Source: a virus. From it: a stretch of DNA of 64,000 nucleotides. The translations under genes and the position numbers were made by a program. Below, one piece after another: positions 1 through 64,000 of the stretch (positions are counted from its first letter, which is position 1; each line of letters begins with the position of its first letter). The notes beneath the pieces are model-generated. The model searched no databases and was not told the origin of the DNA. It saw nothing but the letters and a program-made list of their open reading frames with translations. The DNA lies in IMG/VR virus record IMGVR_UViG_3300041585_000108, positions 11,319 through 75,318 of that record; one strand, given 5' to 3'.

Positions 1-100
1 GCAGTGTAGATTCATATCCAAACTCGTCTAGTATATTTGATACAGTCTTTAAATGGGATACGCTTGTATCCCCGCCTCTTTCCATCCAATGAAATCTCAT
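1..100 (-). CDS. 5' part of a gene running off the window; possibly an LLM/luciferase-like flavin-dependent oxidoreductase
   Basis: Not in ORF track. ATG at 100 reads MRFHWMERGGDTSVSHLKTVSNILDEFGYESTL and is open to the edge. Preceded by TTGCCC-N17-TAGAAT-N6-ATG. Family guess rests only on the N-terminal pattern. Confidence 0.55.
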   Translation of the reverse strand, partial: MRFHWMERGGDTSVSHLKTVSNILDEFGYESTL

Positions 101-106
101 ATTACC

Positions 107-135
107 ATTCTATCATTTATGTAGTAAGGGGGCAA
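107..135 (-). promoter_or_regulatory. sigma70-type leaderless promoter
   Basis: TTGCCC (130-135), 17-nt spacer, TGa-TAGAAT (107-112), 6 nt before ATG at 100. Confidence 0.6.
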
Positions 136-160
136 GGCTGTTAACTATGACTTACAATGA

Positions 161-445
161 CTAATTAGCCTTTTTGTCTACAGTCCTAAATGCATCATTT
201 ATTTCTGTTAATGATAACCTGCCATCGTCTAAAAAAGCCCTTGCAAGCCTTTCAATGACTGTTGCTACGCCTAACAAACCTGCAAGCATAATTGCCTGAA
301 CTGTTTCAATTCCTACTACTGCTCCAGCACCAAGTACTGATAAACCAGAAGCAGCGAACACTGCAACAATACGCATTAAGATATTTGGAAGAGCCTTCTG
401 TGAGCTCTCTTTTTTTGGAGCTACGAATACTTTTTTAGTTGTCAT
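161..445 (-). CDS. small two-TM membrane protein (holin-like size and topology)
   Basis: 94 aa, two hydrophobic helices, charged C-terminus, GAGGAG SD upstream. Confidence 0.7.
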   Translation of the reverse strand: MTTKKVFVAPKKESSQKALPNILMRIVAVFAASGLSVLGAGAVVGIETVQAIMLAGLLGVATVIERLARAFLDDGRLSLTEINDAFRTVDKKAN

Positions 446-446
446 T

Positions 447-614
447 TTAGTCCTCCTCTCTATTTCTAATTTTATATGTTAGTGCCCAGAATATTAGCGT
501 GAATACAATTCCGTATCCAACAACATCTTTTGCGCTGCCATCTAAGACAACCCAGGCGATAAACATACCCAGGAGTGTCCATGCTTGATCTATCATATCT
601 TTGATGATTTTCAT
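447..614 (-). CDS. small two-TM membrane protein (55 aa)
   Basis: Not in ORF track. [58 protein letters not shown] overlaps the upstream TGA (TGATG) and the ORF fills the gap exactly. Confidence 0.75.
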   Translation of the reverse strand: MKIIKDMIDQAWTLLGMFIAWVVLDGSAKDVVGYGIVFTLIFWALTYKIRNREED

Positions 615-1951
615 CACTTTCCTTTCCTCCTTCTCATACCCTTGGATTCTCCTGAAGAGCCTCCTCCACCTGAACCTCCTCTTGAATTAGAAGAGCCTCC
701 TCCAGTGGATCCTGCTGCACCTGCTGCATTTATAGCAGCCCCTGTAGCAATAACTGTTACAACAACCATCTTGGTTGCTTCTTTTCTTTCTGCTGGAGAC
801 ATGTCTGCCCCAATACTTCCTAGGGCTGCTAATGCTGCTCCTGGATTTGAAAATAATTCTGCAGTAAATGCGGCTGGATCTGATATGAGTTCAACTTGAG
901 CAGCGACTTCTGCAGTAATTATAACTTCGTTTTCGTTCTCATCCTGTCTAACCTCAACAGGAGTTTCTGGTGGTAAATCTTGATACTCAATTCCTGCTTC
1001 TTTTATTTCCGCAGAAGTAAGTGCTTCATTTGGTGCTAATGATGCTACAAGAACTCCAGCAACTGCTATTTTTTCTTCATTAGTAATAGGCTTAGGTTGT
1101 CTTGGCTGTGGCCCTAGTTCTGGCTTTGGTTCTGGCTGTGGCCCTAGTTCTGGCTTTGGCTGTGGCTGTGGCTGAGGTTCTGGTTGTAGCTGTGGCCCTA
1201 GTTCTGGCTTTGGTTCTGGCTTTGGTTCTGGCTTTGGTTCTGGCTGTGGCTGTGGCTTTGGCCCTAGTTCTGGCTTTGGTTCTGGCTGTGGCTGTGGCTT
1301 TGGTTCTGGCTTTGGTTCTGGCTGTGGCTGTGGCTGTGGCCCTAGTTCTGGCTTTGGTTCTGGCTGTGGCTGTGGCTGTGGCCCTAGTTCTGGCTTTGGC
1401 TGTGGCTGTGGCTGAGGTTCTGGTTGTGGCTGTGGCCCTAGTTCTGGCTTTGGTTCTGGCTGTGGCTGTGGCTGTGGCCCTAGTTCTGGCTTTGGTTCTG
1501 GCTGTGGCTGTGGCTGAGGTTCTGGTTGTGGTTGTGGCTGAGGTTCTGGTTGTGGTTGTGGTTGAACTACTGGTGGCAATGGTGTTGGCTCAGGAGTCGG
1601 TTCGGGTTGGGGTTGAGGTTGCGGTGAAGGCTCTGGCTCAGTTGAAGGTTCAGGCTGCGGTGTTGGACTCACAGAAGGCCCAGGACTAGGTGATGGAAAT
1701 GGCTGCGCTGTTTGTGTTGGCTCTGAGTTTGGGTTTGATTCTGGGGTACTGGTCGGCAATGGTGAGGATTGCTCGTTTGGAGCGGGACTTGGTGAAGGCT
1801 CTGGAGTCGTTGACGGTGTTGAAGGAGCAGGTTCTGAGCTTGGGCTTTGAGAAGAATCGGCTGCGTGAGCTTTATCTATGCCAAGGAGCAGGGGTGCTGA
1901 TACAAGTATTAATACTAAAACTATGCGTAATAATTTTTTTATTTTCCTCAT
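614..1951 (-). CDS. exported Pro/Gln/Glu-rich repeat protein with C-terminal membrane anchor
   Basis: Start moved to ATG 1951 (SD GAGGGAG). Signal peptide ending AHA, long PS/PQ/PE stalk, C-terminal domain, hydrophobic helix, Gly/Ser linker, RRRK tail. Confidence 0.8.
1103..1563 (-). repeat. coding tandem repeats (CAGCCA, GAACCAAAGCCA, GAACTAGGGCCA) encoding [10 protein letters not shown]
   Basis: Repeated 6- and 12-bp units visible directly, all multiples of 3. Confidence 0.9.
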
Positions 1952-2002
1952 CTCCCTCTGCATAATAATGTTTAGCAAGATAATTATATCATTTTATTAT
2001 AC

Positions 2003-2033
2003 AAAAAAGGGACCTACATAAGCAGATCCCTTT
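2003..2033 (-). terminator. Rho-independent terminator
   Basis: Minus strand AAAGGGATCT-loop-AGGTCCCTTT followed by T run. Confidence 0.65.
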
Positions 2034-2046
2034 AGTGTTGGACTGA

Positions 2047-2212
2047 TTACTTCTTTAACGTAACCTTAGTCTTAGGATTCTTTGCATTCCACTTCTTAGC
2101 AAGAGCATTGTACTGTAACGAAAAGTGGTGCTGCCGAAGATGTTGATACAGAAACTGACATAATTGCTAGGGCTGCAGCAGTAGCAATTGAGATTTTTTT
2201 AAATGAATTCAT
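2047..2212 (-). pseudogene. apparent internally deleted exported-protein gene (signal peptide fused out of frame to a basic C-terminal tail)
   Basis: GGAGA SD, then MNSFKKISIATAAALAIMSVSVSTSSAAPLFVTV with stop at 2096. A second frame QYNALAKKWNAKNPKTKVTLKK* ends at 2047, just before the terminator. Confidence 0.6.
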
Positions 2213-2254
2213 CGTTCTCCTTATTTTAATCTAATCCTAAAACGAATTAAAAAC

Positions 2255-2425
2255 TTAGTTTAATTCTATTACTTTTACTTGAAAAGAACAAGGGTCTCCA
2301 CCCTCATCCCACTCTTGCATTTCTTCGTCTGACATGGGGGGGCTATCATGTGTATTGCAAAATACATCTGAGATCCATCCTCTTTTATAGCCATTTTCTA
2401 GCCATATTTCAAACTCTAAATCCAT
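2255..2425 (-). CDS. hypothetical protein (56 aa, Cys/His, acidic)
   Basis: Not in ORF track. MDLEFEIWLENGYKRGWISDVFCNTHDSPPMSDEEMQEWDEGGDPCSFQVKVIELN; overlaps end of thioredoxin. Confidence 0.7.
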   Translation of the reverse strand: MDLEFEIWLENGYKRGWISDVFCNTHDSPPMSDEEMQEWDEGGDPCSFQVKVIELN

Positions 2426-2718
2426 TTTGATAGCTCTTCAAGCATAACATGCTTTGGTTTTGCGCCATTAATTGTTTTTACTGGCTTACCAAATTTAAAT
2501 AAAATCATAGTTGGAATAGTTTTGATTTCAAACTGATCGGATTTAATTGGGTTTTCATCAACATTTAGTTTCCCAACCCACAAACCCTTTTCAATAGAAA
2601 TTTCATCTAGTATAGGAGATACTTTTTTACATGGTCCACACCATTCAGCCCAAAAATCAATGAGTATTAAATCGTGTGATAGCAAAGTACTTTCAAAGCT
2701 TTTATCTGTTACCTTCAT
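2416..2718 (-). CDS. trxA: thioredoxin
   Basis: DFWAEWCGPCK active site, IPT cis-Pro motif, 100 aa. Confidence 0.95.
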   Translation of the reverse strand: MKVTDKSFESTLLSHDLILIDFWAEWCGPCKKVSPILDEISIEKGLWVGKLNVDENPIKSDQFEIKTIPTMILFKFGKPVKTINGAKPKHVMLEELSKWI

Positions 2719-2924
2719 GGTTGATCTTTTAAAGCTTTTGCTGCGGCGTTAAACCTAAGCATAAACTCTTGTATAACCCAAAATGTTGTTTCGCCAGCAT
2801 TTTTAGACATAGCTTCAGATATTTCTAATGTTCGATCTTCTTCTGCTAGTGCGTTATACCATTTTTGATAAAGCTCTTGTCCTAAATCTTTAACTATTCC
2901 ATCTAAAACTGTAATATTAGACAT
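2715..2924 (-). CDS. hypothetical protein
   Basis: 69 aa, overlaps both neighbours in operon fashion. Confidence 0.7.
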   Translation of the reverse strand: MSNITVLDGIVKDLGQELYQKWYNALAEEDRTLEISEAMSKNAGETTFWVIQEFMLRFNAAAKALKDQP

Positions 2925-4062
2925 TTAATTTTGCCATCCATAATGCTTTAGTTGCTTCAAGCTTATCCTGAGCCGCTTTTAATTCATTAGCATACTGCAA
3001 TTCTGCTGCTGCAATGGCTATATCAACTTGAATCTTTACTAATGCCTTTTTAGCTGCTAAAGAGTCTGCTAAAATTTTTGCTGCTAAAGAGTCTGCTTGT
3101 GCTTTTTCTAATGCTATTTGCTCATTAGTTTTTGCTATTACTGGGGAAGAAGAAGTATTAATAATAGGCATAAGCTTATTAAATGTTCCCTGACGACCAA
3201 CTGTTTTTGTTGAGATACTTTTTAAATAATCAATCATTTTTTGTCCAGAATAACCAAAATTATCAATTGCGCTTAAATAAGTTGCAGCAGCAACCTGTGT
3301 TGCACCAGATGTTCCAGCAGTATTTTTAACAATATTGTTTGGTCCAGTAAGAGGCATGTTCCCTTTGGCAAAAAAATCTAAAAGCAAGTTGTCATTATTA
3401 CTATAAGATGCAATTTCATTAATTTGATCTACTGCACCTATTGATACTACCTCTGAAATACATGATGGCCAATCAATTCTTGAGTAATCACGAGCATTAC
3501 CTGCTGCAGAAAATACTGGTATGTTGGCTGACATTAAATTTTGAACTGCAGTTACTGTGCGAGGGAATGTAGGGCAATACTGTTCTCCTGAAGAGATGTG
3601 TAATCCTGAACTGCCTTGTGATATTGAAACTGCTTTGATGTTGTACCTAGATGCATTTTCTGAAACCCAAGCTAAGGCAGAAGATATTGTTGTTTCTCCA
3701 GCAGGCTTTCTTAATCCAGTTGAAGTGTGTGCAATAATTTTAATAAAAAGAATTTTAATATTTGAATTAGTTCGCACTGCTGCCGATGCCATCATTGTGC
3801 CGTGATCAAATCCATTTTTAACAATAAGATCCGAAGACATAGACGCTGATCCAGCACCTTCTTGAAAATTAGTTCCATTAGGACACAAATCCCACTGAAG
3901 AATACAAACTTCTCCTACAATTTTGTTTTGAAATTCAGGCAAGGAGGTATCGATTGCAGTATCTAGAATTGCTAAAACTGGTGCATCGTTATTAGCCTGT
4001 GCAATTGCAACAGGAGACAGAAGTGATAAGGTAAGTACCGCCGTGATTAGTTTATTTTTCAT
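2917..4062 (-). CDS. secreted subtilisin-like (S8) serine protease
   Basis: Signal peptide; triad ILDTA / HGT / GTSGA; oxyanion motif AAGN; Ala/Lys coiled-coil tail. Confidence 0.88.
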   Translation of the reverse strand: MKNKLITAVLTLSLLSPVAIAQANNDAPVLAILDTAIDTSLPEFQNKIVGEVCILQWDLCPNGTNFQEGAGSASMSSDLIVKNGFDHGTMMASAAVRTNSNIKILFIKIIAHTSTGLRKPAGETTISSALAWVSENASRYNIKAVSISQGSSGLHISSGEQYCPTFPRTVTAVQNLMSANIPVFSAAGNARDYSRIDWPSCISEVVSIGAVDQINEIASYSNNDNLLLDFFAKGNMPLTGPNNIVKNTAGTSGATQVAAATYLSAIDNFGYSGQKMIDYLKSISTKTVGRQGTFNKLMPIINTSSSPVIAKTNEQIALEKAQADSLAAKILADSLAAKKALVKIQVDIAIAAAELQYANELKAAQDKLEATKALWMAKLNV

Positions 4063-4068
4063 ATCTTA

Positions 4069-4096
4069 ATTGTACTAAATATTAAAATATTGTCAA
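4069..4096 (-). promoter_or_regulatory. leaderless sigma70-type promoter for S8 protease
   Basis: TTGACA-N16-TACAAT-N6-ATG. Confidence 0.7.
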
Positions 4097-4245
4097 GGGT
4101 TATTCTTATACCATTTACCAGACTCTAAAATACTTAATTTTTCTTTTTCTATAAGCTCATTTACTAATAAAATCAATACGTCTGTGATGGATGAAATTTG
4201 TTCTACTTTACTTTCTAATTGTTTAATTCTTTTAGATTTACTCAA
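4093..4245 (-). CDS. hypothetical protein (50 aa)
   Basis: Not in ORF track. TTG start with AGGA SD; MSKSKRIKQLESKVEQISSITDVLILLVNELIEKEKLSILESGKWYKNNP; fills the gap. Confidence 0.55.
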   Translation of the reverse strand: MSKSKRIKQLESKVEQISSITDVLILLVNELIEKEKLSILESGKWYKNNP

Positions 4246-4603
4246 TTATATTCCTGTCTAATAATGTTGGTGCTGTTGCTAAACTTCCGCAGGCAAGGCA
4301 CTCCATGTCTAAATAATAGGTTGCTATTTCATAATCTTCAAAGGCAACCTTAACTAACCAAACTCCAGATCCGCAGGGGCATACGTGTGTTGGGGTTCCT
4401 CTTAAATCAATAGCTTTGTCGTAATCTATGGGAGGAACATACTGAGGATCATTTTCTTGAGCTATCTTTAGTATGTCCTGCACTGCTTCTTCATACTTAT
4501 CTATGTAGTAGAACCCAAGCTTAAACCTTCTAAAAAATATTCTAGCAAAAAGGGATAGTGATATTAAACTTATTGTGATTGATATAATTAATGCTATCCT
4601 CAT
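4238..4603 (-). CDS. membrane-anchored Zn-ribbon protein
   Basis: N-terminal TM helix; CPCG and CLACG motifs; TATAAT 6 nt upstream of ATG. Confidence 0.7.
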   Translation of the reverse strand: MRIALIISITISLISLSLFARIFFRRFKLGFYYIDKYEEAVQDILKIAQENDPQYVPPIDYDKAIDLRGTPTHVCPCGSGVWLVKVAFEDYEIATYYLDMECLACGSLATAPTLLDRNIIE

Positions 4604-4617
4604 ATAAAAATTATACC

Positions 4618-5172
4618 TTAAACCTGTATATATGTAAAGGGTGCAGATACGGACATATTAAATTCTGCGGCTGCTTCTAAAGCTGCCTTAAGTCTTACTT
4701 TTGGGTTTTTTTGATTTTTAGTGGCATGTAAAGCTCCCAGTGCTATTGATCCACCGCTTCCTTCTGCCATATAGTTAACTATGTTTTCTCCAACATGAAA
4801 GTCTTCATCTATAGTAAAGATTCTACCTTCTAGCCCAACAATAAATATTCCGCCTGTGTCTTCATCTGTTCCGCCTATATCTCCAAAGCCATGCTCTTTG
4901 AATGTAAGCTTGACTGAATCTACAAACTTAGTTCTTAAAAATTTATCTAAACCTGAGTTTGTTTTTGTTGGAGTATACTTTGGTGGGGTCCAAGAGTACT
5001 GAAGTATTTGCCCCATTCTAAAAGAGTCCGTAAATGCAATAGCATACTGACCAACCTTAAAGCATTTAGGCTCTTTTCTTGCTATTATCCATCCGCTTTT
5101 ATCATCAGATGCAGCGTGGTCGGAACCCATATAAACAGTTCCATTTTGAGCAATAGCCACAATACAGGTCAT
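4618..5172 (-). CDS. Ntn-hydrolase, HslV/proteasome beta-subunit-like protease
   Basis: N-terminal M-T-CIVA (catalytic Thr1), MGSD, conserved Lys, GSG loop, SVSAPF end. Confidence 0.8.
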   Translation of the reverse strand: MTCIVAIAQNGTVYMGSDHAASDDKSGWIIARKEPKCFKVGQYAIAFTDSFRMGQILQYSWTPPKYTPTKTNSGLDKFLRTKFVDSVKLTFKEHGFGDIGGTDEDTGGIFIVGLEGRIFTIDEDFHVGENIVNYMAEGSGGSIALGALHATKNQKNPKVRLKAALEAAAEFNMSVSAPFTYIQV

Positions 5173-5204
5173 AACTTAATTATACTAAATTTAAATTCGA
5201 AAGT

Positions 5205-5522
5205 CTACTCATCAAGCCTATCCATATCTATATGTATTCCAATATGGTCTATTTTGCTTAAACAAGCATCTAAATCTGATTTTACATGTATAAGCTCTTG
5301 TAATGCCTCATAGTATTTATCTTTCCACTCATCTAAATCTTTTTCTAATTTGTACAATTTTATTTGTAGGTCTTTTAATTCTATAAGCAGCCCATCATGA
5401 GCTTTTTCACTTAACCGAATAAACTCTTTTTTCTTCTGGATTTTGTAATTAAATAAAACTCCTACTAAACCACTAGAAATAGAAGCAATTAAAGTTACAA
5501 TTATCTGAGTATATGTTGGCAT
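5205..5522 (-). CDS. N-terminal TM plus coiled-coil protein
   Basis: Hydrophobic N-terminus, heptad-rich remainder. Confidence 0.7.
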   Translation of the reverse strand: MPTYTQIIVTLIASISSGLVGVLFNYKIQKKKEFIRLSEKAHDGLLIELKDLQIKLYKLEKDLDEWKDKYYEALQELIHVKSDLDACLSKIDHIGIHIDMDRLDE

Positions 5523-5543
5523 TATTACATAATTATACCTTAT

Positions 5544-5780
5544 TTAAACTAACAATTCAGAAGCTTTTATTTCTTCTCCTGCATATCTTTTCTTTGTAAT
5601 ATAATCTTTAACAATTTCATGCCCATATTGTCTTCCAGATAGTATTACTGTCCATCTAGGCTCTAGTTTATTTGAAATACATGTTTCGCACATTAATAAA
5701 TTAATGGGCAATAATGCAGATCTTTTTAAGACTAAATTTGCCTTACTCTTATTGCAACAATAACATAATACTTTTTCCAT
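5544..5780 (-). CDS. small Zn-finger protein
   Basis: CYCC and CETC motifs. Confidence 0.7.
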   Translation of the reverse strand: MEKVLCYCCNKSKANLVLKRSALLPINLLMCETCISNKLEPRWTVILSGRQYGHEIVKDYITKKRYAGEEIKASELLV

Positions 5781-5974
5781 TAATCTTCCTTCATTTCTGT
5801 AAGTGCAATCTCATCTGAAAAAATGAAATCGTTTGTATCAAAAAGCTCAGTAACTTCTTCAAATCCATCGTGATATTTTATCATAGACATGTATGCCCCT
5901 TGCGATATTACTACGCCATACCTTTGTTCTGGTATGATAAATACTATTGATGCTACGTCACCTTGTTCTTCCAC
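5780..5974 (-). CDS. hypothetical protein
   Basis: ORF track 5780..6037; likely start GTG 5974 to limit overlap with upstream gene. Confidence 0.55.
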   Translation of the reverse strand: MEEQGDVASIVFIIPEQRYGVVISQGAYMSMIKYHDGFEEVTELFDTNDFIFSDEIALTEMKED

Positions 5975-6281
5975 CTGGCTTTCCTTCCAACTCGACTCTA
6001 ATCCCGTATGATTCCAGGACCTTTTTAACCATTTCAATATAATCTATAACTCTTAATCTCATACTTCCATCGTACTGTGAAAAATTATCTTCATATAGTC
6101 TGATTGCTAAAAACTCAGGATATTTTACTATATCCATCTGTAAGTCGTAAGCTGGGCTAGTAAGCTCTCTTACTTTTCTTGCCATTTCTTTTGTATAAAA
6201 AACTGGTTTGTTTGCTTCCCCAGTCCATTCATTAATTCCAAATTTAAAATGATCTTTATTTTTGTCTATAAAGTTAGCCAT
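5958..6281 (-). CDS. hypothetical protein
   Basis: 107 aa, translationally coupled to whiB. Confidence 0.75.
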   Translation of the reverse strand: MANFIDKNKDHFKFGINEWTGEANKPVFYTKEMARKVRELTSPAYDLQMDIVKYPEFLAIRLYEDNFSQYDGSMRLRVIDYIEMVKKVLESYGIRVELEGKPGGRTR

Positions 6282-6582
6282 GAAGCCTCTTTATAGACTT
6301 AGATATTTCTTTTGTCTTATGAGAATTTTTTGATTTATCTGGTATGCCAGAGTTTAAATATACTCCACCCCAAACACCATAGTTATCTGATTTTACTCCA
6401 GCAGCATAACAAATTGAAATTACTGGGCAAGACATACACGCTTGATCAATGCTCTTAGCAACATTTACATCAGATTCGTATGAGTCAAAAAATAAATTTG
6501 TATCCATTCCTAAGCACAAGGCAAGGTCTTGCCACTCAAAATTATCTTTCTCAAGCCCTAGGCTATTTAAAAATTTTGACAT
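6274..6582 (-). CDS. whiB: WhiB-family Fe-S transcription factor
   Basis: WQDLALC...LFF...CMSCPVISIC...GVWGG (four Cys plus GVWGG turn); start set at ATG 6582. Confidence 0.9.
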   Translation of the reverse strand: MSKFLNSLGLEKDNFEWQDLALCLGMDTNLFFDSYESDVNVAKSIDQACMSCPVISICYAAGVKSDNYGVWGGVYLNSGIPDKSKNSHKTKEISKSIKRLHG

Positions 6583-6793
6583 ATTTTGCTGGAAGCTTCC
6601 ATAGCCCGTCATTATTGATTGCAAATTCTTCTGCAATCCCCCATTTATTTCTAAACAATCCTTTATTATTTGTAAATCCTAATTGATCTTTTTCCCAAAT
6701 AACTAATGAATAATTATTCCAAAATGAATCAAGGTCTTTGGACTTGGCTTTTTTAATTAACACATCTACGCCAAGCTCAGTTAGATTAAGCAA
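6563..6793 (-). CDS. hypothetical protein
   Basis: 76 aa, TTG start with AGGAAG SD, directly downstream of tRNA-Leu. Confidence 0.7.
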   Translation of the reverse strand: MLNLTELGVDVLIKKAKSKDLDSFWNNYSLVIWEKDQLGFTNNKGLFRNKWGIAEEFAINNDGLWKLPAKYVKIFK

Positions 6794-6809
6794 TTGTCTT
6801 CCTGTCTAG

Positions 6810-6893
6810 TATCAATAGTCGGATTTGAACCGACACTCCACAATTGGAGGCAAATTTTAAGTCTGCTGCGTCTGCCGATTCCGCCATACTGAC
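6810..6893 (-). tRNA. tRNA-Leu(TAA)
   Basis: Acceptor GTCAGTA/TATTGAT, anticodon arm GCAGA-CTTAAAA-TTTGC, long variable arm, T arm GTCGG-TTCAAAT-CCGAC; CCA not encoded. Confidence 0.9.
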
Positions 6894-6907
6894 ATAATGC
6901 TAATACT

Positions 6908-6936
6908 ATTATACTATCCTAAATTGGACATGTCAA
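6908..6936 (-). promoter_or_regulatory. consensus sigma70-type promoter for tRNA-Leu/whiB operon
   Basis: TTGACA-N17-TATAAT exact consensus. Confidence 0.85.
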
Positions 6937-7079
6937 CTATTTTTAAATATTTTTATTAATTCTACGCTTTTTATTTCATCATCTACGCTAAATATATCTC
7001 TAACATATTCTTTTGCATCCGCCTCATTAAAAGCTTGAACCTCTAGCTCAACATTTAATTCAATATAATAGGTATTCAT
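6933..7079 (-). CDS. hypothetical protein (48 aa)
   Basis: MNTYYIELNVELEVQAFNEADAKEYV...; start ATG 7079 avoids overlap with the endolysin. Confidence 0.6.
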   Translation of the reverse strand: MNTYYIELNVELEVQAFNEADAKEYVRDIFSVDDEIKSVELIKIFKNS

Positions 7080-7098
7080 TTGCTTAACTGTTTTCTTG

Positions 7099-7659
7099 CT
7101 AGCTGGGCAAACTTTTTGCCGAAGCCCTTTTCTTAGTAGATTTAGCAGGAGATGGAGTTGATCCAAATTTAGGACGACCAAATCCAACAATTGAAATCAT
7201 AACTTTCTTGGGGTTCTTCTTGTAAGCACGAAGTTTCTTGGCAACCTGCCCGCCATTACGTTGGCTTCCCTTGTCATCAGAGCTTGTATTACCTTCAATG
7301 CACCAAACTGTTCCGTCACCATTGTCTTTAACAACAATGCCTACGTGAGAAATTCTATCGACACCATCTGCGGGAAAATCAAAGTAAGCGATATCTCCTG
7401 CATCTGGGTCCGCTAAGTTGCCATCAATCCAAGCTCCAGCTTTCTTAAATGCTGCTGCACCACCAGGTGTGTAAACGGTATTAGGTACCTTTACTCCAGC
7501 TTCGTTAGCACACCAGTTTACGAATGAACCGCACCATGGCTGAAAGTTAGCTTTAGCGTACTTTCCATACTTGGTCTCGTTATCTTTTGGACCTTCAATA
7601 GTCCCAAGTTCTGCTGTAGCTACTTCAATAAGTTTAGCTACTGTTCCTTTATCTGCCAT
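7099..7659 (-). CDS. CHAP-domain endolysin/amidase
   Basis: PWCGSFV catalytic Cys, SHVGIV catalytic His, IEGNT motif; start ATG 7659 overlaps upstream TAA. Confidence 0.88.
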   Translation of the reverse strand: MADKGTVAKLIEVATAELGTIEGPKDNETKYGKYAKANFQPWCGSFVNWCANEAGVKVPNTVYTPGGAAAFKKAGAWIDGNLADPDAGDIAYFDFPADGVDRISHVGIVVKDNGDGTVWCIEGNTSSDDKGSQRNGGQVAKKLRAYKKNPKKVMISIVGFGRPKFGSTPSPAKSTKKRASAKSLPS

Positions 7660-7781
7660 TACTTGTTCCAATCCTCATCTACTGGTTGCTCTTCTGGCAT
7701 TGCACCATCTGGCTTTGCTGCTAAACGTGCAGCGATAGCATCTAAGTCTGCTGTTGAATAACGATATTCTTTTTTAACCAT
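7659..7781 (-). CDS. 40-aa ORF in the holin position with no TM segment; possible in-frame deletion remnant
   Basis: Not in ORF track. GGAG SD; MVKKEYRYSTADLDAIAARLAAKPDGAMPEEQPVDEDWNK; TAATG coupling to endolysin. Confidence 0.65.
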   Translation of the reverse strand: MVKKEYRYSTADLDAIAARLAAKPDGAMPEEQPVDEDWNK

Positions 7782-7853
7782 TTGTTGCTCCTTGTTTTGT
7801 AGTATCAGGTGTAATTTTTATTACATCCTTTGTGCAGGTCTGAGTTGCCTCAT
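7774..7853 (-). pseudogene. apparent frameshifted or deleted remnant of first gene of the lysis operon
   Basis: Promoter TATAAT (7860-7865)-N6-ATG gives only 10 codons. A start-less frame EATQTCTKDVIKITPDTTKQGATNG* overlaps the next ATG. Confidence 0.45.
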
Positions 7854-7874
7854 GAATCTATTATACCACTTTAA

Positions 7875-8822
7875 CTACATTGGATTATCCGTTTTATAAA
7901 AACCATTATCTTTAATTTGTTTATAAAAATCTTCAGCTATATGCAAATTTTTATGAATGCCCCAGTGTGGTCTATGTCCTGCTTTCCTGTCTGCACCTTG
8001 ATAAAATAATTCATTTTTTCTATCTTCAGGGTGACAGTCTAAAGAATTAAATTCACCATATTCGTCTGAGTTTTCAATAATATTAGAATTAGTTTCATTT
8101 TTATCATAAGGAATTTTCCAATCAAAAGCATCTATATAGCAGTAGCCTTCGTGGTGTTTTGGGTAAAACAAATTAACTTCATTGTAAATATTTTTTTGAT
8201 ATATAGGGTCCCAGCTACTCCAAAAAAATTTAATATTATTTGAAATGCAGTATTGTCTTAGCATGTCAATAAAAATATTTTCATAAAAAAATACAAATTC
8301 TTCTGTCAAAATATGTTGTGGGTCGTAAGGAGCTTTCCCATATGGGATAAAGCTATCATATATTTCTGAATATTCAACCATTGGCAAATAATCATGTCTT
8401 TCAAACTGAGTTCTTTTAAATACATTTTTGGTTTCCATTTTACCTTTTGTATAGGGTGTGTTTATTCTACAAAATGGAAAAAGTCCTATAACAATTTTAG
8501 GGTTGCCAAATTTTTCAAAATAATAAAAAGCTTTTGATACTTGTCCCATTATGGAATCTCCACGCGCACCTAAATTGGAGCTACTCAAATTTAATTTTTT
8601 AGATAAGACTGAGCTCCATATGTATTCTTCTGGAAGCCCTTGCCCGTACGTCAGAGAACAGCCAAGAAATAGTATGTCTGAATTTTCTTCAAACTCTCTG
8701 CTTCTATAGCCCAAGCTGTTAATGTTATATTCTATTTCTACTATGTCCGCGTTTTTTCCAACATGCTCTCTTCCTGGGCCTTCCTGTAATTCATTTACAA
8801 AGAGCCTTTTAATATTTTTTAT
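7875..8822 (-). CDS. SGNH/GDSL-hydrolase-like protein
   Basis: YNINSLGYRSREF, FLGCSLTYGQG (block I), NLGARG (block II), C-terminal HWG. Frame is open to 8831; proposed ATA start at 8822 (track start is TTG 8714). Confidence 0.72.
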   Translation of the reverse strand: MKNIKRLFVNELQEGPGREHVGKNADIVEIEYNINSLGYRSREFEENSDILFLGCSLTYGQGLPEEYIWSSVLSKKLNLSSSNLGARGDSIMGQVSKAFYYFEKFGNPKIVIGLFPFCRINTPYTKGKMETKNVFKRTQFERHDYLPMVEYSEIYDSFIPYGKAPYDPQHILTEEFVFFYENIFIDMLRQYCISNNIKFFWSSWDPIYQKNIYNEVNLFYPKHHEGYCYIDAFDWKIPYDKNETNSNIIENSDEYGEFNSLDCHPEDRKNELFYQGADRKAGHRPHWGIHKNLHIAEDFYKQIKDNGFYKTDNPM

Positions 8823-9010
8823 TATTTTAAGTTATCCGTCCTATAAAAACCATTTCCTTTAAACTGTATCGCAAAGGAAGTAAAAAATCTTGACATAACA
8901 GAATCACATTCTTTGCAGAGATATCCTGGATCATTTTCAGACATAGATCTAGTTACTTGAAGTAATGCGTGGGATTTATTTTGATTACAGTTATATTCAT
9001 ATATGGGCAT
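8822..9010 (-). CDS. FmdB-family zinc-ribbon protein
   Basis: MPIYEYxC...CKEC...FKGNGFYRTD signature. Confidence 0.85.
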   Translation of the reverse strand: MPIYEYNCNQNKSHALLQVTRSMSENDPGYLCKECDSVMSRFFTSFAIQFKGNGFYRTDNLK

Positions 9011-9417
9011 CACTCACCGTTTGTTTTCCTTACTTTAGCTAAGGCCACAAAATCTTTAACTTTTGTGTCCCCCATATATTTCCAGGCATAACCATTTAAA
9101 ATCATCTGCTCATTTACTGAAACAGCAGAGTTATCTAAATAAAGCCATCCTAGAATACGACCATACTTTTCAGATGAATTTATTTTTTCTGTTTTAATAA
9201 CAATATTTTTAGCAGAATTAATCTTATTCTTTAAATATGCTTTTGCTTCAAGGCCTAGGGCTTTTTCCATTTTGTTTAAGGTTCTGCTTTCTGGTGTATC
9301 TATACCAGAAAGTCGAACTCTTGAGGTAAACGATATATCAAATCCAAGATCAATATCTACATCTATTGTGTCTCCATCAACAACCTTTATTATTTTTTTT
9401 ACATAATATTCAAACAT
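9010..9417 (-). CDS. thermonuclease (SNase-like)
   Basis: VVDGDTI, RVRLSGIDTPE, KYGRILG motifs. Confidence 0.92.
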   Translation of the reverse strand: MFEYYVKKIIKVVDGDTIDVDIDLGFDISFTSRVRLSGIDTPESRTLNKMEKALGLEAKAYLKNKINSAKNIVIKTEKINSSEKYGRILGWLYLDNSAVSVNEQMILNGYAWKYMGDTKVKDFVALAKVRKTNGE

Positions 9418-9511
9418 TTTTCTCCTTATTTTAATTTGTTTTTAATAAAATTACAAAAATATTCTGCGGCAATATTAAAAAACTTTTTCCTAGTCTTGTG
9501 AAACAACGCCG

Positions 9512-9583
9512 CACCCCTGGCTGGAATCGAACCAGCGACAAACAGATTAGAAGTCTGTTGCTCTTCCGCTGAGCTACAGAGGT
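9512..9583 (-). tRNA. tRNA-Arg(TCT)
   Basis: Acceptor ACCTCTG/CAGGGGT, anticodon arm ACAGA-CTTCTAA-TCTGT, T arm GCTGG-TTCGATT-CCAGC. Confidence 0.92.
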
Positions 9584-9587
9584 ATTG

Positions 9588-9670
9588 CGAAAGTAACAGG
9601 ATTTGAACCTGCGGATCTTTCAATCTACGATTTAGCAAACCGTTACATTCGACCACTCTGCCATACTTCC
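9588..9670 (-). tRNA. tRNA-Ser(GCT)
   Basis: Acceptor GGAAGTA/TACTTTC, anticodon arm ACGGT-TTGCTAA-ATCGT, long variable arm, G discriminator. Confidence 0.88.
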
Positions 9671-9675
9671 TTTCG

Positions 9676-9747
9676 TAGCCCCACAGGTATTTGAACCCTG
9701 TTCACCAAGCTGAAAGCCTGGTATTCTTGCCCATGTACGATGGGGCC
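9676..9747 (-). tRNA. tRNA-Glu(TTC)
   Basis: Acceptor GGCCCCA/TGGGGCT, anticodon arm CCAGG-CTTTCAG-CTTGG; T stem has a G53-A61 mismatch. Confidence 0.78.
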
Positions 9748-9751
9748 TTAG

Positions 9752-9825
9752 TGTGCTAAGTAGGACTCGAACCTACGACGACCAAATTATGAGTTTGGGG
9801 CTCTAACCAACTGAGCTATTAGCAC
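9752..9825 (-). tRNA. tRNA with CAT anticodon (Ile2 or elongator Met; not initiator)
   Basis: Acceptor GTGCTAA/TTAGCAC, anticodon arm CCAAA-CTCATAA-TTTGG, T arm GTAGG-TTCGAGT-CCTAC; paired 1:72, no three G-C anticodon pairs. Confidence 0.9.
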
Positions 9826-11257
9826 CAGTTATTATATTATACCTATAATGTTCTTGCCAGTCAATAGCGTCTTGTTTGTCATTTAATAACGGCTGTCCTT
9901 TTATATTTAAGCTTGTATTTAAAAGCACTGGACATCCAGTATCCCAATACCATTTTCTTAAAAGCATATGAAGCCCTGGATGCTGGTCTCGATTAACTGT
10001 TTGAACTCTAGATGTTCCATCTTTATGAACAACAGATGGTATTGCTTTGGGATACTTGCATTTTACTGTATATTGCATATATGGAGATGCAAAATTCATA
10101 TCGAACCATTCATTTGCAAATTCTTCAAGAACTACTGGTGCAAACGGCCTAAATAACTCTCTTTGTTTTATCAAATTAACTTTATCTTTGATGTCTGGAT
10201 CCCTAGGATCAGCTAATATACTTCTATTCCCTAAAGCTCTTGGCCCATATTCTGCTCTACCATTTGCTACTACTGCTATTTTGTTTATTTTTAATTCTTG
10301 AAATATTTGGTCTACAGGATATTTGCCTCCCATATCATGCCCAAGGTACGGGGATTCCCATTTTAAATGCTTTCCATATAAGGCTGCTGCTGCTCCAAGC
10401 GAGCTTCCAGCATCTCCTGGATTTGGCATGATCCAAATATCATCAAAAAGTTTCCAAAGTAAGGTGTTGGCCGAAGAATTTAGTGCACACCCACCCATAA
10501 ATACAAGATTGGTCTTCCCAGTTATTTTTCTTGCCATCTGCATGAATTCAAAAAGTCTTTGTTCGTAAACCTTTTGAACTGCTGCTGCAACATCAAACTT
10601 ATCTTGTTTGCCCATCCATCCCCAATCCCATATTCCTTTGTGAAAATTATATGATTGTTTATTTATTGATGGAAAGTAATCATTAATTCTATTAAAATAT
10701 TTATTTGGGTCCCCATAAGCTGCCATTCCCATCATTATATACTCTTCTTGATTTGGCATTAACCCAATTAGTTTTGTAAATGCAGAATAAAATAATCCAA
10801 AGCTAACTGGGTAATTTTGTTTATGTCTGAGTGTTATTTTTTCCCCTTCTCCAATCCAAACTGTGGAGGTGTTGTATTCTCCTATTGCATCTAAAACAAC
10901 AATTACCGCATCATTAAAGTGACTTGTATAATACCCTGCTGCAGCATGAGAATAATGATGTTTAAAATATTTTGTTGGAACTTTTTCCCCAAACATATTA
11001 TTAATTACATAGCTTGGTTTCCAGTCTCCAGAACCACCCTTTAAAATAAGCCTTGAGGCTTTTAATAAAGGCTTTTCATAGTAAGCAATTTTATCTGGGA
11101 ATCCATACTGTAAAGCATTTTCAATTAAATTATTATTAATGTACCAATCATTTTTTTGCTTGCTATATCTTTCTGCATGTCCTGCAAATAGTATTTCTCC
11201 GTCTTTAATTAAAGATATTGATGCGTCATGAGAAGTCTCATTAATTCCTAAAATTAT
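9803..11257 (-). CDS. NodU/CmcH-family O-carbamoyltransferase
   Basis: HHYSHAA, VLDAIGE, GGCALN, PGDAGSSLGAA, EYGPRALGNRSILA, FRPFAP, NTSLN. The conserved N-terminus ILGINETSHDAS lies upstream of the track start (10996); proposed ATA start at 11257. Confidence 0.9.
   Translation of the reverse strand: MILGINETSHDASISLIKDGEILFAGHAERYSKQKNDWYINNNLIENALQYGFPDKIAYYEKPLLKASRLILKGGSGDWKPSYVINNMFGEKVPTKYFKHHYSHAAAGYYTSHFNDAVIVVLDAIGEYNTSTVWIGEGEKITLRHKQNYPVSFGLFYSAFTKLIGLMPNQEEYIMMGMAAYGDPNKYFNRINDYFPSINKQSYNFHKGIWDWGWMGKQDKFDVAAAVQKVYEQRLFEFMQMARKITGKTNLVFMGGCALNSSANTLLWKLFDDIWIMPNPGDAGSSLGAAAALYGKHLKWESPYLGHDMGGKYPVDQIFQELKINKIAVVANGRAEYGPRALGNRSILADPRDPDIKDKVNLIKQRELFRPFAPVVLEEFANEWFDMNFASPYMQYTVKCKYPKAIPSVVHKDGTSRVQTVNRDQHPGLHMLLRKWYWDTGCPVLLNTSLNIKGQPLLNDKQDAIDWQEHYRYNIITGANSSVG
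9836..9864 (-). promoter_or_regulatory. promoter of tRNA cluster, inside the carbamoyltransferase CDS
   Basis: TTGACT-N17-TATAAT, 10 nt before the first tRNA. Confidence 0.7.
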
Positions 11258-11324
11258 ACTAATTTTTTGTTATCCCTTCAATAAATTTTTTTGTTTAATT
11301 AAAATCATAATTAAAATATTTTAT

Positions 11325-11414
11325 TTAATATGTAAATCTATCTTTATTTTTATTTTTTTTATAAAAAATTTTATTGATAATGGCATAAGCATAGTATTTT
11401 ATTTTTAAAATCAT
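11325..11414 (-). CDS. 29-aa basic peptide upstream of carbamoyltransferase
   Basis: Not in ORF track. AGGA SD; MILKIKYYAYAIINKIFYKKNKNKDRFTY. Confidence 0.5.
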   Translation of the reverse strand: MILKIKYYAYAIINKIFYKKNKNKDRFTY

Positions 11415-11431
11415 TACTAAATCCTATTCTA

Positions 11432-11671
11432 TTAATTTATATTATTTTTATTAAATTCTTCAACAATTTGTTGAACATATTCAGAAAAATGTTTTCTAAT
11501 TGAGCCTGCTGGTCTGCTACCAATACTATCATATATTTTTTTGTACTCTAGCACATTTTCATATGTTGTTGGACACAAAATTATTTTATTATAAGATTTA
11601 AGATTTATTGGTAATGGCACATGTTTTGTACAACACTTACACTGTTTTGCTTTTTCTTGATACTTGCTCAT
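11432..11671 (-). CDS. hypothetical Cys-containing protein
   Basis: CKCC...CPT; ATGA overlap with terminase stop. Confidence 0.7.
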   Translation of the reverse strand: MSKYQEKAKQCKCCTKHVPLPINLKSYNKIILCPTTYENVLEYKKIYDSIGSRPAGSIRKHFSEYVQQIVEEFNKNNIN

Positions 11672-13473
11672 ATTATCTCCATATTTTCAATTGACCTTGC
11701 TAGGCTTTCTGGCATTCTTGGTGCACGAATCATATTCTGAACGTACTCAACTTCTCCATCAGAGCTATTGGCAAAATCGTTGTCGTAGCTCATTGACTCG
11801 TAGTCATGAATTTTTATTTCCTCATCCCTTTTTATTCTAGTCTTACTAATACAGTTGTATACTGCCCCACATACAGCATCTGCTAAATCCTTAGAGCCTT
11901 TTCTAGGGTGGTCTATTTTATCTCTCATAATTCTTAGCTGAAGTAATTCATCAATTAATAATGAAATATGTGGGCCTCGCAAACGCTCTTCTAAAACTAC
12001 CATAGCCATATCATCATAATGTTTTTTGGCAACAGAAAGAATTTCAGTATTAATTCCATAAGATTTTAATTGCTGCATCATATCATGAGAATTCCATCTG
12101 TCAAATGTGCACAGCCTTATGTTGAATCCACGAGTTCTAAGAGACAGGATATAATCTTTTACTTCAGTAAAATCTACAGATTTATCTGGTGTTGGGGTCC
12201 AAAATCTTACTGCATCAATTTCAACTATTGGGGCTGGTTGAGAATAAGTGTCTGTTACTTTTACCTCAACCCACTTATTTACGTGTCCCATTGCAACAGC
12301 ACAATGATCATGTTTTTGAGCAAGGTCTACGTGTATAAAGTACTCTTTGCCTTCTTCTGGTTTAAACCATTCTTCAAGTCTTCCAAATTTATCTACAGCT
12401 AAAGCTGCATTATTGAATGCACTTTCAATTTTACTCCTTGACTTAAAAAAAGCATCTACGGCATCTGATGGCATGCATGCAAATCTACTTAGTGCATCTG
12501 GTAAATTTTTATGAAATGCAACGGTAAAGTCTGTTATTTTTTTTGTAGGGTTTACTTCCCATGTGGGTCTTTTTAATGCAAAAACTTTAGGATAAACATA
12601 TGAAACAATATGGTCTTCTTCCCATGAAACCTCAAACTCATTTCCCTCTGTATTATCTGGAAGATCAATATCTAGTTTCAATGTCTGGGTTCTAATAATT
12701 GTTTCTTTTTCTGCAATAACTGACTCATAAAATTTTTGAATAGGATCATTTTTAAATCTTGGAAATGAAAGCAAAATAATTTTACCAAAGTCTGGAAATC
12801 TAGAATCAACTGATGCCCTATACATATCGTAGATTGCTTCTGCTGTTTTTGCCTGATCATGCCCGCTTGTATTTTCAGTTGCAAATCCTGAAATCTCATC
12901 TAAAATTACAACTAAAACGTTGTATCCTTCAAAAGCTTCTCTTTCTGAGTGCCCTGAATGAACTGTAATAGATTTATCAAATTTTATTTCAGAAGCTTTA
13001 TCTGTATATTTTCCTGCAAACCATGGTGAGCTTTCGATACGCATCTTAAATCCTTTAAAGAAAACGTTATTTGCTTGTTGAGCATTTATTGCTATATTAA
13101 GAATATCAATAGCATCTCTTGGTGGTTTCCCATAGTATGCTGCTGGATTTTTTAGGCATAGCAATAAATACACTATGTATGCCACTGAAATAGTTGAAGA
13201 ATAATCTTTTCCAGACCCTTTGCCTAATTGAGCAATTATCTCAACACATGTCTGCTTAAACATTTTTTTGCCAAGCTCTTCGCCATAAAGTTTTATGAGG
13301 GTAGATTCTTTGTATATCTGAGAGCTTTTTGATATTAAAGTATACTGATGTTCTGAAAGTGGTGGAAGGCTCATGTAGTCTGGGCTTGTTACAAAAGTTT
13401 GCAGATCTACTGGACGTTCTTCAAACTCTTCTCCGTCTAGTATTTCTATAAAATCAGAAAAATCAAACGACAT
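11668..13473 (-). CDS. terL: terminase large subunit
   Basis: Walker A GKGSGKD, Walker B VVILDE, RNase H-like HVDLA...FDRW...DHP...KDLADA. Confidence 0.9.
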   Translation of the reverse strand: MSFDFSDFIEILDGEEFEERPVDLQTFVTSPDYMSLPPLSEHQYTLISKSSQIYKESTLIKLYGEELGKKMFKQTCVEIIAQLGKGSGKDYSSTISVAYIVYLLLCLKNPAAYYGKPPRDAIDILNIAINAQQANNVFFKGFKMRIESSPWFAGKYTDKASEIKFDKSITVHSGHSEREAFEGYNVLVVILDEISGFATENTSGHDQAKTAEAIYDMYRASVDSRFPDFGKIILLSFPRFKNDPIQKFYESVIAEKETIIRTQTLKLDIDLPDNTEGNEFEVSWEEDHIVSYVYPKVFALKRPTWEVNPTKKITDFTVAFHKNLPDALSRFACMPSDAVDAFFKSRSKIESAFNNAALAVDKFGRLEEWFKPEEGKEYFIHVDLAQKHDHCAVAMGHVNKWVEVKVTDTYSQPAPIVEIDAVRFWTPTPDKSVDFTEVKDYILSLRTRGFNIRLCTFDRWNSHDMMQQLKSYGINTEILSVAKKHYDDMAMVVLEERLRGPHISLLIDELLQLRIMRDKIDHPRKGSKDLADAVCGAVYNCISKTRIKRDEEIKIHDYESMSYDNDFANSSDGEVEYVQNMIRAPRMPESLARSIENMEII

Positions 13474-14002
13474 TTGATTCTTCTATAATTGTAATAGGCT
13501 CAACTATTCCAGTAATTTGAGATAATCTTTTAGCTACTTCTATTTTGCAATGATTGCAGCTAGAGGTTACTTCTTTTAGTATACTAACAAGCATCTCTTG
13601 CTTTCTTTCATTTTCTAAAATCTGAGATGCCATCTCATTGTTTTCAAGTAGGCCTACTGACTGAAGCATAGCAATCCTTTTTGTTTCAATGTCTGCTATT
13701 AGCTTTAATGTTCCTGATTTAACGCCCAGTTGTCCTTGGGTATCCGCATCTTCAACTGTTTTCCAGGCCTCTTTAATTAACATATCATAGTGTTGATCTG
13801 CACCCATAAGGGCTTCCTTGGCTCTATCTCTTACATTAGTATCATTATGAACTACAGACTTCCATTCATCAATGTACTCTAGAACTTCTTTTCTTGTAAA
13901 GCCTGTCATGCTTGCTATCTGAGTAGCAGAATTTCCTCTTAGTAATTCCGACACAACCTTATTCATTTTATCAAAGTGTACGGAAGGCTCTATTTCGCTC
14001 AT
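13463..14002 (-). CDS. probable terminase small subunit (N-terminal HTH, helical)
   Basis: HTH-like SATQIASMTGFTRKEV; directly upstream of and overlapping terL. Confidence 0.6.
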   Translation of the reverse strand: MSEIEPSVHFDKMNKVVSELLRGNSATQIASMTGFTRKEVLEYIDEWKSVVHNDTNVRDRAKEALMGADQHYDMLIKEAWKTVEDADTQGQLGVKSGTLKLIADIETKRIAMLQSVGLLENNEMASQILENERKQEMLVSILKEVTSSCNHCKIEVAKRLSQITGIVEPITIIEESNVV

Positions 14003-14008
14003 TAAATT

Positions 14009-14037
14009 ATTATACTTCTAGTCAACTAAAATGTCAA
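14009..14037 (-). promoter_or_regulatory. consensus leaderless promoter of terminase operon
   Basis: TTGACA-N17-TATAAT-N6-ATG. Confidence 0.85.
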
Positions 14038-14184
14038 TTAACGTTTAACTTTTAATTTAAATTTTTCTATATATCTTTGTATAGTCATAGCCGATACTTT
14101 GCACTCTGTAGCAATTTGAGTAATTGTTTTTTTTTGAACCACATACCTATTTAATAACCACATTTTATCTTGATATAACTTCAT
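14038..14184 (-). CDS. small HTH protein (48 aa)
   Basis: Not in ORF track. MKLYQDKMWLLNRYVVQKKTITQIATECKVSAMTIQRYIEKFKLKVKR; ATGA overlap with the RuvC-like gene. Confidence 0.75.
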   Translation of the reverse strand: MKLYQDKMWLLNRYVVQKKTITQIATECKVSAMTIQRYIEKFKLKVKR

Positions 14185-14747
14185 CTTCTTGTTAATTCCT
14201 TGTTTGCATAGTGAGCTATCCCAAATGAATCTGCTACATCAAAATCATCTAGGGATAAATTATATTTTACATTAAAATAATCTACAGTTTTTTGTTTTCT
14301 CATATTTCTTATTTGATTTTTATACCATGAATCAACATGTCCTGGATAAGCAATTTTAATTGCTTGCTTATCTGCTTTTGTTGAATTTTTATTTCCTATA
14401 TATGCCTGCCAAGATATAGGAGGAATAGTTATTACTTTGGCCCCAGTTGACATAAGCTCTGCAATAACAACTCCATAGACATAAGAAAGCTTAATAACGG
14501 CATCTGGAGATCTTACTAAAACCGCTCCTTCTACAACAATATAGTCTGCTTTAAGTGTATCTAACATTAGATTAGTTTTTATTTTAGCATCATAGATTTT
14601 TTCATAAATATTGTTTCCAGCTAAATTTATTTTTCCCCACTTCAATGGGATGTCATTTTCCATTAAGCAAAAAGCTATAGAGTTTGTCGAAGCATCTATT
14701 CCTAAAACTCTATTGGCTTTGACTTTTATTAAGCTAGCCAATGTCAT
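14181..14747 (-). CDS. RuvC-like Holliday junction resolvase
   Basis: VLGIDAS, VVEG, DVADSFGIA acidic motifs. Confidence 0.8.
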   Translation of the reverse strand: MTLASLIKVKANRVLGIDASTNSIAFCLMENDIPLKWGKINLAGNNIYEKIYDAKIKTNLMLDTLKADYIVVEGAVLVRSPDAVIKLSYVYGVVIAELMSTGAKVITIPPISWQAYIGNKNSTKADKQAIKIAYPGHVDSWYKNQIRNMRKQKTVDYFNVKYNLSLDDFDVADSFGIAHYANKELTRR

Positions 14748-15012
14748 CTAATAGATCCCTTATTTTTTTTTTGTGATTTGAGCTCTTTGACTTAATGCAT
14801 TTAGCACAATATAAATCGTTATTATATCTACTTAAAAACCCAACACATCCTTTACATTTTCTTGGAGCCCCATTTTTTATTGCTTTTTTCTCATAATATT
14901 TTTCCATAATTCTTTTATTTGTTGCAATTCTGCAGCACTCATCAGAACAATATTTTTGATTGTGTGTTTTAGAAATAAAATCTTTTTTACACTTTATATT
15001 TAAACATTTCAT
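14734..15012 (-). CDS. Zn-finger protein
   Basis: CLNIKC...YCSDECC...CKGC...CAKC. Confidence 0.75.
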   Translation of the reverse strand: MKCLNIKCKKDFISKTHNQKYCSDECCRIATNKRIMEKYYEKKAIKNGAPRKCKGCVGFLSRYNNDLYCAKCIKSKSSNHKKKIRDLLDDIG

Positions 15013-15800
15013 TATTTTACAACCTTCATTAATTCAATTTCTACTGTGCCAGGGTTTGATCCTTTAGCCCAACATTCTTTTTTAACTGGACAATAAGTAC
15101 ATGGCAATTTATATTTAGTTGCACCTTCTGGTCTAACTGGCAAATCCCCATCTTTAAAATTATCCCAAACTTGTTCAAGCCATGAGAAAGCATCATCGAT
15201 AATCTTTTTGTTTTTTTCATTCATTGAAATTGGTATGATTAGAACCTCTTGTGTATTTTTGTTTTCATACAAGAAAAATCCCTCTTTAGCGTTCTTAAGT
15301 TTCATATAAGTTAATAGCTGAAGCATATGATTTGGAGAAGATTTCATTTCCGCCTGCCGTGTATCCCAAACTTCTTGTTTAGCTGTTTTTATTTCACCGA
15401 TTACAACTTCGCCATCATATTCCATAATTAAATCAATAAATCCTCTTATGGGAGGGTATTCATTAATTATTTCTTCTTCTTCCGATTTCCATTCAGGCAT
15501 AGTTTTAATAAGTTTTTGCAATCTTTCATGAGCTTGTGTTCCTTGGGCCATATTAGCAACCGCTACGGCATCATTATCATCAATAAAAACTGCACCAGCA
15601 AATGCCATGTACCAATATCTAGGACAGGTACCGTGTCCGTACCCCAACGAACTTGGACTAAATGATTTTTTAGTGGTATCCCCATCTGGACGCTTAGTTT
15701 TTTTATAAGATTCATCTAACAACTTTGCAAATTTTTCTGGGTCAAAAAAATTACCAGTATGTTTTTTAAATTTTAAATTCTTTACTATGTCTCTGGCCAT
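15012..15800 (-). CDS. Cas4-like PD-(D/E)xK exonuclease
   Basis: SPSS...CPR, GFID...EIKT, QLLTY, C-terminal CTYCPVKKEC Fe-S ligands. Confidence 0.85.
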   Translation of the reverse strand: MARDIVKNLKFKKHTGNFFDPEKFAKLLDESYKKTKRPDGDTTKKSFSPSSLGYGHGTCPRYWYMAFAGAVFIDDNDAVAVANMAQGTQAHERLQKLIKTMPEWKSEEEEIINEYPPIRGFIDLIMEYDGEVVIGEIKTAKQEVWDTRQAEMKSSPNHMLQLLTYMKLKNAKEGFFLYENKNTQEVLIIPISMNEKNKKIIDDAFSWLEQVWDNFKDGDLPVRPEGATKYKLPCTYCPVKKECWAKGSNPGTVEIELMKVVK

Positions 15801-16136
15801 TTATGAGTTATACCTAACTACATATTTAAGAGCATCTACTAATTTGTCTAAAGACTCTTTAACTGAATAATAAATATTTTTTTTGTTATTGTTTTTTGTA
15901 CCAGCTTTATCTTTAGCAATAGTAGAATAAACTGAAGCAAGTATTGCAAATTTAGTTGACATAGCTTGTAGCTCCATAATAAGCATAGGAGCTCTTGCAG
16001 ATGGAACATCTGGGTTCATTAAAAGCTTTACCACAATAGCAAGGGCTTTATCTAGATGCTCATCATGCATAAACTCATGAAGATCATTAAACTCTGTTAT
16101 ATCACTAATTAGCTCTAGCGTATTTTTATCTTCCAT
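15801..16136 (-). CDS. hypothetical helical protein
   Basis: Start set at ATG 16136; lies within the recombination operon. Confidence 0.75.
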   Translation of the reverse strand: MEDKNTLELISDITEFNDLHEFMHDEHLDKALAIVVKLLMNPDVPSARAPMLIMELQAMSTKFAILASVYSTIAKDKAGTKNNNKKNIYYSVKESLDKLVDALKYVVRYNS

Positions 16137-16830
16137 CTTTAATATCCTTTTCATAGTTTACGTGCAATTTAATTTTGCTAACTTCATGTTTCCCTATTAC
16201 ATTGCCCAAATGATCTATTCCTTTTTTATACATTCTTGGCCTTATTCCTTTTGCATTTAATCCTTTTAAATAAGATATGTAGTCTAAGTTGTCATGAATT
16301 CTTTTATATGGAGCAAAGGTATCTTTAATAGTAACAACAGAATCTTGGATGGATCCCAAGGAAATTGGTAATATACAGGCAATATTTGTTCCAGCTGGGA
16401 CAAAATATTCTTTATTTGGGGTGTCTAGTTTCCAAACAACAGAAAAAGAACCAGTAAAAACAGAAGTTGATAAAACTGTACTTAGAACGTGCGCACCCTC
16501 TAGATATTCATTTGGAACAGGCATAGTTATAACGCTTGTATTTTCATCAGTTTTAAAAAGTAAATTTGTTACAAAGCTTACTGTTCCTTCTCCTCTTCCA
16601 ACCCAGATATTATTGGAGCCAATTATTCCAACTGCGCCATCGGCCCTAGATCCATTCCACATAAATGAAATGTCTTCTTCAAAATAAATTCCGTAGCCCA
16701 AAGTATTGGCCATCCCAATTGGATCACAATTATAAGTATTTTCATGCATCCACTCTCTTTTCATAGCAAGGGGCCTTATTTTTGCTGAAGGACTTTCTTT
16801 ATTGTTGACATACACGTCTAGGTTATACAT
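16126..16830 (-). CDS. DUF6065-like protein (paralogue of 60376..61098)
   Basis: REWM...YNCDP...ANTLGYG pattern; colinear motifs with 60376..61098. Confidence 0.7.
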   Translation of the reverse strand: MYNLDVYVNNKESPSAKIRPLAMKREWMHENTYNCDPIGMANTLGYGIYFEEDISFMWNGSRADGAVGIIGSNNIWVGRGEGTVSFVTNLLFKTDENTSVITMPVPNEYLEGAHVLSTVLSTSVFTGSFSVVWKLDTPNKEYFVPAGTNIACILPISLGSIQDSVVTIKDTFAPYKRIHDNLDYISYLKGLNAKGIRPRMYKKGIDHLGNVIGKHEVSKIKLHVNYEKDIKDGR

Positions 16831-17128
16831 TATTTTTCTCCCAAAATTTTATTAAATCTTCTAAAACTGCCCACTCTATTATGCCAAGCCTGACCTTGCT
16901 TTCTGATCCTATAATAATTTTTAATGCTGGGTGCATATCTCGATTTACCTTAAAGGTGTCTGTACATATTTTTGCCCAGATCTCTTTATTTAAAGTAAAT
17001 GTTGACCCAGCTTCTTTATAATCGACTAAAAATTGTTTCCACTGAGCATCTCCTTTTTGGTAATCTCCTCTCCCAGAATTTTTTTGAGCTTTAGCCTTAT
17101 CTCTTTTTACTTCTGATCTTTCAGACAT
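16823..17128 (-). CDS. small PD-(D/E)xK nuclease, Hjc-like resolvase
   Basis: NSGRG..KGDA...VDYKE. Confidence 0.65.
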   Translation of the reverse strand: MSERSEVKRDKAKAQKNSGRGDYQKGDAQWKQFLVDYKEAGSTFTLNKEIWAKICTDTFKVNRDMHPALKIIIGSESKVRLGIIEWAVLEDLIKFWEKNNV

Positions 17129-17957
17129 CGGCATCTATTTCTTTAATAATAATTTCATTTGTATCTATTTTAATAATTTGAAGATTTTGATCTACATAAT
17201 CAGATTCTAGCATAGCAAAATTATTATTTTTATCTAAAAAGTATTTGCTTTTCCAGGGTATATTTTTGTCAGAAACGTAGTCTAAAAATGTTCTGGCAAA
17301 ATATCTATCAGCATTAAAATATTGTTTTACCCCATGGTAAAAAGGTTCTGTTGATGGCATTATAACTGCATCTCCTGCCATAGGCTTATATCTGTAGTTT
17401 TTTTTAGAAACATCATCATAAACGCATATATCTCCACCAGAGTAATTGTTATTTAGATAAAAATTAATTGTTGCAACATGTCTTTTTAGCTTAACTTCAT
17501 TTGGAAGAGGAAGCTCGTCAATATGGTATTCCATCATTAAATCTTTTTCTGTTTTTTTAAAAAGTTTTTCTTTTTTGTATTCATACTTAAAATAATCTAT
17601 ATATATACTTTTCCCTATAGAATTCATCTTGTCCCAGTCTAAAATAAAATCTGGCCATATCCCATTATTTTTAAAATCAAAAAAATAATCTTTATTTATA
17701 AAATTTGTAATGTCATAAATTTCTTTAAGATATTTTTTTTCTTTAATTGATCGATCTGTTTTTAATTTTAAATCTAAATCCCCATCAAAAGACATTCCTT
17801 TTCTTTTTCCCTGTTGGTACCAATCTCTCCATGGGTCTAAAATTGATTCTAAGCTATCTTCTTCAAACAAGTCTATCATTTCTTGGCTAGACTTAAATAT
17901 GTTTCTATAAACAACAATTTGAGGTGCAATTACTATCTTTTTAATATCATTAAACAT
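17121..17957 (-). CDS. 2OG-Fe(II) oxygenase (P4Hc-like)
   Basis: YHID, FYLNNNYSGG, AGDAVIMPS, FYHGV, DRYF. Confidence 0.85.
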   Translation of the reverse strand: MFNDIKKIVIAPQIVVYRNIFKSSQEMIDLFEEDSLESILDPWRDWYQQGKRKGMSFDGDLDLKLKTDRSIKEKKYLKEIYDITNFINKDYFFDFKNNGIWPDFILDWDKMNSIGKSIYIDYFKYEYKKEKLFKKTEKDLMMEYHIDELPLPNEVKLKRHVATINFYLNNNYSGGDICVYDDVSKKNYRYKPMAGDAVIMPSTEPFYHGVKQYFNADRYFARTFLDYVSDKNIPWKSKYFLDKNNNFAMLESDYVDQNLQIIKIDTNEIIIKEIDADV

Positions 17958-18145
17958 TAATTTATCACATACTCTGTTTTATGATTATTGGCGCATGTCC
18001 AAAACATCATTTGTTGTTCTGGGTCAAACCAGGATTCAGATACATCTAGCTCACATTTTGAGCATGGCTTAACCCCATTAATTTTTTCAAGGCTGTCTGA
18101 AATTAGTATTTCTTTTTTATCAAAAAACTCATTAAGATTTGGCAT
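17957..18145 (-). CDS. small Zn-ribbon protein
   Basis: CSKC...WTCANNH. Confidence 0.7.
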   Translation of the reverse strand: MPNLNEFFDKKEILISDSLEKINGVKPCSKCELDVSESWFDPEQQMMFWTCANNHKTEYVIN

Positions 18146-19136
18146 TTATCTCTCCGATTAAGCTGCCTACAACAGCTGGATTTTCCCTTAAATAGGCTAC
18201 AGTTTTTGCACGTCCTTGAAAACGTTCTCCATTTACTGTATACCATGCTCCACCTTTTTCAACCAACCCGTACATTTCAGCAACATCTAACGTCTCTCCA
18301 ACTCTATCAACACCTAAAGATTCTCCTTGGTAGTAGAAATCATATTGTCCTGAAAGGTTAGGGGGGCCGAGTTTGTTGTAATCAATAATCCAATTGACTG
18401 GCCTTCCGACACGCTGTTCAATAATTTTGTCCCCAACTTGAACGCCAGCCTTGATAGCATTAGCTTCAGCTTCTGAAGACCAGAGCTTGATAACGGTACT
18501 AGAGAAAAATTTAACTGCCATTCCTCCTGTTGGGATGTGCGAAGCATGCATTGACCCAAATTGATTTCTTTGCTGGGAGATAAGAACAAGTAGTGTGTTT
18601 TTGTTTGCATAGTTTAACATTTTGACTGCGTGAGTCATATCCTTTGCTTCTGCGCCGATTTGCTTAGTATCTTGCAAATCTTTCATTTCATTTCCATCTT
18701 TTTCAAAATAAATGCCTGGAAGAAGTGCAGATATTGAATCAACAACAATTACATCTACTCCCGCTTCCATCAACTTAACTCCTACATCAACCATATCATT
18801 AACAGTCTTAGCCTGGGAATAAATAAGAGAAGAGGAATCTACTCCCAGCTGTTCTGCCCACTTTTGATCGTAAGAGGCTTCTGAATCAATCCAAGCGCAG
18901 GTTTTGCCTTCTTGTTGTGCTAAAGCAATCATTTGCAAACAAAAAGAAGATTTTCCTGCTGATTTGTTTCCCCATACAAGAACCTGTCTACCGTAGCCTA
19001 AGCCCCCTTTAAGCGCAACGTTTAATCCGATGCTTGGGGTCAGCTGCTTATGAACTTTAATGTTTTGTGCAGATTGAACTCTTGCCCTTGTTTTTGGATC
19101 TAGTTTTGCCATAATATCTTCTAATGAAATAGTCAT
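18132..19136 (-). CDS. recA: RecA/UvsX-like recombinase
   Basis: Walker A GNKSAGKS, IDSE, IVVDSI, TGGMAVKF, GAWY. Confidence 0.93.
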   Translation of the reverse strand: MTISLEDIMAKLDPKTRARVQSAQNIKVHKQLTPSIGLNVALKGGLGYGRQVLVWGNKSAGKSSFCLQMIALAQQEGKTCAWIDSEASYDQKWAEQLGVDSSSLIYSQAKTVNDMVDVGVKLMEAGVDVIVVDSISALLPGIYFEKDGNEMKDLQDTKQIGAEAKDMTHAVKMLNYANKNTLLVLISQQRNQFGSMHASHIPTGGMAVKFFSSTVIKLWSSEAEANAIKAGVQVGDKIIEQRVGRPVNWIIDYNKLGPPNLSGQYDFYYQGESLGVDRVGETLDVAEMYGLVEKGGAWYTVNGERFQGRAKTVAYLRENPAVVGSLIGEINAKS

Positions 19137-19190
19137 ATGTATTCTTTCTTCTCTCTAATAGTATAGCATTAAAATAAATTGCTGTGAAGC

Positions 19191-19391
19191 CTAAACACCT
19201 TTAATTTTTAGCTTAAAGGTAAATGTTTTTTCTTCCTCACTATAATCAACCTGTACTTCTTTATCTTCATTTTCTGCATTAATAATTTGAGATACGGGAA
19301 CAGATATTTCTCCCAGTGTCTCTAGGGCTGCAACTAAAATTTTAGCAATATTTAGTTGTGCGTAGACGTCTTCAATTTTTGCATCTGTCAT
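19191..19391 (-). CDS. hypothetical protein
   Basis: 66 aa, coupled to dnaE. Confidence 0.7.
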   Translation of the reverse strand: MTDAKIEDVYAQLNIAKILVAALETLGEISVPVSQIINAENEDKEVQVDYSEEEKTFTFKLKIKGV

Positions 19392-22300
19392 TTTATTTCC
19401 TTTACATTTAATGTTCCATCATCTAGGGTAGACAATACAACCTTACACTTCATTCCTTCTCTCATCTTGGCCAATGTCATTTTGTACATAGTGGGGAAAG
19501 CAATTGCTCTTGTTAACTCTTTATGCTTATTAGATAATACAATATGACTCATTGTTTTTCCAGCTTTTGTAACGTATGGAGTAAAATTTACGACTATATA
19601 TTCATCTTCTTCTAAGTCGTATTCTTTTTTATAAAGATAGTCCACGAACATATCGTTTGAAGATGGATCAATCTCTGATACTTTTATGTATCTAGCTATT
19701 CTATTATCTCCAACCAAAATAAAATACATCTGTCCAATTTCAATTTGTGTTTGCTCATTATGAAATAAACCAATTGTGCCAGTCTCATCAACAAGCTCTA
19801 CTCTTGCCCATCCAGACCCTCTTTTAATTGCTTTAACCATTCCAAACATAACAAAGGAGCCTAAATCATCAAAATCTTCAATAGGTCTAGCTTGAGCCTT
19901 TACTCTTGGCGGAATTCCTTCTAGATTAAATGTTGGTATTCCTAAGTATTCGTAGTAGTTATCTTTCTCATTGCCAATTCGCTTATTATCCTTAAAAGCA
20001 GCCCCACCAATATTATTAAGAGCAGTAATGGCCCTACTATTAATCCCGCTGCCTTTGGCTGAAGCCTTTTGAACAAAATTGGAATAGCTTTCGTATGGTC
20101 TTTTTTCTATTATTTTATTAGCTATATTGTCAGAAATAAATTTAATTTCTGCAAGACCAAATCTAATTGAATCTTTTTGCAAAGAAAAGTACAGGTTAGA
20201 CTCATTGATATGAGGAAGAAGAACCTTAAGCCCAAGTCTTTTAGACTCAATTAAATACTCTGTCCTTGCATCTTTATCATTTTCATTTTTAAGAATAGAA
20301 AACATAAACTCAAGCGGGTAGTGCTTCTTAAGCCACGCAGTGTAATAAGATAACATTGAGTAGGCTACCGCATGTGAACGGTTAAAAGAATAGCCAGCAT
20401 GTGCTTCAAAGTCTTGCCAAAGCTTTTCTGCTTTTTTTCTTGTAACATGGCTTGATGCACCATTAATAAACTTATCTTTAAACTCATCAAACTCTTTAAC
20501 ATCTTTTTTCTTACCAATAATCTTACGAACTTTATCTGCTTCGGACCAAGACATACCGCCAAGATAAACACAAGCTTGCATAACCTGTTCTTGATAAATA
20601 ATTACACCATATGTATTTTCAATAAAAGGCTTCATGATTGCATGCATGTAATCAACTGCCTCATTACCATTTTTTCTTGCAATATACGAAGCCCCAACAG
20701 TGTTCATGGCTCCTGGGCGTACCAAAGCATTTGATGCAATAAGATCTTCAAATTTGTCTGTACCCATTTTTATTAAAAGGTTTGTGTATGGTGTTGCTTC
20801 TGCTTGAAACACCCCCTTGGTGTATCCTTCGCTAAGCATCTTATATACTTCTGGATCTTCTAAAGATAGGGCAGAAAGATTTATATCTTTTCCAGTTCTT
20901 TTTTTAATAGACTTTAATGTATCAGAAATTACTGATAAAGTTTTAAGTCCAAGGGCATCCAGCTTAATAAGACCGATGTCCGCAACCGTATCCATGTCAT
21001 AAGCAACAACTGGTATTCTTCCAGAAACTTTATCTTGGGAGTCTTCTCTTGATTCTACTGGCGCAAATTTTCTAAGAGCATCTTTAGCAACAACTACTCC
21101 AGCAGCATGAACTCCAACAGATCTAATTCTTCCTCTTAGTCTATCGGCTAGCCAAACAACTTCTGGGTATTTTGCTCTAAACTCTTTTGTATTTGGTGAT
21201 GAAATAAAATCTTCAAAAGTGTCAATTGATTTCATTGCACGATTTACTTCCTGTAAAGGAACCATAAAAATACGTGCAGCATCTCTAATTACACCCTTAT
21301 CTTTAAAATAAGTGTAGGTTGAAATAGAAGCAACATGCTTAAACTTTTTCTTTAAATAATCTTTGACTTCTTTTCTTCTGCGATCTTCAAAGTCTGTATC
21401 GATATCTGGAAAGTCATTGCGCTCTGGGTTAATAAATCTAAAAAACAGTAGATCATATTTAATTGGATCTACGTCTGTTATTCCTAGTGTGTAACATACC
21501 AATGAGCCTGCTGCCGATCCTCGTCCTGGACCAACTCTAATGTCATTTGTTTTTGCCCAGTTAATCATATCAGCAATAACTAAAAAATAAGATGCAAAGT
21601 TTTTAGATGCAATCACACCAAGCTCTTCTTGTACTCTATCAATATAAACTTGATTATCTCCAAAGCCTAGGGAATTTAATCCGTCATAAGCCATATCCCT
21701 TAATTTTTCATCTGCATCTGTTTTAGGAACAGGAAGAAGATCTAAATTTTGATTAAAATCGTAGTCTCCAATTTTATCTGATATCTCTATAGTGTTTTCA
21801 TAGATGTCTGTTCTTGTTATTCCAGCCTTATTAAAATCAGACTCTATCTCAGAACGACTTTGAATAAATAAATTCATATCTTGAAAAGAAATTCTACGAT
21901 CTGGATAAAGGTAATTAAACCTTTCCATCATATCTTTTATGTTACGAGACATATCAAAATCAGAGTCTTTGTCTATTTTGGGTGAAGTAGAAAGAATAAG
22001 TAATGCTTCTTCAAGAACTCTATCTTCTTCTTTAGCAAAATGTGCGTCACCTGTTGCAACAGATTTAATCCCTAGCTCATCCGCTAAATCTAATAAAGCA
22101 TTATTTATTTCTAGCGGATTGTGAGATTGTACCTCAACATAAAAATCTTCTTGAAAAGTTTTCTTAAAGTCTTTGAGCATAAGTCGTGCTTCAGACATAT
22201 CTCCTTTAGCAATAGCCTTGCTAATAAGTCCATTAAGACATCCAGACAATACAATAATGCCTTCTGCATATTCCCTCAAAATTTCTTTATCTATACGAGG

Positions 22301-22657
22301 CTTATGATAAAAACCTTCGTTCCACGCAATTTCTTGCAGAGTATTAATGTTTTCTAAACCTTTTTTGTTTTTAGCCAACAATATAATGTGGTTATAAGCT
22401 TGAATAGATTTATCTGTTTTGGAAGATCTGTCAAACCTATCTGTGGGAGATATGTAAGCCTCTACCCCAAGAATAGGTTTGATTCCTAAATTTTTAGCGG
22501 CTATCTGCATTTCTCTATGAGAAGACAAAGTCCCATGATCAGTTATTGCAATTGCTGTTTGTCCAGCATCTAAAGCAGCTTGACATAATTCGGCAGGAGA
22601 ATTAAGACCATCCATTAAAGAATAGTAACTATGCACATGTAAGTGTGTGAATGACAT
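19388..22657 (-). CDS. dnaE: DNA polymerase III alpha subunit
   Basis: PHP HLHVHSYYS and TDHG, GRGSAAGS, PDIDTDF, GYSFNRSH; no intein apparent. Confidence 0.96.
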   Translation of the reverse strand: MSFTHLHVHSYYSLMDGLNSPAELCQAALDAGQTAIAITDHGTLSSHREMQIAAKNLGIKPILGVEAYISPTDRFDRSSKTDKSIQAYNHIILLAKNKKGLENINTLQEIAWNEGFYHKPRIDKEILREYAEGIIVLSGCLNGLISKAIAKGDMSEARLMLKDFKKTFQEDFYVEVQSHNPLEINNALLDLADELGIKSVATGDAHFAKEEDRVLEEALLILSTSPKIDKDSDFDMSRNIKDMMERFNYLYPDRRISFQDMNLFIQSRSEIESDFNKAGITRTDIYENTIEISDKIGDYDFNQNLDLLPVPKTDADEKLRDMAYDGLNSLGFGDNQVYIDRVQEELGVIASKNFASYFLVIADMINWAKTNDIRVGPGRGSAAGSLVCYTLGITDVDPIKYDLLFFRFINPERNDFPDIDTDFEDRRRKEVKDYLKKKFKHVASISTYTYFKDKGVIRDAARIFMVPLQEVNRAMKSIDTFEDFISSPNTKEFRAKYPEVVWLADRLRGRIRSVGVHAAGVVVAKDALRKFAPVESREDSQDKVSGRIPVVAYDMDTVADIGLIKLDALGLKTLSVISDTLKSIKKRTGKDINLSALSLEDPEVYKMLSEGYTKGVFQAEATPYTNLLIKMGTDKFEDLIASNALVRPGAMNTVGASYIARKNGNEAVDYMHAIMKPFIENTYGVIIYQEQVMQACVYLGGMSWSEADKVRKIIGKKKDVKEFDEFKDKFINGASSHVTRKKAEKLWQDFEAHAGYSFNRSHAVAYSMLSYYTAWLKKHYPLEFMFSILKNENDKDARTEYLIESKRLGLKVLLPHINESNLYFSLQKDSIRFGLAEIKFISDNIANKIIEKRPYESYSNFVQKASAKGSGINSRAITALNNIGGAAFKDNKRIGNEKDNYYEYLGIPTFNLEGIPPRVKAQARPIEDFDDLGSFVMFGMVKAIKRGSGWARVELVDETGTIGLFHNEQTQIEIGQMYFILVGDNRIARYIKVSEIDPSSNDMFVDYLYKKEYDLEEDEYIVVNFTPYVTKAGKTMSHIVLSNKHKELTRAIAFPTMYKMTLAKMREGMKCKVVLSTLDDGTLNVKEIK

Positions 22658-22680
22658 CTTAATTCTCCGCCAAAATCATA

Positions 22681-23355
22681 TTACCAGTCTAAATTGCTGC
22701 TAGTAGCAGAATCAGATTCTGGTTCATGACTTCCGCCTTCACCATTAAAGAAAGCTTCTTGTTCCGTGTAAGGCATGTCACGAACAGCCAAAGTCTCTAA
22801 ATCATAGAGTTCTAAGGTAGAGTCATCAAACTTCACTTCATCTTTTGCAAGAGGAATAATAGTATAGCTTGTGTCTGTTTTTGTTCCTGTACGTTTAATA
22901 CGCCACATGAGATTTGTGATAGATCCCATTTCTCCAGCATATTCAATTAGTGTAGGTGTAATTGTTTTCCCGCTTGAACCTTGGGAAAGAATTGCAACAT
23001 ATGGCTCTTCTTTTCCATCATCAATTAAAACATTCATGTAAAGTCGTGAACGACCTTTCCATCCTGCCTTGTAGTCTTTACGGTGTTGCTCACAACCATA
23101 ACACTTTCCTTGGTCTTCCATTGAGCATAGCGCCTTGCGCTTATAATCTTTTGGGTTAGTGTGCTCTACTGCAATAAACCCTAGTCCGTTTTTTTCGTTA
23201 TAGGATGGTGAATCTGGATCGAGTTCCTGCAAAAACCTTACTTTAACGCTTTCTGCATCTTCCAGCTTTGCCCAACGTGCTTTGGTGCCATCGCCACTTG
23301 GTTGTGGCCTGTCCATTACTTGATTTAGTCCTTTTAACCCTTTTACGATACCCAT
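22681..23355 (-). CDS. single-stranded DNA-binding protein (gp32-like)
   Basis: VRFL...EH...C...CYGC Zn site, KRTG..TDTSY, acidic C-terminal tail ending in W; lies between primase and DnaE. Confidence 0.7.
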   Translation of the reverse strand: MGIVKGLKGLNQVMDRPQPSGDGTKARWAKLEDAESVKVRFLQELDPDSPSYNEKNGLGFIAVEHTNPKDYKRKALCSMEDQGKCYGCEQHRKDYKAGWKGRSRLYMNVLIDDGKEEPYVAILSQGSSGKTITPTLIEYAGEMGSITNLMWRIKRTGTKTDTSYTIIPLAKDEVKFDDSTLELYDLETLAVRDMPYTEQEAFFNGEGGSHEPESDSATSSNLDW

Positions 23356-23411
23356 GTTATCCTCTTCTTATTTGTAGGTGATGGTATAGATCCATCTGTT
23401 ATTTTATTATA

Positions 23412-24407
23412 TCATATCCAAGAACGATATTCAATATCTGATACTGAGTTTTTTATACAGTATTTGATCTCTTCATCTGTTAAATCCCCTGCATCTTTTG
23501 CATCATGTGGATAAACTTTATTGTAATCAAATGCTGCCCACATAATATCTTTGTTCCTTAATTTGCTTGAAATTGACTTTCCTAATTCTCTTCCAGCTTC
23601 ATCAGCATCAGTCATTATGATTATCTTGTTAAAAAATCTATTCAATAAGCTTTGTTGTTCATTAGATAAAAATCCTCCTAAAGTAGCAACTACATTTGGG
23701 AATCCAGCTTGATGAATTCTTATAGCATCAAAGTTAGACTCACACACAATTACTTGCTCTCCAATTTTCTTTGCCCTATGAACATTGAACAATGTCTTGC
23801 TTTTAGGAAGGCTAGTGCTATTTTTAAAAGATTTACCCTCTATAGATCTTCCCACTAACCCAATTGGTTTTCCGTCTGGACTGTGTACTGGAGTGATAAC
23901 CATGCTCATTGATGATGAATATCCTAGTCCAAAATGATCTGAGGAATCTTTATCTATTCCCCTGCTTTTTAAATAGTTTATTGCTAGGATATTAGAGCCT
24001 AATTCTGTATGAAGCCTATCTAGTATCTCCTGAGAAAACTCTTCAAACTTTGGCTTATCTTCTAGCATATCTGACATTAGCTCATCAAAATTATTTAGTG
24101 ACTCTGTTTCTTTATTTGCTATTAGCCTTAATGATTCAAAGTCGTTCTTGTGCATAGTTCTTTTAATTAATTCAATCAGGGTTCCAACCTCACTGCATGC
24201 TGGATTAAAACAAATAAATGCTCCAGATCTTTGGCTTACGCTAAAGCTAGAGGTATTTCTATTAGAATGAAATGGGCAATAGCATAGAAAGTCATTTCCA
24301 GTTTCACCAACAATATCTAAACCGATTTCTTTTAATATTGATTTGATGTGGCTGGGGGCATACTCCGTGGTATTAATTTGTTTTGAGTTGTACCCTCTAA
24401 TTGCCAT
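23412..24407 (-). CDS. dnaG: DNA primase (Zn-finger plus TOPRIM)
   Basis: CPFH...CFNPAC, VCESNFDA, DADEAG, KDAGD. Confidence 0.9.
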   Translation of the reverse strand: MAIRGYNSKQINTTEYAPSHIKSILKEIGLDIVGETGNDFLCYCPFHSNRNTSSFSVSQRSGAFICFNPACSEVGTLIELIKRTMHKNDFESLRLIANKETESLNNFDELMSDMLEDKPKFEEFSQEILDRLHTELGSNILAINYLKSRGIDKDSSDHFGLGYSSSMSMVITPVHSPDGKPIGLVGRSIEGKSFKNSTSLPKSKTLFNVHRAKKIGEQVIVCESNFDAIRIHQAGFPNVVATLGGFLSNEQQSLLNRFFNKIIIMTDADEAGRELGKSISSKLRNKDIMWAAFDYNKVYPHDAKDAGDLTDEEIKYCIKNSVSDIEYRSWI

Positions 24408-24634
24408 GACTTCTTCTTTCCTACATATATACCATGAAGAGTCATTAAGAATCTCCATGTCTCGCCCGTAAACTCTATTGAGAATGCTGGGTCCATATCT
24501 AAAACTCTTATATAGCCTTTGCCACGCATGTCTTGTACCAACAAGTTTTCATACTGTGGCCTTAAACTTATAAGTTGTGCATTGTCATAAAACTCTACTT
24601 CAATTTGAAATCTTTTAATTTTTTTGTGCGTCAT
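24332..24634 (-). CDS. hypothetical protein
   Basis: Between helicase and primase; start set at ATG 24634. Confidence 0.65.
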   Translation of the reverse strand: MTHKKIKRFQIEVEFYDNAQLISLRPQYENLLVQDMRGKGYIRVLDMDPAFSIEFTGETWRFLMTLHGIYVGKKKSWQLEGTTQNKLIPRSMPPATSNQY

Positions 24635-25862
24635 TGGCAAAAGGGTTTTCATAAATTTCTTTGACAACACCTCTGTTGATATCCCAATCTAAAAATACTC
24701 CAAAGTCATGTCCATGTCTATTTTTTCTAGAAACAATTTCAATCATATCGGTACCCTTGTACTTATGAATAGCCATAGCCATATCTGCATCATACTCAAT
24801 TGCTTTAGACCATGCAACCTGACTCATCATTGGAGGGTTATCTTGATCTGTAATATCATCTGCTGTGGCAGCAGTAATATCGATAATAGGAATATTGTTT
24901 CTTACCGCTAAGTTTTTAAACTCACGAGAAATATTCATATTGCGTTCTGTTGGTGCCTTAGAATTATTATTATCTGTAAATAGCTGATGGTAATCAAGGA
25001 TAACAATGTCTGGCTTATGCTGATCAATCTTAGCTTGAATAGCATTTGGCGTTACGTTTCCAGAGCCTTCATTTGAAACTAAAATAAACTTATTCTTGTC
25101 CGCAAACTTTTTACTAGACCATGTTCTGAAGTCATCAATATTAATATCGCCTTTAGAAAAATCACTGGCCTTAAATAAACCAGATCCAAGCATAGTATAA
25201 ATACGATCACGCATATTCTCTGGAGTCATTTCAAGAGAAACAATCATTGGCTTAAATCCTTGCTCCCAAGCTTTGCAAGCTAAATATGAGGTAAACCATG
25301 TCTTTCCTCTTCCTGGCCAACCAATGGCTACGATAAGGTGTCCTGGAGCCATTCCAGTAGGGTATGCTAAATCGATTGACTGAAATCCTGTCCTAATACC
25401 TGGAGAGCCACCCATCTCGTCTGTACGGACCTTCAGAGCCATTAAATGCTTAATTGCATTATCTGCATCAGTTACATCTAGGTCTCTTACGTTATTAGTA
25501 TATTTGTTTAAACTAGAAAGCTGAGATTGCAATTCTCCAATTACTCTGGAGGCTACATCTTCTTTTAGCATTGAGCCGCCTCGAATAAGAATACTCTTTA
25601 GTTTATGAGAAAGAAATTCATTCTTAAGATTATCTAAATAGTATGCTGTTTCTGCAGTAGCATTTAAATCTGGCTCAAAGTCTTTAAACTTTTCTTGCAG
25701 TATTCCAACTTCAGGTATTGACTTAAACTTATTGTAATAGGATTTTAATCCATCCCAAACATCTCCGTGGGAGGTAAATAACTCATCTACATTTTCAGCC
25801 ATGACTGTGCTGATATCTTTATTCTTGCATATAGCAGAAATTAACGTAGCTTCTGTATTCAT
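24615..25862 (-). CDS. dnaB: DnaB-like replicative helicase
   Basis: GWPGRGKT, SLEM, ILDYHQL, IEYDAD, KNRHG. Confidence 0.93.
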   Translation of the reverse strand: MNTEATLISAICKNKDISTVMAENVDELFTSHGDVWDGLKSYYNKFKSIPEVGILQEKFKDFEPDLNATAETAYYLDNLKNEFLSHKLKSILIRGGSMLKEDVASRVIGELQSQLSSLNKYTNNVRDLDVTDADNAIKHLMALKVRTDEMGGSPGIRTGFQSIDLAYPTGMAPGHLIVAIGWPGRGKTWFTSYLACKAWEQGFKPMIVSLEMTPENMRDRIYTMLGSGLFKASDFSKGDINIDDFRTWSSKKFADKNKFILVSNEGSGNVTPNAIQAKIDQHKPDIVILDYHQLFTDNNNSKAPTERNMNISREFKNLAVRNNIPIIDITAATADDITDQDNPPMMSQVAWSKAIEYDADMAMAIHKYKGTDMIEIVSRKNRHGHDFGVFLDWDINRGVVKEIYENPFANDAQKN

Positions 25863-26179
25863 AATCCGCCTTCTTCCACCATTTTTTTAGTATGCTCTCG
25901 CAGTAAACGACGAGTTTCAAAATCTTTTTTTAATTCTATCCTAGCTTGATCCATTTTGTCAAAGTTATAATAGAAGAACTGTAGAGGGTGGCCAGTTTTT
26001 TCTAATGAAAAATAATAGCTTAATAGATCTGAGGCTTTATCAAATCCAACGCTATCTATTACATCCTGCATAGCCCATTTTTCTCTAAATTTATTTAAAG
26101 TAGCTGGCTTATTATATTTATCTCTATACAAGTTTTGATAAAGCGTCATAAGGATATATGGATCTTTATTATTTGCCAT
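25859..26179 (-). CDS. hypothetical protein (replication module)
   Basis: Coupled to dnaB. Confidence 0.75.
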   Translation of the reverse strand: MANNKDPYILMTLYQNLYRDKYNKPATLNKFREKWAMQDVIDSVGFDKASDLLSYYFSLEKTGHPLQFFYYNFDKMDQARIELKKDFETRRLLREHTKKMVEEGGL

Positions 26180-26372
26180 TCTTAAGCTCTTCTTCTACCT
26201 CACTTGTTTTTTGAATTAGCTTGCTTTCTACAAAAGCGTATATTCTTTCTGTGGCAGCATCTACTGTTTCCCCCTGCCTAACATCATCTTCAATGCCTAC
26301 ACCAATCTTAATGCTCTCATAGTTACCTAAATTTCTAGTAAATGATAGATCTACTTTAACTCTTGTTGTCAT
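26169..26372 (-). CDS. hypothetical protein
   Basis: TRNLGNYESIKI motif; ATG 26372 overlaps upstream TAA. Confidence 0.75.
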   Translation of the reverse strand: MTTRVKVDLSFTRNLGNYESIKIGVGIEDDVRQGETVDAATERIYAFVESKLIQKTSEVEEELKNGK

Positions 26373-26854
26373 TACTCCGCCTTCCATACTGGTACAAACC
26401 CGCTGTCTGTCTTAGTATACAATATAAAACTATGTTTGAGAAGAGCTAATAGCTCAGCTTTAGATGGAACATTTTTGGAATGCCCAGACTCCAAAATATA
26501 CTCATGTAAGTCAAGTACATCCTTATCGCTAAACATATACTTATACCAACCTTGGCCTGGCTCATTGCCTATTGGATAAATTTTTTGAGGAGTCTTAATT
26601 TTTTCCTCTAAAATATAATCTTGAATTGTTACTCTATGCTTGTTAAGCATATTTCCTACTTGAACAATGCTATAGGCATTACCCATGCTTTTATTTACTT
26701 CAGAGTATGGGTACAAAACTCTTTTATTGTCTGGATAACACCACGCAAACAACTGGTCTTTTGCTCTTGAAGAGCTTAAGACTTTATGTATCTTTTCGTT
26801 TAAGAAGAAATACCGTATCGCTTTGAGTGATTTTCTTCTATATTTTCCAGCCAT
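26372..26854 (-). CDS. putative HTH DNA-binding protein
   Basis: YSIVQVGNMLNKHRVTIQDYI HTH-like segment. Confidence 0.6.
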   Translation of the reverse strand: MAGKYRRKSLKAIRYFFLNEKIHKVLSSSRAKDQLFAWCYPDNKRVLYPYSEVNKSMGNAYSIVQVGNMLNKHRVTIQDYILEEKIKTPQKIYPIGNEPGQGWYKYMFSDKDVLDLHEYILESGHSKNVPSKAELLALLKHSFILYTKTDSGFVPVWKAE

Positions 26855-26988
26855 TGTCCCAACTTATTTGTATTCTTATTCATCATCCAGCGCTTGCCGC
26901 ACATGATGCAAAACAACTCTATATGCATTTTTTGAGAGAATACCCTATCTACAAACACTCTGCCTCTGCATTTATCACAAGTTATCAT
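26800..26988 (-). CDS. small Zn-ribbon protein
   Basis: CDKC...CIMCG; start ATG 26988. Confidence 0.7.
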   Translation of the reverse strand: MITCDKCRGRVFVDRVFSQKMHIELFCIMCGKRWMMNKNTNKLGQWLENIEENHSKRYGISS

Positions 26989-27785
26989 ACTTGAAATACT
27001 TTCCCATCTACTACGCATGAGTAATCTGGGGAAACATGAATCATCTGAATGTGTGGATAGTCATTAACAATATGAGCAACCGCAAATCCTTTTTGCCAAT
27101 CATGGTGCTGAGTATACTTCATGCCTGGACCCTTTTCATCACACATGTGACCAATCTCATATCCACGAAGAACTTCGCCTTGTCCATTGTTTCTGAGTTC
27201 ATAGGTTACCATATGAGAAGCAATTCTATGAGAGTGTCCTCTAATTAAAGATACCTGCATGTCTTCCATGTCTTTTTTTACTGATCCACCTGCTGCAATT
27301 GAAAGTCCGTGGTGAACGTGAATGTCTCCAAAACGACGCTTTGGAAGTGCATCATAAAATATATAATCGTAGCCTAAAGAATCTAAACTCCACAAAGCTT
27401 CTGGTGTTACTTCTTTTGCATAATCTGGAAGCTTCTTGTCAATATAATCAAATATTCTGATGTCGTGATTTCCTAAAGCAGAAAACAATTGAGCTTGTGG
27501 AAGCATTTCTCTTGTTTTTGCATAAAAATCTCGTGCGCCTTTTGCTTCATGTCGCATCATTGGAACAATTAAATCACGACTATCATCTTTGTGAAGTTGC
27601 ATAAATTCTGCAGAACGCCCTTCAGTATATTTACTATAACATGCTTGATCATCTGTATCACCAAGGTAGTCTACAACATCTGGCTTAAACCACTTCATAA
27701 CCTTAAACCAAAGCTCAATCATTTTATCATCTTGATAGGGGAATTGCTGATCAGATGAGAGCATCCATTTTAAATCGTTAGACAT
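26985..27785 (-). CDS. calcineurin-like metallophosphoesterase
   Basis: SDQQ, LGDTDD, GNHD, HHG, GHSH; start ATG 27785 with GAGGA SD. Confidence 0.85.
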   Translation of the reverse strand: MSNDLKWMLSSDQQFPYQDDKMIELWFKVMKWFKPDVVDYLGDTDDQACYSKYTEGRSAEFMQLHKDDSRDLIVPMMRHEAKGARDFYAKTREMLPQAQLFSALGNHDIRIFDYIDKKLPDYAKEVTPEALWSLDSLGYDYIFYDALPKRRFGDIHVHHGLSIAAGGSVKKDMEDMQVSLIRGHSHRIASHMVTYELRNNGQGEVLRGYEIGHMCDEKGPGMKYTQHHDWQKGFAVAHIVNDYPHIQMIHVSPDYSCVVDGKVFQV

Positions 27786-27804
27786 TATTTCCTCAATGTT
27801 AATA

Positions 27805-27867
27805 GGCCATGAATATTCATGGCCCATACGCTACATCAAATTGTAGCATATGGGTTTAGATTGTCAA
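27805..27867 (-). promoter_or_regulatory. replication-operon promoter with downstream perfect 20-bp palindrome
   Basis: TTGACA-N16-TACAAT with extended TG (27840-27867); GGCCATGAATATTCATGGCC at 27805-27824. Confidence 0.7.
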
Positions 27868-27876
27868 TACTTTATA

Positions 27877-28287
27877 TTATCCTACAGCAATCCATTGAAC
27901 ATATACTTCCCCGTTTGAGGTTGCTCCAATTGGAAGCATGCTTATGGTAAATCCAGAAGCTGTTAGAGATGTAACTACTGGAAGATATTTATGCTTTAAA
28001 AAGTTTGCAGTGCTTGCTTGCCATATGGTGCATGTTATATTTGGCTGAGCATTAAAAGGTGCATCAAATGTTACTGTTGCCTTGCCTGTACCTGCAGTAT
28101 TTACTGGAACCTTAAGTCTGCTAGATTTAATGCTTTTAGTAACTGGTGCATTTTCTGATCCGCCAGTTTCAAATGTTGCATTTGATAGCTTATTAATTGT
28201 ATTGATGTTGGCTATAATACTTCTCATTACTTCTGAGGTAATAGGGTCCCCATCATTTATCTGCATTGGTTCTAGTTGTGCTGCCAT
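27877..28287 (-). CDS. virion accessory protein with H-type lectin-like C-terminus
   Basis: VTFDAPFNAQPNI...TASGFTI...VQWIAVG. Confidence 0.6.
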   Translation of the reverse strand: MAAQLEPMQINDGDPITSEVMRSIIANINTINKLSNATFETGGSENAPVTKSIKSSRLKVPVNTAGTGKATVTFDAPFNAQPNITCTIWQASTANFLKHKYLPVVTSLTASGFTISMLPIGATSNGEVYVQWIAVG

Positions 28288-28434
28288 CTACTTCTCCTCA
28301 GACTCCATATTTTTTTGTGTTTCTTGAAGCTGTGTGATTTCAGCACGAAGAATTGCAACATGAGTCTCATATTGTGAGACTAGTTGGCCTATGCGTTCTT
28401 GTAAAGCTTGTACTACTAGTTCTAATTTATCCAT
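28288..28434 (-). CDS. small coiled-coil protein (48 aa)
   Basis: Not in ORF track. AGGAGA SD; MDKLELVVQALQERIGQLVSQYETHVAILRAEITQLQETQKNMESEEK. Confidence 0.75.
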   Translation of the reverse strand: MDKLELVVQALQERIGQLVSQYETHVAILRAEITQLQETQKNMESEEK

Positions 28435-28467
28435 TATATCTCCTTTTTGATTTAATTAAGAATACCA

Positions 28468-31272
28468 TTATGATTCAAGTACGTCAAGCCTGGCAGAAAT
28501 AGATGTTAGGGCAGAGCTAATCTCTTGTATTGCTGAAACAATATATGGAATTAGATTTGTTGTCATGACTGATTGATAATCTGGATCTCCATTTTCATCT
28601 ACCCCATCCTTTGCTCCCTGCACAAAATCTGGAAACGGTTCGGCAAACTCGTGTGCAATAAAACCTATCTGAGTGTTACGCTCAGAGTCTGATTTCATAA
28701 TAAAGGTTCTTACTTTAGCCATATTAATTTTTTCAAGCCCGCCAGAGTAATCTTGTATATTGTCTTTTAGTCTATAATCTGAAGGACCTCTAAAAGAAGG
28801 AGTCCCAGTACTTATATTTATGCCTCCAGCATCAGACATACTATTAAAACTTGATGAGTACATGAATCTAATAGCTTCTACTGTTCCGCTTGTTGCATAT
28901 CTTCCAAACCAACCTGCAGGCCCATCAGTTCTTTTTGTAACCATAGATCCATTAGGGTTTAATGACACACTAGTATTTGTATCAGACGGCGTGGAAGTAG
29001 CAAATCCAGTAGATATAGAATAAAGAAAGTTAATTATTGGTCTATTTGAATAAATCTTCCCACTTTGGCTATAACCGCCAAAATAAAGATCAGCGCCATT
29101 TTGTGCAGTTAATATAATGTCATTCTGTGCAAAGCCGCCAAAACCAGCATTTGTAAAAAGTCCTGAACCACTGTTAAACATTAATGCAGAGGAACCAATG
29201 TCTAAACGTTGTGTGCCAGAAGTAACAGCAATTGCCCCTCCTGATAAAAATCCAGATGAAGTATCTGTTAGTGTAAGCGTAGCATCACTACCTAGTACTG
29301 TAGTTTTTGTTCCAGAAATAAGTCTTACAACTCCACTAAATTCACCAGAGGCTCCAGTTATATCTCCTTTAAATGTTGCGCTTCCATTAAAAGCGTCTAT
29401 AGAAAATGTTGATTGATTTAAAGAATTGTATGCTGCTATTCCAGCACTATTCATAACAACTCTTGCTCCAGTCCCTGGAGCCGATGCATTAGCATTACCA
29501 TTAGAAAATACAGTAATTCCCGCTGAATTTATTGCAGTTATATTATTATTAGAGTCTGTTATTGTGCTAGTGCTTTTTGTTAGTTTTGTAGCTATAGCAT
29601 TGTTTGCTGCTGTCACATTTGTATTAGTTGTTGTTAAATTTGTATTAGTTGTTGTTAAATTTGTATTAGTTGTTGTTAGTTGATCAGTAGTTGCATATCC
29701 AGAAATTGTTGTTCCTGAGCCAAATACCGCACCATTCACAAAAAGCGTTCCATCGGATCTAACTCTAAATTTTGCATTTGCATCTGGAATATTGTTTCCT
29801 GCCCATGCAAGCCAAGTAGAAGAAGCAAATGAGTATCCATTATGTAAATAAAATGCTGTTGTTGCGTTTGCTCCTAATTGTATAAAGCCAGTGCTGTCTA
29901 AAATAACATTGTTTTTAGATAGCGTGGTGCCACTTAAATTCCATCCCGCAATAGCTCCAGCATTTGCAGTTATTGTTCCAGTTGCTGCTGAAAGTATTAC
30001 TGAGTTTGTTCCACTTGCAACCTTTAATCCAGTTGAGTTAAGTGCAAATCCGTTCCCAGTTAAATTTCCAGTAGCATTATCTATTGTTCCGTTATATATA
30101 GAAGCTCCTGTTGTAGACATAAAGATATTACCACTAAAAGTTCCGCCTTTAGCATTTACATCCCCATCTACAGTAAATTTAGTTCCGTCCCAAGAAATGT
30201 AATTGGACGTACTTCCTCCTACTTTAAGCAAGGCTGACTGATTAGAGTCTATGTACCAGTAATTGTTTGCATTGAAGGAGAGCCCTCTTTTGCCAGGCTC
30301 TACGCCATATCCAAACTTAAACATTCCTATGTCACCCGTTGAACTTGCACCAAAATATCCAGTAGTTGTTACGTTAGTTCCAATATAAGGAGTGCCTGAT
30401 GAAACAACATTTCCTCCAGAAATATATGAAGATGATATGTTATTGTACTCGTCATATGTAGCAACTGCTATTTTATATGTAGCCCCTGCTGCTAACCCTG
30501 CAATTTTATATGAAGTTCCAGTTCCTGGAGAATCAACATATGAATATACTGGGGATGCTCCAATATCACTAGTAAACCTAATTCTATATCCTCTAATCCC
30601 GCCGCCTGTAACTGGTGCCCAAGATACTAGGGCAAAAGAATTAAATCCTATGCTTCCAGATGCGTCTATTCCTCCACTAGTAGTAACTAAAGAAACGTTT
30701 TCAGGACCAACCGTATCTACTGTAATTGGATCGGTAGCTTGAAATGGACCAAACACAACACTTTTTTTATGATAGTCCTGATCTCTTGTGTCTACACGTA
30801 TCCACCTATTGTTTGTATTTGAAACTAATATTGTTGCTGAATTTCCAGTACCATTCCAAACAAGATATTCTTCTCCAGTAAATGTTCCAGTCAAACTTTC
30901 ATAAATTTGTGCATCAATAAACCATTTATTGTTGGCCAAGCTTTTATCTATTGCATCCCACTTAACGCCATACAGCAAAAGCCCTGGGGTAACAACTAAA
31001 TTTGTAACTGGCATAGTAAAATCTGGAACCTCTAAAGTAAATATAAAGTTTGCTGATCTTGGTCCATATATAACCTGAGATGGATTTTCTGTATCCTGAT
31101 AAGCATAAGCAAAAGAAAATGGGTACACTCCATTTGCTATTACATTTAATCCAGATCTTTCTACTATAAAAGAACCTGCTGTTTGTTTTGAAGCAGCAAT
31201 TGCAGGATTACTTTGTTGTTCTGCAGGGACATTGTTTTTTCCTCCGTCTAAAGCAGATATTTTAAAAACCAT
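28468..31272 (-). CDS. tail fibre / receptor-binding protein with FN3 domain and C-terminal peptidase S74 autocleaving chaperone
   Basis: FN3 W...GYRIRF...YKIAVAT, beta-rich Gly repeats, SDYRLK...GFIAHE, coiled-coil end. Confidence 0.82.
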   Translation of the reverse strand: MVFKISALDGGKNNVPAEQQSNPAIAASKQTAGSFIVERSGLNVIANGVYPFSFAYAYQDTENPSQVIYGPRSANFIFTLEVPDFTMPVTNLVVTPGLLLYGVKWDAIDKSLANNKWFIDAQIYESLTGTFTGEEYLVWNGTGNSATILVSNTNNRWIRVDTRDQDYHKKSVVFGPFQATDPITVDTVGPENVSLVTTSGGIDASGSIGFNSFALVSWAPVTGGGIRGYRIRFTSDIGASPVYSYVDSPGTGTSYKIAGLAAGATYKIAVATYDEYNNISSSYISGGNVVSSGTPYIGTNVTTTGYFGASSTGDIGMFKFGYGVEPGKRGLSFNANNYWYIDSNQSALLKVGGSTSNYISWDGTKFTVDGDVNAKGGTFSGNIFMSTTGASIYNGTIDNATGNLTGNGFALNSTGLKVASGTNSVILSAATGTITANAGAIAGWNLSGTTLSKNNVILDSTGFIQLGANATTAFYLHNGYSFASSTWLAWAGNNIPDANAKFRVRSDGTLFVNGAVFGSGTTISGYATTDQLTTTNTNLTTTNTNLTTTNTNVTAANNAIATKLTKSTSTITDSNNNITAINSAGITVFSNGNANASAPGTGARVVMNSAGIAAYNSLNQSTFSIDAFNGSATFKGDITGASGEFSGVVRLISGTKTTVLGSDATLTLTDTSSGFLSGGAIAVTSGTQRLDIGSSALMFNSGSGLFTNAGFGGFAQNDIILTAQNGADLYFGGYSQSGKIYSNRPIINFLYSISTGFATSTPSDTNTSVSLNPNGSMVTKRTDGPAGWFGRYATSGTVEAIRFMYSSSFNSMSDAGGINISTGTPSFRGPSDYRLKDNIQDYSGGLEKINMAKVRTFIMKSDSERNTQIGFIAHEFAEPFPDFVQGAKDGVDENGDPDYQSVMTTNLIPYIVSAIQEISSALTSISARLDVLES
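29617..29678 (-). repeat. three 21-bp tandem repeats encoding heptad LTTTNTN
   Basis: Plus strand ATTTGTATTAGTTGTTGTTAA x3 (last copy imperfect). Confidence 0.85.
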
Positions 31273-32156
31273 TATAAAAACCCTAAATTAATTTTATATT
31301 CTATGTCCATCTCAACACCTAGTGCTTTTACTATTGGAGTGGACAAAACTGATCTGCTTATTAATCCATATTGAGTATTGTACGAGTCTTCATCGTTTAG
31401 CCTTAATCCATCTAGCAATATAATGCAGGTACCAGTATTTTTTGCTTTGGCGCCAATTTCTATTCTTGTAATTAAAGAAAAATTAACTGAGCCAGAAAAA
31501 AATCCAGAGTTAAATAAATCAGACAAGGGTTTTTTAATAATTTTATTTCCTACTGTTGTATCGGAATTAAATCTTATTTCTTTGTAATTCGTGGGAGAAC
31601 TATAAAACCTAACATAAATATAGTCTAGGTTTAAATCTTGTTGCCTAAAAGCAATAGTTAATCCATCATTTACTCCATAACCAGAAATATCAAATATTGT
31701 ATCTAGGCTATATGATTTTGATGAATTAGACAAAGCGGATACGATAAAATAAGATGATCCAATCCTTGGAGCTGGAGATAAAGCCAAAACAGGTTGGTTT
31801 CCATTTTCATCATACCAAGAAGAAACATTTTCAAAGGACGATATATACTGAGATGAATAGTCTGTATTTTGAAGATTTGCTGTAGGGAATAGACCTATCT
31901 CTGAAATAATGCCTTCTACGTCTGGAGGCAGAGTAGTTTTATAAACTATTGAGTAGGTTGTTTCTCCAGTAGATGTATTTGTTTGTATGTCGGAGCTTCC
32001 TAAAAAAACACCTGATCTGTAAAACTCAAACTGCATGTCTTTGTCGTTGTCATTTTCAGCTTGAGGACCTATGCCTACTGCAATATCTTTTTGGTTAAAG
32101 TTTAATCCATTAGATAGGTAAGAAGTTATAAATCTTTTACCAAATTTTGTTATCAT
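31272..32156 (-). CDS. minor tail/baseplate protein
   Basis: MITKFGK...IAVG...ISEIGLF pattern typical of fibre-attachment proteins; position in tail module. Confidence 0.6.
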   Translation of the reverse strand: MITKFGKRFITSYLSNGLNFNQKDIAVGIGPQAENDNDKDMQFEFYRSGVFLGSSDIQTNTSTGETTYSIVYKTTLPPDVEGIISEIGLFPTANLQNTDYSSQYISSFENVSSWYDENGNQPVLALSPAPRIGSSYFIVSALSNSSKSYSLDTIFDISGYGVNDGLTIAFRQQDLNLDYIYVRFYSSPTNYKEIRFNSDTTVGNKIIKKPLSDLFNSGFFSGSVNFSLITRIEIGAKAKNTGTCIILLDGLRLNDEDSYNTQYGLISRSVLSTPIVKALGVEMDIEYKINLGFL

Positions 32157-32575
32157 ATTATAATCACACCTGTCACTAAATCTCCTGCACTATTTTTTAC
32201 TTCAAATTTTACTTTTAAGAATCTATTGTTATTTGAATCGTAGTATATGTCTGGGTCTAATATTGTTTGACCAGATGAGTATCTAGCTCCAGTTTTTCCT
32301 ATTAAAGTAATATCTTCTAAATTTGGCGATGGTAGTGGAACTACCTCTGGATCTTTAGGTTCATCTGAATTGTTTAGATTTTCTAGATCTTCTAGATTTT
32401 CATCTCCAGGAACACTTTCAACATAAGTCTTATCTGTGGCACCAGTATATAGATTTACTAAATCATATTGATCTGTTTTTAATACCCCAATTAAATCAGA
32501 GTCTAGTGGTAGTTGAACCTTTACTCCACCTGCTACCTGAGCATTACCAATTTTTGGGTTTTTCTTATTTACCAT
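32153..32575 (-). CDS. hypothetical tail-module protein
   Basis: Position; TAGAAT 6 nt upstream of ATG. Confidence 0.65.
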   Translation of the reverse strand: MVNKKNPKIGNAQVAGGVKVQLPLDSDLIGVLKTDQYDLVNLYTGATDKTYVESVPGDENLEDLENLNNSDEPKDPEVVPLPSPNLEDITLIGKTGARYSSGQTILDPDIYYDSNNNRFLKVKFEVKNSAGDLVTGVIII

Positions 32576-32595
32576 ATTAAGATTCTACCATTTCA

Positions 32596-35500
32596 TTAAA
32601 CATAAATCGACCTACAAACTATTTTTGTTGATGGCGATTGACTGTACCCTTGCTCAATATCCAAGACTATATATTTGCCAGATACCTGACCTACATCTTC
32701 TGTTGAATATACTAGGTTACTTGGGTAAGATATCTCTACAATATCTCCAGTTTCTATTAATGGGTTTGGGAATATATCTAGAGATAAAACAGTTTGTTGT
32801 TTAGACCATTGTGTTCTCATCCAATCTGAAAGAGCTTTAGCCTCTGATTCTTTTTGAATCCATGTAGATTCAAATGCTACCTGCTCCTCATTTTTTGTAG
32901 ACAAAAACTCTGGATCAATGTACTCAAATGGGTCTAAAGGAGCTATTGTTTCTCCTACAACTATAAAGCTTTTTTCTCCGCCGTCTGCTAAATCAACAAA
33001 TGTTCCTGTGTTATTTAAAATGTATGCATCAATTCCAAAGGATGTGGCATTGTATCCAAGCAGGGAAACATTTGGGTTTAATATAATTTGTGGGTATTTT
33101 ACAAATCCTGGGCGGGTGGCATATCTGGTAGATATTTTTTTAATCTCTCTAGCAACTGGGCCAAACTCTTGAACCCAAGGAGCTTTTGCAGTACTTGATG
33201 AAGTTCCGCTAGCTAAAAAATCTCCAAATATATTTTTTAAAGAAGTTGCTGCTCCTATATAAGACCCATAATTGTCGTAGCTGGAAGGCTTAAGAAAATC
33301 ATCTTTGCTTAAAACTGAAGTATATATATAATCAAATGCAGACTCACCTAAAATTCCTATCAGTCCTACCTTGTTTGTCATAGTTATTGATTCATTCCCC
33401 ACGGAAGTGTCTGTTGCAGTAATTGTACTGTTATTAAATTTAATCTTAAATATTCTTTTTCCAACACTTTGAGAAACCTTAACTTCTATTCTGTAAAGTT
33501 CTCCGCCAGATACTCCAGTAATTGAATTGTCTTCAGTTTTTTGAGTATCAGATATTGGTGTTTCAATTCCATTTTTTATTTTAACTAATTGTACGTCTCT
33601 AGAACTTAATCCTTTGTTTGCAACGTTTTGAGAAGTAGACATTTTTAATATATATCCATCTAAGTTGTTTGCAGACAATCCAATACCTAGTCCTGCAGAC
33701 ACACTTTGCTCTCCAGTAATTCTTCCATTAGAATCTGTGGCTAATTTAAAAAACATTGCTGTGCCAATAGAAAAATATTGTTCTGCTGCAAATGGTTCTG
33801 ATGTTGTAGTTGCGTAATAATAGTAATCGCTTTTAGGTGGAACGACTATCTTTAACAAAGATCTGGATATTTTTTTTGCAGATCCGTCTGTTTCCTGTAA
33901 AGAAAAAATTGATTGTTCTAGCGTATTAGTTTTTGTTACTGACTTTGCCGTTGGAATATTTACTTTGGATCCAGACCATAAACTTTTAATGCTATCTAGG
34001 TTTACTTCGTGAGAATCTCCTACCCCTATTCCTTTGCCAGTTGCATCAAATGCATTTCTTTCTTTAATTCTATATTTTAACGTTGGCTTGAATGAACCAA
34101 TTACGCTTTCTCCTAAAAATTTTGCAATGTCGGAGTCAGACGTGATCCACTTATTTACAATTGTATTTGGAGCGCTGATGGGCTTATATTGAAATTGAAT
34201 TGCGTCATACTCAATAATCTCTTTGTTTATTAAAAAGTAACCGCTCTTATTGTAAAAAGAAGTGTCTGTTAGTCCGCTGTATACTGTTATTGGCGACAAA
34301 GATATTGTTCCTAGTTTAGCTGCTGGATCATTTACTAAATCAACTGGTGCAGATGCATTTAAAGTTTCTTGTAGTGCCGCTGCCCCTAACGCAGAAGGAG
34401 GGGAGACATATAGGTTATCTGAAGCTCCAGTATAGTTTGTACTAATAATTGGAGTGTATATAACCTTAGCAGCTTTAACAGAAGGAACAGTTTCTTTTGT
34501 CAAAGAAATAATGTTAGGAAGATTAGAAGATTTTTTTTCGCTTCTAAGCTTAAAGCTAGAAGGTCTTTCTTTATCAAACAAATAATCTCTTGGATAAAAC
34601 TGAAGTTTATCGTAGTTATCAAATGTAGCAATCATTTGAGTATCTCTGCACAGATCTTGTATATGCTGCCAAACAGTTTTAGTATCATCTGTAAACCAAT
34701 AAAGGGGAACAATAGTTGCAGAGTCCACAACAGATAAATTATTTTTGCCATAAGTATTAAAGTTATAGCTTGTAAATCCAACTCCATCTAGAAGTCTTCT
34801 AATAATAGCCTGAGAAGGAGCATTTTGAATTACTATGTCTGGGGCTATTATTTCTTGTAAAAATTTTGCTCCGTCTAAGCCCTGGATATCAATATCTCCA
34901 AACTCAGATATAGTAAATGAGTCTATGTAAAATACTCCTTGAGGTATTGTGTCTGAGCCTATTATATTAAATGGCATTACCTTTACATTCTTATAAAGAT
35001 TTATATTTGATTTATCAAATGCTTTTGTCTTGTCGTATTCTATTCCTTTTCTGTCAAATCCTTCCAGATTTAAAGTAAGTGCATTTGATGTAACTATTCC
35101 AACTGGGACTATACCAGCAGAATCATCAGAAGACATCTTTGATATTTGAAAAGCAACTATTCTATCTGAAACGTCTTGAATATATCTTGCGCTTACCTCT
35201 ATTACTCCTAAAAATGAGTTTGCAGTATTTATTGACGTAACTGTAATAATTATTTTTTTAATGTTAAATGGAATAGCTGGAGATAAAAATTTTGTGGTGC
35301 TCCAGGTAGACCCATTGTAATAAAGATTAAATACCCCATCATCTGGGACCACTCCATTTGTAGATATAGTTGTTTTTACTCCTGCATGATTTTCAACTTC
35401 AATGGTCCATGCTGTTGGCTTAGAGTAAGAAGTTTCAAATTTAACAACAATATTATTTGTAACCGCAGTTTTAGCAGCTGGATACTCAACAGTAAAATTG

Positions 35501-35892
35501 CAATTAGATAAAGATGTTCCTAGCGCTTGAGGGGAAAGCCAAAATTTGTATTGAAGCTTAGAGCTAGAAAAATAAATTCTTGTTTTTAAATCTCCAGAAA
35601 CGTTATACTTAGGAATTGCTTGAGTTACACTTGGATTATTTATAAAGTAATTTATTCCAGCTACTGCTGGTCTTCTTGGATCTATTATATTAGTAAGAGG
35701 AAATAGTTTTTTAAAAGGATAATATACTTTTCCTGTTACAGGATCTGTTTTAGACGCAGTTTCTACTGGAGAAGTTATTTTTGCTCCATAAATTAGGTCA
35801 TTCATATTATATTCAAGCCAGCATCCGCCAGACATGGAATAGGATGTGGATTGGTTTATTTTATCTAAAGTTGTTGGGCTTACCGTTTGCAT
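32596..35892 (-). CDS. large minor tail protein (tail tip/hub)
   Basis: Second gene after the TMP; C-terminal NPLIETGDIV motif; start ATG 35892. Confidence 0.7.
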   Translation of the reverse strand: MQTVSPTTLDKINQSTSYSMSGGCWLEYNMNDLIYGAKITSPVETASKTDPVTGKVYYPFKKLFPLTNIIDPRRPAVAGINYFINNPSVTQAIPKYNVSGDLKTRIYFSSSKLQYKFWLSPQALGTSLSNCNFTVEYPAAKTAVTNNIVVKFETSYSKPTAWTIEVENHAGVKTTISTNGVVPDDGVFNLYYNGSTWSTTKFLSPAIPFNIKKIIITVTSINTANSFLGVIEVSARYIQDVSDRIVAFQISKMSSDDSAGIVPVGIVTSNALTLNLEGFDRKGIEYDKTKAFDKSNINLYKNVKVMPFNIIGSDTIPQGVFYIDSFTISEFGDIDIQGLDGAKFLQEIIAPDIVIQNAPSQAIIRRLLDGVGFTSYNFNTYGKNNLSVVDSATIVPLYWFTDDTKTVWQHIQDLCRDTQMIATFDNYDKLQFYPRDYLFDKERPSSFKLRSEKKSSNLPNIISLTKETVPSVKAAKVIYTPIISTNYTGASDNLYVSPPSALGAAALQETLNASAPVDLVNDPAAKLGTISLSPITVYSGLTDTSFYNKSGYFLINKEIIEYDAIQFQYKPISAPNTIVNKWITSDSDIAKFLGESVIGSFKPTLKYRIKERNAFDATGKGIGVGDSHEVNLDSIKSLWSGSKVNIPTAKSVTKTNTLEQSIFSLQETDGSAKKISRSLLKIVVPPKSDYYYYATTTSEPFAAEQYFSIGTAMFFKLATDSNGRITGEQSVSAGLGIGLSANNLDGYILKMSTSQNVANKGLSSRDVQLVKIKNGIETPISDTQKTEDNSITGVSGGELYRIEVKVSQSVGKRIFKIKFNNSTITATDTSVGNESITMTNKVGLIGILGESAFDYIYTSVLSKDDFLKPSSYDNYGSYIGAATSLKNIFGDFLASGTSSSTAKAPWVQEFGPVAREIKKISTRYATRPGFVKYPQIILNPNVSLLGYNATSFGIDAYILNNTGTFVDLADGGEKSFIVVGETIAPLDPFEYIDPEFLSTKNEEQVAFESTWIQKESEAKALSDWMRTQWSKQQTVLSLDIFPNPLIETGDIVEISYPSNLVYSTEDVGQVSGKYIVLDIEQGYSQSPSTKIVCRSIYV

Positions 35893-36341
35893 TAAATTTC
35901 TTCCAATGAAATTGATACGTCCCAAAAAGCTTGTGCTGTATCCGCTATTTTTTCTTTAACATTTCTTTTAATTAAATTAAATGAGCATGAGGTAAATGAA
36001 GCTACAAAATCTTCAGTCCTAGTAGAGTTATATGCAATTCTGGCATTAAATGACCCTTGGCCTTTAGCTCCTAAATAAAACGACTTTATGTCTTCTGCCC
36101 CCCAGCCGCCGTCTACGGTCATTGTATAGTATGAAGGAAGCATGCTCCATGAGGTAGATAAAGTCTTCTTGTCGGCTATAAACAGCTTTCTAAGGCTCCC
36201 ATTGGCCATTCTAGAAGTCTGCTCAAACCTTTGGGTATCTATTGATATTGGGGATCTATTATGCTCAGTTAATTTTTGCCAGGTTCCAACGGCATCTTGT
36301 AAAAACAATGCGGAACCTACTGGTAAAACTAAAGCTGCCAT
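35892..36341 (-). CDS. distal tail protein-like
   Basis: Immediately after the TMP; SRMANGSLRK...W...VSISLEEI. Confidence 0.6.
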   Translation of the reverse strand: MAALVLPVGSALFLQDAVGTWQKLTEHNRSPISIDTQRFEQTSRMANGSLRKLFIADKKTLSTSWSMLPSYYTMTVDGGWGAEDIKSFYLGAKGQGSFNARIAYNSTRTEDFVASFTSCSFNLIKRNVKEKIADTAQAFWDVSISLEEI

Positions 36342-39300
36342 TATATATTTTTCCCCTGTCCAACCATTTTAACATTAACCTTAGCTTTTTGTCCAATAAC
36401 AACCTGTGCTTTTTGAATAATCATATTCGATAGTGCTTCAACATCCATCCCATCAGATGCATAAATATTTTGGTTTACAACATATGACGCCCCTGATGTT
36501 GATTGGCCACTTACATTAAATGATGATTGAGGAATCTTATATCGTGGAGAGGCGGCTGCCAACTTATTCATTATGTCATTTGGCATTATATTTGCAGGAG
36601 ATCCAAGGTGAACCATCTCTGGACCCTTTTCTCCAACCAAGAACATTCCTTTTCCGCCCATGACTCCTGTTGCTGCTTTGCCCATATAAACAACTTGCCC
36701 ACCACCAGCGCCACCAACTTTATACTTTTGGCCATTTATTTCAAATGTGTCTCCCAAATTTAATTTTTCTCTTTTAACGATTGCATTTCTAGCTTCAGCA
36801 TTAAGAACATCAACTTTTTTACCATCAAATGTTTTTGACTCCATGCTTTTAGAATAATCTCCAGTAACCTTTACATTCTTTTTTGCTTGTGGATCAATCC
36901 CTTTTACAGCGTTAACAACATCTGCCAAAGTCTTGCCACCCTTGATGCTATCAGCTAATGCCTGATTAACTCCAGAAGAAGCTCCAGATTTTGCAAGTAT
37001 TCCTAGTGCGTTTTGTTCAGGAGATACTGCAACCTTTCTAGTCATAAGCTCTGAGCCCACATATCCTGTTTGAGTTGCATATTTTGAAGACTTAACTCCA
37101 GTTGTTGTTTCTGTTGCTCCTACAAGCCCCGCAGCTTCTCTGCCGCCCTCAACTGTTGCAACATACTGCTCAATTGTTTTCCCTGCAGCAGCTGCATTAC
37201 CATACAAAGCAGTCATAGCATCATTTACTTTATTTATTGCAGCTTCTTGTTTAGTGTATTTGTCTCTAATCTTATCTAAGCTTTCACCAGCTAGGGCTGC
37301 TGAATTTGCAAGCTTTTCTTGTTTATTTGCCATTGCTTCCAAAGCAGCTTGCAATGGTTTATTTGCAGCCTCAGTTGCTTTATCAATTGCTCGTACTTGA
37401 GATTCTGTTTGTTGTTGTGAAGTCAGTGACTCTAAATCAATTCTTAAAGATTGTGCTTTTGCAGTGTCTCCAGTTGAAAAAGCGTTTTCCATTTCAAGTC
37501 TTGTTTTTTCAATTTGTCTTCCAAGATCTGCATCTGATTGTGCAGCAGTTAAGGCTTTCTTTCGTGCATCCGCTAACTTATTATTAGCGTCAACCTGCTT
37601 ATTAAGAGATTTAATTCTATCTTTGTCAGATATTTGTTCTGCTACAGACTGTCCCTTTAGCGCCCTGGTATACGACTTAATTTTTTCTTCTAGTAGCCCT
37701 AAGCTTGTATACTGTTCTTTTAATATGCCAATTTTATTTGTAGATTCAACGACTGATCTAATTTTACTAAATGCTTGAGAAAGCACAGCAGTTTGTGCTG
37801 CATTTAATTCAGATAAGTCTCCTTTATATCCCTGTGCTTGAAGTCTAATCTTTTGATACACACTAACAACAGTATCCAGTCCGTTAATCATTTTTTTAAC
37901 TTCTGGATTTGTTTTAGCCATTTCATCAACTGTACCTTGAGTAATTATAGCTCCAGCTTCTTTAGACTTATTGATTTTATCAATCATTATTTTTTCAGCT
38001 TCTGCATAAGTCAATGATTTTGTTTTCCCAGTTAAATCTTTGGCTACAAGTCTTTCTCTTTTTTCAATCAAGTCGTTGATTCCAGTTTCTGTAGCCATAA
38101 GAGCAGTATTTAATGAAGCCGCTTTTTCTTTATTGCCTTGGGTTTTAGTATCTGTTCCAAAGCTTTCTACAGATGAAACAGCAGAAGTTTGAGCATCTAT
38201 TATTGATCTAAATTTTGAGTTACCCATTGTTGCTGTAATTGATTGATCTTTTTTGTTAGATAATTGAAGCATAGTAAATACTTTTTTAGTTGCTTCATCA
38301 GCAGACATTCCAGCAGCGATTAGCTGCTCTTTAATTCTACGAACAGCATCTGGAACTTTAGTAGAAGGCTGTCTATCTAATGCTTTAATTTGTTCAGCAA
38401 AAGTTTCTTTAACTTCAACTTTTAATTTTTTGTATTCTGCAATAGTCATTTGAAAAGGAGTTCCGCCATCCTTCATACTTTCATAAACAAGTTTATTTGC
38501 AGCGGCCATGTCTTTTGAATCTTGAATGGTCTCTTTAATTTTTGAACCAAAATCTGTAAATCTAAGATTAGCTTTTTTAGCAGCTTCAGCAGTTAATCCA
38601 AAGGTTGATAGGTTTAGTTCTTGTCCTTCTTTATAATGCTTAAATGCTTTATACCCTCCATACAATGCTGCAGCAACGGCAGCCAATGGAAGTATCACTC
38701 CTGCTGCAGCGGCAGCGGTAGCACCAAATCCAGCTGTAACTGCTCCAGAACCAGCACTAAGCAGAGCTCTGCTAGCGATCATTTTGCTAGCTGATTGAAT
38801 TAATTGAGGGCCCGCCATCATTCCAACCATGCTTCCCATCATTGCGCCACTTGAGCCTCCAATCTTTCCTCCAATAGCCGTTCCTGCTGCCATTCCACCG
38901 ATGGTGCCCAACATCATTCCGCCAGCTCCAGAACCACGGGAAATTGGATTTCCTTGATCGTCTAGAGGCCTAGGCTTATTTAAAACAGCTCTTCCGTATT
39001 GAATCGGATTTAGCATAGCTCTTGTTGTATACCCAAGGTTTGCTTTGAAGCCAAGTCTAGCTGCATTTGGAACTCTTGAGGCCTCAACTTTGTTACCACT
39101 TGCGTCAATGTACCCTGGATTGAAAGCAACTCCTGGTGGCCTAGATGCCATTGTTTGTGGACTGAAATATGATTTTCTAACTTGCTCCATCTTTGATAAT
39201 GTTCTACGTGAAGAGTCAGCTAGCTTAGATCCTAATAAACTTATGCCTGCAGACAAATCAGATCCATACATTCTAGCACCTACAATTAATTGATTTGCAG

Positions 39301-42300
39301 AATACTTTAAAGTAGTAGCACTAAATTTAATGTTTTTTCCTAATGTAATTGCATCTTTTTTAACACTAGTGCCTAATGCATATAATGACATCTCTATCTG
39401 TTTTGCGGCTGATTTAAGTGCCGCTTGTGTTTTATTTAAAGATTCATGCCCTAATGTAAGCCCTGGCATGTAAGGCAAAGATCCTTGAACCCCATAAGAA
39501 TTTGTTCTAACTCCACGATTTCCTACAAATGTTGTTCTTGACCCAGATAGCGGACCATCTTTATATTCTGGTTGTGCAACTGGGGCTGGAACATATGCTG
39601 CCGCTTTAGCACGTTTTTCTGCCTCCTGCATTGCTCTTTGTGCTGGATTTCCACTGCGACCATAAGCATACTTTCCAGCTTTAATTATTCCGCCAAGCTC
39701 ATAGTTTGGAGCTATAGTACCACTTTGCTGAGGACTAAATAGTTCTGGACCTTTTTCTCCAACTATATATTTTTGTCCTGCTAAGACTGGACCACCCATT
39801 TCTCTTTTACCAGCAATGCCAAATATTTCTTTCTGTAGTAATGCTGTTAATGGAGTATCTTTTTTAGAATCCCAATTTAAATATTTTTTTCTAAGAATGT
39901 CTTTATCTATTGGGGAAAGCTGTCTAATAAAATTACGATCTGAGATTAAATTTGATGCAGCAGATCTAACTACAGAATCCATTACGTGTGGCTCTAATGC
40001 ATTTTTAAGAGACCCGCTTGCATCCTTTAAATATCCATATGGCTTTTCTTTAGCTAATGCTGCCGCAAATTTATCATAGAATAAATTTTGTGTATTTTTA
40101 GTTAGGCCAGATGTACCAAATAGTTTGTTTCCCATTCCAATTGTAAGAGAATTTACGCCCCATGGGGCTGACTCATACATGCTTGGCTTAGGCGCACCTG
40201 TTGGTCCAAAGCCTGCACCAATTCTGCGCATAGCCATAGATTTCATGACATTGCCAATTACGCCTCCAGCATTAAATTCATTAGCGTTTGATTTAAATGC
40301 ATTATCGCTTAACGATCTTGCGTGTCCTCTTTGTCTTATTCTTAAATCAGTTTCTGTTTTTAATTTAAGTAGAGCAGCTGGAGTTAATTGCTTGGATGCA
40401 GAAGTTTTTACAGCAGAATGAATTCCGTGGAATTCCTCCCAATTTACTTTTCTTCCATCTTCAAGTCTTTTTGTCATGGCTTTATAAAAAATAGCTTCTT
40501 CTTTGTTTAAATCAAATGATTTAATTGTTGCTTTCAGTTTTGGAAGAACTCGATCAATTTCGGAAATCATTTTTTCGTGATATTGTTTTGCCGTCATTCC
40601 TTTTGGTATTTCTAAAGTTGATTCGGCAAAGAATCTTTTTGCACCGCCCTTAACTCCAAGAAGGTTTATCCTTGCTTGATCAGACATTGATGGCATATTT
40701 GGTTCATATGGTCTAAGTCCAGATGCCATTTTAAATACACCAGCATTTCCCATATCGTTTAATGTTCCGCCAGATAAATTATCTCTACTTAAATCTTTAT
40801 CGCCTCTTAAATTGGCTGCAACTAATTGCTTAAAGTAGTCTTTTTCTGTAAATTTTCCAGACTGTTTTACAAATGCTTTATCGTATGGGGACTCCAATAC
40901 CAATAGCTTTCTTTTGCCAGTCGGGTCTGTTGGGTCAATCATAGTCCTTATTGTTTGAACTGGTGTTTTAAGTCCATGGGCTTCTCTTGCAATAATAGTA
41001 GCTCTTTGTTCTGCTAGTGCCGCTCTTTCATCCATAACTGGTTTAACAAATACTACTGATCCATCTGGCTTTTCATAAACTCCGCCAATGCCTGAAACAG
41101 GAAAACTTCTTCCAGATGTAGGAGATCTTAAAGTTCCAAAATCTGTTGGCTTCATTTTGGCAAATCTTCCAGACATAAGAGAAGCATTGATGTCTTCCAT
41201 GTTTTTTCTTGCTTTTCTTTGAGTTTCAACTGCTTTGATCCCTCTAGGCATTCCAAGGAACATTCTTCCATAGTTATATTTACCAGGTTTTACTGCTCCT
41301 CCAATTTCTCCGCCAGAGTTCATGGCAAGTCTTCCGCGGACAAAGAAATTAGCGCGTGGAGTAGGTGCGACTGGCTTTGGTTTTATTGATCGGGTTTTAG
41401 AAGCTTCAAAGACCCTCATGTTTCCACCTAGAGCTTTTACCAAGGATTCTGGTATTGGGCCTTTTCCATTCCATTTGCCAGTAGAAATAAATTCTTCTAT
41501 TTTTGGTAAATTTTTCATAAAATCATTTACATTTTTAAAGCCTAAATATTGTGAAACTCGTTTTGCTCTTAAGATTGCTTCATCTTTTGTTAATGGCACA
41601 TAATCATCAATTCCAAGTCTAGCTGTAAGGGATGCGGAAAAATTATTAAATGGGTCATGCATAGCTGATCCAGCATAACCCCGTGTTGCTATTGGCCCAA
41701 TTGATCTTTCTATATGAGCTCTATCTGCATTTGGATAAAGAGTAGAACGTGGAAATTTTCTTTTTAATATATTTACTATAATAAGTTTTGCTTCTCTGTT
41801 TTTTACATCAGATTGAGATATAGCTCTACGTCTTGCTGCCCATTCTTTATCATTCATCCCAGCGGGTCTTGTTTCAACAAGATCTGGAAAATTTTCTTTC
41901 ATTAATTTTTGTTGAGAGTCTGTATAAGAAAGCCCTACACCATCTCTTAAAAATGATTCATGACTAGCTAAAGAAGATTCTACAAGAAGTGTGGCTTTTT
42001 TAACTGCAATGTCTGGCGTCATTCTAGGATCTTTTGAATTTCTTAATATTGCAGTTGCATCATTTAATATTAAGTTTGGCTTAACGTCCGCCTGATAAGA
42101 TGAAGATGTTAAATAATCTAGATATTCTTTTGTGCGTGTTAGTGCAGACATGCCTACATATTGTGAGCTTGAGTTGCTAAATATTTCTGGTGGTTGTAGG
42201 CCGTATCTATTTTTATTAGACATAACCATTCCGCCAACAGCTTCTCCAGTACTAATTAAAGAGATTGGACGCTTTGTTTTATTTGCTACATCATAAGATT

Positions 42301-45262
42301 GTTTATTTTGCTGATATATCTCTGGGCTAACAACTGTTTCTCCTGGAGTTAATATTGCATCAATCATTCCGCCTGAATTATATCCTTGTCTTGCGGTTGA
42401 TACTAATTTTGGATTATTTTTAGAAGCTTCTTGATTTAATACAAATCCACCAAGGGGGACTTTTGCCATAGTATTATCATAGTTAATGCTTGTATCTCCT
42501 GGTACCACCGCTCCATCTTTTCCTGGATGGTAAACGTATCCTCCGCTATTTAATCCTCTTGGCTTTGTTGTTTGAATGCTGTATCCAGCGCCTGAAGTTC
42601 TAACCCCTAAACCTCTTGCTATTTGATCAACAAGTTTTGAAGTTTCTGTTTTGTGAAATAATTCCTTCATGTTTGATTTTCCAAGAGCGCTTACTACTGG
42701 CTGATTTGTAAGGGGAACCATTCCTAAATTTAATGTTCTTACTTGAGCCGTAGCAATACCCTGAGCTGTTTGAGCCATCATCGCTTCTACTCTTGCATTT
42801 AATGCAAATATTTTAGTTCTTGCTGCTTCAACAGTTAGCTTGCCAGCTTGAAGTTGATCTACTATCATTTCTGTTTCTTTGGCTGCTAAAGAAGTTATCT
42901 TTGTCATTTGTGGAAGAAGAGCTTGATAAGAATCAGTAATTGAAGCAGTCATTGTTCCAGTTGCAGCAATTTCTGTTTTAAGAAGAGCAATCTCTGCTTT
43001 TGACTGCATTGCAATAGCTGCAGTCATTGAGTGCCATTTGGCAGCTTCTGCTGAAACTACTCCAGTTGAAATTCCATTTATAGATGTTACTCCAGGAATC
43101 TTAGGCATATCTGTATTCATGTACACTTGTGGCGCATTTGAAATTCTTTGATTTACAGGCTTTGGTCCAGGAACGGTTGAGAATATTGTTTCGTTAGCTC
43201 TTTGCTCTGCGGTTTTTGATCCAGTTGGAATCATATGGGACATGTCTCTTGAATATGGCTTGCCAGCCAACGGATTATTTTTATCTACAATTCTTCCGCC
43301 AACACCCATTACTGGATTTCCTGCAACGGTGGACATACTATTTGAAGTTGCAATTGTAGATGACATTGCTGATTGTTTTAGCTTTTCAAATGAGGCTGCT
43401 AAGGTCATTACCGCATCAGAAAATGTTGCCGCAGCTTTTGTGTCGCTGTAGAATGATTCTTCTACTGTTTTAGCTGCTGCTGAAGCAGCCACTAACTCTG
43501 GAGTTAATAATTTAAATCCTGTTCCGCCCTTTCCAATATTCTTTAAAGCAAATATACCTTTGATTATGTAACCAAAAAAGTTTGCAAGCACACCCGTAAG
43601 CATGATTATAGGACCAGCGATTGCTACTAGCCCACCAATAAATCCAAGCACTGCTTTGATTGGGCCTGGAAGATTTCCAATAAACTTAAGGATTCCATCT
43701 ATTGCATTTAATACAAATGCTCCAACCTTTAAGAACTGCTCTCCAACGGTTGCAAGCTCTGCTTTGACTGACTCTAGTGCTCTTCTATATTTACCAGATG
43801 CCGATTCAGTAAGGGTCTTTAATTCTCGTTCAGAAATACTCGCAAGGTCTTGTGTGCTTGCTTTCATTAAGTCTAATACTTGTAGCGTCTGGCTTCCTTG
43901 CTTGCCTAAGTTTTCAAACAAAGCATTAATTCTTGCAAACTGAAACTTACCAAAAAGTTGTTCAATTGCTCTTGCTCTTTGTAGTGGCTCTAAAGAATCC
44001 AATGAGTCTTTGAGCGCCATGATTGTGCCAGTTAAGTTTCCAGCATTTTTATCTACAATTCCTGATAGATCAATTCCAAGTCCGTTAAACATCTCTTTTG
44101 CCACTTTAGTTGGATTGATTATAGATGCAAGTGCTGACTTTAATGCGTTAGCTCCTTCAGACGCATTAATTCCGCCTTCTCTCATTGCGGTGAGGTATAA
44201 AGCTAAATCTTGAATATCTCCACCTAATGCTTTAACAACTGGTCCCGCTTTTGGAATTGCTGTTACTAAATCTTCAAGTGTGGTAGATGTCTGGTTTTCT
44301 ACAGCGTTAAGAAAGTCAATTGATTCTGCAAGCTGTGATGTACTTTGGCCAAAAGCAGTTTGAATTGCTAAAGTAGCTTTCATTGCATCTTGTCTATCAA
44401 CTTCACCAAGTACGGCAAGTCTAGTTGTCTGTCTAGTAGAATCTAGTAACTCGGCTCCTTGCTTACCAGTTGCAGCAATATCTGCAGCCAATGATATTGT
44501 TTCTGTAAAGTTTGCGCCTAGGCTTGAAGCAAGTTCTCTAGATAAAGCAGATACATCTCTTCTAACCTGAAGAAGATCTTCTGTTGAGGTTGCTGTTAAT
44601 CCACCATAAACTTTTGTAAGTCTTACAAGCGCTTCATCTGCTTGCTTGAATGCTTTTGCTGCAGCCATACCAAATGCTGCTAGGGGTACTGTAAGTCCTA
44701 CTGTTAACTGACGACCCGCCCACTGAGTATTTTTACCCCAGTTAATTAATTGTCCTGCGCCATTATTCATCACTTTGTTCATGATTGAAAGTTCTTGTCT
44801 TAATAAAGCTGTTTTATTTTTAGTAGCATCTAGTCCAGATTGAACCATTACGTTATACTGCATTAGACCTTGAGCATTTTTACCAAGTGGTTGAACAAAT
44901 GCGTTCTCAAGCATTACCTGCTGTTTAGCTAAATCTTTAACTAATGAGCTAGTCTTTTGTGTGTGGCCTTGCCATGTTTTAAAGTATTGGCCAAGCTTCA
45001 TTTTTCCGCTATCTAAGTTCTGGCCAAACTTAGATACATCTGATGTTAGTGTTACAAAGTGTCTAGAAAACTGGCCAGTGGAGCGCATGGTATCGTCAAA
45101 CTGACGATTCATGACTCCTACCTGGCTAGTTAAGTTTTTGTTTAAACCTATAGTAGTAGTCTGCAGTTTTAGCATTTGTGCCGTCACTGCTTGTAACTGC
45201 GCTGTTAGGCTAGAAAAATTAGCCGTCGCGGTTATGTTGGTGACTATATTTTGATCTGCCAA
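36341..45262 (-). CDS. tape measure protein (TP901-like core) with internal inserted domains
   Basis: 2973 aa, Ala/Gly-rich helical; follows tail chaperones; GLTVPLAAFG, REGG...GANALKS, IEQLFGK, two VGEKGPE motifs. Confidence 0.92.
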   Translation of the reverse strand: MADQNIVTNITATANFSSLTAQLQAVTAQMLKLQTTTIGLNKNLTSQVGVMNRQFDDTMRSTGQFSRHFVTLTSDVSKFGQNLDSGKMKLGQYFKTWQGHTQKTSSLVKDLAKQQVMLENAFVQPLGKNAQGLMQYNVMVQSGLDATKNKTALLRQELSIMNKVMNNGAGQLINWGKNTQWAGRQLTVGLTVPLAAFGMAAAKAFKQADEALVRLTKVYGGLTATSTEDLLQVRRDVSALSRELASSLGANFTETISLAADIAATGKQGAELLDSTRQTTRLAVLGEVDRQDAMKATLAIQTAFGQSTSQLAESIDFLNAVENQTSTTLEDLVTAIPKAGPVVKALGGDIQDLALYLTAMREGGINASEGANALKSALASIINPTKVAKEMFNGLGIDLSGIVDKNAGNLTGTIMALKDSLDSLEPLQRARAIEQLFGKFQFARINALFENLGKQGSQTLQVLDLMKASTQDLASISERELKTLTESASGKYRRALESVKAELATVGEQFLKVGAFVLNAIDGILKFIGNLPGPIKAVLGFIGGLVAIAGPIIMLTGVLANFFGYIIKGIFALKNIGKGGTGFKLLTPELVAASAAAKTVEESFYSDTKAAATFSDAVMTLAASFEKLKQSAMSSTIATSNSMSTVAGNPVMGVGGRIVDKNNPLAGKPYSRDMSHMIPTGSKTAEQRANETIFSTVPGPKPVNQRISNAPQVYMNTDMPKIPGVTSINGISTGVVSAEAAKWHSMTAAIAMQSKAEIALLKTEIAATGTMTASITDSYQALLPQMTKITSLAAKETEMIVDQLQAGKLTVEAARTKIFALNARVEAMMAQTAQGIATAQVRTLNLGMVPLTNQPVVSALGKSNMKELFHKTETSKLVDQIARGLGVRTSGAGYSIQTTKPRGLNSGGYVYHPGKDGAVVPGDTSINYDNTMAKVPLGGFVLNQEASKNNPKLVSTARQGYNSGGMIDAILTPGETVVSPEIYQQNKQSYDVANKTKRPISLISTGEAVGGMVMSNKNRYGLQPPEIFSNSSSQYVGMSALTRTKEYLDYLTSSSYQADVKPNLILNDATAILRNSKDPRMTPDIAVKKATLLVESSLASHESFLRDGVGLSYTDSQQKLMKENFPDLVETRPAGMNDKEWAARRRAISQSDVKNREAKLIIVNILKRKFPRSTLYPNADRAHIERSIGPIATRGYAGSAMHDPFNNFSASLTARLGIDDYVPLTKDEAILRAKRVSQYLGFKNVNDFMKNLPKIEEFISTGKWNGKGPIPESLVKALGGNMRVFEASKTRSIKPKPVAPTPRANFFVRGRLAMNSGGEIGGAVKPGKYNYGRMFLGMPRGIKAVETQRKARKNMEDINASLMSGRFAKMKPTDFGTLRSPTSGRSFPVSGIGGVYEKPDGSVVFVKPVMDERAALAEQRATIIAREAHGLKTPVQTIRTMIDPTDPTGKRKLLVLESPYDKAFVKQSGKFTEKDYFKQLVAANLRGDKDLSRDNLSGGTLNDMGNAGVFKMASGLRPYEPNMPSMSDQARINLLGVKGGAKRFFAESTLEIPKGMTAKQYHEKMISEIDRVLPKLKATIKSFDLNKEEAIFYKAMTKRLEDGRKVNWEEFHGIHSAVKTSASKQLTPAALLKLKTETDLRIRQRGHARSLSDNAFKSNANEFNAGGVIGNVMKSMAMRRIGAGFGPTGAPKPSMYESAPWGVNSLTIGMGNKLFGTSGLTKNTQNLFYDKFAAALAKEKPYGYLKDASGSLKNALEPHVMDSVVRSAASNLISDRNFIRQLSPIDKDILRKKYLNWDSKKDTPLTALLQKEIFGIAGKREMGGPVLAGQKYIVGEKGPELFSPQQSGTIAPNYELGGIIKAGKYAYGRSGNPAQRAMQEAEKRAKAAAYVPAPVAQPEYKDGPLSGSRTTFVGNRGVRTNSYGVQGSLPYMPGLTLGHESLNKTQAALKSAAKQIEMSLYALGTSVKKDAITLGKNIKFSATTLKYSANQLIVGARMYGSDLSAGISLLGSKLADSSRRTLSKMEQVRKSYFSPQTMASRPPGVAFNPGYIDASGNKVEASRVPNAARLGFKANLGYTTRAMLNPIQYGRAVLNKPRPLDDQGNPISRGSGAGGMMLGTIGGMAAGTAIGGKIGGSSGAMMGSMVGMMAGPQLIQSASKMIASRALLSAGSGAVTAGFGATAAAAAGVILPLAAVAAALYGGYKAFKHYKEGQELNLSTFGLTAEAAKKANLRFTDFGSKIKETIQDSKDMAAANKLVYESMKDGGTPFQMTIAEYKKLKVEVKETFAEQIKALDRQPSTKVPDAVRRIKEQLIAAGMSADEATKKVFTMLQLSNKKDQSITATMGNSKFRSIIDAQTSAVSSVESFGTDTKTQGNKEKAASLNTALMATETGINDLIEKRERLVAKDLTGKTKSLTYAEAEKIMIDKINKSKEAGAIITQGTVDEMAKTNPEVKKMINGLDTVVSVYQKIRLQAQGYKGDLSELNAAQTAVLSQAFSKIRSVVESTNKIGILKEQYTSLGLLEEKIKSYTRALKGQSVAEQISDKDRIKSLNKQVDANNKLADARKKALTAAQSDADLGRQIEKTRLEMENAFSTGDTAKAQSLRIDLESLTSQQQTESQVRAIDKATEAANKPLQAALEAMANKQEKLANSAALAGESLDKIRDKYTKQEAAINKVNDAMTALYGNAAAAGKTIEQYVATVEGGREAAGLVGATETTTGVKSSKYATQTGYVGSELMTRKVAVSPEQNALGILAKSGASSGVNQALADSIKGGKTLADVVNAVKGIDPQAKKNVKVTGDYSKSMESKTFDGKKVDVLNAEARNAIVKREKLNLGDTFEINGQKYKVGGAGGGQVVYMGKAATGVMGGKGMFLVGEKGPEMVHLGSPANIMPNDIMNKLAAASPRYKIPQSSFNVSGQSTSGASYVVNQNIYASDGMDVEALSNMIIQKAQVVIGQKAKVNVKMVGQGKNI

Positions 45263-45265
45263 CTA

Positions 45266-45634
45266 CTACTCCCTTTTGTATCCGAGTCCCGCTCCGATAC
45301 CAAAACCTGCTTCTGATGCAAACTGTCCTTGTAGCGAAACTACATCTGACGCATTTGCGGTAATTCCTAAAGCTTTTCTTCTTACATCTTCAAAGCTAGT
45401 GTTTTGTTCTTCTTGCTCGCCACCTTCAAGTTCTACTCCTTGTATGGCGGCCAGAAACTTTCTTTTTTCTGATTCAGACTTTTGCATTGATTTAAAAGTT
45501 TGAATCAATTCTGGCATTGAAAGACTATCTTCCAATTCCTCGTAATTCTTATAGTTTCCTATTAAGAATACTTCTCCTTCTAGCGCAGCTAGATCTAGTT
45601 CTGACCAGCTAGAACCGCTGCTGCTAACAAATTT
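45266..45634 (-). CDS. tail assembly chaperone, -1 frameshift extension (gpT-like)
   Basis: The -1 frame is open from the slippery site through WSELDLAALEGEVFL... to the stop at 45266. Confidence 0.7.
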   Translation of the reverse strand, partial: KFVSSSGSSWSELDLAALEGEVFLIGNYKNYEELEDSLSMPELIQTFKSMQKSESEKRKFLAAIQGVELEGGEQEEQNTSFEDVRRKALGITANASDVVSLQGQFASEAGFGIGAGLGYKRE

Positions 45635-45927
45635 GGATCATCCATCTTTATTCCACCACATACTTCAAGGATTCTATTGATAGTCGGTACGTCAAGTACG
45701 TCTTCAAATGCATCTCTATCTGCTGTTAATTCTGGTAGCTGCTTTTCTAGTGCTACTGCACATGCATCAATCAAAATTGTAAGGGTTTCATCTTCTGTAG
45801 TTACATCAGCTGTTTTTGCAATTGCCGCCATAAATTTTCTAAGCTCTTTAATAGTTAAAGGCTTTAGCTTTACTGTTGCTCCATTTTGTAGCTGAATTTC
45901 TTCTACATCGTATACTGTTGTTGCCAA
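45595..45927 (-). CDS. tail assembly chaperone (gpG-like)
   Basis: Between major tail protein and TMP; AGGAGG SD. Confidence 0.8.
   Translation of the reverse strand: MATTVYDVEEIQLQNGATVKLKPLTIKELRKFMAAIAKTADVTTEDETLTILIDACAVALEKQLPELTADRDAFEDVLDVPTINRILEVCGGIKMDDPNLLAAAVLAGQN
45628..45634 (-). other. -1 programmed frameshift slippery heptamer A AAT TTG
   Basis: X XXY YYZ in the 0 frame; lies between a -1-frame TGA and the 0-frame TAG. Confidence 0.65.
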
Positions 45928-45982
45928 TTTATATCCTCCTAGGATCGTCTATATTATTGTATCATAATGAAAATATCATAGC

Positions 45983-46020
45983 AATAAAATACCCCCTAAG
46001 AAATTAGGGGGTATTTTATT
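45983..46020 (-). terminator. terminator after major tail protein
   Basis: Perfect 17-bp arms AATAAAATACCCCCTAA / TTAGGGGGTATTTTATT with 4-nt loop. Confidence 0.85.
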
Positions 46021-46035
46021 ATTTAATTGTATTAA

Positions 46036-46731
46036 TTATATTGGTAGAGCTAGAACGCGGTCTACGATGAAACCATATTCTTGATTAACGTTTGCGGTCG
46101 CACCGTCTGGAAGCAAACGAAATGTAACTGGGAATGTTGATGCTGCGTTACGAGCCAAAGAGAACTGTGACTGTTGTACAGAAAGAACACGGCGTGCATA
46201 ATATACGCGCTCAGTTGCTGTTACTTGAGATGTTGGAGCTTGACCAACTGCAATTAGCTGACGCTCTGTTGGAGCCTCACCTAGTGCACCTCCAGCAATA
46301 CCAAGCGTATCAATAGTTGATAAACCCGATCCCACATCGGGAATAAGAGTCCCTTGGCGCTGACCAAATACTAGAAGAACGTTCTCTAGAGTACCTTCTG
46401 CCATTTCTGTTGCGATCATAACTTCCATTGACTCCTTGAAAAGCTTTGCTGTATCAAGAAGCTGATCTACTGTAACTGAACCGTATGATGGGTTATATGT
46501 TACCTGAAGACCGTTATTTGTAAAACCAACGTTGCGATATCCAAATGTACCAGTTACCTGGTCGATATTATTAAGTGTCTTGGTAAAAGACTGACCAGCC
46601 ACAAAAGCATAAGCGCCTGTGCCTGGAGATTGGTTTTCTAAGTATCCTGCTGTAGTGACGTCAGTGTTCGAAAGGAACAGTGGTGACGCACCAACAAGAA
46701 TATTTTTAGCATTACCTGTATTTTGTGCCAT
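46036..46731 (-). CDS. major tail (tube) protein
   Basis: NILVGA, VGFTNNGLQVTY, VDQLLD, FPVTFRLLP; AGGAGG SD; own promoter and terminator. Confidence 0.82.
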   Translation of the reverse strand: MAQNTGNAKNILVGASPLFLSNTDVTTAGYLENQSPGTGAYAFVAGQSFTKTLNNIDQVTGTFGYRNVGFTNNGLQVTYNPSYGSVTVDQLLDTAKLFKESMEVMIATEMAEGTLENVLLVFGQRQGTLIPDVGSGLSTIDTLGIAGGALGEAPTERQLIAVGQAPTSQVTATERVYYARRVLSVQQSQFSLARNAASTFPVTFRLLPDGATANVNQEYGFIVDRVLALPI

Positions 46732-46813
46732 TTGTAAAACCTCCTGTTAAATAAATATATATATATTGACTTACTTTAAATCAAGCTGGCTAGGCTCATT
46801 TCCTCTTAGTATA

Positions 46814-46842
46814 ATTTTATCTTACAATCAACCAAAAGGCAA
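46814..46842 (-). promoter_or_regulatory. promoter for major tail gene
   Basis: TTGCCT-N17-TAAAAT; same hexamers as at 52495-52523. Confidence 0.6.
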
Positions 46843-46843
46843 A

Positions 46844-47350
46844 CTAATCAAATCTACCTTTTGGCCCTATTGTTCTAGAGTACTTAACTTCAAGTATTAC
46901 ATCTGCCGATAAAAATCCTGCTAATTCTGTAGATGGCTCAGTTGGAGACATTTCTAAAATAAGAGTATTATGGAATATGATTTTGTCTGTATTTTTAGAC
47001 TCATTTAAGTCTTTGGCGGAATCATCCATTCGTCTAAATACATCTACCATCATATTTCTAATAGTATTAATTTCAGAATAGTCTAAGGAATAAATAGTAA
47101 ATGATATTTTCTCACAACATATCATCCAGTTTTCTTCATAGGTGCTCCCCATTTTGTCATAGACAATATGTGTTTTACCACTTAAAAATTGATTTATTTC
47201 TGGAGCTTGCTGAACAGGGATAATAGGAATAATTGACTCTCCTAGATTATCGCTATAGTATGCATTTGCATCAATGATGTTATTCTCAAGAAGTTCCTGC
47301 CATAGGTGTCTTCTTACTTCATACATGGCATCTATACTATAATCTGTCAT
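46844..47350 (-). CDS. tail terminator-like neck protein
   Basis: Position just before major tail gene; 168 aa. Confidence 0.55.
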   Translation of the reverse strand: MTDYSIDAMYEVRRHLWQELLENNIIDANAYYSDNLGESIIPIIPVQQAPEINQFLSGKTHIVYDKMGSTYEENWMICCEKISFTIYSLDYSEINTIRNMMVDVFRRMDDSAKDLNESKNTDKIIFHNTLILEMSPTEPSTELAGFLSADVILEVKYSRTIGPKGRFD

Positions 47351-48144
47351 TATGCTACTCCTCCAAATTGTTTTGTTAATGATGAGTCCGCCTGCAGTCT
47401 AATTGTACCTGGACTAAAAGAATAACGCACCTTGGATATAGAAGATGGAACTCTCATTGCTTTTTCAAATTTAGATCCAAATAGATTTTGAAACCCTGAC
47501 ATCTTAATAGAATTACTTACTAATGGTCCACTAAAATATCTGCTATATGTTAAGTCAAACTGATTAGTAGATGCTCTGCCTCCAGGACTTTTTATTGTAA
47601 CTGATTTCCCTTTAGGCATAAATACTTTTTCTCCATCAATTTCAAATACTAGTCTCTCTGCTGACTTAGGTCTAATGGTTATAGGCATTCCTTTTTCCAT
47701 TACTGCCGCTTTGTTTTCAAATACATATCTACTTGTTTGCTCTTTATTTTTTGAAGGAACAGATGATTTGGATAGCTTGAATTCATAATCTATTCTAAAT
47801 GACAATCCAATTCCTTCAATTTTATTTAATTTAAAAAGTCTATTGGTTGCTTGCCCAGTTTTATTCCATTCATAAACATGATGTAATGACTTTGGCTTTG
47901 TTCTAGCCTGTGAATCAATAAACTGACCAAAGTCTTTTTCTATTTGTTTAAATATTGTTGTTTTAAATAGCCTTTGAAATGCCTTGTTGGATTCTAATTT
48001 TGCAGCGACGTTTGCTTGATAATACAAGAATGCTGATATCTGGGCTACCGTACTATCTTTTAAAACTCCTGCTGCCGTTGTTCCAACCATTAATCTTTCT
48101 AGGCCAGAAGAAGCTTGTAGTAAAGCTATTCCACTAGTCTCCAA
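47350..48144 (-). CDS. neck/tail-completion protein
   Basis: Position; basic; HHVYEW motif. Confidence 0.55.
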   Translation of the reverse strand: METSGIALLQASSGLERLMVGTTAAGVLKDSTVAQISAFLYYQANVAAKLESNKAFQRLFKTTIFKQIEKDFGQFIDSQARTKPKSLHHVYEWNKTGQATNRLFKLNKIEGIGLSFRIDYEFKLSKSSVPSKNKEQTSRYVFENKAAVMEKGMPITIRPKSAERLVFEIDGEKVFMPKGKSVTIKSPGGRASTNQFDLTYSRYFSGPLVSNSIKMSGFQNLFGSKFEKAMRVPSSISKVRYSFSPGTIRLQADSSLTKQFGGVA

Positions 48145-48562
48145 TTATCTGGCTCTCTGATCTTTTAGCAATTGAATTGTATGCCATTAAAGTTCCAAAG
48201 GGGTCGGTAATTGGAGTTGAGCTAGCTATTTCAAATACCGTTGGAGTATCATTAGGATAATTTAATTCTATCCAAATTGGGTTGTTAGCACTGTCTCTAA
48301 CATTAGAAACTTTTTCTCTATATGTTAATCTTGACTCAGTTCTAATTTCAATTGTTTGTTTATCAACATACTTGCCAGTAATAGTTTGATTATCTCCGCC
48401 TCTTGATCCTACAGAGTTAGTTATAATTCCCTTTGCAAAACATGGGACAGTTCTTTGATAGACCCAACTTTTTTTAATAGCTCCTGTATTTTGCTCTTGA
48501 TAGTCTTCTTGAACATAAACATCTAGCTTCATACTAAATATAGAATCAACTAGGCTATTCAT
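48134..48562 (-). CDS. head-closure-like protein
   Basis: Position; beta-rich, 142 aa. Confidence 0.55.
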   Translation of the reverse strand: MNSLVDSIFSMKLDVYVQEDYQEQNTGAIKKSWVYQRTVPCFAKGIITNSVGSRGGDNQTITGKYVDKQTIEIRTESRLTYREKVSNVRDSANNPIWIELNYPNDTPTVFEIASSTPITDPFGTLMAYNSIAKRSESQIIGD

Positions 48563-48563
48563 A

Positions 48564-49544
48564 TTAAATCACAACCATTTTATTTATTACATAAGGAAGC
48601 AATAGCTGATCTGCATAATTATTTCCAGTTCCTGCAAATGAGGATGTGTCGTACTGGAATTGCCAATCAAATGTTTGAATGCTCTTTATGTACTTGTTTC
48701 TCCATTCTTTATCCTTAGAGAAAAAATCTTTCATTAATTCTATGCATGCAAGCTCTACCTCGTCTGGAATTTCTGACCATCCAAATACACCTGACACTCT
48801 GTAAATACCACCATTAACAAATGCTCCTTGGTAATAATCTCTTATGCTTGGAGGAATCATTCCGTTTGCAGAATACACTATGTTGTCTATTTGGTTAGCA
48901 CGATTTACTCTAATTCCAAAGCCACTTTCAGATACTCCCACATCTGCACTAAAATTATTAATATTATTAATGTTGTCTATTAATAATAAATCATTTAAAT
49001 ATAGCTCGTGTAGTTGATTAATTTTTGTAGAAAGTGGAAGAACATCTGCTCCAGTTGAATATACAATAGTTACATCGTCATACAAATAAAATTTTTGTTG
49101 AGTATAATTTTCAATTAGCTTTCTTGCATATCTTTCTGCTGTTGTTAAATCAGCAAATGTTTTATAGTTTGGATCAGATTGATCAAATCCAAAGCCTAGT
49201 GCATCTGCTGCTTGAGTAAGATCAGTGTATGGCTTTACCACAAATAGCTTATGCTCTTTTACAACCTGCTCTCCCTCAACCTCATATTCCCAAACTAACT
49301 TTAAGGATCTAGGTCTATCAGTTAAAGATAGTGGAGGATAAACAAGATACACGCCTCTATCTGTTTCGGCTTCTTCTGCTACTTGCGTTGACAAAATAGT
49401 ACTTGGATTTATAGAAGGGGCAATTGCTGGGTCTTCAGTTATGTCATAAAAACTAACAGTTGGCAAATAGTCAGCTTGGCTTATTCCGCCCTTCCAAAAT
49501 ACTCTTTGCTTTACTGGAGAATTTGTTCCTACTATAATTTCCAT
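48564..49544 (-). CDS. head-tail adaptor
   Basis: ARKLIENYT...FGWSEIPDEVELACIEL...ADQLLLPY adaptor-like motifs. Confidence 0.7.
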   Translation of the reverse strand: MEIIVGTNSPVKQRVFWKGGISQADYLPTVSFYDITEDPAIAPSINPSTILSTQVAEEAETDRGVYLVYPPLSLTDRPRSLKLVWEYEVEGEQVVKEHKLFVVKPYTDLTQAADALGFGFDQSDPNYKTFADLTTAERYARKLIENYTQQKFYLYDDVTIVYSTGADVLPLSTKINQLHELYLNDLLLIDNINNINNFSADVGVSESGFGIRVNRANQIDNIVYSANGMIPPSIRDYYQGAFVNGGIYRVSGVFGWSEIPDEVELACIELMKDFFSKDKEWRNKYIKSIQTFDWQFQYDTSSFAGTGNNYADQLLLPYVINKMVVI

Positions 49545-49559
49545 TTTTTATGCTTGGGT

Positions 49560-49955
49560 TTAGCTGTAGTAATCCTGAACTTCTTTAGGCGTTGCTAAAC
49601 GAAAGCCCTCCTCTATATCAAAAATTTGTTGAGCTTGATCTTTGTGCATTGATACATAAGGGTGTTGCTGGGTAAATGTTTGCCCTAAAATATCATATCT
49701 AAAATTTTCTCTTGTCATCATAACCAGTACATTATCTTCTGGACGCTGTGCCTTTGGATCAAATACTGGAATAATTTCAATCTCTTCTTTTGCTTCTTCT
49801 ACATCTTTGATAGTCTTAGCATATACTGAATAGGTTACGCCCTCTTCTGCTAAAGCCGCAATAATTTCTTGTTTGTTTTTTAAGCCTTCTGTTTCAACTG
49901 CAAAGTCCTCTGCAATTGATTTTAATTCGGCTACTTTTAAAGTGTCAAATGACAT
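49560..49955 (-). CDS. hypothetical head-module protein with Rho-N/HeH-like N-terminus
   Basis: LKVAELKSIAE...KNKQEII. Confidence 0.6.
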   Translation of the reverse strand: MSFDTLKVAELKSIAEDFAVETEGLKNKQEIIAALAEEGVTYSVYAKTIKDVEEAKEEIEIIPVFDPKAQRPEDNVLVMMTRENFRYDILGQTFTQQHPYVSMHKDQAQQIFDIEEGFRLATPKEVQDYYS

Positions 49956-50006
49956 TTAATTCTCCTTTTTCTAGGTAAAACTATTATAGCATTGTATAAT
50001 TAAAAT

Positions 50007-50038
50007 GAAAAGCCCCTAAAATTAATTAGGGGCCTTTC
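50007..50038 (-). terminator. terminator after major capsid gene
   Basis: Minus strand GAAAGGCCCCTAA-loop-TTAGGGGCTTTTC. Confidence 0.75.
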
Positions 50039-50054
50039 GATAGTTAATTCTTAA

Positions 50055-51104
50055 TTAAGAAGCAACTTTAACGTTCTTTACGACTACCCAAGCATCTGCT
50101 TGTTCAATCTGTACGCCTACTCTTGTGTACATTGTGTACTCAATTGAGTCCTTGCGTGGCCAGAAGAAGCGGTAAACAGTTACGTCACGCTTGATGCCAA
50201 TAACTACGTTATTTGGGAATGTCAAGTGGATGTCACCGTGTGAGCCTGTTGGAGATGCGTAATCTCCAGCCTGTGTTTCTGGAAGTAGTGGAACTTCAAC
50301 AACTGGAATACCAAACGCAAATGGCGCTACGTATCCTGCTGGTCCACCAAGTGGTGCAACTCCACCACGGATTACGCTTGATGCAATATCCTGTGGAATT
50401 GTCTGGTTTGTACCAATGCTGTTGTTGTATAGGAAGTCCTGAATTAAGTTTGAGCCAGCTAGGAAACGAAGGTCTCCACGACGCTGCTTGTACTTACGAG
50501 GCATTGCTTTGAGTGCCTTGTTAAAGACTTCACGAGAAACTGCTGCTCCAGCTGCGTCTACAACGTGGCCTGATGCTTTAGCTTTCTTTACAACACCATC
50601 AAAGGCCTTGTATAGAGAATCGCTTGAAAGTGTTGTGTTACCATTAAGTAGAACATCTTCAATGTCGTTACCAGCTTGAGTTGCCATCAAACGTGCAATG
50701 TGATCTTCAAGGTCGGCTCCTTCAATGTTATCTTCTAGTGACTCTGTTGAGAGCTCCCAGTCGAGACGTAGCTTCTTAGTTGTAAGAGAAATTTTTGAGA
50801 AAGTAACACCCTTGTTTGAAGAAGTGTCGTCACCCTCTGTTGCAAGCTTCATAAGCTTTTCGCCTACTGACATGCGATCAATTTCTGTTGTGTCTGACTT
50901 CATTCGAACTGTACGTGCGACCTTACCAATTACGGTTGCGTCGAACAAATAGTCTAGGAAGCGAGCTGATTGTTCTGGGTTTAGAAGTCCACCGTTGCCA
51001 GCTTCTGACGCTACGTGTACTCCTGAACCACCTGTGTTTGATGCAAATCCTGCAGTAGCTGTTGTGCCAGCTGCGATTGCTTTTTCTAATGTTTCATTGC
51101 TCAT
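50055..51104 (-). CDS. major capsid protein (HK97 fold)
   Basis: GGLLNPEQ, ELSTESLEDN, LLNG, FGIPVV; follows protease/scaffold gene. Confidence 0.9.
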   Translation of the reverse strand: MSNETLEKAIAAGTTATAGFASNTGGSGVHVASEAGNGGLLNPEQSARFLDYLFDATVIGKVARTVRMKSDTTEIDRMSVGEKLMKLATEGDDTSSNKGVTFSKISLTTKKLRLDWELSTESLEDNIEGADLEDHIARLMATQAGNDIEDVLLNGNTTLSSDSLYKAFDGVVKKAKASGHVVDAAGAAVSREVFNKALKAMPRKYKQRRGDLRFLAGSNLIQDFLYNNSIGTNQTIPQDIASSVIRGGVAPLGGPAGYVAPFAFGIPVVEVPLLPETQAGDYASPTGSHGDIHLTFPNNVVIGIKRDVTVYRFFWPRKDSIEYTMYTRVGVQIEQADAWVVVKNVKVAS

Positions 51105-51119
51105 ATTTTTTTACCTACC

Positions 51120-52487
51120 CTAGTTAAATATTTCGTTTACGGAACCGAGGAAAGAACCGTTCCATTTTGATTTTGTGATTGTTGCTTCTGCAGACCCGCC
51201 AAGGTCTGAAGACTTCTTAATTGCTGTATCGCCTTCAACGGCATCTACACGCTTCTGAACACCATCAATAGTGCCCTTTATTTCTATTACAGCTACACTA
51301 AGTGCGCTGTGCTTTTCTGCTAATTCTGTGATCTGAGCATTTAAGCCCTTGCTAAAAGTTTCTACAGTTTCTTTGATTTCTGAAACCTGCAATGCATTTG
51401 TCTCTGTAGCCTTGCTAAGAGTATCTGCAAAGAATCCCTTTAGGTCCACTAACATTTTTGCAAAATCAGGCTGTTCAACTTCAACTGCAGCTGGTGCTTC
51501 TGCATCAACTGACTTAAAGATATCTACAGAAGCAGATTCAGCATCTGCTGTTTCTACAGCTGGTGCTTCTTCAACGGCAGATGCGGTTGCATCTACCATG
51601 GTCTCTTCAACGACTTTAACTTCTTCAACTACTGGGGCTTCAACAACTGGTGTCTCTGCTGCAACTGAATCTGTACCATGTACGTTTAGTTTTTCCATTT
51701 CATTACCTCCTTGTACGTTTGCCTGTTTTGCTATTGTTTGTGTTGCAGGCAACGGAACTCTTGACTTCTTAAATGAAGCAAGAATCTTATCTATCTCTTT
51801 GGATTTATTTTGATCTGAGCTTTCAACCCAACCAATTAGCGTAGCATCTTTTCCAGTAATTGGAGATGAGTATGTCTTGTCTGTTGAGATAAAAACAGAT
51901 TCGCTATCTTCACAATAAAAAATATTTTCTGTGACAACATCTGCTGCCATTCCTTTAAATATAAGTTGACCATTCATTTTTTCAATAGAGATGATATTGC
52001 ACATTTCATTTGCGGGAGAATCAACTATTGATAGTTCAACTAAATCATAGTCCTTAATAAATCTTATAGTCTGCCCTGTTGCTTTATTCATTTCATCATC
52101 TGATTCTTTGATCTTTCCGCCGATTGAAAATCCAGAAAGGGTTCCGTCTAAAATTTTTTCCCATGTATCTTGAGCGCCTTTAGAGATGTATGATGTTACA
52201 TAAACTCCGTTATAAAATTCTTTTGTTTTTTGATCGTAGTAAGTTTCTGGTTTAAATGATATAACCTTTCCTACTGCAAGTGGCTGATGCATCTCACGAA
52301 GGTTTCCTCTAAATGCTTCAAATGCTTTCATGCTTGCTTCTGCTGTTACGACATCGCCTGTTTGATCAATATTATCAAGTGTGGCAAATCCAGATACGGT
52401 TCTATTTTCTCTGTTTACTTTTGTAAAAGGAACAGATAAATGAAGGTTTTGTCCGTCAGAAGACCACTGACTTTTTTCTATGTTCAT
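51120..52487 (-). CDS. prohead protease fused to scaffold
   Basis: VSGFAT, EMH, GFSIGG, ELSIVDSPAN; acidic linker plus coiled coil. Confidence 0.9.
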   Translation of the reverse strand: MNIEKSQWSSDGQNLHLSVPFTKVNRENRTVSGFATLDNIDQTGDVVTAEASMKAFEAFRGNLREMHQPLAVGKVISFKPETYYDQKTKEFYNGVYVTSYISKGAQDTWEKILDGTLSGFSIGGKIKESDDEMNKATGQTIRFIKDYDLVELSIVDSPANEMCNIISIEKMNGQLIFKGMAADVVTENIFYCEDSESVFISTDKTYSSPITGKDATLIGWVESSDQNKSKEIDKILASFKKSRVPLPATQTIAKQANVQGGNEMEKLNVHGTDSVAAETPVVEAPVVEEVKVVEETMVDATASAVEEAPAVETADAESASVDIFKSVDAEAPAAVEVEQPDFAKMLVDLKGFFADTLSKATETNALQVSEIKETVETFSKGLNAQITELAEKHSALSVAVIEIKGTIDGVQKRVDAVEGDTAIKKSSDLGGSAEATITKSKWNGSFLGSVNEIFN

Positions 52488-52494
52488 ATGCTTA

Positions 52495-52523
52495 ATTTTA
52501 TACTTAGTTATCTAAAAAGGCAA
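52495..52523 (-). promoter_or_regulatory. leaderless promoter for protease/capsid operon
   Basis: TTGCCT-N17-TAAAAT-N7-ATG. Confidence 0.6.
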
Positions 52524-52540
52524 ATAGCAGTTGAGCAGAT

Positions 52541-54124
52541 TTAATCTACTTTACTTCCTTCACCTTTAGCATTTCTTCCTTCTCCCACTTTATCGGAAGA
52601 AGTGGCTGATCTTTCAGAATCTCTAGCTCTTGTTTTCCCAGCCTTGGCTTTTTGATCTGCGGCTTGTTGAGGTTTTAATTCAACTACTTCGTCTCCACCA
52701 TCAATAGGAATCATACCTTTTCTAATTCTAACCTCATTTGGAGTTAATACCTGCATTCTTAAATATCTTTCATCTATTTGAGATTGAGTATCTTCGTCTG
52801 TCAAAGTAAGCTCTTCAAATTTAATTTTAAGGGCATCTGTTTTTTCCTGAATAATAGAGTTAATTCTTTTTTCTAATCTCATTTGAGCTGGACGACAAAC
52901 TTGTTCTTTAAATGTTTTATCCGCATCTCTGGCATTTGCCAAGGATACTCCCTCTGGTACTCCAATTTTATTAATTGGAACTCTGTGTGCTAGCAAGATT
53001 TCGTCTCTATTTGATTGTCGATAAATGTTAAATGATGATTCTTGTGAGCCAGCTTCTACGGGCTCCATCTTAAATTCTACTTTGCTATCTGGAGTATCTG
53101 CTGGCAAGGGAATATAAAGTGACCTATGGTTTTTTCCTTTTAGACCAACCTGAAAAAACTCTAATAATTTACGCTCTGACTCTGGAGAAAGCTTGGCTCC
53201 CTTTACAGTAATAATATATCTTGGAACCGCTTTGTTTTCAAAATAGTCAAGGTTGTATCTGCCAGCAAATTCATTTCCAGTTAAAGCAACCTGTGCTGCA
53301 ACAATATCTGGAATTCCATAATAGTTGTTCATTGGTGTATACTTCTTCAAATGGATAATCTCATTTGGTCTATCTTCAAACTCGCCAATTGGATTTACTG
53401 TTTCTGTATCTCCAAAGTTTTTAAAAAAGACAGCCTTTCCATAAAGCAATTGCATAAAGCCATCTCTGAGTCTTCTGACTCTCATTGTCTTTGCGGGGAT
53501 ATGCCCAATGTATCCAATATCTCCAGCAGTAGTTCTTCCTATTTCAAGGTAGCCGTTGCCAGTTGATTCTAAATCTGTGTATACTTTAATTAGGGTTTCT
53601 GTAAATGTATCTTCATCGTTGGTGGAATCAAGCCAGTCTTGCAGATCTTGCTTTAACTTGTTTAATTTTTTTCTTGCTCTATTTAGCTGAACAGCATCTG
53701 TAATGGAATCAATAGCATCATTAGTTTTTCTTGTTTCCATAAACGAGTATCCAAGGCCAACTATGTTTGCAACCTTTGCATTAATTGCTGCGTAATTATA
53801 AGTTGAAACTTCATATATTTGAGATAAGTAGTCTTGGTTATAAATTGGCTGAACTAGATCAAACATAGCATAGCCTGTTACTGCTTGCTGCAATAGATTT
53901 TGTTGGGTTCCTGAGCCGTCTTGTCCAGTAAACGCTTTAGCAAAATCTCTATTTACTTTTCTTTTAAAATTAGACCCTAGTCCTCTTACCTTTTTAAGTT
54001 CCTCTAGCCCAACTGCAAATGGGTCTACGTGCTCTACTTCTTTTTTAAAAGAAAACATGTCAGAGCTATTTTTAATTCCAACTTCGTATTGCTTTTCATT
54101 ATTATCTTCAACAAACTGGGTCAT
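52541..54124 (-). CDS. portal protein
   Basis: GNGYLE, EIIHLK...YYGIP, YFENKAVP, EILLAHRVP, LTPNEVR. Confidence 0.92.
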   Translation of the reverse strand: MTQFVEDNNEKQYEVGIKNSSDMFSFKKEVEHVDPFAVGLEELKKVRGLGSNFKRKVNRDFAKAFTGQDGSGTQQNLLQQAVTGYAMFDLVQPIYNQDYLSQIYEVSTYNYAAINAKVANIVGLGYSFMETRKTNDAIDSITDAVQLNRARKKLNKLKQDLQDWLDSTNDEDTFTETLIKVYTDLESTGNGYLEIGRTTAGDIGYIGHIPAKTMRVRRLRDGFMQLLYGKAVFFKNFGDTETVNPIGEFEDRPNEIIHLKKYTPMNNYYGIPDIVAAQVALTGNEFAGRYNLDYFENKAVPRYIITVKGAKLSPESERKLLEFFQVGLKGKNHRSLYIPLPADTPDSKVEFKMEPVEAGSQESSFNIYRQSNRDEILLAHRVPINKIGVPEGVSLANARDADKTFKEQVCRPAQMRLEKRINSIIQEKTDALKIKFEELTLTDEDTQSQIDERYLRMQVLTPNEVRIRKGMIPIDGGDEVVELKPQQAADQKAKAGKTRARDSERSATSSDKVGEGRNAKGEGSKVD

Positions 54125-54459
54125 TGCATTTCCCCGCCTCTGAGTACTGAATCTTTATATTCACCAATATCTAGTTTGTCTGGAGTTAATCCCCATTTTA
54201 GTCTTTGGTTTTGATGTTCAAATTCTTCATCATCAATTTTACGCCGTCCAGATAAAAATTTAGGCTGACCCTCATAAATGCCATAATGCTTAACGGCATC
54301 TGTTAAAAAAGAAATCTTTGATCTATTCCCTTTTGTAGAGGTTACGGATAAGAAGTTCCCATCATCGTCTCCTATCCATCTACCGTCTGGCATCTCCCAG
54401 ACATAAATTCCTAGACGAGTTTCTTCAATAATCTGGCTTTTTTGATTTAAGATTTCCAT
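54121..54459 (-). CDS. hypothetical protein upstream of portal
   Basis: 112 aa, ATGA overlap with portal. Confidence 0.75.
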   Translation of the reverse strand: MEILNQKSQIIEETRLGIYVWEMPDGRWIGDDDGNFLSVTSTKGNRSKISFLTDAVKHYGIYEGQPKFLSGRRKIDDEEFEHQNQRLKWGLTPDKLDIGEYKDSVLRGGEMQ

Positions 54460-54543
54460 ATGTATAACAGTTTACCATTAGTTGTAGCCAAAGTCCAGTT
54501 TTTGTCAAGTCTTTGTAACTTATATTTCGTATTTAGCCGTTTG

Positions 54544-56346
54544 TTATCCAAGTACTCTCACGTAGTTTGGAGTATTGTCAACTCCGTTGTCATCTTCAGA
54601 TATAACTAGGCTTGGCCCTTGAATTATATTTGAATTGTCTGAGCGATAGAGACTGTAATTTTTTAATACGTCATTTTGTACAAATGCTTGGGTGTAGAAA
54701 GCTATGTTGTTATAAACATTAGAATACCCGTACTCTGTACCATCTTGATTTTGATTAAACTTTATGTTTGTCGCTGGAGAAGACAATGCTATTATCAAAT
54801 AGTGAGATACTCCATTTAAAAAGAAATCAGATATGTTTGTAGAGGATGTCCTATTTATACCATTTACGTATATTGAAGAAATTCCAGACTTTGTAATGGC
54901 CCCGCTTGAATTCCATTTAAAATAAGAATCGGCAGAAGAAAACAAGACATTGCTATTCCCATCTGGAGAAAAAAACATTTCAATTGTTTGTGGATATGTA
55001 GAGACATCTGTAGAAAAACCATGACCCTCATACATAGAGATTCCATTATATTTATTTTGAATTCTTATTGGATAGTTATACTCTCCTATAGTGTAGTCAT
55101 AGTTTGAATAAATTTTAAATCCTGAGTTGTCTGAGTAAAAATCTTTATTCAAATACATGTCTATTTCTAACCGATTAAAATACGGCAAATCAAAGGAGGA
55201 GTCATTTGTTGTCATTGTTACTCTTAAATCAAAGAAGCCGCTATGAGAGTTTTGATTTTTATTATAGTATGGGAGCGGTGAATTGTTTTTACATACCGCC
55301 CAATCTTCTCCTGGAACCATGATCTCAACAACTACATTATCAACATCTTGTCCATATATTAAATTAGATGAAACAATTTTTTCTGGATTGCCAACGTATA
55401 GGGTTTCCGTAAAAGAAAAAATTTTTGATTCTATTGTAAGGGTTTTATTAAATACAATTTTTTGATTTGCTGCATCATAATATCCATCCTGAGAAGACAG
55501 TCTTTCTAAACCTTCAATTCCAGGATACCTATAAGATATTCCAGGCTTCAGGGAGCTTGAGTTTAAAGAAAAAAGTATTCCGTTATTTGTATATACAATT
55601 TGAGAAGGCTTAGTGTCTTTGTATCCAGCAGTATAATGAGACAGGATTCTATTTTCTTCAATCTCATAGTTATAGACTGCTGCTGCATCTACAATAAATT
55701 TTGACCCTATATTTGCAGGGCCTAAAGATAAAGATATAGATTCGTTTAAAAACTTAAATTCATTAAATAACGATTTCTCATTTACTAATTTACCATCAAC
55801 AAATAAAGAAATTTTATCTTTTGAGTATATTCCAACAATATGAACTGCTTTGTTTTTTGAAACCTTATAGCATATAGAGTTGTCTTGGCTTACTTTAAAT
55901 GTTATATTTTCATTTGTATAAAATATTCCTAGGTCATTGTTTATGTCTCCAAAAATACAATATTCTTCTACGTCTTCGTTATCTGCTTTAAACCATATTT
56001 CAAGTGCAAATGGGCTATCTGGGTTTTTATTTGTTGCTATACCCAGTGCCTTTAAGGATATTTCAGATGCTTCATTTATTTCTGTACCTCTTTTACCACC
56101 AGCAACAATTGGAAGGACTTCCATAGAAGAAGTTTCAATTGCATATCCTTCCATTGCGTTACCAGAATAATCAATGATTGGCAAACCGCTTACTGCGGCA
56201 TAAGAAACTCCATTATCTTTTAAATCTTGATAGGTAGAGTAGGTTGATATTAAGCCTAAATATGCTCCAACTTCTCCAGAGCGTACTTCATCTAATAAAA
56301 AAAACGATAATGGATAATCTTGCAAGACAGTGTATTTATATGACAT
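54544..56346 (-). CDS. LamG/ConA-like domain virion protein
   Basis: FALEIWFK, HIVGIY, LFVDGK, DAAAVYN, ILSHY. Confidence 0.72.
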   Translation of the reverse strand: MSYKYTVLQDYPLSFFLLDEVRSGEVGAYLGLISTYSTYQDLKDNGVSYAAVSGLPIIDYSGNAMEGYAIETSSMEVLPIVAGGKRGTEINEASEISLKALGIATNKNPDSPFALEIWFKADNEDVEEYCIFGDINNDLGIFYTNENITFKVSQDNSICYKVSKNKAVHIVGIYSKDKISLFVDGKLVNEKSLFNEFKFLNESISLSLGPANIGSKFIVDAAAVYNYEIEENRILSHYTAGYKDTKPSQIVYTNNGILFSLNSSSLKPGISYRYPGIEGLERLSSQDGYYDAANQKIVFNKTLTIESKIFSFTETLYVGNPEKIVSSNLIYGQDVDNVVVEIMVPGEDWAVCKNNSPLPYYNKNQNSHSGFFDLRVTMTTNDSSFDLPYFNRLEIDMYLNKDFYSDNSGFKIYSNYDYTIGEYNYPIRIQNKYNGISMYEGHGFSTDVSTYPQTIEMFFSPDGNSNVLFSSADSYFKWNSSGAITKSGISSIYVNGINRTSSTNISDFFLNGVSHYLIIALSSPATNIKFNQNQDGTEYGYSNVYNNIAFYTQAFVQNDVLKNYSLYRSDNSNIIQGPSLVISEDDNGVDNTPNYVRVLG

Positions 56347-56349
56347 GTC

Positions 56350-57468
56350 TTACTTCTCTTCTAGTGCTTTAATTCTCGCAGTTAATTCTTGCACAGATTT
56401 AATTAAAGGGGATACAAATTGATCATATCTTAATCCTTGCATGGAATCTTCATCTGACATATCTATTTGAACCCAACCAGCAAAATCTTCTATCTCGGCA
56501 TCTACTAGAGATTCTTTAACTTCTTGAGCAATTAATCCATAATGTGTTCTTGATCCAGGTATTGATATTAGATCTCCGTCAACTATTTCTTTTCCTCCCT
56601 CAATAAATTTATATTTTACTGGGTTTAAAGAATTAATAAAATTAAGCCCTAGGTCGGTAGGAAAAACTTCTGTTTTTAATCTTTCGTCAGAAGTATTAAT
56701 TGTACCTGTATTAGAATAAATAGTTTTCCAAAATTTATTTGAAGAAACTCCAGAGCCAGAATCTATTGGTTGTCCAATAGAGTAAAGATTTGTTGCAAGG
56801 GGGTACCAATTAGAGTTTACTCCATAAACAGATGTAGTTGGAATATTTAACGATATTGTTGTTGGGATTGGATCAATTGTTGCACTTGATCCAGGAACCC
56901 CTTGGATACCTTGCGCACCTGTGGCTCCAGTTGCTCCTCTAGGGATTGTAAATTGAAATACTGCATTTGTGGATGTCCCAGTATTTGTTACAGAAGCATT
57001 TGTTCCAGCGGTTCCAGTTATTGTTAAAGCATTTACTGCCAAAGTGGTCGGCCCTTGTATTCCTTGTGGCCCTTGTATTCCTTGTGGCCCTTGAGGCAAC
57101 ACAAGATTTAAAACTTGAGACGGACTAGATCCAGTAATTGTTGCACTAGCGTTAATTCCAGAAACAATATTTCCTACTGATAAAACGTTTGACGGACCAG
57201 GACCACCCAATACTCCATCAATTCCTCTAGGAAGAGTTAATTTTAATATAGCGTTTTGAGCAGTGCCAATATTTTGCACAGATCCAGCTGTACCTGCTGG
57301 CACCGTAGTAACTAGAGGGTATACCTCTAAGGTACCTGAAGGCCCCTGTGGACCTGGATGAGCGTCCAAGTAAGCATCTACGTCGGCAGCTAAATAACCT
57401 AAGTCTCTAGGGACATCAGGAGTGTCTGTATACTGAGGATATCTAAACCCTTTACCTGTTGTAGTCAT
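56350..57468 (-). CDS. collagen-like fibre protein with peptidase S74 chaperone
   Basis: GPQGIQGPQGIQGP and GATGATGAQGIQGVPG Gly-X-Y runs; SDERLK...GLIAQEV...LRYDQF. Confidence 0.85.
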   Translation of the reverse strand: MTTTGKGFRYPQYTDTPDVPRDLGYLAADVDAYLDAHPGPQGPSGTLEVYPLVTTVPAGTAGSVQNIGTAQNAILKLTLPRGIDGVLGGPGPSNVLSVGNIVSGINASATITGSSPSQVLNLVLPQGPQGIQGPQGIQGPTTLAVNALTITGTAGTNASVTNTGTSTNAVFQFTIPRGATGATGAQGIQGVPGSSATIDPIPTTISLNIPTTSVYGVNSNWYPLATNLYSIGQPIDSGSGVSSNKFWKTIYSNTGTINTSDERLKTEVFPTDLGLNFINSLNPVKYKFIEGGKEIVDGDLISIPGSRTHYGLIAQEVKESLVDAEIEDFAGWVQIDMSDEDSMQGLRYDQFVSPLIKSVQELTARIKALEEK

Positions 57469-57488
57469 TTTTTTATTATACCATTATC

Positions 57489-58142
57489 TTACTTAATATA
57501 TACATGAACCGAACTCATATATCTAGTTCCAAAAATAATAGGCTTTACCTCATGAAGATAAGGTAACTGTGATGGAAACATTATCATGCTCCCAGCTTTT
57601 GGTTTAATGGTAATGTTTTGATTTGGAAAATTAATTTCTCCTCCTTCATAATTATCGTTTGGATAAGAAACTAAAGAAAATGCAAGGTCTGAATTACCAT
57701 CTTGTCCGTCAAAATGTGGGCCCATAGATTGCCCTTGATTCCATTTTTTAATCGGAACATTATTCAATTCTAGCCTATAATCATTTTCATCTAATCCATG
57801 TCCAGCCAAATATCTATTTGAACACATTTCAAAAGCCATTAAAAAGCTATTGCTAATATACAAAGTTTTTTTGTCTGTTGCGTCTGATCCCGTACTACTT
57901 TTTAATTCAGAAGATAGTATGTTTTTTGTTGCTCCATATATTATGGATGTGTCATCGCTTGCAGTCCAATTTTTCCATTTTGTAATTTTATTATAAGATA
58001 GCTCATTTAAATCAATTTCTTCAATAAAATCAACAAGGTGATCGGGAAAACTTAAAGCATTTTCCCAATACCATATATTAGGATTTAAAATTTGTAAGTC
58101 AAACATCACAAACTGCTTAAACTCAATATTATTTTTTATCAC
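57489..58142 (-). CDS. 2OG-Fe(II) oxygenase (P4Hc-like)
   Basis: PHFD, YPNDNYEGGE, YLHEV, TRY. Confidence 0.9.
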   Translation of the reverse strand: MIKNNIEFKQFVMFDLQILNPNIWYWENALSFPDHLVDFIEEIDLNELSYNKITKWKNWTASDDTSIIYGATKNILSSELKSSTGSDATDKKTLYISNSFLMAFEMCSNRYLAGHGLDENDYRLELNNVPIKKWNQGQSMGPHFDGQDGNSDLAFSLVSYPNDNYEGGEINFPNQNITIKPKAGSMIMFPSQLPYLHEVKPIIFGTRYMSSVHVYIK

Positions 58143-58888
58143 TCTACTTCCTCTGCTGGATATTTTTTACCTTGAGCGGTTATTCTTAATCCTTCTTGTC
58201 TAACCGCTTCCCATTCTGAAGCTTCTATTTTTTGATGAGCTCTTACTTTTAAAAGTTCTTCTGCCCATTTATCTCTTGTTTCTTGCGGATAATCTTCTTC
58301 TTCTCTATCATCCCAAAATGACCCTAGTGTGTATCGTATAGCTTTTTTTACTGTAGTGACTTCATGCATATTATGAAATCCTCCAGCAAATGTTACTAAA
58401 GTTCCAGTTTTTGGAACAATTTTTAATCCATGTTTAAAATTTAAAATCCCGTCTTCAAAGTCATCGTTTAAATAAAGAAAGGTTGCATATCTGCTTCTAG
58501 TAAATGCACCCGAGACTCCATCATTAGAGGTGTTGTCAGAATGCATATTTGCAAAAGCACCTGGTGCCCATCTTTGTGAGTGCCAACTTATTTGTGACAT
58601 TTGTTTTGGATCTTTGCCAGCCATTTCTGCTGTTGCATCAATGACTCTTTGTCTAAGCGATTGAAAAAAATCTCCTGGAAGTCTAGATGCAATTGTATCT
58701 GGGTCATCTATATCTGGAGTACCAGATGAATATGACTCATAAAATGATATTGGCATCCACTTTAACTGTTCTTTTTCCATTTTAATTGCCAAAACATCAA
58801 TTATTGATTTGCATTCTTCTGGTGTTAAAAAATTTTCATACTCAGTAATGTCTTCTTTGTGTTTAGTTATAATCATGTTTCTTTTCAT
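58139..58888 (-). CDS. 2OG-Fe(II) oxygenase (P4Hc-like)
   Basis: NFLTPEEC, MHSD, YLNDDFEDG, MHEV, IRY. Confidence 0.9.
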   Translation of the reverse strand: MKRNMIITKHKEDITEYENFLTPEECKSIIDVLAIKMEKEQLKWMPISFYESYSSGTPDIDDPDTIASRLPGDFFQSLRQRVIDATAEMAGKDPKQMSQISWHSQRWAPGAFANMHSDNTSNDGVSGAFTRSRYATFLYLNDDFEDGILNFKHGLKIVPKTGTLVTFAGGFHNMHEVTTVKKAIRYTLGSFWDDREEEDYPQETRDKWAEELLKVRAHQKIEASEWEAVRQEGLRITAQGKKYPAEEVE

Positions 58889-58889
58889 T

Positions 58890-59708
58890 TTAATTTCCTT
58901 GGCCTTTCTTAGAAGCTATATATTCTTCGTAAGGAAGTAATTGTTCATCACTAAAATAAATCATGTTTCTTTTATCATCGTAATCTATTCTTTCCTGCTC
59001 CATTTTTGCCCATCTGTATGCACCAAATTTTCTTTGGTTTTCAAGCCATTCCTCTGTTCCATTGTGGGGAGTCATAATAAAATTTCTTACAAAAAACTTT
59101 TCATTTGTGTTAATTGTTTTTACTCCATGAAAATAAGGTTGAGTTGAAGGAAAAACTAAAATGTCTCCTGCTTGTGGCTTATGATTAATAAGCTTTTTGT
59201 CTACGTAAAACTCAATATCTCCACCTTCGTAATCATCATTTATATACATTGTACATGTTATAAAAAATTTATCTCCAGGCATATCTTTTTGAGAAGTTAT
59301 GTGGTCTGTGTGGTATTGCATTGTCATGCTGTTTAGTAAAGTATCAATATTAGCGTTATACTTAGAATATGAGCATCCACTAAATCGCCAGCCATCGGGC
59401 AAATTAATTTTATGTCTTTGTACATAATCTAAGATTACTTTGTTATAAGCTTCTTCAACTTCTTCAACAAAATTTTTTTCTTTAATAAACATTTCATGAG
59501 ATAAAGTATCAGCTAAAATTTCTTTACTATCTTTTTTTTGACTGTAGGTTCCAAAATGTGCCCAAGGATCCCAAGTTTTTAAAAAATATTTTCCTTCGGA
59601 GTTTTTTTCAGAATCATTCATGACGTTATACATTTGATCTACATCTTTTAAAACATTTCTATATACATCAATATTTGGGTAAAGCTCTACGTAATCTAAT
59701 TTATTCAT
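58890..59708 (-). CDS. 2OG-Fe(II) oxygenase (P4Hc-like)
   Basis: YHTD, YINDDYEGG, AGDILVFPS, FHGV, EKF. Confidence 0.9.
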   Translation of the reverse strand: MNKLDYVELYPNIDVYRNVLKDVDQMYNVMNDSEKNSEGKYFLKTWDPWAHFGTYSQKKDSKEILADTLSHEMFIKEKNFVEEVEEAYNKVILDYVQRHKINLPDGWRFSGCSYSKYNANIDTLLNSMTMQYHTDHITSQKDMPGDKFFITCTMYINDDYEGGDIEFYVDKKLINHKPQAGDILVFPSTQPYFHGVKTINTNEKFFVRNFIMTPHNGTEEWLENQRKFGAYRWAKMEQERIDYDDKRNMIYFSDEQLLPYEEYIASKKGQGN

Positions 59709-60379
59709 GGTTGTTTTTCTCCTGTATGTTTATTTATTGTCCAAAAAAATGGGGACGTAAATCTATTACCAGATTTTATTGGGCGTACCCCATGCGTATA
59801 ATTCATATCGCCTGGGAAAAAATATGCTGCTCCAGCAACTGGCTGAAATTCAATTCCATGTTGTGGAAAATATAACTCTCCACCTTCATAATCATCATTG
59901 AAATAAAATAATCCTGCTAGATCGTACCACGGAAAATCATTTGGCCTTCCTTTTTCTGGACCAGAATGAAATTCTTTGTCTGCATGAGGCTCTTGTCTTG
60001 TTCCAATTGGCCACCTAACAATTGCTGGACCAGTTTCTTTTGCATCAACATTAAAAAATGAATCAACTTGAATTTTTAATCTTGCTATCATGCTATACAC
60101 AAGATCAAGTATGCCTGGGTCTGAAGCCATTAAAGAATTGTAAGTGCAGACTCTATCTTCCCAAACTGTATGATCATATAAAACTAATCCATCTTCATCT
60201 CTATGAGTTTCTGTTATATCCCAAACCTTATTATTTAATGCAAAGTTCATCAGTCTTTCTCGTTCATCTAAGCTTAAAAAATCTCTAATTTCTACAATAT
60301 TATCAGGGGAGTTTCCAAAAAATCCAGATGGCGTAATTGACTTTGGTCTATTATCGTTCCAGCTATTTTCTAATTTCAT
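59705..60379 (-). CDS. 2OG-Fe(II) oxygenase (P4Hc-like)
   Basis: PHAD, YFNDDYEGGE, THGV, NRF. Confidence 0.9.
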   Translation of the reverse strand: MKLENSWNDNRPKSITPSGFFGNSPDNIVEIRDFLSLDERERLMNFALNNKVWDITETHRDEDGLVLYDHTVWEDRVCTYNSLMASDPGILDLVYSMIARLKIQVDSFFNVDAKETGPAIVRWPIGTRQEPHADKEFHSGPEKGRPNDFPWYDLAGLFYFNDDYEGGELYFPQHGIEFQPVAGAAYFFPGDMNYTHGVRPIKSGNRFTSPFFWTINKHTGEKQP

Positions 60380-61098
60380 TTATTTTCTCCTTTATTTATT
60401 ATATCATCATTTATTTTTAGCCTTATTGATTTTACTTGATGAGAACCTATTTTTCTTTTTAAATGATCTACAGCATCCCTATAAAAATTGGACCAGTTTG
60501 CTGTTTTATTTAAGTTGTATATTGCCTTAGAATATTCATTAGAATCAAATAGCGGTGCTTTTAAGCTAGACAATGGTTTTAAGGTTATTTCTGAATTGTT
60601 TATAGAAACCAAATCTATTGGAAGTATTGCAATAATTGGAGTGTTGGCTTTTATTGTTATAACTTCATTTGGTTTTGTTATCATCCATGCTACTGGTAGC
60701 TCCCCTGCAAAAAATGATGTGCTTATTAATGTTGTAAATGGGACTGCTCCGTCAATAAAAAAATTTGGAACTGGCATAGAAAGCAAGCTTATATCTTTAT
60801 TTGTTTTAAACATTATGCCTGTATTAAAGCTTATAGTTCCATTTGCTCTTCCAGAATAAGCATATTTATCTCCAGATAAAATTTTAACATGATCTGAAGT
60901 GCTATCTGAAATTCCATCCCAAATAAAAGATATATCTTCTGGAAAAGATATTCCCCATCCTAACTGATTTGTTAAACTAACTGGAAAACATTTATATGCG
61001 TGAGCATCAAAAGTTGCGTTCATCCAATCTCTTTTAGCCGTTAAGCAATCAACTTTTCCTAATTCTTTTCTTATAACATAAGCTTCTATGCTATGCAT
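60376..61098 (-). CDS. DUF6065-like protein
   Basis: KRDWM...AYKCFP...NQLGWG pattern. Confidence 0.72.
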   Translation of the reverse strand: MHSIEAYVIRKELGKVDCLTAKRDWMNATFDAHAYKCFPVSLTNQLGWGISFPEDISFIWDGISDSTSDHVKILSGDKYAYSGRANGTISFNTGIMFKTNKDISLLSMPVPNFFIDGAVPFTTLISTSFFAGELPVAWMITKPNEVITIKANTPIIAILPIDLVSINNSEITLKPLSSLKAPLFDSNEYSKAIYNLNKTANWSNFYRDAVDHLKRKIGSHQVKSIRLKINDDIINKGENK

Positions 61099-61804
61099 TT
61101 TGATTTTTGCCAGATTTAATATCTTCTTCTAGCCATTTAGATCTCATTTGAATAAATTCTTGTTTATGAGAATGGTCGTTATAATCTAACATAGTTACAA
61201 TAGAAAATTTTGTTCCAGATTCTACTGGCATTGCTCTATGAGAAAATAAATAAGTAGAAGGAAAAATATAAAGGTCTCCTGCTTTAGGCTTTATATCTAG
61301 TCCAATCTTGGGAAAATAAAGGTTTCCCCCTTCATAATCATCATTAACATAAGCTACTAAAGAAACTGTTGCGCTATAAGAAAATCCATGATCAGCATGC
61401 TCTTGAAAATGTTGTTTTTCGCCATAGCGAATGCAATTCATAACTTCCCAATAATTCATCTTTATATTGTATCTTGAACAATAATCTTCTACGGCAATGT
61501 TTTGAGATATTTTTAAATCATTCCATAGGCTTGAAACTAAATTTTGTGTTTCATTAATTGGATTTTTTATTTCTGCAATTTTAATATCTTCGCAATCTCT
61601 GTATGATGGCCTTTTTTCACTATAACCAACATATCCAAAAATCCAATCAAATCTTGACTCTCCTTCTTTAGCTGCTGATTCACCAATTTTATTAAGCCTA
61701 TTGATTACGTCAATTTCTTTTTTAATTACATCTCTATATACCCATACACCTGGAAAAAGCTCTTCTTTAGAGGAAAATAAATAATTGTTGTTTAAATTTG
61801 TCAT
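61091..61804 (-). CDS. 2OG-Fe(II) oxygenase (P4Hc-like)
   Basis: EHAD, YVNDDYEGG, FPS, SHRAMPVESGTKFS (Lys-type 2OG binder). Confidence 0.9.
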   Translation of the reverse strand: MTNLNNNYLFSSKEELFPGVWVYRDVIKKEIDVINRLNKIGESAAKEGESRFDWIFGYVGYSEKRPSYRDCEDIKIAEIKNPINETQNLVSSLWNDLKISQNIAVEDYCSRYNIKMNYWEVMNCIRYGEKQHFQEHADHGFSYSATVSLVAYVNDDYEGGNLYFPKIGLDIKPKAGDLYIFPSTYLFSHRAMPVESGTKFSIVTMLDYNDHSHKQEFIQMRSKWLEEDIKSGKNQNA

Positions 61805-61810
61805 AAATAC

Positions 61811-61819
61811 ATTGTATCA
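61811..61819 (-). promoter_or_regulatory. extended -10 leaderless promoter of oxygenase operon
   Basis: TGa-TACAAT-N6-ATG. Confidence 0.6.
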
Positions 61820-61829
61820 TTTATGCTTA

Positions 61830-61874
61830 TAAAGCACAATAGCAAGGGGAACGGCCCCTTGCTATTGTGCTTTA
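61830..61874 (-). terminator. terminator after the FN3/PPFF gene
   Basis: Perfect 20-bp arms TAAAGCACAATAGCAAGGGG / CCCCTTGCTATTGTGCTTTA with 5-nt loop. Confidence 0.8.
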
Positions 61875-61879
61875 ATTTA

Positions 61880-62740
61880 TTAGTAGTACCTTATAAATCT
61901 GCTACCAAAGTATGGTGGTGCGAAGAAGCTTGGTGGTGCGAAGAAGCTTGGTGGGAAAAACGGTGGTGCGAAGAAGCTTGGTGGTGCGAAGAAGCTTGGT
62001 GGTGCGAAGAAGCTTGGTGGAAAAAACGGTGGTGCGAAGAAGCTTGGTGGAAAAAACGGTGGTGCGAAGAAGCTTGGTGGTGCGAAGAAGCTTGGTGGAA
62101 AAAACGGTGGAAAAAACGGTGGCGAAAAAAATGTTGGGGACAAAGTAGTAACAGTGTTTGTGTTATTTGATGCATCAGATCTTCCATTAGCGTTATCTGC
62201 ATATACATTGTAATACTGTGATGTTTCAGCAGTATCTGCAATTGATATAGATAAAGAGGTTGTATTACCAGTTGTTGCATCATTTCCAACAACAAAATAG
62301 TTAGTTATTGCAGTTCCTCCATTTTCTGGAGCTACCCATGTAACTGTATTTGCGTTAACCCCAGCTGTTGCAGATGCGCTTGTTGGAGCACTTGGTTTTG
62401 TTGTAACTGTTACAGAATTAGAGGCAGCCGATGCTGGACCAGTTCCTGCAGCATTTGTTCCTGTTACTGTAATAGTTGTAATAGCACCTACTCCAAAACC
62501 AGTAATAGTTAGTGGAGAAGATGATCCTGTAGCAGAATGTGTTGTATTGTGTACGCTACAAAACCCTGATGCCGTAAAAGATGTTGCAGTATTTGGCCCT
62601 GTTGGGGTAAATGTTACTGTAACTGCTCCATTCCCATAAGCACGACCTATTCCAACATTTGTTGCTGTTTCAATTGTTGGTGCATATGGTGTTAAGAAGT
62701 CATTTGCTCCTTGGCTCATTCTACCTGCTTGTTTTGACAT
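61880..62740 (-). CDS. FN3-like virion protein with Pro-Phe-rich repeat tail
   Basis: Two FN3-like units (PSAPT...VTWVAPENGGTAITNY; VTGTNAAGTG), then PPFF/PPSFFA array; AAGGGAG SD. Confidence 0.8.
   Translation of the reverse strand: MSKQAGRMSQGANDFLTPYAPTIETATNVGIGRAYGNGAVTVTFTPTGPNTATSFTASGFCSVHNTTHSATGSSSPLTITGFGVGAITTITVTGTNAAGTGPASAASNSVTVTTKPSAPTSASATAGVNANTVTWVAPENGGTAITNYFVVGNDATTGNTTSLSISIADTAETSQYYNVYADNANGRSDASNNTNTVTTLSPTFFSPPFFPPFFPPSFFAPPSFFAPPFFPPSFFAPPFFPPSFFAPPSFFAPPSFFAPPFFPPSFFAPPSFFAPPYFGSRFIRYY
61907..62122 (-). repeat. coding repeat array: 5x PPFF (12 bp), 8x PPSFFA (18 bp), 1x PPYF
   Basis: Units CCACCGTTTTTT and CCACCAAGCTTCTTCGCA read directly. Confidence 0.95.
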
Positions 62741-62763
62741 ATTTTATTCTCCCTTAATTCGTA

Positions 62764-64000
62764 TTATGCTGATAGGTCTCCGAAGACCAACCATCCACTT
62801 GAAGTCTTCATTGCTGTTGCAACTGAGTTAGTAGTTCTAAGTTTTAATCCTGGAGTACCTACCGCGCTGTTGGTTGAAGCAAATGATGCTCCAGTTCCTG
62901 ATTCTTGGTAGAAATCAACTGATTGTCCAGTTTGGTATCCTGTTGCTGGAAGGGTGATAACAACTGCTCCAGTTAGTGGAACAAATTTGTCTGCTTGTCC
63001 TGCTGCAAGTGTTGCAGATGCTGCGATTGCTGTAGCAAAGGCTGTTACTGATGGGACACCAGCCTTGGCTTGAGTTCCGTCTGAAAATACAATACCTGCT
63101 GCTGAAAGTGTTACTGTTCCAGATGCTGTAAGATTTACTACCGTTGCTGTACCAGTAAGTGCTGGTGAGTCCAAAGGAGCTTTTGCAGCTAAATTGTTTG
63201 TTAATGTTGTTGAGAAGTTTGCATCATTTCCAAGAGCAGTTGCTAACTCATTAAGAGTATCAAGTGCTGCTGGTGCAGATGCTACAAGATTTGAAACTGC
63301 TGTTCCAACAAACGCTGTCGTAGCAACTTGTGTAGTTGCTGTTCCTGCAGTTGCTGTTGGCGCAGTTGGTACACCAGTAAGGGCTGGTGAAGCAAGCGGG
63401 GCCTTAAGGTCCAATGCTGTCTGAGTTGCAGTCGATACTGGCTTTGCAGCATCTGAAGTATTATCTACAGAACCTAATCCAACCATAGTCTTAGTAATAC
63501 CATTAACAGTGCCTGTAAAGGTTGGTGATGCTAGTGGGGCCTTTAGATTAAGGGCGGAGTTAACTGTAGCAGTTAAGGCAAGGGCAGATGTATCTGAAAT
63601 TCCATGAACATTTGTTGTACTTGATGCATGTGACGATAAATTAGTTGCTGTTGTTGTAATTTGTGTTTGTACAGAAGAAGTAGTTCCATCTAAATAACCA
63701 ATTTCTGTTGAAGAAACATTTCCAATTGATGTAGTACTTGGAAGAATAACATTTCCAGTAAATGTTGGTGAATCAATTGTTGATTTTAATGATAAGGAAT
63801 TATCTAATCCATTAATTTTTGATGTTGATATATAAGCCATATCAGATATTTTGTCATTTGTTATAGATAGATTTGCAATTTTTGCAGTAGTTACTGCAGA
63901 GCCTGCAATTTTTGCAGTAGTTACTGCATCTGTTGCAATTTTAATTTCGCTTACTGCAGAGTCTGCAATTTTTGCAGTAGTTACTGCAGAGTCTGCAATT
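62764..64000 (-). CDS. tail-fibre-like repeat protein (5' end beyond window)
   Basis: Frame is open past 63840 to the edge with IADSAVTTAK decamer repeats; KAPLASPTFTG repeats, VGLGSVDNTSD, APAALDTLNELATALGND. Confidence 0.82.
   Translation of the reverse strand, partial: IADSAVTTAKIADSAVSEIKIATDAVTTAKIAGSAVTTAKIANLSITNDKISDMAYISTSKINGLDNSLSLKSTIDSPTFTGNVILPSTTSIGNVSSTEIGYLDGTTSSVQTQITTTATNLSSHASSTTNVHGISDTSALALTATVNSALNLKAPLASPTFTGTVNGITKTMVGLGSVDNTSDAAKPVSTATQTALDLKAPLASPALTGVPTAPTATAGTATTQVATTAFVGTAVSNLVASAPAALDTLNELATALGNDANFSTTLTNNLAAKAPLDSPALTGTATVVNLTASGTVTLSAAGIVFSDGTQAKAGVPSVTAFATAIAASATLAAGQADKFVPLTGAVVITLPATGYQTGQSVDFYQESGTGASFASTNSAVGTPGLKLRTTNSVATAMKTSSGWLVFGDLSA
63872..64000 (-). 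repeat. 30-bp coding repeats (IADSAVTTAK)
   Basis: Plus strand TGCAATTTTTGCAGTAGTTACTGCAGA recurs at 30-bp period. Confidence 0.85.

Follow-up and report, generated by a model that had tools for sequence, protein, structure and literature searches.

The tape measure protein (TMP) encoded in the 64,000-nt stretch of viral DNA analyzed here (hereafter, the window) appears to be a modular carrier, in which folded inserts A to D lie between Gly-rich joints where relatives exchange, lose, or gain modules, and would reach the host as protein. We assign this reading a probability of roughly 0.6. Independently folding inserts would lie between a TP901-type TMP core (residues 1–900) and a helix-rich C-terminal part that includes a glycine-zipper hydrophobic stretch, namely a fast-evolving and exchangeable A, a kinase-fold B with an intact catalytic set, a conserved C, and a variable spacer D, which short flexible Gly-rich joints would connect. 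The TMP would leave the tail as infection begins, so that the inserts would enter the host, in its envelope or its cytoplasm, in protein form and ahead of phage gene expression. As an ATP-requiring enzyme, the kinase would act inside the cytoplasm, where its target could belong to the host or the phage, and the exchangeable slot A would reflect an arms race with the host. As the chain of modules includes an apparently intact kinase, the tail may bring ready-made enzymes into the host.

Tape measure identity and gene context

The TMP gene is a single open reading frame in the window. Its product matches PF10145 (107.8 bits against a curated cut-off of 33.2; E = 8.5e-31; residues 242–438) and TIGR01760 (108.6 bits against a curated cut-off of 28.8; residues 192–548), and PHROG TMP families cover the protein to approximately residue 862 (best phrog_10030, E = 4.8e-119), such that all TMP profiles are confined to the first part of the 2973-aa protein. 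The gene lies in a tail-gene neighborhood, with a minor tail protein (32596–35925, phrog_10359) and a further tail protein (31272–32156) downstream, and with an Ig-domain protein (46036–46731) and two small ORFs at the candidate chaperone position upstream. In addition to a head protease, the same phage codes for a subtilase and a peptidase of the HslV family. The parts of the gene other than the joints are as follows.

36341..45262, minus strand: whole TMP gene, 2973 codons and a stop codon; PF10145, TIGR01760, and phrog_10030
42563..45262, minus strand: N-terminal TMP core, residues 1–900, with PF10145 at 242–438; identity of 0.73–0.95 to 13 collinear relatives
41327..42196, minus strand: cassette A, residues 1023–1312, hypervariable domain, predicted all-alpha
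40280..41260, minus strand: cassette B, residues 1335–1661, predicted atypical protein-kinase-like domain
39806..40261, minus strand: cassette C, residues 1668–1819, conserved small domain of about 150 aa, missing in one group of relatives
38933..39655, minus strand: segment D, residues 1870–2110, a variable stretch that relatives shorten or replace
38648..38932, minus strand: Gly/Ala/Met-rich hydrophobic stretch, residues 2111–2205, glycine-zipper-like; G+P fraction 0.32
36668..38647, minus strand: C-terminal part rich in helix formers, residues 2206–2865, by composition only; identity of 0.47–0.95 to 13 relatives
36344..36562, minus strand: C-terminal tail, residues 2901–2973; end highly conserved (identity of 0.84–0.95 over 2921–2973)

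A preliminary description of this DNA had identified the protein as a TMP and its middle as a series of distinct modules separated by repeated Gly-Gly joints, and both points held. The middle was also correctly described as non-TMP-like, as the TMP profiles stop at approximately residue 862 and the structural models give an all-alpha globule for A and a kinase fold for B. Of the two helical TMP halves in that description, the C-terminal one is helical by a crude composition profile only. The stretch at 2111–2205 is a candidate membrane-inserting part, and its counterpart in the relative P0204 matches the Pfam family Gly-zipper_Omp. A further hydrophobic stretch was read from the translation at approximately residues 520–578, in the N-terminal core.

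A megablast search with the gene found no match among 50,697 phage records, and tblastn matched residues 1–628 only, with TMPs of Streptomyces and Gordonia phages as the subjects. Searches of PDB sequences yielded no significant match, either for the whole TMP or for profiles made from B, A, and C, and no terminal repeat was found in the window. The source is probably an uncultured, low-GC, siphovirus-type actinobacterial phage.

Joints between the modules

All eight motifs named in the preliminary description are present in the TMP, each within about 20 nt of the position given there; a second VGEKGPE, at residues 2876–2882 near the C-terminus, had been missed. Judged from their sequences, the joints are of three kinds: a 22-aa “GG..GK.NYG” unit (Y-type), a “GG..VGEKGPE” unit that occurs twice (E-type), and degenerate copies of a 55-aa module that is common in TMPs of cultured phages.

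42413..42556, minus strand: joint L1, GLNSGG...PLGGFVLNQEAS, residues 903–950, degenerate 55-aa module copy; GLNSGG at 903–908 (42539–42556)
42293..42385, minus strand: joint L2, GYNSGGMIDAILTPGETVV, residues 960–990, degenerate 55-aa module copy; GYNSGG at 960–965 (42368–42385)
42197..42250, minus strand: joint L3, ..VGGMVMSNKNRYG, residues 1005–1022, 22-aa Y-type unit at the left edge of slot A; VGGMVMSNKNRYG at 1009–1021 (42200–42238)
41261..41326, minus strand: joint L4, AMNSGGEIGGAVKPGKYNYGRM, residues 1313–1334, Y-type unit (profile E = 1.3e-10); AMNSGGEIGGAVKPGKYNYG at 1313–1332 (41267–41326)
40262..40279, minus strand: joint L5, EFNAGG, residues 1662–1667; breakpoint at 1660–1669
39704..39805, minus strand: joint L6a, REMGGPVLAGQKYIVGEKGPELFSPQQSGTIAPN, residues 1820–1853, E-type unit; REMGG at 1820–1824 and VGEKGPE at 1834–1840 (39743–39763)
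39656..39703, minus strand: joint L6b, YELGGIIKAGKYAYGR, residues 1854–1869, Y-type unit (profile E = 2.8e-4); YELGGIIKAGKYAYG at 1854–1868 (39659–39703)
36563..36667, minus strand: joint L7, GVMGGKGMFLVGEKGPEMVHLGSPANIMPN, residues 2866–2900, second E-type unit

The 22-aa unit profile (consensus LRNAGGMLGGMVKPGKRNYGKM) matches 107 of 251 related TMPs, with one to three copies each at fixed places. In the TMP under study it matches residues 1314–1334 (E = 1.3e-10) and 1856–1869 (E = 2.8e-4) and gives no match to the copy at 1009–1021, the positional counterparts of which do match in relatives. The canonical 55-aa module is widespread, being present in 1222 phage records and in about 20 TMP families of PHROG, and usually occurs as a single copy near the C-terminus of ordinary TMPs. 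Its profile has one weak match here, of just 5.8 bits at 964–984; the joints of this TMP are diverged forms and not the canonical module. L1 did not match this profile, and its positional counterpart in the relative P0048 (918–964) did (E = 0.002). The E-type joint L6a resembles the C-terminal region of ordinary TMPs (positions 709–755 of 811 in phrog_1538 and 654–697 of 753 in phrog_5062). The joints look like diverged copies of motifs found near the C-terminus in ordinary TMPs. In the structural model, L3 and L4 are predicted to be disordered (pLDDT of about 30).

Three motif patterns were counted against 2000 shuffles each: GG..GE.GPE occurs twice (reached in none), [NM][SA]GG four times (shuffle mean 0.39; reached in one), and GG..K..YG three times (shuffle mean 0.11; reached in none), and these tests are weak because the patterns were composed after the motifs had been seen. 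The profile matches are the firmer evidence that the joints exceed chance.

The kinase-fold domain and the other inserts

The AlphaFold model of cassette B (pLDDT 80.7, pTM 0.76) has the alpha/beta bilobal fold of a kinase, and its best Foldseek match is Vps34 (E = 9.3e-4), with low TM-scores of 0.25–0.34. Six residues, K1407, E1418, D1488, D1490, N1495, and D1503, show no variation across 18 sequences, the most distant of them at 51% identity. In model numbering, K1407 lies in strand 71–77 and E1418 in helix 80–96, and helix 141–154 is followed by D1488, D1490, and N1495 and then by D1503. An ATP-anchoring Lys, a helix-C Glu, a catalytic Asp..Asn loop, and a metal-binding Asp are all conserved if the roles are assigned, as here, by order and secondary structure in the model and not by superposition. 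Cassette B is apparently an intact kinase according to this model.

By sequence profile, no Pfam kinase family, including CotH (PF08757), HipA, and PI3/PI4-kinase, matched the whole TMP at E ≤ 0.1, and no NCBIfam match points to a kinase; nor did the protein or the profile of B match PDB sequences. CotH (5jda), CtkA, PI4KII, HipA, and LepB are likewise atypical protein-kinase-like, and B has no sequence-level membership in any of them. The nearest named clusters in the ESM-Atlas (LepB_N, HipA_2, and PI3_PI4_kinase; 0.91–0.92) are leads only. In the BFVD, a B-like fold occurs in other large virion-associated phage proteins (E = 6e-6 to 7.7e-4), including MuF-type and ‘ADP-ribosyltransferase’ giant phage proteins. 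A search of 1.84 billion proteins found the domain in 168 clusters; 114 of the 150 cluster matches listed were at least 2000 aa long, and 17 were shorter than 1000 aa and fragment-like. Among the matches listed, the kinase-fold domain appears to be confined to giant TMPs.

Cassette A is modeled as an all-alpha globule with no known fold in the structure search and with no usable match in the ESM-Atlas, and it has its own invariant residues (R1181, H1183, H1202, D1203, N1206, and D1220). Cassette C has a mean column identity of 87%, and its profile found no solved relative at the sequence level in the PDB.

Module exchange among relatives

A search with the middle region gave 621 matches, and 251 related TMPs were gathered by similarity to residues 900–2110 or to B, a choice by which the set cannot tell the generality of B among giant TMPs. 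The homology breakpoints of 120 relatives cluster at 980–1040, 1310–1329, 1660–1669, 1810–1819, 1860–1889, and 2840–2870, and those at 1020–1040 adjoin joint L3. In the relative P0048, cassette C is cleanly deleted between two joints, with L5 fused to L6, and P0071-like relatives have approximately 770 aa inserted at L7, the last joint. In one step of the comparison, rows L004, L015, L017, and L020 were used, and L008, L016, L023, L029, and L031 were set aside because the start of B had been misplaced in them.

Across 142 TMPs, the contents of slot A sort into 14 groups by BLAST. Types A1, A2, and A3 are mutually unrelated in profile-profile comparison (hhalign probability ≤ 1.3%), so that the slot houses at least three mutually unrelated cassettes; Pfam returned nothing on the alternative cassettes of P0028, P0076, and P0098. 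The slot-A types are interleaved on a FastTree of the N-terminal 880 aa, requiring 25 type changes against a minimum of 13, a count that recombination within this one region would also raise. The strongly supported branches alone require at least eight, nine, and five changes for A1, A2, and A3, respectively. The combination that characterizes polymorphic toxins, a conserved delivery part with alternative unrelated domains in close relatives, is therefore seen at slot A, with the variable domain in an internal position.

Identity to the 13 collinear relatives is 0.70–0.83 for B and C, compared with 0.21–0.62 for A and D (0.27–0.62 for A and 0.21–0.49 for D). As B and C are conserved and not polymorphic, a ‘swappable cargo array’ describes mainly slot A, D, and the C-terminal insertions. 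The preliminary interpretation, an effector-delivery system with polymorphic cargo, is thus partly supported: the expected conserved flanks and linkers with swapped cargo were found in slot A, whereas B and C are conserved. Its view of the linkers as recombination points agrees with the coincidence of breakpoints and joints, but L3 and L4 are not DNA repeats. Within one gene, these two joints share just 40–43 of 66 nt (L002 and L014), and the joints are therefore conserved as protein and not as DNA. Within-gene DNA repeats as substrates of recombination were considered as well and are not supported by this comparison.

Candidate processing sites

The GG..VGEKGPE joints are candidate sites of maturation cleavage, by analogy with pb2, the TMP of phage T5. 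During maturation, a cut after R1127 divides pb2 into pb2* and pb2C and splits off an enzymatic piece, which stays in the tail; pb2 shares hydrophobic stretches with the TMP described here (PMC10038345). The profile of joint L6a aligns weakly (E = 1.9) with pb2 1127–1163, where R1127 falls on R1820, and the post-cut sequence of T5, AEGG..GEHGTE..P, falls on GG..VGEKGPE. The T5 protein has a single site of this kind, close to its C-terminus, whereas the TMP in the window has two candidates (1820 and 2866). The same profile also gave weak PDB matches to the TMP of DT57C (E = 0.3) and to gp18 of 9occ (E = 0.093), and four of its five weak matches are TMPs, at C-proximal places. Neither joint profile matched lambda gpH in the PDB at E ≤ 10. 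With an E-value of 1.9, the alignment to the pb2 cut lacks significance by itself, and the earlier suggestion that the linkers serve as processing points is weak.

A true polyprotein, in which the Gly-Gly joints are maturation cuts and the tail holds free A, B, and C, is possible but distinctly doubtful; the coincidence of breakpoints and joints would then be due to their cleavage function rather than to recombination signals. Consistent with this reading are the placement of R1820 on R1127, the predominance of C-proximal TMP positions among the weak matches, the predicted disorder of the joints, their conservation at the protein and not the DNA level, and the phage-encoded subtilase and HslV-family peptidase besides the head protease. 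However, the E-values are 0.09–1.9, the likeness to the T5 site is limited to the two E-type joints (L6a and L7), and no mapped cut corresponds to the Y-type joints on either side of A and B; in virions of Thermus phage P23-45, moreover, the enzyme remains within full-length gp96.

Fate of the inserts

In the modular carrier reading, delivery of effectors before phage gene expression is plausible by analogy with P23-45 gp96. It is not obvious how 1200 aa of folded domains, in three copies, would fit the lumen of the tail tube. A more far-reaching version, which we hold only tentatively, would make the TMP a plug-in cassette holder: the kinase, threaded into the cytoplasm, would disarm or rewire the host before phage expression, together with a traded anti-defense domain in slot A, and the joints would be standard cleavage sites or flexible connectors common to mycobacteriophage and T5-type TMPs.

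The inserts may instead serve the virion, which we consider unlikely. The kinase would then act in the producing cell, for instance phosphorylating the tail or TMP during assembly much as CotH acts on the spore coat, and A and D would be loosely constrained spacers that add length alone. TMP residues generally contribute to tail length, and D looks to be of low complexity and is merely shortened in relatives; CotH, taken as the best structural match of B, is a kinase of structural assembly. On the other hand, the domains in slot A are folded, differ from one another, and have invariant residues of their own, unlike a spacer, and these have been swapped repeatedly between near-identical backbones. 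The cell-wall enzymes in the TMPs of relatives would be meaningful only after ejection, and P23-45 provides an example of an enzyme carried by a TMP that works inside the host.

A docking role for the joints, at the tail tube, the hub, or an assembly chaperone, is also improbable; the inserts would then be tolerated loops, with neither recombination nor cleavage at the joints. At least five copies over 2000 residues cannot all occupy the hub. The usual single copy of the widespread canonical module near ordinary TMP C-termini and the plugging of the baseplate hub by the TMP C-termini of Douge and T5 favor docking, but the Douge hub orders residues 1658–1699 only and its modules (964–1013 and 1412–1461) are not resolved.

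Comparison with known systems

To our knowledge, enzymes carried by TMPs are known as isolated cases, comprising cell-wall hydrolases and one RNA polymerase. The modular carrier reading would add a general building plan across a family, in which a TMP motif is reused as a connector, a kinase-fold enzyme is conserved, and close relatives fill one slot with domains that are unrelated to each other. If delivery takes place, these abundant freshwater phages would bring signaling enzymes into the cell at time zero, and the exchangeable slot would be a place to seek new anti-defense or take-over functions. The connector motif offers a route to cargo boundaries in many unannotated giant TMPs.

The TMP scaffold of relatives carries other domains, including OmpA, CHAP with LysM, M23, and a HAD phosphatase; in the relative P0122, CHAP and LysM lie between two canonical modules. 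Among cultured phages, gp16 of Douge and gp16 of Tourach have two 55-aa modules (approximately 960–1013 and 1407–1461) that flank a 400-aa insert, the same module-insert-module order as here, and Tourach gp16 has a marginal match to NlpC/P60 (E = 7.9e-5). These proteins have a single insert of the cell-wall-hydrolase type, whereas the TMP in the window has four inserts, none of the cell-wall type, and its joints are shorter and more diverged. A peptidoglycan-hydrolase motif is also reported to be embedded in the TMP of mycobacteriophage TM4 (PMC1796659).

The closest precedent for an enzyme that acts inside the host is gp96 of Thermus phage P23-45, a 5002-aa TMP with a fused, active virion RNA polymerase that is located on the phage DNA within 5 min of infection (PMC10770324). 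Both are giant TMPs in which a folded enzyme joins the membrane and peptidase parts that TMPs usually have, and the enzyme of gp96 is present in virions and acts in the cytoplasm within minutes of infection. The two differ in that gp96 has a tested RNA polymerase in its N-terminal part, whereas here a kinase fold is predicted in the middle of the protein, among several modules and repeated joints.

Two further systems combine a conserved scaffold with exchangeable domains. The MuF polymorphic toxins of temperate phages have a conserved virion scaffold and variable domains whose injection along with the DNA has been proposed (PMC5576092); the scaffold is a head protein with a C-terminal variable domain and often an immunity gene, whereas the slots described here are internal to a tail protein and come with no evident immunity gene, and that paper mentions neither ‘kinase’ nor ‘tape measure’. 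In the contractile injection systems (CIS) of actinobacteria, Sle1-type effectors are TMP-related helical carriers with exchangeable, unrelated functional domains in a tail-like tube (PMC13277306). These are cargo of a cellular CIS with a C-terminal variable domain, whereas the carrier in the window is a phage TMP proper, and its slots are internal.

TMP gene and phage context

The tape measure protein (TMP) considered here lies on the minus strand among phage tail, head, and replication genes. The TMP gene and other genes referred to in this section are as follows.

36341-45262 (-), TMP ORF, a single frame of 2973 residues containing the whole studied region
6274-6636 (-), WhiB-like regulator
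9803-10996 (-), Nol-like carbamoyltransferase
57489-58142, 58139-58888, 59705-60379, and 61091-61804 (-), four ORFs with 2OG-Fe(II) oxygenase family matches

PF10145 (Pfam; residues 242-438, E 8.5e-31) and TIGR01760 (192-548) match the TMP, and residues 1 to ~860 are covered by ten or more PHROG TMP families; these profile matches identify the N-terminal third as an ordinary TP901-type TMP. The WhiB-like regulator, together with a G+C of 31-39%, suggests a low-GC, freshwater actinobacterium as the host. Judged from sequence comparison, no cultured phage is close to this TMP: megablast of the gene against 50,697 phage records gave no match, and the tblastn matches, to TMPs of Streptomyces phages at 31-35% identity, were confined to the first ~600 residues. 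A near-identical TMP gene (locus L001) is found on a 62,836-bp IMG/VR contig.

Comparison of the window ends showed no wrapping of the window onto itself. G+C reaches 0.46 in positions 1-2000, compared with ~0.33 elsewhere, and the sole match of ORF 614-1978, below threshold, was an acidic repetitive protein family. The gene order is unusual, with replication and tail modules separating the large terminase (11668-13473) from the portal/head genes ~40 kb away (52541-54124). The four oxygenase ORFs alternate with unannotated ORFs and are flanked by tail-fibre-like genes.

Repeated joints

Each of the glycine-rich motifs listed in the preliminary description is present, at most ~20 nt from where it had been placed, and a second VGEKGPE at residues 2876-2882 was absent from that list. 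The joints are of three kinds. The Y-type is a 22-residue unit (consensus LRNAGGMLGGMVKPGKRNYGKM), and a profile built from relatives found one to three copies in each of 107 of the 251 related TMPs, at fixed places: ~280-360 residues before cassette B (residues 1335-1661), directly before B, and ~520 after its start. In this TMP, the profile matches 1314-1334 (E 1.3e-10) and 1856-1869 (E 2.8e-4) and misses a diverged copy at 1009-1021. The E-type, (K)REMGG-x-VGEKGPE-x-P, occurs at 1820-1853 and 2866-2900, and in PHROG aligns to the C-proximal part of shorter TMP families (e.g., positions 709-755 of 811). The P-type is a 55-residue module (FASGG.VSVPGP.G.SD.VPAMLSPGEFVIPAKAV.KYG..L..IN.G.IPGF) for which Pfam searches returned no family. 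It occurs in one to five copies in 214/251 related TMPs and in 1222 phage records, including those of Mycobacterium (564), Gordonia (209), and Pseudomonas (196), and the mycobacteriophage Douge TMP has two copies (PDB 8zdo chain S; 964-1013 and 1412-1461). This TMP has only degenerate versions, at 903-950 and 960-990 (5.8 bits).

Shuffle tests of simple joint patterns, written after the motifs had been seen, placed recurrence above chance; weight is given to the profile results rather than to these post hoc patterns, and both agree that the joints appear to recur more than chance would allow. The start of B is present in 241 TMPs. In 134 of them a recognized joint ends no more than 40 residues ahead of B, in 41 there are joints on either side, and in 101 the joint profiles used detected none.

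Exchange of cassettes among relatives

Residues 900-2110, used as a query, retrieved 621 proteins at E ≤ 0.001, the best 120 of which are 1973-4112 residues long, nearly all exceeding 2600. Internal ends of the BLAST alignments to these 120 listed relatives cluster at 980-1040, 1310-1329, 1660-1669, 1810-1819, 1860-1889, 2090-2199, and 2840-2870, coinciding with the joints and a glycine-rich hydrophobic stretch. Several arrangements are seen: TMPs resembling P0028 have 81% identity to residue 1035 and 69% from 1315, with an unrelated 250-residue segment in the middle; those resembling P0048 lack exactly cassette C (1668-1819), with joint L5 fused to L6 ("GFNMGGMIQARAMGGPV"); those resembling P0022 have ~95 residues in place of segment D (1870-2110); and those resembling P0071 have ~770 added residues at joint L7 (2866-2900).

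Identity to 13 collinear relatives was 0.73-0.95 in the N-terminal core, 0.27-0.62 in residues 1001-1320, 0.60-0.83 in B, 0.72-0.81 in C, 0.21-0.49 in residues 1881-2120, and mostly >0.8 in the C-terminal helical part. Segment D is variable, and cassette C, with 87% mean column identity, had no solved relative found by sequence. In the model of cassette A with both of its joints (1003-1335; pLDDT 69.3), 13 helices form an all-alpha globule, and pLDDT is ~30 in both joints and in the loop holding the most conserved motif.

The place of cassette A (slot A, the 270 residues before joint L4) was compared in 142 TMPs and fell into 14 BLAST groups of 50, 28, 23, 22, 5, 3, 3, and 2 members plus six singletons. 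Profile-profile comparison links type A1 to A4 as a remote homologue (96%) and A2 to A5 over 52 residues (90%), while A1, A2, and A3 are mutually unrelated (≤1.3%). A quick FastTree was built from the N-terminal 880 residues, for which the 142 TMPs gave 125 distinct rows. Placing the 14 types on it takes 25 changes, where 13 is the minimum possible; the shuffled mean is 76, with 0/200 shuffles as low as 25. Slot A is a fixed window here, and recombination inside the N-terminal region would also affect the tree. Strongly supported branches alone require at least 8 (A1), 9 (A2), and 5 (A3) changes, and these three types are mixed within one tight 53-row clade (e.g., P0003 with A1 beside P0036 with A2). 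This pattern is as expected of repeated cassette exchange rather than vertical divergence.

The conserved flanks with swapped cargo anticipated by the preliminary description were thus found, as slot A is refilled with unrelated cassettes interleaved on the flank tree. What that description saw is confirmed, and its interpretation is partly supported: modular exchange holds for slot A, and delivery of effectors is plausible. The two slot-A joints within one gene share only 40-43/66 nt (L002, L014); they are kept by selection on the peptide rather than being recent DNA repeats able to drive recombination on their own.

A kinase fold in cassette B

The model of cassette B is confident (pLDDT 80.7, pTM 0.76), and Foldseek against the PDB matched Vps34, CtkA, LepB, and HipA (best E 9.3e-4); the top ten rows had probabilities of 0.92-0.98, and TM-scores were low (0.25-0.34). 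K1407, E1418, D1488, D1490, N1495, and D1503 are invariant among 18 aligned sequences (down to 51% identity), and in the model their order and secondary-structure setting resemble those of the kinase ATP-anchoring Lys, helix-C Glu, catalytic loop, and metal-binding Asp. The predicted kinase assignment is at the level of fold, not family membership, because Pfam and PDB sequence profile searches gave no kinase-family match.

When 1.84 billion cluster representatives were searched with a profile, the domain turned up in 168 clusters. Among the 150 listed, 114 are of at least 2000 residues, 19 are of 1000-1999, and 17 are shorter; because most are this long and the short ones are fragment-like, starting within a joint or within B, the domain seems to be confined to giant TMPs. 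Among the large virion-type phage proteins matched in BFVD by the B model are the 1340-aa "ADP-ribosyltransferase" of Mycobacterium phage Onyinye (E 6.1e-6), a MuF "head morphogenesis" protein, and proteins with a PI3K/PI4K domain from uncultured phages. These BFVD matches include 1100-1480-aa proteins of Mycobacterium/Gordonia phages and haloarchaeal tailed viruses, whose annotations are ADP-ribosyltransferase, portal, or head morphogenesis (MuF); this suggests that the atypical kinase fold is a recurrent passenger of virion proteins. Full-text searches, with subscription journals outside their scope, found no paper on a kinase inside a TMP.

Other cargo in related TMPs

Pfam scans of 26 relatives found PF10145 in 24; the other two, P0198 and P0210, have an apparently truncated N-terminus. 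Further domains, each from single proteins, are OmpA (P0093, 2795-2888), CHAP with LysM (P0122, 2674-2869), peptidase M23 (P0258, 2198-2291), HAD acid phosphatase (P0198, 1458-1591), and LysM (P0224). The CHAP-LysM pair is flanked by P-type modules (2576-2626 and 2885-2933), and in the TMP of Mycobacterium phage Tourach (L039, 283-5394) P-type modules at 960-1009 and 1407-1457 bracket ~400 residues with a marginal NlpC/P60 match. A module-insert-module design therefore predates this TMP family and extends beyond it. The 3950-aa P0198 combines a kinase-fold module (368-677) with its phosphatase in one TMP.

Possible roles of the cassettes and joints

This protein combines the scaffold of a TMP with repeated, flexible joints, a conserved kinase-fold module whose catalytic set is intact, and slots in which relatives exchange unrelated domains. 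TMPs exit the tail as infection begins, and the modules of this TMP would travel with it on ejection. Cassette B would act in the cytoplasm, because a kinase needs ATP, and slot A may be under diversifying exchange because it would meet the host. A TMP-borne enzyme can act in the cytoplasm, as exemplified by the TMP gp96 of P23-45, whose RNA polymerase part is described as present in virions and, 5 min into infection, on phage DNA (PMC10770324). The main physical problem for such delivery is housing three chains of 1200 folded residues in a tail; alternatively, the kinase may have an assembly-side role, with A and D as spacers.

In another rival reading, the TMP would be a genuine polyprotein processed at its joints. 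The E-type profile had weak matches in the PDB, four of five being TMPs at C-proximal positions, including gp18 of 9occ (E 0.093), the DT57C TMP (1135-1172, E 0.3), and T5 pb2 (1127-1163, E 1.9). T5 pb2 is described as cut after R1127 in tail morphogenesis, freeing an enzymatic C-terminal piece that is retained by the tail as a plug of its hub (Linares et al., 2023, PMC10038345). In the weak alignment, R1127 stands opposite R1820 of "KR-EMGGPV". The E-type joints at 1820 and 2866 are therefore a lead as candidate maturation sites, one that does not cover the Y-type joints. Proteases encoded in the window include the following.

2917-4062 (-), subtilase (PF00082, E 1.1e-13)
4618-5172 (-), HslV-family peptidase (phrog_1040)
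51120-52487, head maturation protease

If the TMP is cut at joints, the subtilase and HslV-family peptidase could be candidate proteases, which is pure speculation. The joints could also be docking motifs; in the Douge structure the TMP is ordered only at 1658-1699, and hence the P-type module lies outside the resolved part.

The main interest lies in the TMP-restricted kinase-fold module, the slot-A cassette exchange, and the way in which a common TMP motif serves again as a connector. TMPs with embedded enzymes are already known, and this is not a new kind of system. The words "kinase" and "tape measure" are both absent from the MuF polymorphic-toxin paper (PMC5576092). In the Sle1-type CIS effectors of Actinobacteria, as described in PMC13277306, TMP-related carriers have exchangeable domains at the C-terminus.

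Follow-up and report, generated by a model that had tools for sequence, protein, structure and literature searches.

An optional protein-kinase-like cassette within the tape measure protein of a probable actinophage

Tape measure proteins (TMPs) have known functions as rulers, in channel formation and in carrying enzymes that cut the wall, and all such work is done outside the cytoplasm. To our knowledge, the enzymes so far found embedded in TMPs all have the cell wall, on the outer side of the membrane, as their site of action. In the stretch of phage DNA analysed here (the window; 64,000 nucleotides, positions 11,319 to 75,318 of the IMG/VR virus record IMGVR_UViG_3300041585_000108), a preliminary description had placed a kinase-like domain inside a TMP. 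The locus raises the question of whether this domain has the fold and the residues of a kinase, to which family it belongs, and what such an enzyme might do in a tail ruler.

The tape measure protein and its optional cassette

The large open frame on the minus strand (Table 1) matched PhageMin_Tail (PF10145) with 107.8 bits, compared with a cut-off of 33.2. It was also matched by TMP families of the PHROGs database, the best being phrog_10030 (E 4.8e-119). With its PF10145 core, great length, hydrophobic segments and site between chaperone-like ORFs and tail-tip genes, the 2973-aa ORF is a TP901-type TMP within a siphovirus tail module, as the preliminary description had said of the carrier. 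The two small ORFs directly upstream of it are putative tail assembly chaperones, named from position only. A Kyte-Doolittle scan (19-aa window, mean ≥ 1.5) gave two hydrophobic blocks, which flank the kinase cassette on either side.

It was found that the cassette was cleanly missing from the otherwise collinear TMPs P0272 and P0296 (a clean indel). It is set between Gly-Gly linkers, and the upstream linker was also found in kinase-less TMPs. The linkers were alike at the protein level only, and no DNA-level direct repeats flanked the cassette. The span proposed earlier for the domain, 40410-41140, covered the catalytic core, but the whole cassette is wider (40262-41266). Among the 120 TMPs nearest by N-terminal core, 41 were without the cassette, and at least 15 presence/absence changes were required on the N-terminal-core tree of 157 TMPs. 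The position of the cassette within the TMPs varied from about aa 700 to 2850, and the median length of kinase-bearing TMPs exceeded that of kinase-less ones by 293 aa. Across TMPs of 2600-4300 aa the cassette was 60-79% identical, and the C-terminal part of one such TMP showed 27% identity only. These comparisons suggest that the cassette is under selection, staying conserved while the C-terminal part of the TMP diverges. They also suggest that it is an accessory payload and no part of the ruler, as close relatives manage without it.

Table 1. Features of the TMP gene, its kinase-fold cassette and neighbouring or host-marking genes (coordinates are those of the window)
Feature	Coordinates	Strand	Remarks
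WhiB-family gene of the phage, host marker	6274..6636	-	PF02467
Tail-tip genes downstream of the TMP: 149-aa ORF and 1109-aa minor tail protein	32596..36341	-	phrog_1194, phrog_10359 (E 5.6e-72)
TMP gene P0001, 2973 aa, single open frame	36341..45262	-	
Hydrophobic block 2, aa 2173-2207	38642..38746	-	Kyte-Doolittle
Optional kinase-fold cassette, aa 1333-1667 (335 residues)	40262..41266	-	own closing FNAGG linker included
Folded protein-kinase-like domain, ~aa 1342-1652	40307..41239	-	N-terminal helix, five-stranded N-lobe with helix C, helical C-lobe
DFG-like D-M-G, aa 1503-1505	40748..40756	-	D1503 244/244, G1505 241/244
Catalytic loop R-G-D-K-D-L-S-R-D-N, aa 1486-1495	40778..40807	-	follows model helix H151-164
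E1418, helix-C glutamate	41009..41011	-	236 E and 8 Q (n = 244); helix H90-105 of model
K1407, beta-3 lysine	41042..41044	-	244/244; strand E81-86 of model
Gly-rich nucleotide loop, extended, aa 1384-1396	41075..41113	-	G1384 and G1394 invariant; S1386 and Y1396 nearly
Upstream Gly-Gly linker (MNSGGEIGG...KYNYG), aa 1314-1332	41267..41323	-	junction alignment with P0272 and P0296
Hydrophobic, membrane-helix-like block 1, aa 510-573	43544..43735	-	Kyte-Doolittle
PhageMin_Tail (PF10145) core of the TMP, aa 242-438	43949..44539	-	E 8.5e-31
Two small ORFs (89 and 110 aa) directly upstream of the TMP	45266..45927	-	ORF list; 110-aa ORF matches phrog_10504

Fold and catalytic residues of the cassette

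The domain was modelled by AlphaFold2 (AF2) with an MSA of 50 sequences, which gave a kinase-like fold with a pLDDT of 85.5 and a pTM of 0.80. This model superseded a single-sequence AF2 run (pLDDT 38.7). In the model, Lys lies in strand beta-3 and Glu in helix C, as a kinase requires. The D-x4-N comes right after the helix preceding the catalytic loop, the last Asp comes after a short beta-6/beta-7 hairpin, and the C-lobe helices H204-H329 were present at high confidence.

The model was searched against 48,161 PDB chains, and the best 50 PDB representatives were all protein-kinase-like enzymes. The highest Z was that of CotH (5jda; 11.7 over 218 aa, rmsd 4.0), followed by PI4KIIa (10.0), CtkA (9.9), MavQ (9.8), Fam20 (9.4), HipA (9.3) and PI3K/VPS34 (8-9). 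A second structure comparison agreed, with Z values of 10.9 for CtkA, 10.0 for PI4KII and 9.4 for the N-terminal domain of LepB, and the Foldseek matches in the PDB were kinases without exception. The closest viral structural matches (Foldseek, BFVD) were large proteins of actinophages that bear the annotation ADP-ribosyltransferase (E 1e-5). The protein kinases CotH and CtkA and the lipid kinase PI4KII were level within about 2 Z. The structural neighbours of the model thus mix both classes, and would be compatible with a protein or a lipid as the substrate.

Inspection of the TMP sequence showed that the five kinase motifs occur in the order previously claimed, all within the minus-strand ORF 36341-45262: SGIGGVY (aa 1390-1396), VFVK (aa 1404-1407), LAEQ (aa 1416-1419), LRGDKDLSRDNL (aa 1485-1496, with the D-x4-N) and NDMG (aa 1502-1505). 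Conservation was counted in 244 aligned homologues with identity down to ~31%. The Lys, Glu, Asp, Asn and Asp of the motifs, whose conservation had been put forward as a check, were kept invariantly or nearly so; in the catalytic loop, N1495 was found in all homologues and D1490 in 243, and position 1488 was Asp in 238 and Asn in 6. The His that usually follows the catalytic Asp was indeed absent, as had been noted before. Leu follows D1490 instead, and this L1491 was kept in 242 of the 244 homologues. The resulting D-K-D-L-x-x-x-N loop resembles more the HRDLKxxN of classical protein kinases. The DFG-like motif was D-M-G in the phage protein, and D-V-G in the family consensus. The spacing between N1495 and D1503 was only 8 residues, compared with ~13 in classical kinases, and the Gly-rich loop was unusually long. 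Judged from the alignment, the motif pattern is no chance occurrence. The bilobal fold, together with the catalytic set (Lys, Glu, D-x4-N and Asp), places the domain in the protein-kinase-like (PKL) superfamily.

Family, distribution and probable host

The domain had been described as HipA/PI3-4-kinase-like. The likeness held for the fold, the catalytic residues and the occurrence of HipA, PI3K and PI4K among the structural neighbours (Z 8-10), but not for family membership. No Pfam model matched the domain of the window or any of 20 family members at E ≤ 10, no match for the domain or the 20 members was obtained in PHROGs and NCBIfam, and sequence searches of the PDB, with the single sequence and with a profile, gave no match. 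For the HipA family, PF07804 (HipA_C) was among the unmatched models, and hhalign of a 20-sequence profile with E. coli HipA gave a probability of 0.4%, out of register; the cassette has D1490-L-S-R-D-N1495 instead of the D-x-H-x-x-N loop of HipA. The PI3K/PI4K family (PF00454) was likewise unmatched at E ≤ 10 in the 20 members, and the His of DRHxxN is missing. The CotH family (PF08757) gave no match at E ≤ 10, though CotH tops the structural neighbours. The T7 kinase (Gp0.7) family was rejected on a negative tblastn in deposited phages and on D-M-G versus DPV, and the kinase family of polyvalent proteins (PMC5512222) on the C-lobe, which is retained in the cassette model and lost in that family. 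The nearest named clusters in a language-model feature search, LepB_N, HipA_2 and PI3_PI4, were regarded as a lead only. Because matches in Pfam, PHROGs, NCBIfam and PDB sequences were lacking and the hhalign comparison with E. coli HipA failed, the cassette is assigned to a new family within the PKL superfamily, and is no member of HipA or PI3K.

When its proteins were clustered, the family amounted to 876 clusters at 90% identity and 167 at 50%, all from uncultured phages, and homologues were found inside giant TMPs only. In 50,697 records of deposited phages, tblastn gave no match at E ≤ 1e-5 and chance matches only up to E 10; therefore no cultured system exists. Among 185,579 bacterial species genomes there was one match, on an 85-kb contig of a Bifidobacterium MAG. 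This contig may itself be a phage contig, and carriage by prophages is therefore unsupported. A profile search of proteins of 130-844 aa returned 19 matches, 15 of them on contigs of 657-3167 bp and 4 on contigs of 6.6-11 kb, which are likely fragments or split genes; no free-standing form of the kinase domain was established by this search.

The host of this uncultured phage is probably an actinobacterium, because the phage carries a WhiB gene. The PF02467 match, at G000:C1:17679-17852 (window 6361-6534), scored 44.3 bits and exceeded the cut-off, and among 14 control genomes this model matched Corynebacterium only. No FHA, PP2C phosphatase or classical Pkinase genes were found in the 75-kb record, which is ~66% complete.

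Possible roles of the cassette and comparison with known systems

The host may receive a ready-made kinase from the virion. The reading that we favour, with moderate confidence, is that an active kinase is borne in the tail and released at ejection. We infer its activity, storage state, cytoplasmic delivery, timing and substrate as follows. The cassette is predicted to be a self-contained, catalytically competent, ATP-dependent phosphotransferase, and it would be built into every tail because it is part of the TMP. There it would probably be kept extended or only partly folded, because three copies of a folded kinase domain should be too bulky to lie side by side within the lumen of the tail tube. 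On adsorption, the TMP would be expelled before the DNA, and its two hydrophobic blocks would become embedded in the membrane of the host. Next, the middle part with the cassette would arrive in the cytoplasm, where ATP is available; there it would refold and phosphorylate host targets ahead of any phage gene expression. The targets would most likely be proteins, such as defence or signalling components of the actinobacterial host. The preliminary description had likewise conjectured that the kinase is delivered by the virion, with defence proteins, translation proteins or lipids as possible targets.

Against this reading it can be said that the cytoplasm is the only compartment with ATP, and the centre of the TMP would have to arrive there. 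In addition, a 35-kDa alpha/beta domain must withstand being stored in a narrow tube and regain its fold afterwards. Because the TMP is a late protein, the kinase would also be present in the producing cell and could act there. The short N1495-D1503 spacing and the unusually long Gly-rich loop also weigh against the reading. It is possible, but doubtful, that the TMP centre is more generally a swappable rack of effector cassettes, the kinase being one of them, which are stored unfolded in the tail tube and threaded into the cytoplasm before the DNA; refolded there, the kinase would phosphorylate defence or signalling proteins of the host within seconds of adsorption, with no phage gene yet expressed. 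If so, the siphovirus tail lumen would be a route for the injection of protein effectors, and a TMP would be shown to reach the cytoplasm.

Action in the producing cell instead of at entry seems rather unlikely. By analogy with CotH, which phosphorylates structural proteins of the spore coat and so enables the coat to assemble, the kinase might phosphorylate the TMP, other tail proteins or proteins of the host, either while tails are being assembled or earlier. CotH was the top structural match (Z 11.7, 218 aa, rmsd 4.0), and its kinase activity patterns a protein shell (PMC7821199); moreover, ATP is certain in the cytoplasm of the producer, and the refolding step would be unnecessary. Nevertheless, the cassette appears dispensable for assembly, because close relatives make their TMPs, and presumably their tails, in its absence. 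There is also no obvious reason why an enzyme acting solely in the producer should be fused to the ruler, no free-standing form was found, and the tie of CotH with CtkA and PI4KII within about 2 Z takes weight from the analogy. The PI4KII alpha/beta (10.0), MavQ (9.8), LepB (9.4) and PI3K/VPS34 (8-9) structures among the top neighbours, and the nearness of LepB_N, HipA_2 and PI3_PI4 in the feature search as a lead only, would fit a lipid or small-molecule kinase of the PI4KII/MavQ/LepB type at the host membrane. Such an enzyme could perhaps modify phosphatidylinositol or another envelope lipid for channel or membrane remodelling: the cassette lies between two membrane-like hydrophobic blocks, and the host is probably an actinobacterium. 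Many actinobacteria make phosphatidylinositol. However, the DRH His of the PI3/4-kinases is missing and the D-K-D-L-x-x-x-N loop is like that of HRDLKxxN protein kinases, the protein kinases CotH, CtkA, Fam20C and HipA score equal or higher, and PF00454 was unmatched even at E ≤ 10, which makes this role improbable.

Kinase-fold proteins with other chemistries exist, and the cassette might have the fold without the activity, as a pseudokinase spacer of the ruler, or perform another reaction, e.g. AMPylation of the SelO type. The closeness of N and D and the length of the Gly loop are both atypical, and the ~293 aa added to the TMP are uncompensated and could simply lengthen the tail. But a spacer would not hold Lys, Glu, Asp, Asn and Asp invariant in 244 sequences down to ~31% identity, and in pseudokinases one or more of these catalytic residues have typically been lost; we regard this explanation as highly improbable.

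Returning to the tail-borne, entry-acting kinase, its nearest counterparts differ in several ways. CotH (an atypical Ser/Thr kinase of the Bacillus spore coat; PDB 5jda, PF08757) shares the bilobal kinase fold and is likewise attached to a large protein assembly, but the identity is only 8%, and CotH exists as a protein of its own and is not inserted in a tail protein of a phage. The catalytic Asp pair of B. subtilis CotH, D228 and D251, is 23 apart (PMC7821199), compared with 13 for D1490 and D1503 of the phage cassette. H. pylori CtkA (3akk/3akl/3akj), HipA/HipT, PI4KII, PI3K, MavQ and LepB (Z 8-10.9 over ~190-220 residues) share the catalytic Lys, Glu, D-x4-N and Asp with the cassette, but no sequence-level relationship was found (Pfam; hhalign against HipA 0.4%). 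The cassette has Leu in place of the His in the D-x-H-x-x-N or DRHxxN of HipA and the lipid kinases, and it is without the antitoxin-type partner of toxin kinases and the helical domain of lipid kinases.

Enzyme modules in virion proteins are better known from other settings. Phages and conjugative elements have injected 'polyvalent' proteins with kinase domains; from the analogy to the T7 kinase, a role in modifying the host was proposed for these domains (Iyer et al. 2017, PMC5512222). They resemble the cassette in that an enzyme domain is joined to a virion protein or a transfer protein which accompanies the DNA into the cell, and in their cassette-like shuffling. Their kinase family has lost the whole C-terminal lobe and comes from (pro)phages of Verrucomicrobia-Chlamydia and Bacteroidetes (PMC5512222), whereas the phage cassette has a helical C-lobe, sits in a TMP and belongs to probable actinophages; TMPs are not mentioned in that paper. 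Active wall-degrading domains are embedded in the TMPs of mycobacteriophage TM4 (an Rpf-like motif), T5 (pb2) and phiIPLA35 (a muramidase) (PMC6116005). These are also embedded enzyme modules that are dispensable for the ruler function and act at infection, but their target is peptidoglycan outside the membrane and they need no ATP, whereas the kinase must reach the cytoplasm because it needs ATP. The T4 TMP forms a membrane channel for DNA (bioRxiv 10.64898/2026.03.06.709160), and no description of a TMP enzyme acting in the cytoplasm was found in the literature searched. A functional precedent is the kinase Gp0.7 of phage T7 (T7K), which targets proteins of the host at a very early stage and disarms host defences (PMC13645617). 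It differs in being expressed from the entering genome instead of being borne by the virion, and in its DFG-equivalent, which is DPV compared with the D-M/V-G of the cassette family.

A conserved and, by prediction, apparently active kinase in a ruler implies that some portion of the TMP passes into the cytoplasm and regains its fold there, or that a tail enzyme has an unforeseen role. If it acts at entry, the cassette would be a pre-emptive tool of host takeover or anti-defence, like the T7 kinase but delivered as a protein, and the idea of 'polyvalent injected proteins' would extend from head proteins to the tail. Apart from a new kinase-fold sequence family, the locus provides a natural presence/absence series of near-identical TMPs with and without the cassette, which permits tests of the cassette function and of whether globular inserts count in tail length.

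In other parts of these TMPs, an Atlas search with the neighbouring region (aa 1035-1314) gave no usable match, and Pfam searches of three kinase-less TMPs returned PF10145 only. The TMPs of some relatives were found to carry CHAP and LysM domains together, or OmpA domains, in addition.

Motifs and occurrence of the kinase cassette

The 2973-aa protein P0001 was identified as a tape measure protein (TMP) by matches to PF10145 at aa 242–438 (107.8 bits against a cut-off of 33.2) and to ten TMP PHROGs (best E-value 4.8e-119). Its gene was flanked by two small ORFs in the chaperone position on one side and by tail-tip genes on the other, including one for a 1109-aa minor tail protein, and genes resembling head-tail adaptors were located farther upstream. 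These results bear out the preliminary description, which had placed kinase-like motifs inside a TMP; all five motifs were found, in the claimed kinase order (table).

With phmmer, 1.84 billion representative proteins were searched exhaustively and yielded 167 clusters with the kinase domain; a word-indexed search gave 876 clusters (90% identity). When the domain from 243 retrieved proteins was aligned with the copy of the window (n = 244), K1407, N1495 and D1503 were invariant, as were G1384, G1394, P1434 and Q1479. D1490 was present in 243 domains and G1505 in 241, while position 1418 was E in 236 and Q in 8, and position 1488 was D in 238 and N in 6. The K/E/D/N/D residues were thus kept in all or nearly all homologues, with identities as low as ∼31%, and the motif set is therefore the signature of an active site under selection, more than a chance pattern.

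All full-length homologues were giant, TMP-sized proteins. The 19 short matches (130–844 aa), 15 on contigs of 657–3167 bp and four on contigs of 6.6–11 kb, look like fragments or split genes. One short protein, P0244 (294 aa, 1309-bp contig), matched the C-terminal part of the kinase domain with residues 1–184 and additionally the tail-tube Pfam PF23849, which may reflect misassembly or an unusual gene order. The domain was found at no fewer than 383 loci in IMG/VR and in one contig only among 185,579 species genomes, a Bifidobacterium MAG; it was absent from the deposited phage genomes searched.

Features of P0001 and of the window
Feature	P0001 (aa)	Window (nt)	Strand	Remarks
TMP gene (P0001)	2973 aa	36341–45262	−	single open frame
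Kinase cassette, own closing Gly-Gly linker included	1333–1667	40262–41266	−	pairwise maps and junction alignment
SGIGGVY	1390–1396
VFVK	1404–1407
LAEQ	1416–1419
LRGDKDLSRDNL	1485–1496
NDMG	1502–1505
Second variable cassette	1035–1314	41321–42160	−
GG...VGEKGPE, internal copy	1820–1861	39680–39805	−
GG...VGEKGPE, C-terminal copy	2866–2882	36617–36667	−
Replication block		18132–25862	−
tRNA genes		9511–9825 and 6809–6893	−
WhiB-family transcription factor gene		6274–6636	−	PF02467, 44.3 bits, above Pfam cut-off
Carbamoyltransferase gene		9803–10996	−	PF02543 and PF16861, E 2e-53
454-aa ORF		614–1978	−	weak sub-cut-off PARP-like match
Subtilase (Peptidase_S8) gene		2917–4062	−	adjoins 454-aa ORF

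Predicted fold and family membership

AlphaFold2 gave a pLDDT of 38.7 from the single sequence, and of 85.5 with a 50-sequence alignment (pTM 0.80, 209 residues with at least 90). The predicted N-lobe comprised strands β1 to β3 with K1407 in β3, helix C with E1418, and strands β4 and β5; these were followed by a helix ending at R1486, the D-K-D-L-S-R-D-N loop, a short hairpin, D1503 and a helical C-lobe, so that the order of elements in the model follows the kinase plan. In a Foldseek-independent search, the best 50 of 48,161 PDB representatives were kinase-fold enzymes only: CotH (5jda, Z 11.7, 218 aa aligned, rmsd 4.0), PI4KIIa (10.0), CtkA (9.9), MavQ (9.8), Golgi casein kinase (Fam20, 9.4), HipA (9.3), ATM (8.6), HipT (8.6) and actin-fragmin kinase (8.5). 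Foldseek against the PDB gave marginal E-values (∼1e-3), yet all hits listed were kinases, and re-examination of its top 1000 chains was in agreement (CtkA 10.9, PI4KII alpha/beta 10.0, LepB N-terminal domain 9.4). The kinase fold proposed from the motifs was therefore upheld by structure prediction. Because the top matches lay within ∼2 Z of each other, no one family could be named as parent.

The kinase domain and 20 diverse members had no match in Pfam, PHROGs or NCBIfam, permissive thresholds included, nor did sequence searches of the PDB with the single sequence or a profile return one. An hhalign comparison of the family profile with E. coli HipA gave a probability of 0.4%. The catalytic loops of HipA and PI3K carry a His where the cassette has Leu (242 of 244 domains), as the preliminary description had noticed for the missing His; the loop D-K-D-L-x-x-x-N is closer to HRDLKxxN. 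Membership of the HipA or PI3/4-kinase families was not supported on these grounds. The label "HipA/PI3-4-kinase-like" thus holds for the atypical-kinase neighbourhood seen in the structural matches but not as a family assignment: the observation was confirmed and its interpretation partly supported. Judged by its sequence, the cassette represents a new family of the kinase fold, belonging to no described one.

An optional cassette in an apparently modular protein

TMPs lacking the kinase were sought through the conserved N-terminal core (aa 150–860), and the matches were tested with a kinase HMM. The kinase was absent from 41 of the 120 nearest TMPs (66–90% identity in the core). Two otherwise collinear kinase-less TMPs differed from P0001 by a clean indel: P0272 matched aa 1–1334 and then 1667–2863, and P0296 matched aa 1–1327 and then 1663–1878. 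In the junction alignment, the upstream linker (…GG…KYNYG) directly abutted the sequence located after FNAGG in P0001, and the cassette was therefore delimited with its own closing linker. No DNA repeats flanking it were found. On the core tree of 157 TMPs, at least 15 presence/absence changes were needed; the sample is biased, however, and intragenic recombination would produce a similar pattern. The cassette started at ∼aa 700 in 58 long TMPs and at ∼aa 1200–1400 in 117, with single cases at aa 2100 and 2800. Where core identity was 80% or higher, TMPs had a median length of 2928 aa with the kinase and 2635 aa without it, so the cassette adds net length.

Some related TMPs also carried CHAP and LysM domains (P0085, P0086 and P0088) or OmpA-like domains (P0082, P0103 and P0120). 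These were kinase-bearing proteins of 3000–4300 aa whose additional domains cleave or bind peptidoglycan, and several enzymatic cassettes therefore share one TMP. The second variable cassette, which adjoins the kinase upstream, was present in P0272 and P0296 and absent from P0267, P0268 and P0276; it had no Pfam match and no usable Atlas match. A motif that typifies TMP C-termini, GG...VGEKGPE, occurred both internally and near the true C-terminus. N-x-G-G linkers were repeated at aa 904, 961, 1314 and 1663, and P0001 looks like an array of cassettes separated by repeated linkers.

Possible action of the cassette, and the phage

TMPs leave the tail at infection and help form a membrane channel, as shown for T4 (bioRxiv 10.64898/2026.03.06.709160), and their lytic domains have been reviewed (PMC6116005). 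In P0001, the cassette was located between two hydrophobic blocks (aa 510–573 and 2173–2207). As a kinase needs ATP, offered only by the cytoplasm, the simplest reading is that the TMP would be expelled from the tail, its central region would enter the host cytoplasm, and the cassette would refold there and phosphorylate host targets ahead of phage gene expression. Precedents for this logic are injected polyvalent proteins with kinase domains, in a survey where TMPs go unmentioned (PMC5512222), and the T7 kinase, which disarms defences (PMC13645617). The kinase may instead be active in the producing cell, as CotH acts on a structural assembly. It may also be a lipid kinase working at the membrane, in keeping with the strong structural neighbours PI4KII, MavQ and LepB and, as a lead only, with the nearest named Atlas clusters (LepB_N, HipA_2 and PI3_PI4). 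Lastly, the kinase fold may serve a different chemistry or a purely structural role, but the invariance of the catalytic residues speaks against the latter.

The closest viral structural matches were large proteins of actinophages and uncultured phages (E 1e-5 to 1e-4), several annotated as ADP-ribosyltransferase or portal protein, which suggests that kinase-like modules may travel in other large phage proteins too. These best matches include the BFVD entries A0A6B9L6W7 (Mycobacterium phage Onyinye), A0A4D6E245 (Gordonia phage GodonK), A0A5Q2F0H9 (Gordonia phage Sixama) and A0A6J5MJB0, with E-values of 1e-5 to 2e-2 and annotations of ADP-ribosyltransferase, portal protein or PI3/4-kinase. Full-text literature searches turned up no account of a kinase within a TMP. 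Virion-borne enzymatic effectors are a known theme, to which the cassette adds a kinase-fold sequence family and a vehicle, the tail ruler, that are both new.

The source record is linear, 75 kb long and an estimated 66% complete, which corresponds to a genome of ∼110 kb or more. The replication block encodes RecA, a 1089-aa Pol III alpha of the DnaE type, a primase of the DnaG type and a helicase of the DnaB type, and marks a large, self-sufficient siphovirus genome. Five tRNA genes were found, Arg-TCT, Ser-GCT, Glu-TTC and Met-CAT being tightly clustered, together with Leu-TAA. WhiB proteins mark actinobacteria and the phages that infect them, and among 14 control genomes the family was matched in Corynebacterium only; the host was read as a probable actinobacterium. 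In spite of this marker, the GC content of the window is only 31–46%, which would suit a low-GC actinobacterial lineage. The carbamoyltransferase is an unusual auxiliary enzyme, and its ORF as listed overlapped the tRNA-Met gene by 23 bases. The 454-aa ORF lay in a GC-richer stretch (46%) and contained an acidic/proline repeat.

Follow-up and report, generated by a model that had tools for sequence, protein, structure and literature searches.

Ever since cyanophage genomes were first sequenced, tandem arrays of 2OG-oxygenases have been among the most conspicuous gene sets of aquatic phages that, to our knowledge, have stayed unexplained, their substrate never having been named on evidence. One such array, from an uncultured lake-type phage and with a DUF6065 gene among five oxygenase genes, lies between a gene for a proline- and phenylalanine-rich tract and a gene for a collagen-like fibre, and raises the question of what its enzymes act on. 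We analysed a window of 64,000 nucleotides (the whole stretch considered here, positions 11,319-75,318 of IMG/VR record IMGVR_UViG_3300041585_000108) together with related loci. A scan for DNA encoding PPFFPPFF and the pattern of presence and absence in a portal-defined clade, both new here, link the tract to the array. We consider the tract a candidate substrate, open to experiment, of oxygenases that were described in phages in 2010 and have had no settled role since.

An operon of five oxygenases and DUF6065

The features of the locus, in window positions, are:

61880-62740, minus strand: FN3-type protein with a C-terminal (PPFF/PPSFFA)n tract, the candidate substrate (ORF, translation)
61830-61874: perfect 20-bp hairpin in the gap separating the tract gene from Ox1 (20 pairs, 9 GC, loop of 5)
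61811-61816, minus strand: TACAAT -10 box with TG-N before it, 6 nt before the Ox1 ATG
61091-61804, minus strand: Ox1, PF13640 oxygenase, Lys type (Pfam, 51.5 bits)
60376-61098, minus strand: DUF6065 protein, PF19541 (Pfam, 102.7 bits; AF2 model; conserved residues)
59705-60379, minus strand: Ox2, PF13640 oxygenase, Arg type (Pfam, paralogue and homologue alignments)
58890-59708, minus strand: Ox3, PF13640 oxygenase, Lys type (Pfam, paralogue and homologue alignments)
58139-58888, minus strand: Ox4, PF13640 oxygenase, Arg type (Pfam, paralogue and homologue alignments)
57489-58142, minus strand: Ox5, PF13640 oxygenase, Arg type (Pfam, paralogue and homologue alignments)
57475-57480, minus strand: TATAAT -10 box, 6 nt before the fibre ATG
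56350-57468, minus strand: collagen-like fibre with a Peptidase_S74 intramolecular chaperone (ORF, Pfam)
16126-17957, minus strand: second module, with Ox6 (17121-17957), a 103-aa ORF and DUF6065b (16126-16830) (Pfam)

The ORFs Ox1-DUF6065-Ox2-Ox3-Ox4-Ox5 form a run of six overlapping genes on the minus strand (57489-61804), the successive junctions from Ox1 to Ox5 being overlaps of 8, 4 and 4 nt, a 1-nt gap (Ox3/Ox4) and a 4-nt overlap. A preliminary description of this DNA had taken the six tightly coupled genes as one unit, bounded by a hairpin with a leaderless promoter upstream and a new promoter at 57475, and each of these elements was recovered. The hairpin is likely a terminator or processing site. 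Judged from its sequence and position, the TACAAT box before Ox1 is a predicted leaderless-type promoter, and the TATAAT box a predicted start of the next transcription unit, that of the fibre. The window has 10 instances of the -10-N6-ATG arrangement where 2.9 would be expected, with 9/10 sites on the coding strand and 6/10 exactly at ORF starts. The array is a self-contained operon of a ~110-kb uncultured siphovirus lineage. The phage is distant kin of the Streptomyces Stanwilliamsviridae, and its own host is probably an actinobacterium. The hairpin and the separate promoter part the tract gene from the array, which counts against the tract as substrate.

The whole genome carries seven PF13640 genes and two DUF6065 genes. 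The Ox6/DUF6065b module sits between RecA and Cas4/RuvC-like genes and is kept in the lineage (DUF6065b, 66 bits to PF19541). In such genomes, 2OG-oxygenases reach 7-14 copies per ~110 kb. That further oxygenases lie away from any tract, including an Ox-DUF6065 pair in the recombination module, also weighs against the tract as the substrate.

The enzymes and their relatives

All five oxygenases match PF13640 (2OG-FeII_Oxy_3), at 30.7-51.5 bits (Pfam gathering cut-off 27). The HxD...H iron triad is invariant among them at a mutual identity of only 23-31%, and at least 97% invariant when each paralogue is compared with its 55-89 unique homologues. Ten positions past the distal His comes a basic residue, the 2OG ligand: Ox1 and Ox3 have Lys here, and Ox2, Ox4 and Ox5 have Arg; in Ox1, H136/D138/H189/K199 are invariant in 32 homologues. 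Thus, the five mutually divergent enzymes with intact triads of the preliminary description, and its division into two Lys- and three Arg-type ligands, both hold. In relatives, Ox1 always lies directly before DUF6065. The most conserved paralogue is Ox2, which within the main lineage is 86-90% identical and so about as conserved as the portal, and Ox5 is present in 1-3 copies in relatives.

The same description had called the enzymes prolyl-hydroxylase-like, and profile searches agree. Against the PDB, the Ox1-family profile matched protein hydroxylases only: Bacillus anthracis P4H (E 1.8e-7), LH3/PLOD3 (1e-4) and PiuC (1e-3), with weaker matches to mimivirus L230 (E 0.012) and PBCV-1 P4H (E 0.06). 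PDB profile searches with the oxygenases gave no AlkB or TET/JBP structures among the matches. These data support Ox1-Ox5 as relatives of collagen-type protein hydroxylases, with peptidyl-proline hydroxylation as their predicted reaction.

Bacterial PPHD acts on EF-Tu and Ofd1/Tpa1-type enzymes act on uS12, and PF13640 includes such enzymes. It is quite unlikely, in our view, that the array serves host take-over by hydroxylating host translation factors or ribosomal proteins. Such a role would fit the inclusion of host-protein hydroxylases in PF13640, the PiuC-type matches, the operon's own promoter and the additional Ox-DUF6065 pair among replication and recombination genes, but the block lies within the structural module, 5-14 divergent paralogues per genome are difficult to reconcile with one or two host targets, and the co-variation with the tract (see below) would be left unexplained.

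DUF6065 matches PF19541 far above the cut-off of 26.6 bits, and it is confidently predicted to take a dUTPase-like fold, an assignment that is new here together with its conserved Cys. The AF2 model (pLDDT 96.3) gave VIA Z scores of 10.3-5.5 to 22 dUTPase-superfamily chains, the next unrelated chain scoring 3.7, and a Foldseek E of 5e-4; identity in the structural alignments is ~12%. The conserved set comprises R23, W25, Y35, C37, N44, N112 and Y206; no metal triad was found, and Cys37 is conserved. Many Sphingomonadaceae and Caulobacteraceae encode DUF6065 in one protein with a JmjC/Cupin_8 protein-hydroxylase domain, which we count in favor of the tract as substrate; elsewhere DUF6065 is fused to Stf0 sulfotransferases. 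We regard it as the putative non-oxygenase partner of the array.

The fold is that of nucleotide-binding enzymes, an observation that speaks against the tract. It is possible to imagine that DUF6065 binds a (deoxy)nucleotide while the oxygenases oxidise bases or sugars, and the second Ox-DUF6065 pair between RecA and Cas4/RuvC-like genes would suit such a function. We consider nucleotide or nucleic-acid modification very unlikely, since DUF6065 has no dUTPase-family Pfam match at E up to 0.01, the oxygenases have no AlkB or TET/JBP match, and the main array is located within the structural module. In addition, by our reading, the conserved residues of DUF6065 do not resemble the dUTPase motifs.

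DUF6065 also leads to an earlier description. By profile comparison, it is a distant homologue of Syn9 gp43 (94% probability, E 1.2e-7), a relation also new here, which links our array with the one that Iyer et al. (2010) described for dioxygenases of a cyanophage. In Syn9, gp41-gp54 comprise a tandem dioxygenase array and a dUTPase-fold protein with a conserved Cys (Iyer, Abhiman, de Souza, Aravind 2010, Nucleic Acids Res 38:5261, PMC2938197). The proposal that the present locus is a new system was therefore too strong, given that an array of like make-up was described in 2010 (PMC2938197) and that its gp43 matches the DUF6065 profile.

The Pro-Phe tract and its association with the array

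The gene directly upstream of the operon had been described as ending in a Pro-Pro-Phe-Phe array, and it does. The tract of this 286-aa protein (~61890-62110, followed by GSRFIRYY) is almost pure Pro and Phe, contains no Lys, and has 14 PP-x(0,1)-aromatic-F motifs encoded by a tandem DNA repeat (61913-62110). Its reading frame and PP-aromatic pattern are kept in homologues, which match Pfam fn3 above cut-off. Across lineages, the PP and the aromatic pair are kept while spacer residues and codons vary. Many homologues have a putative Hint-like autoprocessing domain after the tract (Intein_splicing 24.7 bits, below the cut-off of 35.8; Hint_2 E 0.031), which the protein in the window does not have. 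In L087, L235 and L236, the tract is immediately followed by a Cys, and the sequences end in ...NN/HN.

A repetitive peptide adjoining tailoring enzymes could also point to a RiPP-like pathway with the repeat as a released core peptide, as was suggested in the preliminary description. This is extremely unlikely: the tract is the tail of a folded FN3-type protein, no leader, protease, cyclase or exporter was found, and the Hint-like domains of homologues would cleave at the tract's C-terminal end, releasing no repeat.

The preliminary description had proposed looking for co-occurrence of PPFF-tail genes and oxygenases, and we did so in three ways. First, among 80 fetched DUF6065 loci (L010-L089), the order fibre, tract protein, Ox1, DUF6065, Ox2-Ox5 is kept, as judged where flanks were long enough. 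Second, a blind scan of IMG/VR with a DNA pattern for PPFFPPFF returned tract ORFs, of which 39 were testable (at least 2.5 kb of downstream DNA); 33 of the 39 have genes for oxygenases or DUF6065 next to them on their own strand, in most cases less than 1 kb away. These positives include lineages with other gene orders and with DUF6065 at no more than 25-35% identity. Of the six exceptions, three are on contigs with 5-6 PF13640 genes elsewhere. On two short contigs (L236 and L277), a tract gene has no array adjoining, a point against the tract as substrate.

Third, in a portal-defined clade (26 records, 71-91% portal identity), the tract is immediately upstream of the array in 14/14 records with at least five oxygenases. 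The tract is absent from nine oxygenase-free records, and in six of these the DNA upstream of the portal gene is long enough for a judgement; one record without oxygenases or tract is a complete 104.5-kb genome with terminal repeats. Neither tract nor array was found in Streptomyces phage LukeCage. Cluster-less relatives keep FN3 homologues, 36-41% identical, without the tract, and in relatives where the tract has changed to (PFGFT)n, the enzyme set differs too. Tract and array are thus present or absent together across related phages. Block inheritance explains part of this pattern, as the tract gene adjoins the array and one recombination event can gain or lose both. The best portal-tree topology has four joint tract and array changes (bootstrap range 3-4), of which well-supported branches force only one, and an independent-pairs sign test on this tree is underpowered.

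The collagen-like fibre on the other side of the array behaves differently. The collagen runs described earlier are indeed there, as short Gly-X-Y runs with a Peptidase_S74 chaperone domain, and in most of the main lineage the fibre gene comes after the array. With B. anthracis collagen P4H as the top PDB match, this fibre and other Gly-X-Y fibres might be the real substrate, by analogy with B. anthracis P4H and BclA-type proteins. We find this rather improbable, since the fibre is absent beside the arrays of L087-L089, L201, L240, L243 and L258, the runs are short, and Pro is mostly at the X, not the Y, position. Contrary to what had been supposed, the fibre is a neighbor and not a conserved partner of the array.

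It is also conceivable that the enzymes tailor a small molecule or free peptide, a secondary metabolite or short peptide built or decorated in the infected cell, the tract protein being a mere syntenic neighbor. The Syn9 array was read as secondary-metabolite chemistry (PMC2938197), and its DUF6065 homologue gp43, the Stf0 fusions, and the oxygenases scattered elsewhere in the genome would agree with this. We hold this alternative to be unlikely, if far from negligible, because neither the block nor its relatives have NRPS, ATP-grasp, halogenase or transporter genes, the nearest solved relatives are all protein hydroxylases, and tract and array co-vary tightly, including the change in enzyme set when the tract changes.

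We suggest instead that the array hydroxylates a Pro-aromatic polymer of FN3-rich fibre-region proteins, with DUF6065 as partner and the tract as candidate substrate, an explanation to which we give an even chance. In this model, the operon would supply DUF6065 and five Fe(II)/2-oxoglutarate protein hydroxylases, predicted to be active and to belong with the collagen enzymes P4H and PLOD. The most likely substrate would be (PP-Phe/Tyr/His-Phe)n, first of all from the gene directly upstream, as the C-terminal tail or an internal linker of these proteins. P4H-type enzymes bind a polyproline-II-like shape, and the tract could assume such an extended conformation; as a point against it, we know of no Phe-rich PP tract among P4H substrates. 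The paralogues would hydroxylate different positions, most likely Pro, each perhaps with its own regiochemistry, and the product might be in the virion. Gene content, intact catalytic residues, folds and co-occurrence are what the data show, while substrate, attacked residue, division of labor, the role of DUF6065 and virion location are inferred. The modified tract would be the mature C-terminus, naturally here and after Hint-like cleavage in many relatives. In a more elaborate and unlikely version, a polyproline-aromatic virion-fibre tail would be multiply hydroxylated (4-Hyp, 3-Hyp, dihydroxy-Pro, possibly hydroxy-Phe) and could in some relatives be glycosylated as well. Much as in mussel foot proteins or plant extensins, the resulting appendage would be sticky or rigid; its maturation would be of the Hint type, and DUF6065 would be an oxygenase partner of a new kind.

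Should the pairing hold, phage structural proteins would be shown to undergo enzymatic hydroxylation, DUF6065 and Syn9 gp43 would gain a role, and P4H-type enzymes would have a further class of substrate, a new one. Should it not, there would be more reason to follow Iyer et al. in reading such arrays as secondary-metabolite chemistry.

Comparison with known systems

The Syn9 array shares with this one a tandem series of mutually divergent classical 2OG-Fe(II) dioxygenases (five in a row here), the presence among them of a conserved-Cys protein with a dUTPase fold, and a position after tail-fibre genes. In contrast, Syn9 is a T4-like myovirus whereas the genome here is of the siphovirus type, and its array has a JmjC/MINA member and two Trp halogenases whereas the block here has only PF13640 and PF19541. 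The PP-aromatic tract was not found in Syn9, and that a related array exists there without it counts against the tract as substrate.

The fusions in Sphingomonadaceae and Caulobacteraceae likewise join DUF6065 to a 2OG-oxygenase domain of a protein-hydroxylase family (Cupin_8/JmjC). They differ in that the domain is JmjC and not PF13640, and in that they are cellular genes with uninformative neighborhoods and no tract protein found nearby.

Among the profile matches, LH3/PLOD3 and mimivirus L230 come next (E 1e-4 and 0.012). Their target is Lys, of which the candidate tract here is free, and they have glycosyltransferase domains fused to them; L230 is, as would be the case here, a viral enzyme modifying a viral protein, in its case a collagen-like one.

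Chlorovirus PBCV-1 has a prolyl 4-hydroxylase, reportedly described by Eriksson et al. in 1999. PBCV-1 is a eukaryotic virus with this one enzyme and no DUF6065 partner, and its repeats are of the PAPK type and not PP-Phe-Phe. The structure (PDB 5c5t) is a weak profile match (E 0.06), and the likeness to the present case is that of a viral enzyme of P4H type that plausibly acts on Pro-rich repeats encoded by the same virus.

Finally, B. anthracis P4H acts on Gly-Pro-Pro-type peptides, unlike the tract, and aligns over only ~85 core residues; it (PDB 3itq, 5hv0) is nonetheless the best solved match to Ox1 (E 1.3e-6) and to its family (E 1.8e-7), with the same triad and the same Lys 2OG ligand.

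The oxygenase array and its setting

The window derives from a 75.3-kb IMG/VR contig that is about 66% complete, and all of its genes lie on the minus strand. The sequence observations of the preliminary description were correct in all details that we checked. The array comprises five Fe(II)/2OG oxygenase genes (Ox1 to Ox5) and a DUF6065 (PF19541) gene, and the region reads as follows:

62764 onward, minus strand: fibre gene, first in the transcription order of the region
61880-62740, minus strand: FN3-type protein with a C-terminal Pro-Phe tract
61830-61874: perfect hairpin of 20 bp, between the tract gene and Ox1
6 nt ahead of the Ox1 ATG, minus strand: TG-N-TACAAT box
57489-61804, minus strand: Ox1, DUF6065, Ox2, Ox3, Ox4 and Ox5 in transcription order, six abutting or overlapping genes
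6 nt ahead of the collagen-like fibre ATG, minus strand, 3' of the array: TATAAT box
56350-57468, minus strand: collagen-like fibre with a Peptidase_S74 chaperone
after the collagen-like fibre in transcription order, minus strand: LamG-type protein, small gene, portal and prohead protease

The block had no blastn match among 50,697 phage records, and DUF6065 had no tblastn match at 1e-5 among the same records. The portal is 56% identical to a Streptomyces Stanwilliamsviridae portal. The motif TAYAAT-N6-ATG occurs at 10 sites in the window against 2.9 expected, a 3.5-fold enrichment over shuffled sequences; nine of the 10 lie on the coding strand, and six coincide exactly with ORF starts (examples at 4060-4074, 4601-4615, 5170-5184, 14000-14014, 57466-57480 and 61802-61816). 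Given these counts, the strand bias and the positions at ORF starts, leaderless-type promoters are a real habit of this phage, and the motif distribution fits widespread leaderless transcripts of the kind seen in actinobacteria. Together with the portal kinship to Stanwilliamsviridae, these promoters suggest an actinobacterial host. Elsewhere in the window, a perfect tandem repeat of three 21-bp units (29617-29678) lies within a 934-aa ORF (28468-31272).

All five array oxygenases score above the Pfam threshold for PF13640. Their mutual identity is only 23-31%, with the HxD...H triad common to all; the 2OG-binding position is Lys in Ox1 and Ox3, and Arg in Ox2, Ox4 and Ox5. Across 55-89 unique homologues per paralogue, down to about 25% identity, the triad residues stay at least 97% invariant, and because they persist across such divergent homologues, the five enzymes are probably active and under purifying selection. 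Compared with solved structures, a profile of the Ox1 family (32 members) matched protein hydroxylases only: B. anthracis collagen P4H (1.8e-7), LH3/PLOD3 (1e-4) and PiuC (1e-3), followed by mimivirus L230 (0.012), P4H-TM, P3H1 and PBCV-1 P4H (0.06). No AlkB, TET or small-molecule oxygenase was among the solved-structure matches of the oxygenase searches. The array enzymes are relatives of collagen-type protein hydroxylases, in partial support of the proposed interpretation.

Linkage of the Pro-aromatic tract to the array

In the window, the tract consists of PPFF and PPSFFA units that end the protein encoded upstream of the array. Homologues of this protein match Pfam fn3 above cut-off, and their tracts keep the reading frame and a simple rule: PP, an optional small residue, an aromatic residue, then Phe. 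Variation is seen even among near-identical phages, in the codons, in the number of repeats and in the spacer, which is S, G, V, A, R or absent. Many homologues continue beyond the tract into a domain of about 110 aa, with a Cys directly following the tract and an Asn-rich or His-Asn end, which gives sub-threshold matches to intein/Hint Pfam families (L087:5020-7041, and the relative loci L235, L236, L026 and L048; for example, ...PPGF followed directly by CIHEDT...). The position of this Hint-like domain, with its Cys right after the tract, implies predicted autoprocessing that would leave the tract as a mature C-terminus in these relatives. The window's own tract protein lacks the domain. 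Tracts also serve as internal linkers in 900-1100-aa proteins of relatives, of which no homologue is present within the window.

The preliminary description had proposed asking whether PPFF genes co-occur with these oxygenases, and in most testable cases they do. In the 80 loci fetched through DUF6065, the gene order fibre, tract protein, Ox1, DUF6065, Ox2 to Ox5 is kept wherever the locus is long enough to show it; within the main lineage Ox2 is 86-90% identical, close to the 88-91% of the portal. We also scanned 2.9 million viral contigs blindly for sequences able to encode PPFFPPFF, which yielded 39 testable tract ORFs, defined as having at least 2.5 kb downstream, and same-strand oxygenase or DUF6065 genes accompany 33 of the 39, mostly within 1 kb. 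These positives include lineages with a DUF6065 of just 25-35% identity and a different arrangement (tract, Ox2-like genes, Ox1, DUF6065). The constant core is Ox1 then DUF6065, a pair often duplicated as a unit. Three of the six exceptions are on contigs with five to six PF13640 genes elsewhere; of the others, one comes from a fragment that is 31% complete and two from short contigs.

The portal clade, which has at least 569 portal hits in IMG/VR, gives the same picture in the 26 records examined, each with 30 kb or more of sequence (portal identity 71-91%). The tract lies immediately upstream of the array in all 14 records with at least five oxygenases, and nine records have neither oxygenase nor tract, although in three of the nine the sequence upstream of the portal is too short for them to count. 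Another of the nine is G030, a close portal relative whose genome is complete at 104.5 kb with terminal repeats. Streptomyces phage LukeCage likewise has no oxygenase and no such tract. Cluster-less relatives retain FN3 homologues (36-41% identical) without the tract. One record, at first scored as having a single oxygenase and no tract, in fact carries a variant cassette (L402, G029:C1:11000-27300, at 5918-14588). Its FN3 protein replaces PPFF by (PFGFT)n and ends in a Hint-like region that lacks the Cys. Behind it come two DUF6065-like genes, several unassigned genes of 190-280 aa, two or more oxygenases, an SDR and a gene that matches PF11397 weakly, below cut-off (E 1.4e-3). We take PF11397 to be the Skp1 hydroxyproline GlcNAc-transferase family, which would make this gene weakly GlcNAc-transferase-like.

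On the best topology of the portal tree, four joint changes of tract and array are required (range 3-4 in the bootstrap), with only one forced by supported branches because the backbone is unresolved; an independent-pairs test found one pair on supported branches and four across the whole tree, which is not enough for significance. As tract and array are neighbours, a single recombination can transfer or remove the two together. Our sample thus shows a perfect association, but not one that is statistically independent, given the adjacency, the unresolved tree and the small number of pairs. With that limit, the array is genetically coupled to the tract on fibre-region proteins, which partly supports the proposed interpretation.

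Candidate substrates

The interpretation in the preliminary description, a dedicated post-translational tailoring pathway for virion appendages or a RiPP-like pathway with the repeat as core peptide, is partly supported, by the protein-hydroxylase kinship and by the coupling to a Pro-aromatic polymer. Because arrays occur without the collagen-like fibre, that fibre is unlikely to be their specific partner and its presence is incidental; the RiPP-like pathway has repetitiveness alone in its favour. We consider the Pro-aromatic polymer on fibre-region proteins the best candidate substrate of the array oxygenases, a proposal to which we give an even chance.

Readings in which the enzymes act on small molecules, host proteins or nucleotides have a low to moderate probability. 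They draw support from the array having its own promoter behind a hairpin, and from the source genome holding seven PF13640 and two DUF6065 genes in total. Two loci of the window outside the array concern these enzymes or their possible substrates:

16126-17957, minus strand: second module of Ox6, a 103-aa ORF and DUF6065b, between RecA (18132-19136) and Cas4-like/RuvC-like genes
614-1978, minus strand: 454-aa Pro-rich protein: signal-peptide-like N-terminus, PQ/PE/PK repeats over about 280 aa, hydrophobic segment, basic tail

The second module, an oxygenase-DUF6065 pair beside genes of this kind, also favours these readings; it is conserved at this place across the lineage, yet has diverged more quickly than its neighbours (51-82% vs 80-97% for RecA). 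Most relatives have one extra oxygenase, located between the genes homologous to 13463-14002 and 11668-13473. In complete relatives the oxygenases number 7-12, many of them remote from the fibre region, a further point on the same side; there are 12 PF13640 genes in G001 (a complete 113-kb genome, behind L016) and as many as 14 in G018 (an 80%-complete contig, behind L370). A prolyl hydroxylase could also act on a second Pro-rich protein, the product of 614-1978, whose repeats are 25% Pro and TonB- or PARP-like, with a local GC of 46% vs about 35% elsewhere.

DUF6065 and the Syn9 array

The fold of DUF6065 is likewise that of nucleotide enzymes. An AF2 model built from 87 diverse homologues (pLDDT 96.3; an earlier model from 14 close homologues, pLDDT 47, was discarded) was compared with 48,161 representative chains, and the top 22 were dUTPase/dCTP-deaminase structures (Z 10.3-5.5; next 3.7). 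Foldseek agreed with a dUTPase-type fold. DUF6065 has no dUTPase-family Pfam match and, as a family, lacks a metal triad; the near-invariant positions are R23, W25, Y35, C37, P39, N44, G47, W60, G62, T99, N112 and Y206. This is a large family, with 924 representatives at the 50% identity level. Some members are fused to Cupin_8/JmjC oxygenase domains, in proteins of about 550 aa that Sphingomonadaceae and Caulobacteraceae widely share (L091-L136; for example, L134:8001-9635), and others to Stf0 sulfotransferases (P0113, P0124). With an oxygenase HMM, a PF13640-type gene was found near bacterial DUF6065 in one of 79 loci (L100, about 3.7 kb away). Bacterial neighbours are otherwise uninformative, such as methyltransferase and ADH genes and a TonB receptor in L134, or a pentapeptide-repeat protein in L152.

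Our literature searches turned up nothing specific to DUF6065, to oxygenases of freshwater actinophages, to phage P4H combined with collagen-like fibres or to Pro-Phe repeats. The closest known system is the tandem dioxygenase array of phage Syn9, which includes a dUTPase-fold protein with a conserved Cys (Iyer et al., 2010; PMC2938197). Syn9 gp43 does not match the PF19541 HMM and was found instead by profile-profile comparison with DUF6065 (94% probability, E 1.2e-7), in an alignment where the Cys residues coincide; Syn9 gp46 was rejected as a homologue on comparison. Since gp43 matches DUF6065 and the Syn9 array, like that of the window, is positioned after tail-fibre genes, the pairing of oxygenases with DUF6065 belongs to a kind of array already known, in silico only. 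The Syn9 array, although related, has no Pro-aromatic tract, which again favours substrates other than the polymer. The system in the window is a variant of this phage dioxygenase array.
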